Positions 1 through 20,000 of a DNA stretch of 20,000 nucleotides are shown here, one piece after another. This DNA comes from an uncultured virus (IMG/VR IMGVR_UViG_3300025708_000562) (Duplodnaviria; Heunggongvirae; Uroviricota; Caudoviricetes): IMG/VR virus record IMGVR_UViG_3300025708_000562, one strand, 5' to 3'. Each line of letters opens with the position of its first letter. Within the stretch, counting starts at the first letter, position 1. The notes under the pieces were generated by a model. The model searched no databases and was not told where the DNA came from. It worked only from the letters and a program-made list of their open reading frames with translations. Both the position numbers and the translations under genes were made by a program.

Positions 1-1
1 A

Positions 2-2065
2 GATAACCTAGAGGATGCTGGATATCACGACCCATTCTCGCAGCGTCAGATGCTTATGGAGCGCTACGGCATAAGTCGGGCTCTAGCAACGCAATTCGAG
101 CGCCGCGAAGAGCTGATGTTTGACCCCAGGGCCAATCTAGGCATGGTAGCCAACGCCTCGCAAGCCGCAGCGCAGACATCTAGAGCGCAAGCGATCAACG
201 AGCATAACATAATAATGCAAAGAGTAATCGGCCTAGGCAGGGCTGTTGATACCGGTGACGTCGGCGCAGGCCCCTATGACGCTAGACAAGAATTTATAAG
301 CAGATTGCTAGCGGGCGAAGACTGGGAGACCCTGGTACAAGAGGAGTCCTCTAATCCCGATAGCGCCATGTCGCGATACCTCAACGCTGACCTTCAGTCG
401 CTGCTTTCCGGCGGAAGAATGGGCGCCGATGCATTACAGGCTGTATTATCTCAAATGACCCCCGAGCAAAGAGCTATATACGGCCCTAGATTTGCTGACG
501 CTGCGACGACCAACCTGCGGCGGGGGAGGTTCTTAGGGCTGGCGCCCAGTATTTTTGAGCGCAGCGAAGTCGACTCGTCGGGGGGGGTGCTCACATCCGC
601 GTCCGTGCCAATGGCTATTGCACGCATCACGCCTGAGGATTTTGGCAATACAACCTTCAGATACAATTCCGATACGGGTTCTATAGAGGCGTCTTTCGGA
701 GCGGACTCTAATCGCCATTGGTGGGACGCCAGCAGGTACTCCTTCCGCAATCTAGACATAGATGTCGCCGGCTTTGCCGATGCCATGGATTGGGAAACTG
801 AAGACATCCTGGCCGCACAAAGCCGCGCAGATATCCTGTCTGGCGTAACTGACATGATGCCCACGCGCACGCAGATACTATACGGGCAAGCCTTCCAACG
901 GCGTGCGGGTTATGATTTAGGCGTCGGAGGACAAAGAGGCGCTGAGGCTATCCAGCGCGCGTATGATGTTTCATCGTATATAGCCTCTGCCCCCACAGCC
1001 GAGGAGGCTCGTACCTCACTAACTAGCGGGACAATGGGCTACAATGACGCCATGGATGAATGGTATTATTCTGTGCAAGACAAATACCGGCGTTCCGGCT
1101 TGAGCTTCACCGGCAACGCCAGCGATGCAACTGATGTTTATGATTTCACCAACAGGCTATCCGAAACGCTCTTCGGATATGACATGGCCAGCCCGCGCTT
1201 CACGCCGCAAGATCGCCAGAGGCTAGACTACTTTACATCAATAGTTTACCCCAGCATAGCCGGAGCGAGATCGGAGCAGCAGCGCGACGCGGAGGGCGAT
1301 CTGGGCTCAGCGCTTAGAACAGCCAGGGCGCGTACCGGCGGAGGCCTTACCGAAGAAGAGCTCAGAATGCGTAGCGCGGTGGGTTCGAGATACAATCTAT
1401 CAGAAGAAGAGTGGTCAACGGTTTCTGACATTATGATGATGTCCTATGCCGAGGGGATTAGCTTAGCGCAAGCCGCCGACAGGTTGGGAGTTGACGATCA
1501 GGATATACGCAACGCCACGGCGACAATCTTCGGCACGCGCGGCGCAGCACGCGGAGCGGTGATTGCTGCCGGGGAGAACTATGACATACAAATGGCTGGG
1601 GCGCAACAAGCCCTAGAACGCTTTAGTTATCTGTTCGACCCACATATAGGCGGGCGCAGCGTAACCATGGCGGAGGCGCTAAAGGCATACCGCAGAGGCG
1701 AAAATGTTGACTTTAGATACGCTGAAGGTTACGCCGACACGGACCTAGGGCGCCTGGCCAGCGCGGTGGTCACCACGGACACGCTAAGCGAAGAAACCCT
1801 AGCCAATTTAATCGCTGAAGATCAACGCAGGCGCGGCGTATCTAGCGCTGACGATAGAGAGACCGGCGGTGGGACCGGTGGGGCGGGCGAGGATTTCTCT
1901 ATCAGCACCGGCACCATGAACGTCACAGCGACCACCGTGGTTGTAAGCGAAGGCACCGGGGTGAGCAGCGGCGGAGCCAGCAATTCCCGCGAAACTGGTA
2001 CAGGGCTAACAACTGGATCCCCAGGGAGTTTCGGGCCATGGATGCGAGGGGGTGAGTCGGATTGA
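2..2065 (+). CDS. 5'-truncated large virion protein, probably the C-terminal part of a tail tape measure protein
   Basis: The frame is open from position 2 with no stop before the ATG at 50, so the gene likely starts upstream of the window. The protein is Ala/Arg/Gly-rich and helical-looking, with a Gly/Ser/Thr-rich end (ISTGTMNVTATTVVVSEG). It lies directly upstream of tail/baseplate genes. The product call rests on context and composition. Confidence 0.5.
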   Translation, partial: DNLEDAGYHDPFSQRQMLMERYGISRALATQFERREELMFDPRANLGMVANASQAAAQTSRAQAINEHNIIMQRVIGLGRAVDTGDVGAGPYDARQEFISRLLAGEDWETLVQEESSNPDSAMSRYLNADLQSLLSGGRMGADALQAVLSQMTPEQRAIYGPRFADAATTNLRRGRFLGLAPSIFERSEVDSSGGVLTSASVPMAIARITPEDFGNTTFRYNSDTGSIEASFGADSNRHWWDASRYSFRNLDIDVAGFADAMDWETEDILAAQSRADILSGVTDMMPTRTQILYGQAFQRRAGYDLGVGGQRGAEAIQRAYDVSSYIASAPTAEEARTSLTSGTMGYNDAMDEWYYSVQDKYRRSGLSFTGNASDATDVYDFTNRLSETLFGYDMASPRFTPQDRQRLDYFTSIVYPSIAGARSEQQRDAEGDLGSALRTARARTGGGLTEEELRMRSAVGSRYNLSEEEWSTVSDIMMMSYAEGISLAQAADRLGVDDQDIRNATATIFGTRGAARGAVIAAGENYDIQMAGAQQALERFSYLFDPHIGGRSVTMAEALKAYRRGENVDFRYAEGYADTDLGRLASAVVTTDTLSEETLANLIAEDQRRRGVSSADDRETGGGTGGAGEDFSISTGTMNVTATTVVVSEGTGVSSGGASNSRETGTGLTTGSPGSFGPWMRGGESD

Positions 2066-3408
2066 GTAGCATATTTAGTGGCAGCCCGATTGACGTGATG
2101 TTTCGCGAGCTCAGGCGACAGAACGGCAAAGACCCCATTGAATGCGCCCCCGAAGGGGACTCCTCGGGGGCCTCTTACGACGACATCTCTAGCTGGGGCA
2201 AGATTAGCGACTATATCGACCGCGAGTCGCACGCACGGGGGATAAACCCTAGCGCGTGGGAGCACGAATCAGCGCTAGCTGATAGCGTAGATTACAACGG
2301 GATGTGGAATGGCGCCCCACTATCAGAATGGATGACAGCCGCGGAGAATGCTGCGTCAAACGCTGAATTCGTTACACTGGGCTCCACCACCTTAAAATAC
2401 AGCACAGTGGACGACAGATTGCGCCAACTGCCATTCTTCGCTCAAGATGCCACGCTGCATTACTTACATCACAGGCCACGAGGAACGATCCAAAGCATAG
2501 CCACCGAGATATGCCAAAATGCCACGGCACAGTGGAATGCCGACCACCCTAATCATGTAATTCAGGGTCGGATGCTGAGGGGGCTCCCCTATCCAGTGTC
2601 ACGTTATACAGCCCTGCGCCAAGCCTACCTTGGAGACTCCTCGATAGGGGGAGGCGGGCGCGGTGGGGGAGGCACTACGCCGCTGCCATTCGTAGCTGGT
2701 GGACCGTGGGCGGAGACTGCCTTTAGGGGCAAGACCTTTGCCCTAGAGCCCGTCTTGAAAGCCGGCTTCGGCCCCGCGGTGCGGCCTGGTACGGGTGGGT
2801 ATATCGTAGACCATCCCCATCGGTATGCCACAATACACGTCATTGACATTGATGGCACTGTCAGATTTAGCACTACCGACTTTGCGTTGCAAAAGGTAGC
2901 CAAGCAGGTTGGGGAGAAATTCCAGATGATATCAACCTGGGACGGCCCGCAATTGGTGTTCCGCTGCGAGCGCGGCTCGATCTATCAACTCGGCTTCAGC
3001 ATGCTCAATACTAAAAATTTTGACTGGCTACGTGCGTTTCAAATGAACTGGACGCGCTACTTCCGCGGTAGCGCATTGGCATCACAGCAGAGCCGGCTCT
3101 ATGTACTATATGGCGCGACGCTATTAGGAGGCTATCCTACTGGGATGTCCATATCTGAATCAACAACGGCAGAGCCGCTAGCACAGTTGATGATACAGAT
3201 GTATATCACCGATGACGTTCCTCTGCCGGACATGACTATCATCAACGCCGCTACGGGAGAATACACCTGGGAGGGTGATACATTCGTAGTAGGCTCCGGA
3301 GTGAGCAACCTCGACGGCTATGTCAGGCAAGCCACGCCAACACCGGAGTCGATTAACGAGCCTTCTCCGCCGCAAATCCCCGCAGTGACCAATCCAGGCC
3401 TTGTGTAA
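2062..3408 (+). CDS. Putative tail/baseplate structural protein with a tube-initiator-like C-terminal domain
   Basis: 448-aa ORF whose TTG start overlaps the upstream stop. A Gly-rich linker (GGGGRGGGG) separates two domains. The beta-rich C-domain (FALQKV..EKFQ..TW..LNTKNFDW..NW.RYFRGS..LYVLY..GY) resembles proteins I recall following tape-measure genes in large myophages; not verified. Confidence 0.45.
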   Translation: MSSIFSGSPIDVMFRELRRQNGKDPIECAPEGDSSGASYDDISSWGKISDYIDRESHARGINPSAWEHESALADSVDYNGMWNGAPLSEWMTAAENAASNAEFVTLGSTTLKYSTVDDRLRQLPFFAQDATLHYLHHRPRGTIQSIATEICQNATAQWNADHPNHVIQGRMLRGLPYPVSRYTALRQAYLGDSSIGGGGRGGGGTTPLPFVAGGPWAETAFRGKTFALEPVLKAGFGPAVRPGTGGYIVDHPHRYATIHVIDIDGTVRFSTTDFALQKVAKQVGEKFQMISTWDGPQLVFRCERGSIYQLGFSMLNTKNFDWLRAFQMNWTRYFRGSALASQQSRLYVLYGATLLGGYPTGMSISESTTAEPLAQLMIQMYITDDVPLPDMTIINAATGEYTWEGDTFVVGSGVSNLDGYVRQATPTPESINEPSPPQIPAVTNPGLV

Positions 3409-3445
3409 AAAAGGGGGGCGCACCCATTGCCCCCCCTTATTTTTC
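3407..3445. terminator. Bidirectional intrinsic terminator
   Basis: Stem AAGGGGGGC (3411-3419) / GCCCCCCCTT (3429-3438) with an A-tract on the left and a T-tract on the right, between convergent stops at 3408 and 3446. Confidence 0.85.
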
Positions 3446-3976
3446 CTACTCGCTCACTATCATGAAGTGAGACGAGCTGGCGCTTATCAGCGCCGACGAC
3501 GTCGCTACGTGCTTTTTCCTGCCCTTCTGCGTGGTGCGGTCGAACTCCGCACCTGCCAGTATGACCTTTATCCCTAACCTGCGAACCATGCGCACAAGGG
3601 GGACCATGTCCTGATCCCCCGAGACCAGCACGATGGTGTTTGGCTTGTAGGTGAACACGTCGTGCATGATGTGTGCCGCGATCGCAACATCCACCCCACG
3701 CTCGCGAGCTTCGAGTCCGTTGGCTTCAATGGGGTAGAAGTGGATCTCGATCCCGCACTTACGAAGCTGATCCTCGTAAATGCGATCAGTATCAACCGCG
3801 CCGTGCTCTATGGCGCTGCGTGCAGGGAATCGACCCTGGAACAACGCCATGTATGCTGGAGTCTCGCCGATCTTGTCGAAGACCCCATTGAGTAGCTCCT
3901 CCAAACTCTTTCCCTTGTCCCGGTGGTATCCAACGATCTCCCACCAGAACCCTCCGTCGAGATACATGTATACCAT
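3446..3976 (-). CDS. NYN-domain (LabA/DUF88, PIN-like fold) putative ribonuclease
   Basis: Diagnostic motifs YLDGG, ERGVDVAIA and IVLVSGDQDMVPLV..VRRLGIKVIL, plus a C-terminal S..L..AS..F. The catalytic aspartates appear intact. Confidence 0.88.
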   Translation of the reverse strand: MVYMYLDGGFWWEIVGYHRDKGKSLEELLNGVFDKIGETPAYMALFQGRFPARSAIEHGAVDTDRIYEDQLRKCGIEIHFYPIEANGLEARERGVDVAIAAHIMHDVFTYKPNTIVLVSGDQDMVPLVRMVRRLGIKVILAGAEFDRTTQKGRKKHVATSSALISASSSHFMIVSE

Positions 3977-4003
3977 ATTAAACGCCTATCTGGGTGCATT
4001 GCA

Positions 4004-4011
4004 TTTATAAC
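4004..4011 (-). promoter_or_regulatory. GTTATAAA putative phage promoter element upstream of the NYN gene
   Basis: The same 8-mer occurs in intergenic DNA at 7208-7215 and 14637-14644, each upstream of a - strand unit. Confidence 0.4.
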
Positions 4012-4019
4012 TCAACCAG

Positions 4020-4415
4020 CTAGCCTTTGATCACCAACTCATAGCCATCCCTTCTAGCAGCATTAAGCAGTGCAGTAACACAGCTGCGGACTGTAGCCAC
4101 GGCAAATCGGTGAGAATGCATTGTGCCGTCTTCCACAATTGATACGCCAGGCGTCAACGCGCAGAAACAGCTCGTCATAAGGGGATAGTCCGCCGTGCTC
4201 AATATGGTGTATTCCGAGGGCCATGCGATGTAACGCACCCATCCCCGCCAAGGGGACCCGTATCGCACCCACCTATACAACCGGCTATCCATCACTAATT
4301 TGGCTATTGCAAGCCCCCCCCGCACCTCGCTCCACTTAGGCGGTATCTCCTCCACCTCCAGGATGTATTCCTTGCCTTCCTTGTGGAAGCCAACCACTAT
4401 TCGTTCACTCATCAT
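4020..4415 (-). CDS. Tandem paralog family, copy 9 (unknown function)
   Basis: MSERIVVGF..EEIPPKW..H-x7-RSCVTALLNAARRDGYELVI. GGAGG RBS; the start overlaps the end of the upstream copy. Confidence 0.85.
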   Translation of the reverse strand: MMSERIVVGFHKEGKEYILEVEEIPPKWSEVRGGLAIAKLVMDSRLYRWVRYGSPWRGWVRYIAWPSEYTILSTADYPLMTSCFCALTPGVSIVEDGTMHSHRFAVATVRSCVTALLNAARRDGYELVIKG

Positions 4416-4731
4416 AACCTCCTAGGATAACTAATTCACACCCCCAACTTCGAGTTGCATGGACTAGCGCTGTGACGAGGCGCCGCCTGGCGATTATCCC
4501 GCCTTCGTGGCCGCCACAAAGAAATCCCAGTTCACTCGGGCGAAGTGAGCATCTATTTTGCCCAAACCACCCAAACCTGTCACTAGATGATCTGCATAAC
4601 GTATAGCCACCGTAGCGCGGATAGTCGTTATCTATAATGTAGACAATTTCACGACCGTGCATCCAGCAGTCTGGCAACTCCTCCACCACCGCGTTAAGGC
4701 CCTCGATCCTGATTACAACCTTGTTACTCAT
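4405..4731 (-). CDS. Tandem paralog family, copy 8
   Basis: Start reassigned to MSNKVVIRI (ATG 4731, GAGGTGG RBS). Contains EELPDCW..H-x7-RRLVTALVHATRSWGCELVI. Confidence 0.8.
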   Translation of the reverse strand: MSNKVVIRIEGLNAVVEELPDCWMHGREIVYIIDNDYPRYGGYTLCRSSSDRFGWFGQNRCSLRPSELGFLCGGHEGGIIARRRLVTALVHATRSWGCELVILGGYDE

Positions 4732-4766
4732 CCGGCCACCTCTCGATATAATGCCTATATAAAACC

Positions 4767-5015
4767 TCATAGGTCCTTGCGGGCTCCACTTCCGTGGGCA
4801 GTACGCAGGAAATCCTCGCCAATATCCCCTGTGTCACTCGGCCGCAGGACTATATCATACTCCGGGATATCGCCGCCAAAGTCACACTGCCCCACGAGCT
4901 CATAGGCGGTGTCGAACACAGATGAAATCCGGTCGCGCCACGCCCTCGGCAGCTCTAACACGCGCCAGGCTAGCCTGTTTCCCCGCGAGCATCCGATCTC
5001 AATGCGCTCTTCCAT
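4767..5015 (-). pseudogene. Tandem paralog family, copy 7, apparently truncated or frameshifted
   Basis: Has the family N-terminus (MEERIEIG..LELPRAW) but stops after 82 aa at HGSGARKDL*, lacking the conserved C-terminal helix. Confidence 0.55.
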
Positions 5016-5017
5016 GG

Positions 5018-5335
5018 CTACCCCCTAAGCACAAATTCATAACCATCGCATCGGGCTATGTTCAACAACGCCGCAACGGCTCGGCGCGCGGCGAATATCA
5101 TCTCATTATGGGTACTAACTTGCAGGATATAGTATGCCTTGCCCAGCTGACTCTCCCTGACCGCCATAAAGCATGTATCCGTCCGCAGCTCCGGGCAACT
5201 GCACGTCTCTACGCTATATTTTCCATGGTTATCGCGTATGCGCCTTAAGCAGCGCGGCCTAAACCAACTCTCAGGCTGTTCGTGTACCACAAACTCTTTA
5301 TCGCACGCTCGTATGCTGATGACAATGCGCTCCAC
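5018..5335 (-). CDS. Tandem paralog family, copy 6
   Basis: GTG start at 5335 after AAGGAGG. ERIVISI..HEQPESW..CPELRTDTCF..H-x7-RRAVAALLNIARCDGYEFV. Confidence 0.85.
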   Translation of the reverse strand: MERIVISIRACDKEFVVHEQPESWFRPRCLRRIRDNHGKYSVETCSCPELRTDTCFMAVRESQLGKAYYILQVSTHNEMIFAARRAVAALLNIARCDGYEFVLRG

Positions 5336-5345
5336 CCCGTCCTCC

Positions 5346-5681
5346 TTAGGGAATAAGTCTGAACTCGTAACCATCTCGACGGGCTATGTTAAGCAACGCA
5401 GCGATAGCTCTGCGCGTATCACGCACAAATGCAGCGTGATCCTTGACGAAGGGGGAGTCGTACGGCCAGTCTAGCTGGCTTTTATAGGCTGCCACATAAC
5501 ACACGTTACCGCGCAACTCCGGGCAACCACTAACAAGCACCGTGTACTCGCCTCGCGCGTCTCGCGCCCGGCGTATTTCCCTAGCCCCGCCAGGCGGCGA
5601 TCGCCTGAACCAGCCCTTGGGTTGCTCGTATATCACAAACTGACGACCGCGCGATAGCATTTTAACGGAGATGCGCTCCAT
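5346..5681 (-). CDS. Tandem paralog family, copy 5
   Basis: GAGGAGG RBS. MERISV..YEQPKGW..CPELRGNVCY..H-x7-RRAIAALLNIARRDGYEFRLIP. Confidence 0.88.
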   Translation of the reverse strand: MERISVKMLSRGRQFVIYEQPKGWFRRSPPGGAREIRRARDARGEYTVLVSGCPELRGNVCYVAAYKSQLDWPYDSPFVKDHAAFVRDTRRAIAALLNIARRDGYEFRLIP

Positions 5682-5693
5682 TTGTCCTCCTCT

Positions 5694-6026
5694 CTACGGT
5701 ATAATCCTGAATTCATAACCGTTTTGGCGGGCTATGTTCACTAAGGCAGTAATAGCTCGCCGCAGGGCCTTCACCCACGCTTGATGCTCCCCGACGGTGG
5801 AATAGTCAAACTCCATACCCAGCTGGCCCTTGCTTCTGGCCACATAACACATATCAGGACGCAACTCTGGCCATTCACACACATATACATGATACATATA
5901 GCCCAGCATGTTGATGATACCTATCGTGATACCATCTTCCCTCCCCCTCCTGAACCAATTCTCGGGTTGCTTATGTATCGCGAACGCTCGACCGTGCTTT
6001 CTTATGCTAACGACGATGCTTTCCAT
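5694..6026 (-). CDS. Tandem paralog family, copy 4
   Basis: Start reassigned to ATG 6026 after AAGGAGG. MESIVVSI..HKQPENW..WPELRPDMCY..H-x7-RRAITALVNIARQNGYEFRIIP. Confidence 0.88.
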   Translation of the reverse strand: MESIVVSIRKHGRAFAIHKQPENWFRRGREDGITIGIINMLGYMYHVYVCEWPELRPDMCYVARSKGQLGMEFDYSTVGEHQAWVKALRRAITALVNIARQNGYEFRIIP

Positions 6027-6042
6027 CTGGTCCTCCTTGTTC

Positions 6043-6402
6043 TCAGCACTTGATGACGAAGTCATAACCCTTGGCGCGCGTAAGGTTGACCAGAACGGTG
6101 ACGGCACGCCTAACGGCGCGTACTTGCCACTCATGCGGCTCGCCAAGCATGTATCTGAACACCTCCGGCGACAGCACCTCGTAGCGTTCCGCAGCCAAGC
6201 GCAACGCGCGCACCCAAATGCCATAATTATCACCAATTCGGCCCGGGTATACGAAATACACCCCCGCGATGGCTTTCACATCTACTTCAAACCACCTGCG
6301 ACCGTAATCATGTCCGGCAAACCACGCCAGCGGCTGCTCAAGTATCGCGAATGTGTAGATATTTCCCTCTTTACGAAATCTCACGACCATTCTTTCAGCC
6401 AT
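6043..6402 (-). CDS. Tandem paralog family, copy 3
   Basis: Start reassigned to ATG 6402 after GGAGGAG. MAERMVVRF..LEQPLAW..H-x7-RRAVTVLVNLTRAKGYDFVI. Confidence 0.85.
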   Translation of the reverse strand: MAERMVVRFRKEGNIYTFAILEQPLAWFAGHDYGRRWFEVDVKAIAGVYFVYPGRIGDNYGIWVRALRLAAERYEVLSPEVFRYMLGEPHEWQVRAVRRAVTVLVNLTRAKGYDFVIKC

Positions 6403-6793
6403 ATTTATACTCCTCCCAAAGTTCAAACTCATGTCCATAGTGGCGAGTGGCGTTAACTAGAGCCGTTATAGCCCTCCTCATGGCAGCAACGGCAGAGGCG
6501 TGTCTTGTTATCCCGTCACTCATCACCCCATATATAGCTTGGTTGAGCTGGTCCTCTCTGTGGGCCAGGAAGAGCCCCCACAACATCACCCGGGGAGCGT
6601 GATTGTACGACTCAAATATCTTGTATATTCCCTCATCCTGGTGCGTCTCGAACCTTAGGGCTGATATTGTCCACAGGTCGCCTATCCTGAGCGGGCCTCT
6701 GGACCTAAACATCCATGACTCGGGTTGCTCATGTATAATGAGCCTGAATCTCCGCCCCTCTTTGCTGAAGCTAATCGCCATCTTCTGAGACAT
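6395..6793 (-). CDS. Tandem paralog family, copy 2
   Basis: Start reassigned to ATG 6793 after AAGGAGG. MSQKMAISF..HEQPESW..H-x7-RRAITALVNATRHYGHEF. Confidence 0.85.
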   Translation of the reverse strand: MSQKMAISFSKEGRRFRLIIHEQPESWMFRSRGPLRIGDLWTISALRFETHQDEGIYKIFESYNHAPRVMLWGLFLAHREDQLNQAIYGVMSDGITRHASAVAAMRRAITALVNATRHYGHEFELWEEYKYG

Positions 6794-7151
6794 GCTCCGC
6801 CTCCTTGTACTCTCTAATGACAAACTCATGTCCATCGCGGCGTGCAGCGTTGAATAAAGCCGTTATCGCTCTCCTTATGTTTCGCACTGTCTTCGCGTGC
6901 CCACCATACACCGGAGCATCGTAATGATCAAATTGATAGCGCCCGCTCGCCAAGAAGCAGTCATTACGGCTGATCGCGGGGCAATACATTACCTTCACTT
7001 CATACAGAAGAACATCATCTCCTGGCATCACTAGGGCAGCTATGACCATCTCGCGGGGCGGCGCAATCCCCCAATCTGACGGCTGGTCGTGTATCCGGAA
7101 GTCAAACTCAGACCCACGCCTTGTGAAGCTTACCTCTATCCTCTCTGGCAT
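6771..7151 (-). CDS. Tandem paralog family, copy 1
   Basis: AAGGA RBS. MPERIEVSF..HDQPSDW..CPAISRNDCF..H-x7-RRAITALFNAARRDGHEFVI. Confidence 0.88.
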   Translation of the reverse strand: MPERIEVSFTRRGSEFDFRIHDQPSDWGIAPPREMVIAALVMPGDDVLLYEVKVMYCPAISRNDCFLASGRYQFDHYDAPVYGGHAKTVRNIRRAITALFNAARRDGHEFVIREYKEAEHVSEDGD

Positions 7152-7207
7152 TCGTAGCGTCCTTTCTGTGGGATTACAACAAAAGAATGCAGACTTACTT
7201 CGCTGTT

Positions 7208-7215
7208 TTTATAAC
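7208..7215 (-). promoter_or_regulatory. GTTATAAA putative phage promoter element heading the paralog array
   Basis: Sits in the divergent intergenic gap, about 57 nt upstream of the copy 1 start. The same 8-mer occurs at 4004 and 14637. Confidence 0.4.
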
Positions 7216-7275
7216 TGCAAACCGATGATTTTGATCTCGCCCGAGGAGTATCATACTAAGACGGGAGGTAGCGCT

Positions 7276-7407
7276 ATGCCACTTGCAGATCCATCGTACA
7301 CATACAAGCACATTGACGTCCCCGCCGTGATTGACCATACGCCCATTACCGTAGAGTTTACGGCAACCGATGATCACTTCGTCGGCAGGCGGGGAGAGTT
7401 GGCTTAG
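7276..7407 (+). CDS. 43-aa hypothetical protein (MPLADPSY...GELA)
   Basis: GGGAGG RBS at 7263-7268 and ATG at 7276. The stop overlaps the GTG of the next gene. Confidence 0.55.
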   Translation: MPLADPSYTYKHIDVPAVIDHTPITVEFTATDDHFVGRRGELA

Positions 7408-9524
7408 TGTTAGGCATGATAGCCCGCAAACAACGCCCCATCGTATACGTTGAGGGTGTTCGCATGCCCGTAAGGCGTGTGACGTGTGATTTTGCCACTA
7501 ACGGCAAATCAGTCTTTCAGATAGTATTACCCCCAGATCCGCGCTGGATTAGCAAATGCATCATCAAGGCGGCTGACGGTTCTGAAAAAGACGAGGAGAC
7601 CGGATTGCCTATCAGGGCAACCTATACCCTATCTGGCATCCAGCCCAAAACGCTATTCCATGTCTTCGTTGAAGATGAAGCGCTGGGCGAAACGTCTTTT
7701 ATCGGCTCCGCAAGACTGTATTCGTATCAACTGGTCACTTCTAAAGAGGGCACTTTCCCCGTCATCGTGGCCGTAGGGTCTAATTACTTCATGCAAGAAG
7801 TCGCAACGTATATGATTGAGACATCCCGTGGCTTGTCAATGAGCAGCGAAAACTGGGGGAGCCGCAGCGGGACAAGTCAGACTAGCTCGATAGTCAGCAA
7901 GCTCAAGCAGCACGGACTAGCTCGCGGGATTAAGGAGCTTCTGCAAGACGCCGGCTTGAACTCTAATCAGGCCTGCAATCTGACATGGAAACTGCTCAAC
8001 TTAGACCACAGCATTGTCGTGCAGGACAACTCAAAGGCCATGGGGTATTTCGACGCCACTAAGCTGGGCGTATTGCTAGATAAAACCATAGGCGCATCAT
8101 CGAGTCGTCAGCCTATTGCCGCGATAGTGCTACACGTCATGAATCTCATTAGATACCTTGCCATTAACGTTCCAGCTCCGTCTTTTATCAACGCTAAGTA
8201 TGGCGGGATTGACGAGCCAGATGCGGAGTTTATCCCCACGGAAATGACCGCCCCCGAGGGGGGAGTGGGGTCGTTGTCTATTGATAACCCTGATGAGCTC
8301 ATCATGAATGACATGCTCTTCATGCCCCAAATGCCATTCGCGCCGCCACCGAGATGCAATGTGATTCTGCCCAGTCAATATGATACGCTGAGCCTCGGAG
8401 ATACTCCTACCCAACGGCCAACTCGAGGTATAGGCCGCATAGGCGGGACAGGCGCGTTAAGTGAAAACTATAACTCCAACGCCATCTATTTCCCGGAGGA
8501 TTTCCGAGAAGGGCTCAGGGCGCACGGGAAGCAGCACGCCACTCCGGAGGAGTGCTATCGCGGCATCGTAATGAGCGCATTGAGCTATAACCGGCCGGAG
8601 TACATCAAGGACATGGGCTCTGATTACGTCAAGGCCTTCAGTGCTCAGTCTTTCCTGGTTCAGGTTTACGCATCACGCTCCCTAGCCATAGGCAGTGGAG
8701 CGCATGGATGTCCGTTAAATCTTAAACCTGTCCCCGGATTTCCCGTGGCAGTACTCGCGCGCAATGGGTGTCACTATGTAGGATTCCTGGAGAGCATCCG
8801 GCATGTGCTAGATATTGACTCGGGGTGCTATACACTCTATCAGGCCATTACTAACGTCAGGCCTTATGACGAGCCCACGCCGGACTATGCTGGCGATACG
8901 TGGTTTGATGATATGTATAAGCCGGAAAATGTTGGGATATACGTTTACCCAGCCCTGCTGGGGAGATATCAAACCTCGCTAGAGTACATCAACACAGAAG
9001 AGCGGGATGACATGTCAATCCTCAAGCACCTCTACAACGACCCCGAGATGACCGAGGCTGAGGTTAAGGCGGCTAAGCAGGACAAGTATGCTATCAAGAA
9101 CGCCATCGACCTGCTGTGGGATGAGTATTCCGGATGTGAGTATCCCGAGATTTACGCCTACAACTACGGCAAGCGCATCACGCAGAGCGTTAAGCAAGTC
9201 ATGGTTGACTTCCACGGAGCGGATATGTCTAGCGACGAGTTCATCGCCTCGGGTGGTTACTCGCTAAAAACTAATAGTGTCACCCTGCGCAACATGGAAG
9301 AGCTAGGGCTAGAGGTTGGCGCTACTATTCCTAATGACGCACGCATTGCCGGGGCGTTTTGCAAAGAGCGCCAGGAATGCTACACTGAAATAGCGGCTAA
9401 CATGTACTTCGGCATTAACATTGCACGCGGGCCAACGGAGGCTTTAGACCTGCTAGTCTCCCCAGAAGACCTGGAGGTTAATCCGCTAACACGCCTCAAT
9501 CCCGATATCTTAGGTGGAGAGTGA
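7407..9524 (+). CDS. Putative baseplate hub / tail protein (T4 gp27 / P2 gpD-like)
   Basis: 705-aa ORF with a beta-rich N-terminus (IVYVEGVRMPV..FQIVLPP). The segment PVPGFPVAVL...YVGFLESIRHVLD matches the PG..V.i...G....v.H pattern of hub proteins. It lies between tube-initiator-like and wedge genes. The start may be the ATG at 7416. Confidence 0.55.
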   Translation: MLGMIARKQRPIVYVEGVRMPVRRVTCDFATNGKSVFQIVLPPDPRWISKCIIKAADGSEKDEETGLPIRATYTLSGIQPKTLFHVFVEDEALGETSFIGSARLYSYQLVTSKEGTFPVIVAVGSNYFMQEVATYMIETSRGLSMSSENWGSRSGTSQTSSIVSKLKQHGLARGIKELLQDAGLNSNQACNLTWKLLNLDHSIVVQDNSKAMGYFDATKLGVLLDKTIGASSSRQPIAAIVLHVMNLIRYLAINVPAPSFINAKYGGIDEPDAEFIPTEMTAPEGGVGSLSIDNPDELIMNDMLFMPQMPFAPPPRCNVILPSQYDTLSLGDTPTQRPTRGIGRIGGTGALSENYNSNAIYFPEDFREGLRAHGKQHATPEECYRGIVMSALSYNRPEYIKDMGSDYVKAFSAQSFLVQVYASRSLAIGSGAHGCPLNLKPVPGFPVAVLARNGCHYVGFLESIRHVLDIDSGCYTLYQAITNVRPYDEPTPDYAGDTWFDDMYKPENVGIYVYPALLGRYQTSLEYINTEERDDMSILKHLYNDPEMTEAEVKAAKQDKYAIKNAIDLLWDEYSGCEYPEIYAYNYGKRITQSVKQVMVDFHGADMSSDEFIASGGYSLKTNSVTLRNMEELGLEVGATIPNDARIAGAFCKERQECYTEIAANMYFGINIARGPTEALDLLVSPEDLEVNPLTRLNPDILGGE

Positions 9525-9525
9525 C

Positions 9526-10485
9526 ATGGATAAGAAGAGTTTCGTCGATGCTTTAGTCAAGCGCGGATTCCGCGGTCGGCGCGGAGTTATCTCAGGAGAA
9601 ATAGTCCGGCCCATTGCTGAAGCGCTTTACGATAGGTTGACCAAAACGGCGGCAGACTATGACGATGACGACTTGCTAGACGAGCCCGACGAGCCCGTTC
9701 CCGGCCTAGACATGCCTGAGCTTAATATGGACCTAGACGACGACTTAATGCCGGATATGCCCATCGAAGAGCCCGCCGGAGCGCCGGCGAGCCTGCACGA
9801 GCGTCAGCTTGAGCTATGGCGTCAATGGCAGAAGACGGGCAATGACCAATACGTGGAAGACCTGCTCGACTCCCTGACTCCACTCTTCAAGCACGTATTG
9901 AATAAATATACACAATACCCCATCCCGTACAATATACTGATGCATAAAAGCATGATGCTGGCGCGGGATGCTCTGGGTAAGTATGACCCGACTAAGTCCA
10001 AGCTGAGCACGTATGTGATGAATCAAATCCGGCCGCTGGACAGGTTCGTCAAGCAGTATCAAAACGTCTCCTATGTCCCCGAGTTTCTCTCTAAGGAGTT
10101 CGGGCGCTATGAGGCGGCACAGCAAGCTTTGGCCGACAATCTCGGGCGTACGCCAAATGATGCCGAAATGGCCGAGTATATGAAAATGCCGCTTAATCAT
10201 ATCCAGCGTATCCGGGCGGCTAAGACGCAATCCATGCTAGCTTCTAGCAATGTCTCCGAACACGAAGAGCAGTTTATAGATAACGCGCGCTCTAAGCTAG
10301 ACGACAGGGCCATCTATCTGCGCTCTCAGCTAGAGGGCAAGGAGCGGCAGGCTTTCGATAAGCTATTCTCGCATCGCGGCGGACACCTTCTCGCCGAAGA
10401 CCTGGCTAAAGACCTAGGCGTTACCGCCGCTGATATTTACGCATGGCGGCGCAGGTGGACTAGAGCTCTGTCCGGAGTACAGTAA
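9526..10485 (+). CDS. Phage-encoded sigma70-family RNA polymerase sigma factor with acidic N-terminal extension
   Basis: Region 2-like EDLL..ALGKYDPTKSKLSTYV, region 3-like LGRTPNDAEMAEYMKM and region 4-like LEGKERQ..EDLAKDLGVT. Start is ATG 9526 (GGAG RBS) or GTG 9514. Confidence 0.8.
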   Translation: MDKKSFVDALVKRGFRGRRGVISGEIVRPIAEALYDRLTKTAADYDDDDLLDEPDEPVPGLDMPELNMDLDDDLMPDMPIEEPAGAPASLHERQLELWRQWQKTGNDQYVEDLLDSLTPLFKHVLNKYTQYPIPYNILMHKSMMLARDALGKYDPTKSKLSTYVMNQIRPLDRFVKQYQNVSYVPEFLSKEFGRYEAAQQALADNLGRTPNDAEMAEYMKMPLNHIQRIRAAKTQSMLASSNVSEHEEQFIDNARSKLDDRAIYLRSQLEGKERQAFDKLFSHRGGHLLAEDLAKDLGVTAADIYAWRRRWTRALSGVQ

Positions 10486-12320
10486 TGCCAATAGGAATCC
10501 AGTGCGACTCTGGCGTGCCCGCTAAGTATCTCGGGAGAGCAACACTCGAGTCGTTCAATCAAGTTGCAGGCGATATCTGCTTCTACAGCTGTTTTTTTAC
10601 TAGCCTGCTAGATGCTAGCATCCTGCGCCATGACGGGCTTAGGGCTAATCTACAAAGCGCCGGGCGGTCTTTCCTCGCGCTAGCGCGATACGTCCTCGAG
10701 CAAGGCGTTGACATGTCAGAAGCCGGCGGGAGCATCTTCCGTGCGATAGTTGACGGCCTGACTAGCCTGCTCGAGGGCGGCTATCAGGATGTAAAAGGCG
10801 CGCTAGGTGGGCACGGGGACTTTGCATCCACGCTTTGGGTTTTCATCAAGGCAGAGATATCACGCTATTTCCAGCCACTGCTACTCGCCGCGATACAGAA
10901 CATGGTCAACAACCTAAAAGACGAGCTCAATAACAGAGCCCTGCTCCTGCAACAGATAGAGCTTAAGCTATCCGAGCTGCAAGCACACATCGACGCCCTA
11001 GCGCAGTACGATTGGTGGAAGAAATTCTGCGAGAATGTCATAGCCGCTTCAAGGGCCGTGCGTGATGCAGACCGCGAAGTCCAGAATGCCAGGATAGACG
11101 CCAATGCCGGCTCATGGGATGCTCAACGCCTAGGGCGTGCTGAAAACAAAATGCTGCTCGCCTGGAGATTGCTATCAAGCGATGACGTATTCAACGAATT
11201 CATGACCGAGATAGGCGATCAGCTCAAGGGCATAACCGGCCAGGCGCCTAATCGCCCCTTCGAGTGGTCATTCCGGCGACAGATTGGCGAGCCCTTCATG
11301 GAGGACTTGCATGCCGTGGCGGATCTTCTCGGCGAGCTAAAAGAAGATTACAACTGCCTATTCCGCATTTCCGGCCGCATTCAAGGATGGCAAACGTTTA
11401 TCATCCTGGGCGCTGAAACGCTCAACCGTATGCGCACCTCGTCCGCCAGCACGCCACTCCTGGGGCTGGGTGGCGATTTCGCGGTGAGCGATACCGTGCT
11501 CGAACACGTGCACGACTCGCTCTTCACCATATTTGGCCAGATGAAAGACGTAGTTGAAAACGAGCGCCGCGCGGTTGCGCCTATGTATAACATGCAGTGG
11601 CGCAATGATCTGAGGACCAACGTCCTGATGCTGGCCGGCCTAGGGGCGCTGCCTGACCCATTTGGGATTAACGTTGTATCCGGGACCATGCAGGGCTCGG
11701 ATGAGTTGAACTATATAGTATACCCCCATCAGCCCAACGATCGCGTTAGATCACTCAGCGAGTATGACTTCACAATAACCCGCCTGGGGATTATGCTGGA
11801 GACGTTTATCATGACCGTGGGGCATCTTGAAGAGCTGCTATCAGCCCACGCATCATGGAATCGTCGGTTTCAAGATCTGCGTAATATGATACGCAACGTT
11901 AAGCGCAGCGACAGGCGCTGCATCAAGCTGCTTGACGGGTTCCACGACTATGAGGATCCGCAGTACTATTACATCAAAGACCTGCTCACCAATGCCGGAT
12001 GGATGGGCGCGGTGAGGTATTTAGAGACTGGTCAACTAGAAGGGCTGCTGCACCTTTCCGTTACAGAGCTAGGCCTGACTAGCCTCGCCGTGGAGTGTAT
12101 AAGTAATTCCGTGGCGCGTATGCTGGATGACTCTTCTATCGCTTTACGAGTTAATGCTATACTAGGAGAAGTAGAGGCTGAGGATGTGGTGGCCAATCGC
12201 ACGGCTATTAGCCTGCCGGCATTTCAGTTTAAAGCCTTCATGGCCATCACTAATCGCATCAGCGAAGTCGAGGCTAGAATAGCAGAGATCACCGAACTGC
12301 AAGGCGTGGTGTGCGGATGA
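10485..12320 (+). CDS. 611-aa alpha-helical / coiled-coil hypothetical protein, probably virion-associated
   Basis: Long ORF coupled at both ends (TAATG and ATGA overlaps). Heptad-like segments such as NLKDELNNRALLLQQIELKLSELQAHIDAL. No family recognised. Confidence 0.75.
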   Translation: MPIGIQCDSGVPAKYLGRATLESFNQVAGDICFYSCFFTSLLDASILRHDGLRANLQSAGRSFLALARYVLEQGVDMSEAGGSIFRAIVDGLTSLLEGGYQDVKGALGGHGDFASTLWVFIKAEISRYFQPLLLAAIQNMVNNLKDELNNRALLLQQIELKLSELQAHIDALAQYDWWKKFCENVIAASRAVRDADREVQNARIDANAGSWDAQRLGRAENKMLLAWRLLSSDDVFNEFMTEIGDQLKGITGQAPNRPFEWSFRRQIGEPFMEDLHAVADLLGELKEDYNCLFRISGRIQGWQTFIILGAETLNRMRTSSASTPLLGLGGDFAVSDTVLEHVHDSLFTIFGQMKDVVENERRAVAPMYNMQWRNDLRTNVLMLAGLGALPDPFGINVVSGTMQGSDELNYIVYPHQPNDRVRSLSEYDFTITRLGIMLETFIMTVGHLEELLSAHASWNRRFQDLRNMIRNVKRSDRRCIKLLDGFHDYEDPQYYYIKDLLTNAGWMGAVRYLETGQLEGLLHLSVTELGLTSLAVECISNSVARMLDDSSIALRVNAILGEVEAEDVVANRTAISLPAFQFKAFMAITNRISEVEARIAEITELQGVVCG

Positions 12321-12787
12321 AAGACATATCAGTTCTAAAATACCATGAAGCCGACGATGACACGATAGCCAAGCTGGGGACTAAGGCCTATCGTTGCGAG
12401 ATAGCCTTCGGCGATGAGTTATGTTACGGCCCGAGGGGTTACGCCTTGCTGGTGCAGATCGTATTCGTCGAGTTGATGAAGACTAAAGGGCGTGACGTGA
12501 TCAACGATGACGGGGGAGGATTGCTGCAACTACTAGGCATGTCTCCGCTTGATACGGGAGAAGGCTCGCCCAACGTATACGTCGACCGTGCCGTCAAGGC
12601 TGTTGAGCAGCAAATCATAGCACGCCAACTCGGCAAGGGCTATCCAAAGGACGAGTTGCTGCAATCACTCACGCTTCATGACAGTATCTATTTCGACAGT
12701 AAAACCGGGCAATGGATTATCCCGGTAATTATAAAATCTGTCGCCGGCGAGGCCAGCTTGTGGCAAATGCCCATTGGAGGATCATGA
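12317..12787 (+). CDS. Baseplate wedge subunit, T4 gp25 / P2 gpW-like
   Basis: G..LLVQ....LMKTKG.D.....GGGL..LLG pattern, about 156 aa, immediately upstream of a baseplate-J-like gene. ATGA overlap gives the start at 12317. Confidence 0.65.
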   Translation: MKDISVLKYHEADDDTIAKLGTKAYRCEIAFGDELCYGPRGYALLVQIVFVELMKTKGRDVINDDGGGLLQLLGMSPLDTGEGSPNVYVDRAVKAVEQQIIARQLGKGYPKDELLQSLTLHDSIYFDSKTGQWIIPVIIKSVAGEASLWQMPIGGS

Positions 12788-13911
12788 AATACGATGCAAT
12801 CCTAAATTACGCCACGCGATATGCACAGGAGTATTTCCCTAATGTTGCATTCCGCGAGGGCACTGGCGCGTATGATTTGCTCATCAAGGCGTTCTGTATC
12901 CTGGCGTATGACTTATTCAGCAAACTATCGCGGCATCTAGGCAATTACGCCGTGTCCAATTGGGTTGATCTGCCTGACAGCCTGGTAGACGCCTATGCTA
13001 GTATTTGGCTGCTATCACGCTCTCCGGGAGGGATCGCTACCGGCCGGGTGCGCATCTACTTCAGCGAGCCCACGGCGGTGTCCATCCCGGTCGGCTTTAG
13101 AGTTCTATCCAATAATGGCTTGAGATTCGTCGCCGATAACGAGTACTCCTTCAGCGAAAACCGCATGCGCAGTCAGCGCGAGGGCAGCCGCTATTACTGT
13201 GACATCACCGTTGTGGCTGAAGCTTCTGGTGAAGAGTACAATGTCGGCGTGGGGGCTATTACTGATATCGAGAGCGCATTCTACGCGCCATGGACTAGCA
13301 TCACTAATCAACACGCCTTTACTCAGGGGGTTAAAAGAGAAGACAACGCCGCATTCGGCAGACGCATTACCGAGTCGGTCAATACCCGCCAGCTTATCAT
13401 CACCGCTGCTAGCGCAGAGACCACGCTGAGAGACGCGCTGCCCACGATTCTCGAGATAGACGTCGTCGGTTTTGGCGATCCAGCAATGCAGCGTGACCTT
13501 ATGCATGAAGTCATGCCAGGCTCGGGACTGCCATATGTCAGGGTTGACTTCGCACGCAAGACACGCGGCAACAGTCTATACAACCCTAGCGAGGCTTACT
13601 TCGGATCGCTGCTAGCATCATCCGATGGCCTGCCAAATCCGAAAGACCTAGTCGAAGGGTTGGAGGAGGCGGATCAAGAAAACTACTCAGCGCTAGGCGT
13701 GGAGGATCTAGTCCTTGCCACTGCACATGGCGGGGAGATCATCTTCGATGGATTTGACTCCAACAAGGCTAGCTTCGACCCCGGCAAATGGATATGGACT
13801 GATAGCGGCCAGCCCTATGGGCAGAAGATATACGGCAACAGCATTTACATCACACGCGAGGGCAAGCTCCGCCTAGGAGCTGAAGACTGGAAGAGGGCGA
13901 CGATATCATGA
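12784..13911 (+). CDS. Baseplate J / gp47-like wedge protein
   Basis: Classic motifs R.PG..ATGRVRIYF...VSIPVG and VVAEASGEEYNV..GAIT...ITN..AFTQG..REDN..F..RI. Start at ATG 12784 (GGAGG RBS, ATGA overlap). Confidence 0.85.
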   Translation: MKYDAILNYATRYAQEYFPNVAFREGTGAYDLLIKAFCILAYDLFSKLSRHLGNYAVSNWVDLPDSLVDAYASIWLLSRSPGGIATGRVRIYFSEPTAVSIPVGFRVLSNNGLRFVADNEYSFSENRMRSQREGSRYYCDITVVAEASGEEYNVGVGAITDIESAFYAPWTSITNQHAFTQGVKREDNAAFGRRITESVNTRQLIITAASAETTLRDALPTILEIDVVGFGDPAMQRDLMHEVMPGSGLPYVRVDFARKTRGNSLYNPSEAYFGSLLASSDGLPNPKDLVEGLEEADQENYSALGVEDLVLATAHGGEIIFDGFDSNKASFDPGKWIWTDSGQPYGQKIYGNSIYITREGKLRLGAEDWKRATIS

Positions 13912-14099
13912 GCGATAAGCTAGCGATCGAGGTTGAAGATACCGACACCACTATCAGAGTGTCCGCAGATGGCAATGTTGTGGTATGGCGTGGCAATCAG
14001 CCATCCGAGCTGCTAAGTCGACTGGTGCTGGTGGCCGACGAGAATTGTCCCACGCTATTGCAGGTAATACCTAGCGCGCGTTTGGGAGGAGTAAAATAA
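13908..14099 (+). CDS. 63-aa hypothetical protein
   Basis: ATGA overlap with the baseplate J gene; ends right at a terminator hairpin. Confidence 0.6.
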   Translation: MSDKLAIEVEDTDTTIRVSADGNVVVWRGNQPSELLSRLVLVADENCPTLLQVIPSARLGGVK

Positions 14100-14129
14100 A
14101 AAGAGGGGCCGGTTATTAGCCGGCCCCCC
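14093..14129 (-). terminator. Intrinsic terminator (- strand)
   Basis: Stem GGGGCCGG (14105-14112) / CCGGCCCC (14120-14127). On the - strand it is followed by UCUUUUUAUUUU. Confidence 0.8.
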
Positions 14130-14630
14130 AAGAGGTGGTTAGCCCCACCACGGGTAGGGGCTAACCTGGATGTCGAGAGAGCGGGAGCTCCCGTGGCCCC
14201 TCCGCCTCTCGCCGTTAAGTTTTTCGCAGCGCCTTAACGGACGCGCCGTCTGCGGGTTAAGGTCTCGCCGCAGCTCAAAGCCGGTTGCCCGCCCAGACGG
14301 GTCCGGCGTAATACCGATGGGCCGATGGGGCTTGAGCACAGGGATGGGGCCCCGTGCTCCTCCACAAACCACGCGGCTTGGCCCCGCCGCCTTCTCCAGA
14401 TGATCCATGCAGTTTGTGGTGCCACATGGACCTCGGGCTTGAGCACTTTAGCCCCCGAGGCAGCTGGCGGGCTGGCGTATGCCAGCCCGCCCACCAACCT
14501 TAAAACCGGCCCATACCCGCTTTCAGTGTGGCTGGAGCACCTCACACATACTCGCGGGTTGCCGAGACGGGCCTTTCACCCGGTCGGGAGTCCCTATCCC
14601 TGACACCATGTCAGGCCGGCTCCTGTCTCC
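14130..14630 (-). ncRNA. Candidate large, highly structured non-coding RNA (~500 nt) of unrecognised class
   Basis: No credible ORF. At least 10 stems and several loop-loop complementarities. G-U pairs form only on the - strand. Flanked by TATAAATATAAT upstream and a terminator downstream. Confidence 0.7.
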
Positions 14631-14675
14631 ATTATATTTATAACACAAGCACGGTATGGTTTAGTAAAAAATACA
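14631..14675 (-). promoter_or_regulatory. AT-rich promoter for the candidate ncRNA
   Basis: The - strand reads TGTTATAAATATAAT, containing TATAAT (14631-14636), the T4-late-type TATAAATA (14635-14642) and GTTATAAA, in an otherwise GC-rich region. Confidence 0.6.
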
Positions 14676-14684
14676 CCAGAGGTT

Positions 14685-14797
14685 GGGGCCGGCCGACACC
14701 TTGTCAGCCAGCCCCGAGATTAGCCCGCGTGGCAGCGCGGGCCATGGAGAGTGCAAGGGCTTGCAAAGAACCAGAGCCCCCACGGGTTGGTTCTTTT
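14685..14797 (-). other. Cluster of four hairpins 3' of the 14807-15325 gene (terminator, processing element or ncRNA extension)
   Basis: - strand GGGGCUGGCUGACA-AGG-UGUCGGCCGGCCCC (14 bp with two U-G pairs), plus GCCCGCG/CGCGGGC, UGCAA/UUGCA and AAAGAACCA/UGGUUCUUU stems. Confidence 0.55.
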
Positions 14798-14806
14798 AAA
14801 AGCCAC

Positions 14807-15325
14807 TCAGTCCGATATCTCTTCATCGTCTAGCTCGCCCAGGTGGCGCGCTATTTCCCACGATAGCATCCGCATCTCATGGCTGCCGTAACGCTCAAGC
14901 TCGCGGTAGCGTTCCCCGCAAGTTGGGATCAGCTCGTGCGTCCTAGGCTCGTAGTAGTACTTCCGAAACCAACCACGCGACATGCGGTCCTGCTCACGCG
15001 ACACGCTTAAGCCGTAGAATGGGAACCACGTTCCCGGCATGCCGCTGTTGTACCCTGACGACTTGTAGAACGGCTGGCGCCAATGCTCATCGCTGCTAAC
15101 ACTAGTCAACAGCAATACGCGCATGGGGCGCTCAGCTACCGTTATGGTGTCACGAGAGATATCCACGCGGACAACATAGCGCTGCTCGCGGTCGTTGTGC
15201 TCTGGAAATACCAGCAGCTTATCATGTACAAGCGGCTCCCAATCATGCGGCTCACCGAATAGCCATGAGTTAATAGCCTCGGTGTGCGTATCCCAGGAGC
15301 CATCTGCTTCAAGAGGGTTGGACAT
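14807..15325 (-). CDS. Hypothetical protein with PFYKSSGYNSGMPGTWFPFYG motif
   Basis: ATG 15325 after GGAGGGAG; 172 aa; conserved-looking aromatic/Gly motif. Confidence 0.75.
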   Translation of the reverse strand: MSNPLEADGSWDTHTEAINSWLFGEPHDWEPLVHDKLLVFPEHNDREQRYVVRVDISRDTITVAERPMRVLLLTSVSSDEHWRQPFYKSSGYNSGMPGTWFPFYGLSVSREQDRMSRGWFRKYYYEPRTHELIPTCGERYRELERYGSHEMRMLSWEIARHLGELDDEEISD

Positions 15326-15330
15326 GTTCT

Positions 15331-15501
15331 TCACTCCCTCCGGCACGAGAAGTCGTCTCCCGCCCCATCGCCCAATCTCCAGTCAGGCTTGATAGGCACA
15401 ATCTGTATTGGGTTCTGCAGGGGGAATGCTTCAGCACGCTTGATGCGATCCGTCACGCGAGCGTGAGTATCCCGTGCTATGCCTTCATTGCGGTCTGTCA
15501 T
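15331..15501 (-). CDS. 56-aa hypothetical protein (MTDRNEGIARD...FSCRRE), not in the ORF track
   Basis: GGAGGTG RBS, ATG 15501 and TGA at 15331-15333. Fills the gap between its neighbours. Confidence 0.65.
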   Translation of the reverse strand: MTDRNEGIARDTHARVTDRIKRAEAFPLQNPIQIVPIKPDWRLGDGAGDDFSCRRE

Positions 15502-15524
15502 GGTTCTTTCTCACCTCCGTTGAC

Positions 15525-16067
15525 TCACTGATCCCATCCCTCTGGCAGGTAGTACCTACCATCCGTGGCTTCGACCTTGTTCAGGATGTCGGAGAGGTCT
15601 GTGAAAGTCGACAGGTCGAGCAGAGCGTTGTGGGCGTGTTGTGAAATGCCGTGATCGTCATCGAGGATGGCGATGGCCAGCTTACGTAGGTCGTATTCGG
15701 AGGGGTACATCACGCGAGGATATTCTATGCTGCCGTCCGCGTAGATCCTGAACGACCCGCCGCCGGATTCTCCGACGATGGGTCGGGACGCGCAGTTGGA
15801 GTACGAGAACTCCCAATACCGCCTGCCGGCCTTGGCGATCACCGCTCCCAGCTTGCTCAGGAAATCCTGGCCCAAGTCGTCGGGCGAGCCCATGCGTTCG
15901 GCCAGCATCCAGATCTCATTTATGCCTTCAATGTGATTGCCCCCTATCTCGAAGCCATGGCCGGATAATTCCGCACTAGCTTCGAGCTTCCGCTCGAGCT
16001 GCTTGTAGTCTTCGAGACTGCATCTGAGCGTGTCGTCACAGGTACACTCCTGCCATAGATCAGGCAT
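15525..16067 (-). CDS. 180-aa acidic hypothetical protein
   Basis: Start reassigned to ATG 16067 after AGGAGGAG (MPDLWQEC...). Confidence 0.75.
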   Translation of the reverse strand: MPDLWQECTCDDTLRCSLEDYKQLERKLEASAELSGHGFEIGGNHIEGINEIWMLAERMGSPDDLGQDFLSKLGAVIAKAGRRYWEFSYSNCASRPIVGESGGGSFRIYADGSIEYPRVMYPSEYDLRKLAIAILDDDHGISQHAHNALLDLSTFTDLSDILNKVEATDGRYYLPEGWDQ

Positions 16068-16103
16068 CTCTCCTCCTGTCACATCCGAGTTTTCGTTTAG
16101 AAA

Positions 16104-16188
16104 GCCCGGCAGGCGATGGGCCTGCCGGGCATGACTCGTTGCTTTGGTCGTTCTCGCACCCGCCCGGCGGAGACCACCCCCGCCGGGC
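16104..16188 (-). promoter_or_regulatory. Twin GCCCGGC hairpins (terminator, attenuator or mRNA-stabilising element)
   Basis: Perfect 11-bp stem 16104-16114/16120-16130 and 9-bp stem 16162-16170/16180-16188 in intergenic DNA. Confidence 0.55.
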
Positions 16189-16195
16189 AATTCGT

Positions 16196-16393
16196 TTACT
16201 CTTCGTCGTCGCCTGTGGCTATCCCCGCTTCAGTCAGCAGGGCTTCGATAACAACATGGCCATGACTTATCAACGCGTCCTGTATGCGCTTCTCATTGCG
16301 CCGCAAGAACTCTTCCGCCCGTTGATCGCTCAGTTGTGGCGCCAGGCTTTGAACGTCTCCCGGCCGCCATGCGATCTTTGCGTAATCTGTCAT
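16196..16393 (-). CDS. 65-aa phage hypothetical protein
   Basis: Start reassigned to ATG 16393 (GGAGG RBS, ATGA overlap). MTDYAKIAWRPGDVQSLAPQLSDQRAEEFL... Confidence 0.75.
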   Translation of the reverse strand: MTDYAKIAWRPGDVQSLAPQLSDQRAEEFLRRNEKRIQDALISHGHVVIEALLTEAGIATGDDEE

Positions 16394-16587
16394 GACCTTG
16401 ACCTCCATATCTTCCCGCGCAACCACTGCGCGATTAGATAGCCGAGAAAAGCGCCCACGGCGGCGGCGGGAATGGTCACCCACGACACGCCGGGAGAAAT
16501 AAGCTTGGCTACAGCTAGTGTCCCACCAGTATAAAGCGCCGTCAATCCCGCATTGTACAAGGTGCGACCGAGTGATTTCCGTTCCAC
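16390..16587 (-). CDS. Small two-TM membrane protein, holin-like
   Basis: GGAGGAG RBS with GTG start. Two hydrophobic segments and a basic C-terminus (WLRGKIWRSRS). Adjacent to a papain-like amidase gene. Confidence 0.55.
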   Translation of the reverse strand: MERKSLGRTLYNAGLTALYTGGTLAVAKLISPGVSWVTIPAAAVGAFLGYLIAQWLRGKIWRSRS

Positions 16588-16588
16588 G

Positions 16589-17158
16589 TCACTCCTCCAG
16601 ATGGTTTATCCTGAAGAAATCCGCATGCATCGCAAAGTCGCAAGGCAGCGTCTTCCTCTCAGGTATGCCGGGGAGCACATCGCGCCCCAGCGAGTGCGAT
16701 AGCAATAGCCTAGCCCCCGTCGAGCATACGCGATTGCGCGAGCCAAAGTCTAGCTTGTGCAACCACGGCCAACGGAAGGCGATTAACTCGCCTAGATCAT
16801 ATAGCGTGCCATCATAGCGCATAGAAGCATCCATGATCGAGTGCTGCAGCTTGTTCAACGAAAACCTAGGGCGATAAACCCTCAGCCCGGGCCATTTTAG
16901 CATCTCTTGCGTGACGTAGAAATGCCTAGCTGCCGGGCCGGTGAATTCAAAACCGATACACCTATCAGCATCACTCTCTACGCACAGCCTAACGTGATCA
17001 GCCTTCAGCTCATTATCCAATGCGCCAGGATAGCGCTTACGCGACAGGCGCATCAACTCACGATGAAAATAGCGGTTCCAAAACTCTTTGAATCCCCCGC
17101 CAGGCTCGCGCCAGGTGAGGATGACATCACCGGGCAGCAACGGTAGACGACTCATCAA
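16589..17158 (-). CDS. Permuted papain-like amidase (YiiX/YebB-type NlpC/P60)
   Basis: LLPGDVIL ... HVRL (His) ... GTLYD ... VCS (Cys) ... P.D: the His-before-Cys order of circularly permuted NlpC/P60 enzymes. Confidence 0.75.
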   Translation of the reverse strand: MMSRLPLLPGDVILTWREPGGGFKEFWNRYFHRELMRLSRKRYPGALDNELKADHVRLCVESDADRCIGFEFTGPAARHFYVTQEMLKWPGLRVYRPRFSLNKLQHSIMDASMRYDGTLYDLGELIAFRWPWLHKLDFGSRNRVCSTGARLLLSHSLGRDVLPGIPERKTLPCDFAMHADFFRINHLEE

Positions 17159-17165
17159 GTCCTCC

Positions 17166-19265
17166 TTAGTTCACAGGCTTAACCACGATGTGGTCCCAAT
17201 AGCCAATATCGTCCAATAATTTAGACAGCCGCTCTCGCAGGTCTTTGCGGAGAGCTCTATCATCTGCCCACCCAGTCTCGTTCCGTGTGCGCAGGTGTTC
17301 GAGTACCGCACCCACGGTTTCATCCATGCACGGCTCATCCCGATAGCGATCCAGGAGATCACGTACAGCCCTTGACTGCTCGGGGTTGCCGAAAACGAGA
17401 ATCCGGTGGAGGCCGACGAAGCCTATGCGTCCACCGGTGTAGTTAGAAACGGTTTCCACCTGTATGTTCCACAATAATGAATACACCAGAATGCGCTCCA
17501 TCTCTGGAGAGCGGAAGTCCTGCGGGATGTGGACATAGGCATTATCAAAAGCTAGGGGCGTAGGAACAATAGCCCGCTGGCCCACGAGTGTTGACCACAG
17601 ACTGTAGATAATCTCGGATGGAACGCCGTTTGAAAGAGCTTCTACCGTAACATTAACCGGCAAAACCCTAGCTCCCGGCATTCTAGCTCCTTCACGATAC
17701 TCGGGACACGAGTAGATAGCTGGATAGGGGTCATTCATTGCGGTGCTACACCGCACCAAAAGGTTATGACCATCACAGTCTTCTGCGTATGCGTTCCAAA
17801 CATCCTTCAAGAATGTACCTTCTCCGAGTTTGACTGTCTGGCCTTCAATCCGAAATTCGATATCCAGGTGTTGTGTTCGTCCTCCAAACTTCCAGATTGT
17901 GAATGCTATCGGTTTGTCCGAGTTTACTTCATTAAACTCCGATCCACGGATAACAAGACCTGAATAGAAATCAAAGTTTTCTAGCAGTATTGAGAGGCAA
18001 GCGTTGTAACTTCTCCGACCGAGAAAGAGTCCGAGAGGAGAGAAGAAGGCAAGATACCCTGTCCCTAATTGTTTCATCACTTCAATAAGCTGTCCAATTG
18101 CGGGAAGCATACGATCTTGTCTTCCATACTGCTTAAGATTCTCAGGGGGATCAACACGCATTCCGGCAATATGCTGGTCATCATGTACCGGACTTTTCTT
18201 ACTCCGACTAGAGCCAAACGGCGGGTTCGTGAATATCACCGACCGCTCGGTCCACACGTCTCTCAAGCCCCAACGATCTATCAACTCCTCGGCGGAAAAC
18301 GCATTGATGCAGTCTATATTATCAGCCCGCCACGCAGTCCCCTCGAAGGTCATGCGTGCGATTTCTATGTCCTCCAGCGAGATATCGTTCATTATCCCCG
18401 GAGTGTCCACGAATGGAGTCACGAGTGACCCGCTCCCCGCATAGGGTTCGAGTATGAAGTCCGGGTCCACATGTTGAAGGATGATGTCATGCACGCGGTT
18501 CGCCAACTCCGGCTTCGTGTAGAACTTGCCGAGCACGCGGCGATCCTCAATGCGATCATACTCATCGAAATGCGCGCGCAGGACTTCAACTGATCGCGGC
18601 GTGACTCTAAGCGCCTTAACGAAAGACTCATCCTCGGGGCGTATCCTCTTGGCACGCACCGTGGAGCCGTCAATGTTATCAGAAATACCACCAGTACGCA
18701 GTAGGACTATCTCGCCTTGATTAATGTATACGTCGGCGATCTTGAGGATCAGCTCTCGCACATCGACATCGTAACGCTCAAGCCTAGACATGATATACAT
18801 GACATTGCGCTCGTTGATGAATACATAAGGCGAGTGAAAATCGAGTGGCTCGTCGTAATGATTAATGGCAAATGGCGTGCCCAATATCGCCTGCGCTTCA
18901 GCATTGCGATTATGCGGCACTGACGATGGGGCTAGTGTTAATGACGGATCTATTGATCTGGCGAACTCCTGCAATAAGCCATACTCAGGCACGTTGAAGA
19001 ATTGTATCTCGCTATCATTAGCCACGCCTAGCATTTGCGGGGTGAAGTTGCGCTCTCCATCGCTTCCGAATTCTCGATAGACGCCGTACAGCAATTGAGC
19101 ATACCCGCCCGCCTTAGGTTTCACCTCGATAAAAATGCCATGCAAGCTATCTCGTATATCACAGAAATAAGAGCTAGGGCATACTTGAAACGTGAAGTCG
19201 CCACTGGAGATTTTCCGCGCGATTTTCCGTTGCAAGTCGCGTTCGTCGTAGTGTCTGATCTGCAT
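17166..19265 (-). CDS. Fused endonuclease / N6-adenine DNA methyltransferase (Type IIG restriction-modification-like)
   Basis: N-terminal D..(IF)IEVK..AQL resembles a PD-(D/E)xK site. MTase motif X GKFYT, motif I ILEPYAGSGSL and motif IV TNPPF occur in gamma order. The C-terminal region is a putative target recognition domain. Confidence 0.8.
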   Translation of the reverse strand: MQIRHYDERDLQRKIARKISSGDFTFQVCPSSYFCDIRDSLHGIFIEVKPKAGGYAQLLYGVYREFGSDGERNFTPQMLGVANDSEIQFFNVPEYGLLQEFARSIDPSLTLAPSSVPHNRNAEAQAILGTPFAINHYDEPLDFHSPYVFINERNVMYIMSRLERYDVDVRELILKIADVYINQGEIVLLRTGGISDNIDGSTVRAKRIRPEDESFVKALRVTPRSVEVLRAHFDEYDRIEDRRVLGKFYTKPELANRVHDIILQHVDPDFILEPYAGSGSLVTPFVDTPGIMNDISLEDIEIARMTFEGTAWRADNIDCINAFSAEELIDRWGLRDVWTERSVIFTNPPFGSSRSKKSPVHDDQHIAGMRVDPPENLKQYGRQDRMLPAIGQLIEVMKQLGTGYLAFFSPLGLFLGRRSYNACLSILLENFDFYSGLVIRGSEFNEVNSDKPIAFTIWKFGGRTQHLDIEFRIEGQTVKLGEGTFLKDVWNAYAEDCDGHNLLVRCSTAMNDPYPAIYSCPEYREGARMPGARVLPVNVTVEALSNGVPSEIIYSLWSTLVGQRAIVPTPLAFDNAYVHIPQDFRSPEMERILVYSLLWNIQVETVSNYTGGRIGFVGLHRILVFGNPEQSRAVRDLLDRYRDEPCMDETVGAVLEHLRTRNETGWADDRALRKDLRERLSKLLDDIGYWDHIVVKPVN

Positions 19266-19272
19266 GCCGCCC

Positions 19273-19359
19273 TCACTTTCTAGTTAGCAGTAGGTATAAT
19301 ATTGCCGGTGCGAGAAGCACGGCAAGCATAACAGCGATTACCCACAAAGCAGCCGTCAT
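19273..19359 (-). CDS. 28-aa single-TM hydrophobic peptide MTAALWVIAVMLAVLLAPAILYLLLTRK, not in the ORF track
   Basis: AAGGAGGG RBS (19366-19373), ATG 19359 and TGA 19273-19275, ending 7 nt before the MTase start. Confidence 0.7.
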   Translation of the reverse strand: MTAALWVIAVMLAVLLAPAILYLLLTRK

Positions 19360-19545
19360 TGCGGTCCCTCCTTGCTTATGCCCTTTCGGGCATTATGGTA
19401 CGCGCGGCTCTCTACAAGGTGCGCTATCACCGGCAAGAGAAGTATAAAAGCCACGTCGATAAATGATGTTCGGTTCTATTCCGTTGACAAACCCGACAGC
19501 CTAAATCACCTCTCAAGCTAGATTAGAGTGCGAGAGGATGTGTGT

Positions 19546-19803
19546 ATGGTGATTAGAATCCTCACCCGTGGTGAACCTAGTTCATCTAAGGTGTTCACCG
19601 GAAAGTATAACACTGAACCCGAACACGACTGGGAAGTGTACAGCACCGTTCCGGGGGTTATTCTAGTACAATGCCGAGACTGCGATCTTCGGGGTTACAT
19701 TGAAGTATACTCTGACAAGGAGTGGTACAGAGCCTTCATGCCCCATCCAACCCCTATCGATGGGATGGCCCGGATCGAGTGGTTCTCGAAGAGGTTAGTC
19801 TAA
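19546..19803 (+). CDS. Small hypothetical protein with H..CxxC (possible zinc binding)
   Basis: HDWEVYS..VQCRDC..EW..AF. Likely ATG 19546 after GAGGA; alternative GTG 19528. Confidence 0.6.
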   Translation: MVIRILTRGEPSSSKVFTGKYNTEPEHDWEVYSTVPGVILVQCRDCDLRGYIEVYSDKEWYRAFMPHPTPIDGMARIEWFSKRLV

Positions 19804-20000
19804 TGGCACCCTTGTGGACTATCTTCTATGCTTCTTTTGAGAAGGGTGTATCTGAGGCTTGCCGGTTATTTTTCGTACAGACGATGCAGCAACTGCTTGG
19901 ACACTAACTATCTCGAAAGTCCCATTATTACCATGGTAATGAAAATCCATGAATCGAAGGAAATCACGACCTAACAATCCTTTATGCTCGTTGGGTCTTC

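What the first reader, a model, noticed from the sequence alone, without database searches (positions are those of the whole stretch)
4020..7151. Array of nine tandem paralogous small genes with constant ends and a hypervariable centre
Seen: nine head-to-tail - strand ORFs of about 82-132 aa, nearly all with a clear RBS and with overlapping or near-abutting ends. All have an N-terminal beta-like segment (MxERIxV-like) and P-x2-W (QPSDW, QPESW, QPLAW, QPENW, QPKGW, QPESW, LPRAW, LPDCW, IPPKW). Eight share an exactly spaced H-x7-R followed by [RS]-x-[IV]-x-x-L-x-[NH]-x-[AT]-R-x2-G-[YHC]-[ED]-[FL]. The centre differs greatly in length and sequence. I recognise no known family. Inference: a constant scaffold with a variable surface suggests a diversified binder repertoire, such as anti-defence proteins, immunity proteins, or sensors/specificity subunits for the adjacent nuclease.
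Basis: partly seen in the sequence, partly recalled or inferred. Interest (0 to 1): 0.88.

Follow-up and report, generated by a model that had tools for sequence, protein, structure and literature searches.

The report
Orphan small-protein gene family array, phage
A large uncultured wastewater phage carries a row of nine diverged copies of a small protein of unknown family, with a constant core and variable surface parts, whose copy number changes between near-identical phages, as in genes caught in a virus-host arms race.

Summary
Window 4020-7151 (- strand) holds nine tightly packed paralogous genes (82-132 aa, 23-44% identity), each with a strong ribosome-binding site. They share a conserved N-terminal hairpin, P-x2-W, and an H-x7-R...G[YHC][ED][FL] helix-strand; copy 7 lacks the C-terminal part. 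The window belongs to a novel ~140-kb phage. Pfam, PHROGs, NCBIfam, PADLOC and PDB sequences give no hit. A profile search of 1.84 billion representatives finds 19 proteins. Copy 5 folds confidently (pLDDT 91.8), but no solved structure reaches Z 5. The nearest phage record has copy 0, which the window has lost, leaving a 3' remnant. That record lacks copies 2-3, a cassette bounded by a repeated Shine-Dalgarno-region 9-mer. It also has a second four-copy array and further ORFs sharing the C-terminal module. Orthologues show omega 0.25-0.73, and changes sit in the same two segments that vary between paralogues. A TTGnGTTATAAA promoter-like motif precedes the array, the NYN gene and the other arrays. 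Most likely (0.4) this is a diversified binder repertoire for host takeover or counter-defence. A link to the neighbouring NYN nuclease is neither shown nor excluded. Function is inferred, not shown.

The parts
7208..7236 (-). Promoter-like site of the array: ATCAAA box (7235-7230), then TTGCA-GTTATAAA (7220-7208)
   Evidence: GTTATAAA occurs 3 times in the window against 0.33 expected; 1 of 200 shuffles reaches 3. In G001 the same extended motif precedes array 1, NYN, the operon with array 2, array 3 and the recombination gene block. The sequence was read. Function as a promoter is inferred.
7152..7183 (-). 3' remnant of a lost tenth copy (c0); now the 5' leader of c1
   Evidence: It translates to FVVIPQKGRYECQR, matching the C-terminus of G001 c0 (FVIIPHRKGSYECQRG). 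G001 has 361 more bases here.
6771..7151 (-). c1, 126 aa
   Evidence: Orthologue in G001 is 90.7% nt identical, omega 0.31.
6395..6793 (-). c2, 132 aa; absent from G001
6043..6402 (-). c3, 119 aa; absent from G001
   Evidence: HMM E 2.3e-20.
5694..6026 (-). c4, 110 aa
   Evidence: Omega 0.25 against G001.
5346..5681 (-). c5, 111 aa; the copy folded with confidence
   Evidence: AF2 pLDDT 91.8, pTM 0.85. 82% nt identity to the G001 orthologue, omega 0.73, with changes clustered in aa 28-52 and 67-87.
5018..5335 (-). c6, 105 aa from a GTG start behind AAGGAGG
4767..5015 (-). c7, 82 aa; truncated copy without the C-terminal helix-strand
   Evidence: It is identical in G001, L013 and L014.
4405..4731 (-). 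c8, 108 aa
   Evidence: HMM E 2.2e-08.
4020..4415 (-). c9, 131 aa
   Evidence: HMM E 1.5e-15.
4004..4011 (-). Second GTTATAAA promoter-like box, between the c9 stop and the NYN start
   Evidence: RNA-library contigs of two studies end at 3983 and 3986, a weak hint only.
3446..3976 (-). NYN-domain (PIN-like) nuclease gene, 176 aa; last gene of the - strand block
   Evidence: Pfam NYN E 4e-16, 60.3 bits against a cut-off of 24.2. PADLOC HEC-09 3.5e-07 and NYN 1.9e-05.
3407..3435 (.). G+C-rich hairpin with a T-run on both strands: terminator-like site closing the block
   Evidence: + strand. One search shows the hairpin followed by TTTTTT on the - strand.

Best explanation
Array 1 is a lineage-specific multigene family of a novel ~140-kb tailed phage. 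Each gene makes a small soluble protein. The core is predicted as an N-terminal beta-hairpin, further strands, and a long C-terminal helix followed by a last strand. This core is kept constant. A beta-hairpin (aa 28-52 of c5) and the loop before the helix (aa 67-81) differ in length, sequence and charge from copy to copy. The family grows and shrinks by tandem duplication, cassette loss and recombination between the repeated Shine-Dalgarno and conserved-end sequences. The array appears to be transcribed from a phage-specific promoter class, which it shares with the recombination genes and the other arrays, not from the promoters of the neighbouring virion genes. I infer that the copies act as a repertoire of binders. 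Each variable face would recognise a different host (or rival-element) target, for host takeover or counter-defence. SHOWN here: paralogy, gene structure, orphan status, the confident fold model, where variation sits, the copy-number changes and their breakpoints, purifying selection, and the shared motif. INFERRED: promoter function, expression class, binding, and the conflict role.
For: Paralogy and gene structure. Real genes under purifying selection: omega 0.31 (c1) and 0.25 (c4) at dS 0.15-0.20 against G001. Constant core and variable faces: AF2 model pLDDT 91.8. Mean group-conservation is 0.59, 0.53 and 0.67 in the core segments against 0.34 and 0.40 in aa 28-52 and 67-81, and insertions fall in the variable segments. 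pI ranges from 4.7 to 10.2 among the copies. Orthologue divergence repeats the pattern: in c5, 10 of 25 and 11 of 21 residues are identical in the two variable segments, against 13 of 14 and 23 of 24 in the core, with omega 0.73. Birth and death: c2-c3 are absent from G001, with breakpoints in a repeated ACAAGGAGG; c0 is lost in the window, leaving a remnant. G001 has a second four-copy array (hhalign 97%, E 7.7e-11). Six outside members are on record with the same longest-contig length of 5,035 bp. c4/c5/c6 and four members of the other phage each group together (supports 85/91 and 85/68). Accessory context: the array lies between genes with hypervariable patches. Array 2 lies beside six tRNA genes. 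Shared TTGnGTTATAAA motif. Such hypervariable paralogue arrays are known in large phages (passages of PMC7824862; abstract of PMC13096335).
Against: No partner, target or phenotype is known; nothing here shows binding. c6-c9 and NYN are 99.4-100% identical between window and G001, and array 2 is stable (~98%, the same four copies). Not all of the family is fast-changing, and part of the divergence of c1, c4 and c5 is ordinary mosaic recombination that also affects flanking genes. Conserved polar residues (E-Q, W, H, R, R) could mark a common ligand or catalytic site instead of a mere scaffold. The tree is poorly resolved (2 of 21 inner branches well supported). Only c5 was folded with confidence; the c1 model reached pLDDT 60.5. 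No anti-defence library was available to test against.
Confidence: 0.4

Rival explanations
1. The copies are partners of the adjacent NYN RNase. They would be either inhibitors (antitoxin- or immunity-like, as in VapB-VapC or immunity arrays of polymorphic toxins) or exchangeable specificity adaptors whose constant part docks on NYN.
For: They are co-directional and adjacent, with 43 nt between the c9 stop and the NYN start, and one terminator closes the block. NYN is a PIN-like nuclease domain. c6-c9 and NYN are conserved together between relatives. A weak language-model lead to an immunity family (Imm74 on 18% of one cluster, score 0.85, below the 0.9 bar).
Against: NYN has its own GTTATAAA promoter-like box and no Shine-Dalgarno coupling to c9. 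Array 2 and the scattered members have no NYN or other recognised nuclease beside them. No Pfam immunity or antitoxin family matches. The nuclease lies downstream of nine copies, not upstream as in polymorphic-toxin loci.
Confidence: 0.15
2. The copies are virion-associated: packaged or ejected proteins, or accessory tail or baseplate parts. The conserved ends would serve as an incorporation signal, as the capsid-targeting sequence does for T4 internal proteins.
For: The array lies between baseplate-J-containing and probable fibre-like, hypervariable genes. The design is conserved termini with variable bodies.
Against: The array is on the opposite strand to the virion genes. Its promoter-like motif is shared with recombination genes and not seen before the neighbouring virion genes. 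The conserved ends are predicted to be core strands and a helix of the fold, not a detachable tag. Array 2 lies among replication and recombination genes.
Confidence: 0.12
3. The copies are nucleic-acid-binding or RNA-polymerase/sigma-associated regulators of the phage's own transcription system. The conserved arginine-rich helix would be the common contact.
For: The phage encodes a fused beta-beta' RNA polymerase and two sigma-like proteins. The conserved H-x7-[QR]R helix module is shared by about 18 ORFs. Array 3 is divergent from the RNA polymerase gene. A ~35-copy zinc-ribbon expansion in phage G was interpreted as transcription factors or DNA-binding proteins (PMC7824862, passage seen).
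Against: pI ranges from 4.7 to 10.2, unlike a uniform nucleic-acid binder. No known DNA- or RNA-binding domain is detected. No fold match to such proteins reaches Z 5.
Confidence: 0.12
4. The family is a highly diverged relative of the small Prp/DUF464 cysteine-protease fold, either an enzyme or a dead-enzyme decoy.
For: Prp-family chains recur among the best structural rows, aligned nearly end to end: 2g0i Z 3.7, 2idl 3.6, 1s12 3.2 and 4peo 3.2; 4peo_B 3.9, 7kld 3.5 and 7jvs 3.5. That the structural-genomics entries belong to the Prp family is recalled, not from a call. H is invariant and one C nearly invariant in array 1.
Against: All Z values are under 5, with rmsd 3.2-4.4 A over 55-75 residues. 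The Pfam Peptidase_Prp model finds none of the nine (E up to 0.1) and nothing in G001, while it rings in 3 control genomes. The Cys is not kept in array 2.
Confidence: 0.05

Closest known systems
Lineage-specific paralogue expansions in large phages (e.g. ~35 copies of a zinc ribbon in Bacillus phage G; PMC7824862, passage seen)
   Same: Many diverged copies of one small domain in a single large phage genome; function unknown; seen as adaptations for conflict or regulation.
   Different: The fold is unrelated (beta-sheet plus C-terminal helix, no zinc ribbon). Here the copies are in tight operon-like arrays, with cassette-level gain and loss between near-identical phages.
Segmental amplification of anti-defence loci in T-even phages (PMC13096335; abstract and outline seen) and poxvirus 'gene accordions' / ASFV multigene families (recalled, no call)
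   Same: Tandem copy-number change of virus genes as an adaptation to host immunity; copy number differs between close isolates.
   Different: Those amplifications are recent and near-identical, or belong to eukaryotic viruses. Here the copies are old (23-44% identity) and each has diverged.
T4-type internal proteins with a capsid-targeting sequence (recalled, no call)
   Same: A row of small phage genes with a constant terminal segment and variable bodies, some of which block host restriction.
   Different: There the constant part is a short cleaved N-terminal tag. Here both ends are conserved and are predicted to be core elements of the fold. Packaging is untested.
Immunity-gene arrays of polymorphic toxin systems (PMC3482391; search listing and start of abstract only) and VapBC-type toxin-antitoxin pairs (recalled)
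   Same: Small diversified paralogues in tandem next to a nuclease gene; a PIN-like nuclease as the last gene.
   Different: The nuclease is a 176-aa single-domain phage protein without a delivery domain. It lies downstream with its own promoter-like site. No immunity or antitoxin family matches, and other arrays of the family lack a nuclease.
Prp / DUF464 (Pfam PF04327 Peptidase_Prp)
   Same: About 100-110 aa; an N-terminal beta-hairpin and a C-terminal helix-strand in the same order; recurrent best structural rows (Z 3.2-3.9).
   Different: No sequence-profile match. The centre of the fold differs. The catalytic dyad (recalled) is not matched by conserved residues across the family.

Membership tests
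Any curated protein family (Pfam-A, PHROGs v4, NCBIfam 20, PADLOC 2.0, PDB sequences) | Profile match at or above the family threshold | tested here: not met
   0 families for 8 of 9 copies in Pfam. c2 has one sub-threshold row (Cel124_C, 17 bits against a cut-off of 27). 0 of 9 in PHROGs, PADLOC and NCBIfam. PDB profile search: best E 0.013 over 20 residues.
Prp / DUF464 (PF04327) | Match to the Peptidase_Prp profile | tested here: not met
   None of the nine at E up to 0.1. No match in G001 at E up to 0.01, while the model rings in 3 of 14 control genomes.
Prp / DUF464 (PF04327) | Shared fold | tested here: inconclusive
   Best rows Z 3.2-3.9, rmsd 3.2-4.4 A, 55-75 residues aligned. No chain reaches Z 5.
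Prp / DUF464 (PF04327) | Catalytic His-Cys dyad (recalled) | tested here: inconclusive
   H is invariant and one C nearly invariant in array 1, but in the reverse order along the chain, and the C is absent from array 2. No residue-level structural superposition was available.
Polymorphic-toxin immunity array | Immunity genes follow a toxin gene that carries a delivery or N-terminal trafficking domain | tested here: not met
   NYN is 176 aa with a single domain. It lies downstream of the array and has its own promoter-like box.
Polymorphic-toxin immunity array | Match to a known Imm family | tested here: not met
   No Pfam hit. There is only a sub-threshold language-model lead (Imm74 on 18% of one cluster, score 0.85), and none for c4.
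Type II toxin-antitoxin (VapBC-like) | Antitoxin with a DNA-binding domain directly upstream of, and usually translationally coupled to, a PIN-like toxin | tested here: inconclusive
   c9 lies upstream of NYN. However, there is a 43-nt gap, a separate promoter-like box, no recognisable RHH/AbrB/HTH domain, and no Shine-Dalgarno site before NYN. Toxicity was not tested.
DGR-diversified variable proteins | Adenine-specific substitutions in the variable region | tested here: not met
   Of 61 differences in c5 between window and G001, most are G/A and C/T transitions in both directions (29 G-A/A-G, 12 C-T/T-C). There is no A-specific pattern.
DGR-diversified variable proteins | Nearby reverse transcriptase and template repeat | tested here: inconclusive
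   No reverse-transcriptase family appears among the PHROG hits of 145 of the 208 called G001 proteins (those of 100 aa or more that lie inside one fetched locus). No dedicated search for template repeats was run.
T4-type internal proteins | Cleavable capsid-targeting sequence and presence in the virion | not testable with these tools
   This needs virion proteomics. The conserved N-terminus is predicted as strands 1-2 of the fold.
Known anti-defence families (Acr, Ocr, Tad, Gad and the like) | Match to a curated anti-defence profile | not testable with these tools
   No anti-defence library was at hand. Pfam and PHROGs, which hold some of these families, gave nothing.
NYN domain (PF01936), neighbour gene only | Profile match above the gathering score | tested here: met
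   E 4e-16, 60.3 bits against a cut-off of 24.2, covering profile positions 49-132 of 145. The N-terminal catalytic Asp was judged only by eye (YLDGG), which is inference.

The most novel reading that the evidence does not exclude
The shared C-terminal H-x7-(Q/R)R helix-strand is a docking module that plugs about 18 different small proteins of this phage (arrays 1 and 2, the scattered ORFs, perhaps array 3) into one common hub. The hub could be the phage's fused beta-beta' RNA polymerase/sigma system or the NYN RNase. The arrays would then be a swappable library of specificity subunits, whose cassettes are exchanged through the repeated Shine-Dalgarno and conserved-end sequences. That would be a modular, protein-based targeting repertoire in a phage, built on a fold with no solved relative.
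Probability: 0.12. Interest if true: 0.8.

Novelty: new member of a known kind. Interest (0 to 1): 0.5.

Why it matters
Rows of diverged small paralogues whose number changes between near-identical viruses are a hallmark of genes in direct conflict with the host. Very few such phage families have a known target. This family is new at the sequence level: 19 hits among 1.84 billion representatives. With a confident model, it has no solved structure at Z 5 or more. It makes up about 9% of the genes of an abundant, widely distributed wastewater phage, so it offers a compact scaffold with natural variable faces to test for counter-defence or host-takeover activities. The cassette breakpoints in repeated ribosome-binding-site sequence also give a concrete mechanism for how such arrays are reshuffled.

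Tried and rejected
1. Complex prediction of NYN with c5 (alignment A2): no verdict (score 0.15 against a mark of 0.32; controls not run). It counts neither for nor against binding.

2. Fold searches found no usable match:
- Foldseek against the PDB: 0 matches at E <= 0.001, best 0.39.
- BFVD: 0 at E <= 0.001; the best hits are uncharacterised phage proteins at E 0.095-0.11.
- VIA-align wide: 0 of 48,161 chains at Z >= 5, best 3.9.
- Second look at Foldseek's list: 0 of 565 at Z >= 5.
- Several weak rows are PH-like domains (1h10, 3ulb, 8gvl, 4ioy); I did not pursue them.

3. ESM Atlas: no score of 0.9 or more for c5 and no usable named hit for c4.

4. Phage GenBank collection: no megablast match for the window and no tblastn match for c1.

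5. Locus scans:
- Viral contigs hold only G001, plus one 54.7-kb contig with array 2.
- The metagenome scan gave one 54-kb contig with the same nine copies, one 5-kb fragment, and G001 again.
- The genome scan returned no locus.
- The DNA of the other phage's 5,035-bp contig could not be fetched, so its array structure is inferred only from the shared longest-contig length.

6. Fused forms: none among 7,999 longer candidates, which is weak evidence.

7. Array 3 (G001 118,682-121,038): hhalign probability is 3% against array 1 and 48% against array 2, over the C-terminal helix only. The iterated C-terminal HMM recruits one of its members below E 0.01 and leaves a second at 0.039. Membership is left open.

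8. DGR was rejected because there is no A-bias.

9. Rfam and tRNA: nothing in the window.

10. RNA evidence:
- Contigs from 4 of 4 metatranscriptome runs, identical to the window, cover NYN and pieces of the array. Contigs from RNA libraries do not prove transcription, and no DNA run or silent stretch was laid beside them.
- Window 7180-7262 is not covered by the listed contigs of X15, X16 and X17, and the contig ends at 3983/3986 are suggestive at most.
- X17's end carries adapter-like loose letters.

11. Earlier findings of this scan: none for this genome or sequence.

Full report
OBSERVATION. The nine head-to-tail - strand ORFs exist at the stated coordinates. I placed the starts at the conserved MxERI motif. 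With these starts every copy has a GGAGG-type Shine-Dalgarno site at the right distance (9 of 9), and junctions range from a 23-nt overlap to a 35-nt gap. The copies are c1 6771-7151, c2 6395-6793, c3 6043-6402, c4 5694-6026, c5 5346-5681, c6 5018-5335 (GTG start), c7 4767-5015, c8 4405-4731 and c9 4020-4415.

The MAFFT alignment gives 23-44% identity to c1. The invariant residues are P and W of P-x2-W, a Tyr, the His, and one Arg of the C-terminal motif. c7 stops before it, and no frameshifted remnant is visible.

The similarity is far beyond chance. A family HMM built without c3, c8 and c9 finds them at E 2.3e-20, 2.2e-08 and 1.5e-15.

WHERE IT LIES. The window is phage DNA:
- a Baseplate_J protein (12712-13911) and a sigma-like protein (9514-10485) are on the + strand;
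- a NYN-domain nuclease (3446-3976, Pfam E 4e-16) directly follows the array on the - strand.

The window's own assembly is not held. The nearest record, G001, is a complete 139,828-bp virus genome with direct terminal repeats.

My crude gene call of G001 gives 208 ORFs. I scanned 145 of them against PHROGs: those of 100 aa or more that do not cross a locus boundary. Most have no match. Those that do include a large terminase, a major-head-like protein, ligase, thymidylate synthase, endolysin, several IS605/TnpB-type transposases, and a 2,037-aa protein with both Rpb2 and Rpb1 domains, that is a fused beta-beta' RNA polymerase.

The GenBank phage collection has no match to the window or to c1. 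The stretch is held by 20 of the 24 listed public runs from 16 studies, all labelled activated sludge, wastewater, digester or bio-electrode metagenomes.

ORPHAN STATUS. None of the nine matches Pfam, PHROGs, NCBIfam or PADLOC. The one exception is a sub-threshold row for c2. A profile against all PDB sequences gives nothing better than E 0.013 over 20 residues.

An exhaustive HMMER profile search of 1.84 billion representative proteins returns only 19 proteins at E <= 0.001. Eight of them are near-copies of the window's own proteins and one is a 42-aa fragment of c9, as I read from the sequences.

FOLD. With only the nine paralogues as alignment, c1 folds poorly (pLDDT 60.5). With 15 family members, c5 folds confidently (pLDDT 91.8, pTM 0.85). 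The order of elements is beta1-beta2 hairpin, the QPxxW turn, four more strands, a long helix (82-103) and a last strand. Both models agree on the ends.

No library gives a convincing relative:
- Foldseek finds 0 PDB and 0 BFVD matches at E <= 0.001.
- VIA-align finds 0 of 48,161 representative chains at Z >= 5, best 3.9.
- A second look at Foldseek's list finds 0 of 565.

The only recurring theme is the small Prp/DUF464 protease family: 2g0i, 2idl, 1s12, 4peo and 7kld/7jvs at Z 3.2-3.9, aligned nearly end to end. That the structural-genomics entries belong to this family is recalled, not from a call. The Pfam Peptidase_Prp model finds nothing among the copies or in G001, although it rings in three control genomes. 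I keep this as a weak lead.

WHERE VARIATION SITS. I mapped a 24-member alignment onto the c5 model.
- Core segments are conserved: aa 1-27, 53-66 and 82-111 have mean group-conservation 0.59, 0.53 and 0.67.
- The beta3-beta4 hairpin (28-52) and the loop before the helix (67-81) are not: 0.34 and 0.40. These take the insertions.
- pI ranges from 4.7 to 10.2 among the nine.

The same pattern appears between orthologues. c5 of the window and of G001 differ at 61 of 336 bases. Residue identity is 10 of 25 and 11 of 21 in the variable segments, against 13 of 14 and 23 of 24 in the core. The last 24 codons differ at only 1 of 72 bases, so synonymous sites are also identical. This marks a recombination boundary rather than selection alone. 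The substitution spectrum is not adenine-specific, so a diversity-generating retroelement is not the source.

dN/dS between window and G001 is 0.31 (c1), 0.25 (c4) and 0.73 (c5). c6-c9 and NYN are 99.4-100% identical. The genes are therefore real and constrained, and only the promoter-proximal half of the array is in flux.

COPY-NUMBER DYNAMICS. G001 lacks window 6035-6799, which is exactly c2 plus c3. It has 361 extra bases upstream of c1 that encode a further copy, c0.

The c2-c3 cassette is bounded on both sides by the same ACAAGGAGG, the Shine-Dalgarno regions of c2 and c4.

The window still carries the last codons of c0 (FVVIPQKGRYECQR against FVIIPHRKGSYECQRG) as the leader of c1. So c0 was lost by deletion in the window's lineage.

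A 54-kb metagenome contig has the same nine copies as the window, and a 5-kb fragment has c4-c9.

THE FAMILY IS LARGER THAN THE ARRAY. G001 holds a second tandem array of four full-length, more divergent copies at 66,598-68,070. It is homologous over the whole length (hhalign 97%, E 7.7e-11). It is stable in a second viral contig: the same four copies at about 98% identity.

An HMM of the C-terminal helix-strand alone, iterated, finds 21-22 ORFs at E < 0.01 against 0 in a reversed-sequence control. Besides the 12 full copies, these include ORFs at about 73.5, 74.3, 75.2, 77.2, 100.3 and 100.6 kb, and the first gene of a third row of seven small genes (118.7-121.0 kb) that lies divergent from the RNA polymerase gene. 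ORFs added to the seed set in earlier rounds match by construction in later rounds.

For the rest of that third row the evidence is inconclusive (hhalign 3% and 48%).

Six tRNA genes lie beside array 2.

Six outside members (P0010-P0012, P0014-P0016; 35-48% identical to P0014) are all on record with a longest contig of 5,035 bp, and P0009 and P0017 with one of 1,005 bp. I infer arrays in at least one other, divergent phage, but I could not fetch that DNA.

The tree is poorly resolved: 2 of 21 inner branches are well supported. It groups c4/c5/c6, four members of the other phage, and array 2 separately, as expected for local duplication.

TRANSCRIPTION UNIT. An 8-mer, GTTATAAA, occurs 13 times in G001. 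Eleven of these are on the + strand, and most lie within 100 nt upstream of a + strand gene. The extended consensus is (AA-rich box)-N11-TTGnGTTATAAA.

It precedes array 1, the NYN gene, the operon that contains array 2, array 3, and the exonuclease/Sak4-like recombination block.

In the window it occurs 3 times against 0.33 expected; 1 of 200 shuffles reaches 3. One site is upstream of c1 (7208-7215), one lies between c9 and NYN (4004-4011), and one is at 14,637.

A second class, TTGAC-N16-19-TATA[CA]T, looks like a host sigma-70 promoter. It precedes the IS transposases and the RNA polymerase block.

The NYN stop codon is followed by a G+C-rich hairpin with a T-run on both strands.

I infer a unit of the form promoter, c1-c9, internal promoter, NYN, terminator. 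It would belong to a phage-specific, non-virion expression class. None of this is shown experimentally.

Contigs from 4 of 4 metatranscriptome runs, identical to the window, cover NYN and parts of the array. Such contigs do not prove transcription.

INTERPRETATION. The shown facts fit a lineage-specific multigene family with a constant core and two variable faces. It evolves by birth and death and by recombination, and it sits in accessory, mosaic parts of a large phage genome.

This is the known signature of virus genes engaged with variable host factors. Paralogue expansions in jumbo phages are described in PMC7824862 (passages seen). Amplification of anti-defence loci is described in PMC13096335 (abstract seen). 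Two earlier, unchecked notes of this scan describe similar arrays in jumbo coliphages.

I therefore commit, at 0.4, to a repertoire of small binders used for host takeover or counter-defence. The rivals are:
- partners of the NYN nuclease (0.15);
- packaged or virion-associated proteins (0.12);
- regulators tied to the phage's own transcription system (0.12);
- a diverged Prp-like enzyme or decoy (0.05).

The NYN-c5 complex prediction gave no verdict and is not used.

NOVELTY AND SCORE. The kind (a diversified paralogue array in a large phage) is known. The family, its fold and its extent in this phage, about 18 of roughly 200 genes, are new. No function is demonstrated. Interest is 0.5.

Noticed in passing
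G001 112448-118561 (- strand), outside the window: A single 2,037-aa ORF carries RNA_pol_Rpb2_6 (E 6.3e-49) followed by Rpb1 domains 1, 2 and 5. This is a fused bacterial-type beta-beta' RNA polymerase in a 140-kb phage that also encodes two sigma-like proteins (one in the window at 9514-10485).
   Followed up: partly
window 7208-7215, 4004-4011, 14637-14644 (- strand); G001 genome-wide: There are two promoter-like classes. TTGnGTTATAAA lies before the arrays, NYN and the recombination genes. A sigma-70-like TTGAC-N16-19-TATA[CA]T lies before the IS transposases and the RNA polymerase block. This suggests a host-to-phage polymerase or sigma switch.
   Followed up: partly
window 50-3408 (+ strand; 671/687-aa and 448-aa ORFs): Both large genes next to NYN have hypervariable patches between near-identical phages: residues ~154-229 and 631-661 of the first, and 11-204 of the second. 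Against contig L013 the changes are almost all non-synonymous (17 non-synonymous against 0-1 synonymous), with indels. They may be receptor-binding or other conflict proteins. No family matches, apart from one sub-threshold Sigma70_r4_2 row (19.8 bits against a cut-off of 25.7) for the 687-aa ORF.
   Followed up: partly
window 14095/14096; G001 27408-29053: G001 carries a 1.6-kb insertion with an IS605/TnpB-type transposase gene (PHROG 506, E 1.2e-146) that the window lacks. G001 has at least four such genes. Window 14797-15920 is also replaced relative to G001.
   Followed up: partly
G001 69355-69578, 72626-72883 and 136001-136076: Six tRNA genes (Pro-tgg, Leu-tag, Leu-caa, Leu-taa, Lys-ttt, Gln-ttg). 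Five lie in the accessory region beside array 2 and the scattered family members.
   Followed up: no
window 7269-7407 (+ strand): A small + strand ORF with a GGGAGG site lies just upstream of the 705-aa gene; its G001 counterpart was called as a 60-aa ORF. RNA-library contigs of three runs begin at 7263-7278, near its start.
   Followed up: no
G001 118682-121038 (+ strand): Seven tandem small genes share P-x2-W-IPR near the N-terminus and H-x7-QR-x-L-x-A-L-x-L-x2-W-R at the C-terminus. This may be a third, very remote branch of the family lacking the first hairpin and the last strand.
   Followed up: partly

Follow-up and report, generated by a model that had tools for sequence, protein, structure and literature searches.

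The minus strand of an intergenic stretch at positions 14103 through 14624 encodes an expressed, heavily folded RNA of ~520 nt, and the account that best fits the evidence, to which we assign a probability of about 0.7, is that the stretch is an autonomous, accessory, moron-like noncoding RNA (ncRNA) gene of a sludge phage, whose product is likely a trans-acting structural RNA, a scaffold or a decoy. The source is an uncultured phage of ~140 kb from activated sludge with direct terminal repeats, from which 20,000 nucleotides were analyzed (herein the window, meaning that whole stretch of DNA). Its nearest record is an IMG/VR genome (herein G001; 139,828 bp, direct terminal repeats, 54.5% GC), which carries the same stretch at 26842 through 27403 with 99% identity to the window. 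Two convergent blocks of genes, ending on the plus strand at 14099 and on the minus strand at 14807, leave between them the gap of ~700 bp in which the RNA locus lies. A baseplate-J/wedge protein (12712 through 13911; Pfam E 2e-9; PHROG 6 E 4e-20) and sigma-factor-like proteins are encoded in the window; the neighbor proteins at 13908 through 14099, 14807 through 15346, 15525 through 16190, 16196 through 16483, and 16589 through 17158 match no Pfam, PHROG, or NCBIfam family at curated cut-offs. The unit, its signals, and its immediate surroundings are as follows, in window coordinates.

14103 to 14624, minus strand: the RNA itself, ~515 to 525 nt, with the 5′ end placed at 14619 through 14624 and the 3′ end within the U-tract, slightly below 14103.
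14622 to 14681, minus strand: promoter module, with TATAAT at 14636 through 14631 inside the box TGTGTTATAAATATAATGGAG (14647 through 14627) and AT-rich sequence upstream.
14093 to 14129, minus strand: intrinsic terminator, a 10-bp, 9-GC hairpin (14129 through 14103) and then TTTTTATTTT; probability of the helix in the minimum free energy (MFE) fold, 0.94.
14134 to 14681, minus strand: candidate present/absent cassette, consisting of the promoter and the RNA body without the terminator.
14684 to 14796, minus strand: block of three hairpins between the promoter and the upstream 179-aa gene, probably the 3′ UTR and terminators of that gene and not part of the RNA.

Both transcription signals that an earlier note had read from the minus strand were recovered: the TATAAT is perfect, and the terminator hairpin does run into a U-tail. 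The 21-nt promoter box occurs as a single copy in the window and is absent from 200 shuffles; a consensus scan returned no −35 match and no full sigma-70 site at the promoter. A length of 58 nt of the module (14679 through 14622) is repeated with 92% identity at 5899 through 5957 of G002, a closely related fragment in which the copy lies ~6 kb further on, ~600 bp past the equivalent of the window's right end. The core box is also found at 98226 and 134934 of G001, one of these sites preceding a gene with a ribosome-binding site. Because it is reused at three other sites in G001 and G002, we regard the box as a phage promoter type. The G002 copy is followed by a ~290-nt GC-rich leader, an ORF of ~100 codons, and a terminator; within the leader, a CUGGCAUGGUGUCAG hairpin resembles the 5′ hairpin of the RNA, and this region could, judging from its sequence, be another structured RNA or a leader.

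The stretch is present in 20 of the 24 public runs listed (16 of them RNA runs), and at least half of its words are found in 13. Nearly all of the runs are activated-sludge metatranscriptomes from 2017 to 2018, and their 18 study codes may be one campaign. Four of the 24 (X1 through X4) were aligned to window positions 13500 through 15300. With runs picked for containing the stretch and a single depth per contig, which is a poor measure of expression and carries no strand or true-end information, the RNA run X3 gave a 516-nt contig covering exactly 14105 through 14619 at a depth of 827 (flanking contigs, 16 and 13.7); the RNA run X4 gave a 366-nt contig over 14181 through 14523 at 626 (flanks, 2.7 to 8.4); and the RNA run X1 gave contigs within the RNA at ~19,800 to 25,000 (upstream gene, 204), together with a 1478-nt contig running from the downstream genes into the 3′ part of the RNA at 1428. 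The profile of X2, which was judged probably DNA, is flat: an 11.5-kb contig crosses the region at a depth of 61, and the next contig has 65. An abundant, stable transcript would be expected to produce just such a pattern, a 50- to 200-fold excess limited to 14105 through 14619 in three RNA runs and missing from the DNA-like one. A transcription start 7 to 12 nt past the TATAAT agrees with the end of the X3 contig at 14619; as the X1 and X4 contigs stop inside the RNA or at adapters, and only X3 stops at 14619 with no loose end, the 5′ end is placed mainly by the position of the promoter. Among the X1 through X4 contigs, there is no back-joint of the kind a circular RNA would leave. An X2 contig that matches 14518 through 14553 with five mismatches was set aside, such a match being near chance expectation for an assembly of that size by our own arithmetic.

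The locus has the attributes of an autonomous transcription unit: its own promoter, its own terminator, a discrete 516-nt contig in an RNA run, and a presence that varies between relatives (one weak empty-site contig). A structured minus-strand ncRNA of ~500 nt had been proposed for 14130 through 14630, and in expression, heavy folding, and size (~520 nt) this is borne out; the left edge moves, since the transcript continues to 14103.

The MFE fold of the RNA (14103 through 14620) has −272.6 kcal/mol and 173 pairs, 17 of which are G·U, with 67% of the bases paired. Compared with shuffled sequences, the minus-strand fold (−280.7 kcal/mol) has a z-score of −6.09, and 0 of 100 shuffles are as good; the plus strand has a z-score of −3.13, and the G001 allele folds with −5.27. 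When the MFE of 520-nt tiles from both strands of the whole window (n = 300) was regressed on GC, the four most over-folded tiles all overlapped the stretch, and all on the minus strand. Several long-range helices of the MFE have pair probabilities >0.9. The elements of the fold, and the three copies of a motif that lie within it, are listed here.

14466 to 14491, minus strand: perfect 11-bp hairpin with a 4-nt loop, GGCGGGCTGGC/GCCAGCCCGCC (arms at 14466 and 14481), found by repeat search; probability 0.99.
14137 to 14166, minus strand: 3′ hairpin directly upstream of the terminator, a perfect 10-bp stem GGTTAGCCCC/GGGGCTAACC (arms at 14137 and 14157), found by repeat search; probability 0.97.
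14334 to 14359, minus strand: hairpin GAGCACGGGG/CCCUGUGCUC, pair probability 1.00, the only helix with comparative support.
14505 to 14514, minus strand: 5′ arm AUGGGCCGGU of the long-range 10-bp helix, pairing with 14326 through 14317; probability 0.94.
14317 to 14326, minus strand: 3′ arm AUCGGCCCAU of the same helix, pairing with 14505 through 14514.
14212/14233: stem CCGTTAAG/CTTAACGG.
14246/14294: stem CCGTCTG/CAGACGG.
14431/14454: stem CCTCGGG/CCCGAGG.
14404/14425: stem TCCATG/CATGGA.
14515/14554: stem ACCCGC/GCGGGT.
14599/14609: stem CCTGACA/TGTCAGG.
14529 to 14540, minus strand: motif copy GUGCUCCAGCCA in a hairpin loop, the 5′-most of three GUGCUC(A/C)AGCC copies (family D1).
14435 to 14446, minus strand: motif copy GUGCUCAAGCCC on the 3′ side of a hairpin loop.
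14328 to 14339, minus strand: motif copy GUGCUCAAGCCC overlapping the 3′ arm of the 14334 through 14359 hairpin and changed by a U insertion in the G001 allele.

All eight stems named in the earlier note were located in the sequence, and its long-range helix, 14317 through 14326 with 14505 through 14514, forms 10 pairs on the minus strand, including one G·U at which the plus strand has a mismatch. Three loop complementarities had further been read as pseudoknots or kissing loops. They exist as perfect Watson-Crick runs of 7, 8, and 7 bp; as pseudoknots they fare less well, since by rough arithmetic chance alone should give a 518-nt RNA at 65% GC around twelve perfect complementarities of 7 nt and three to four of 8 nt, and since the MFE places parts of all three segments in other helices. 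The pseudoknots are thus present in sequence and putative in structure. A search for internal duplication gave only short repeats of 8 to 14 nt. Within G001, the GUGCUC(A/C)AGCC motif is confined to this RNA, in its three copies.

Across the RNA, the window and the G001 and L007 alleles are identical except for three 1-nt indels. In the G001, L007, X2, and X3 alleles, an extra G in the 5′ arm of the 14334 through 14359 hairpin lies opposite an extra U in the 3′ arm, which turns the 10-bp helix into one of 11 bp with a new G·U pair. A G·U insertion pair argues for selection at the RNA level on the minus strand, as correction of a DNA palindrome would give G-C; we estimate the odds of two independent insertions landing opposite each other in this way at ~0.2%. 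The window allele is carried by X1 and X4, and the other allele by X2 and X3, both with an additional A>C at 14493 and X2 also with a 6-nt insertion behind 14222. The third indel, a 1-nt deletion at 14382, falls in the loop of a local hairpin GCGGC-GGGGCCAA-GCCGC, although in the MFE this G-run takes part in a weak helix (p 0.44). The 6-nt insertion sits apically in a hairpin, where the MFE draws only a weak 2-bp stack (p 0.62), and the SNP at 14493 maps to a junction. Further variants were deduced from clusters of pseudo-proteins, their nucleotide changes being worked back from codons by eye: in these, the terminal pair of the long-range helix is altered, a helix predicted at probability 0.93 loses its CCUU arm to a 6-nt deletion (CUUAAC), a third helix has its terminal pair broken, or the sequence is replaced beyond RNA position ~450. 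Such variants count against the full structural model.

The 5′ side varies more grossly. L007 lacks 93 nt including the promoter, the P0019 form has the promoter fused to RNA position ~58, the P0009 form has lost everything up to RNA position ~91, and an abundant X1 form has a different sequence upstream of 14614. Because these variants do without the promoter or the first ~57 to 91 nt, including the 5′ arm of the closing helices, the model may be in error on the 5′ side, or this portion may not be needed. We therefore take the core, ~14171 through 14530, as the solid part of the structure, the 5′ and 3′ closing helices of the MFE being predictions.

The indels hit every overlapping ORF of at least 50 aa on either strand, both alleles are abundant in RNA runs, and no ORF is both kept open and conserved among relatives. 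Three pseudo-ORFs served as queries against protein collections that included sets of 5.8 billion and 1.84 billion sequences. One search gave a single match among 31 candidates, a self-copy; another, with 207 candidates, gave three matches, none of them below 94% identity; and the 1.84 billion representatives gave three, two of them self and one a repeat-inflated weak match (P0011). The data indicate that the RNA is not translated. P0011 itself (320 aa, on a 648-kb ENA contig; E 1.4e-5) was rejected as a homologue: it agrees with one reading frame of the 3′ domain of the RNA at 40% over 47 aa, three times, and because its score is summed over three 58-aa tandem repeats, with single stretches at ~33 bits each, we treat the match as chance.

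Around the RNA, the locus is plastic. The flanks are mosaic in G001, and the RNA module stays 99% identical. Upstream, ~950 bp of the window (14968 through 15919) are swapped for unrelated sequence of similar length (L022 4604 through 5569); the 179-aa gene lies mostly within the replaced segment, and its last 53 codons alone are shared with G001. In G001 only, a 269-aa RCC1-repeat gene (L022 5859 through 6703; G001 25858 through 26702) would sit upstream of window position 14679; it matches Pfam RCC1_2 in seven stretches (E 2.5e-68), has a DNA period of 117 nt in 6.8 copies, and is flanked by two copies of the hairpin block (14679 through 14797). Also in G001 only, a 1646-nt AT-rich IS200/IS605 element lies directly past the T-run of the terminator (L022 7409 through 9054; G001 27408 through 29053), its insertion point falling between ~14095 and 14096 in window coordinates. 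The element encodes a 78-aa IS200 TnpA fragment (NF033573, E 2e-19) and a 372-aa TnpB (NF038281, E 7e-192); G001 has four tnpB genes. A 130-nt X3 contig joins 14133 straight to 14682, as a genome without the promoter and the RNA would; its shorter side is 29 nt, slightly under the caution line of the alignment method, and that 29-mer is unique in G001. Given the mosaic flanks and this empty-site contig, the unit looks like a moron-type accessory cassette.

The distribution of the RNA is narrow. GenBank phages, IMG/VR, GTDB genomes, and one metagenome scan yielded no homologue with less than ~97% nucleotide identity. Blastn against GenBank phages, and searches of IMG/VR with an exact 26-mer and with the neighbor proteins, returned near-identical copies or nothing; pseudo-ORF scans of IMG/VR gave no diverged homologue, and 0 of 600 pattern matches in GTDB genomes were confirmed. 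As all copies found are near-identical, family-level covariation is absent. Matches to a two-motif pattern in at least 123 genomes proved to be unrelated repeats and genes, and nhmmer against loci L024 through L148 matched G001 only. Relatives of the baseplate J protein in metagenome contigs (L009, 67%; L010, 41%) are followed downstream by protein genes and not by the RNA, L009 having small protein genes at the syntenic place. We found no printed description of the RNA, and the record number is absent from the searched part of the supplements of PMC10690425. The stretch is best read as a phage ncRNA gene that is new, moron-like, and restricted to one lineage.

In the Rfam comparison proposed in the earlier note (Rfam 15), none of 4227 families reached gathering score anywhere in the window; the positive control is the tmRNA of the phage, which this search recovers at G001 68150 through 68463 with 83 bits. 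At E≤10, positions 13900 through 14900 give 11 weak matches (asX1, CC3664, microRNAs, suhB, and others), all at least 23 bits below gathering score, which we treat as chance since they lie mostly on terminator-like hairpins. That the earlier note saw no hallmarks of a tmRNA, RNase P RNA, or SRP RNA agrees with the lack of an Rfam model match to any of them and, for tmRNA, with a negative ARAGORN result. No Rfam family model matches for 6S RNA, and none for the guide RNAs of TnpB or IscB (omega RNA, HEARO); the window neighborhood contains no tnpB or iscB, and the tnpB beside the RNA in G001 belongs to the 1646-nt insertion that the window lacks.

Among known large RNAs, ROOL averages 581 nt, has a multi-junction fold, is borne by phages and prophages, often near tRNAs, spans three phyla, and is given no function in the passages cited (PMC5737381). 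GOLLD is described there as large, ornate, and often phage-borne, also with no function assigned (PMC5737381; 10.1101/2024.12.08.627333), and the second of these sources has both ROOL and GOLLD forming RNA-only nanocages (10.1101/2024.12.08.627333). The present RNA resembles ROOL in its large size, its multi-junction fold, which here is a prediction, and its carriage by a phage; unlike ROOL, it matches no model at E≤10, has no nearby tRNA, and is seen only as near-identical copies. Unlike GOLLD, it is smaller and has neither an Rfam match nor tRNA adjacency: the window contains no tRNA, and in G001 the RNA lies at 26.8 to 27.4 kb and the nearest tRNAs at 69 to 73 kb. Of the earlier suggestion of a new large structured phage RNA of the GOLLD or ROOL type, the first half stands and the kinship is unsupported, as only size and phage residence are shared and neither model appears at E≤10. 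Our verdict is that the RNA family is new, though of a known sort. Another parallel is the crAss-like phage phi14:2, for which the cited passage reports its own RNA polymerase and intergenic long noncoding RNAs above most protein-coding genes (10.1101/2020.03.07.982082). Abundant intergenic phage ncRNAs with no purpose assigned in that passage are the point of likeness; the lineages are unrelated as far as tested, and the comparison is one of description only, the passage giving no RNA structure.

RNAs of the 6S and CsrB/RsmZ type are abundant, stable, trans-acting structured RNAs that bind a protein, some of them through repeated loop motifs. The present RNA differs in having no family model match, in its motif, GUGCUC(A/C)AGCC in place of GGA, and in the number of copies, of which there are only three, one being altered in a common allele. 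The data indicate that transcription starts ~7 to 12 nt downstream of the perfect TATAAT in a promoter module of phage type, and that the ~520-nt transcript, for which the folding model predicts a closed, multi-branched, GC-rich structure, ends at a strong intrinsic terminator. They also indicate that the RNA accumulates far above the neighboring phage mRNAs and is untranslated. In the mechanism we propose, this stable structural RNA would most likely work in trans, serving as a scaffold or as a decoy that sequesters a protein of the host or of the phage in the course of infection, with the three GUGCUC(A/C)AGCC elements as candidate binding sites. A trans-acting structural role is suggested by an RNA that is abundant, compact, free-standing, and dispensable. 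In the rest of G001, the longest complementarity to it is 15 nt and terminator-like, and complementary 12- to 13-mers occur at chance frequency. With no antisense target, no enzyme or guide partner gene fixed alongside, and motif copies only inside the RNA, our tentative preference is that the RNA serves a protein as scaffold or decoy; the idea of repeated binding sites is weakened by the altered motif copy in the G001 allele. A more far-reaching version, which we consider doubtful, makes the RNA the first representative of a new class of large phage RNAs that play an active part, biochemical or architectural, and are carried as RNA-only morons subject to gain and loss. Such an RNA might be a self-assembling particle, or a decoy disabling host defense, host transcription, or the RNA-decay machinery, and its carriers would be phages equipped with an RNA polymerase and sigma-like factors of their own.

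The stretch might instead be a strongly transcribed functionless or selfish insert, a GC-rich spacer caught between a promoter and a terminator whose hairpins shield it from RNases. Restriction to one near-clonal lineage would suit such an insert, as would the rearranged 5′ region of several variants, the one contig without the cassette, and the siting of the locus at an insertion hotspot. We nevertheless hold it unlikely, given a base pair gained in compensatory fashion through G·U, a minus-strand fold far beyond shuffles and every other tile of the window, and a core that stayed 99% identical while both flanks were replaced. The G·U compensation, pointing as it does to RNA-level selection, also counts against a remnant of DNA-level or mobile-element origin (a nonautonomous IS200/IS605 derivative or a recombination hotspot) in which transcription is incidental. 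The RNA has no similarity to the rest of G001, tnpB flanks included, and the window has it with no tnpB nearby, so that we rate this origin as very unlikely in spite of the four tnpB genes of G001, one of them in the insertion sequence directly past the terminator, and of a candidate empty site that is clean-edged and has a perfect hairpin 3 nt from one edge.

Assembly with its own copies into an RNA-only multimer, the functional type of ROOL and GOLLD, would agree with the size of ~520 nt (581 nt being the ROOL average in the passage cited, PMC5737381), the phage residence, and the high abundance, and the palindromes CGGGAGCUCCCG and GGGGCCCC could serve as self-contacts. Palindromes are, however, expected at 65% GC, neither Rfam model matches at E≤10, and the tRNA neighborhood is missing; we consider this type improbable. 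Least credible of all is an mRNA or leader for one or more small peptides, for instance through a 33-codon frame from the AUG in CUGACAUGG. This AUG does have a Shine-Dalgarno-like AGGAG ~10 nt upstream, but it is missing in the L007 variant, the longer ORFs are broken by the indels between alleles, and searches covering 15 billion proteins turned up no protein family. An autonomous, accessory ncRNA gene remains the reading we prefer.

Few molecules in microbiology are as poorly understood as GOLLD, ROOL, and similar large, highly folded phage RNAs, of which there are not many examples. The RNA described here is short enough for transcription and imaging and is very abundant in a well-sampled engineered ecosystem, and its natural alleles, among them one with an inserted base pair, several with 5′ deletions, and perhaps a null, could be used as a ready-made mutational series. 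Should a partner or phenotype be found, it would show how an RNA-only accessory gene benefits a phage; should there be none, the RNA would stand as a well-documented orphan ncRNA.

Several other features of the phage were recorded. A single 2037-aa protein (G001 112448 through 118561, minus strand) contains both Rpb2 (beta-like) and Rpb1 (beta′-like) RNA polymerase domains, and there are at least three sigma-70-like proteins (window 9514 through 10485 and 50 through 2065, both plus strand; G001 124036 through 124815, minus strand); with this gene content, transcription is probably in the hands of the phage itself. An intein splicing domain is present in the large terminase subunit (G001 91613 through 93988, minus strand; GpA ATPase domain). 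The phage tmRNA (G001 68150 through 68463; Rfam RF00023, 83 bits) is missed by ARAGORN, and G001 has six tRNAs (Pro, three Leu, Lys, and Gln) at 69355 through 72883 and 136001 through 136076. Among the tRNA genes, a plus-strand gene at G001 71875 through 72369 encodes the N-terminal domain of a dATP/dGTP diphosphohydrolase (PF18909, E 4e-28), which may hint at modified DNA bases. A 176-aa NYN-domain protein, a predicted ribonuclease (E 3e-15), is encoded at G001 38776 through 39306 on the plus strand, and a window gene of equal length (3446 through 3976, minus strand) is, by that length, its probable counterpart.
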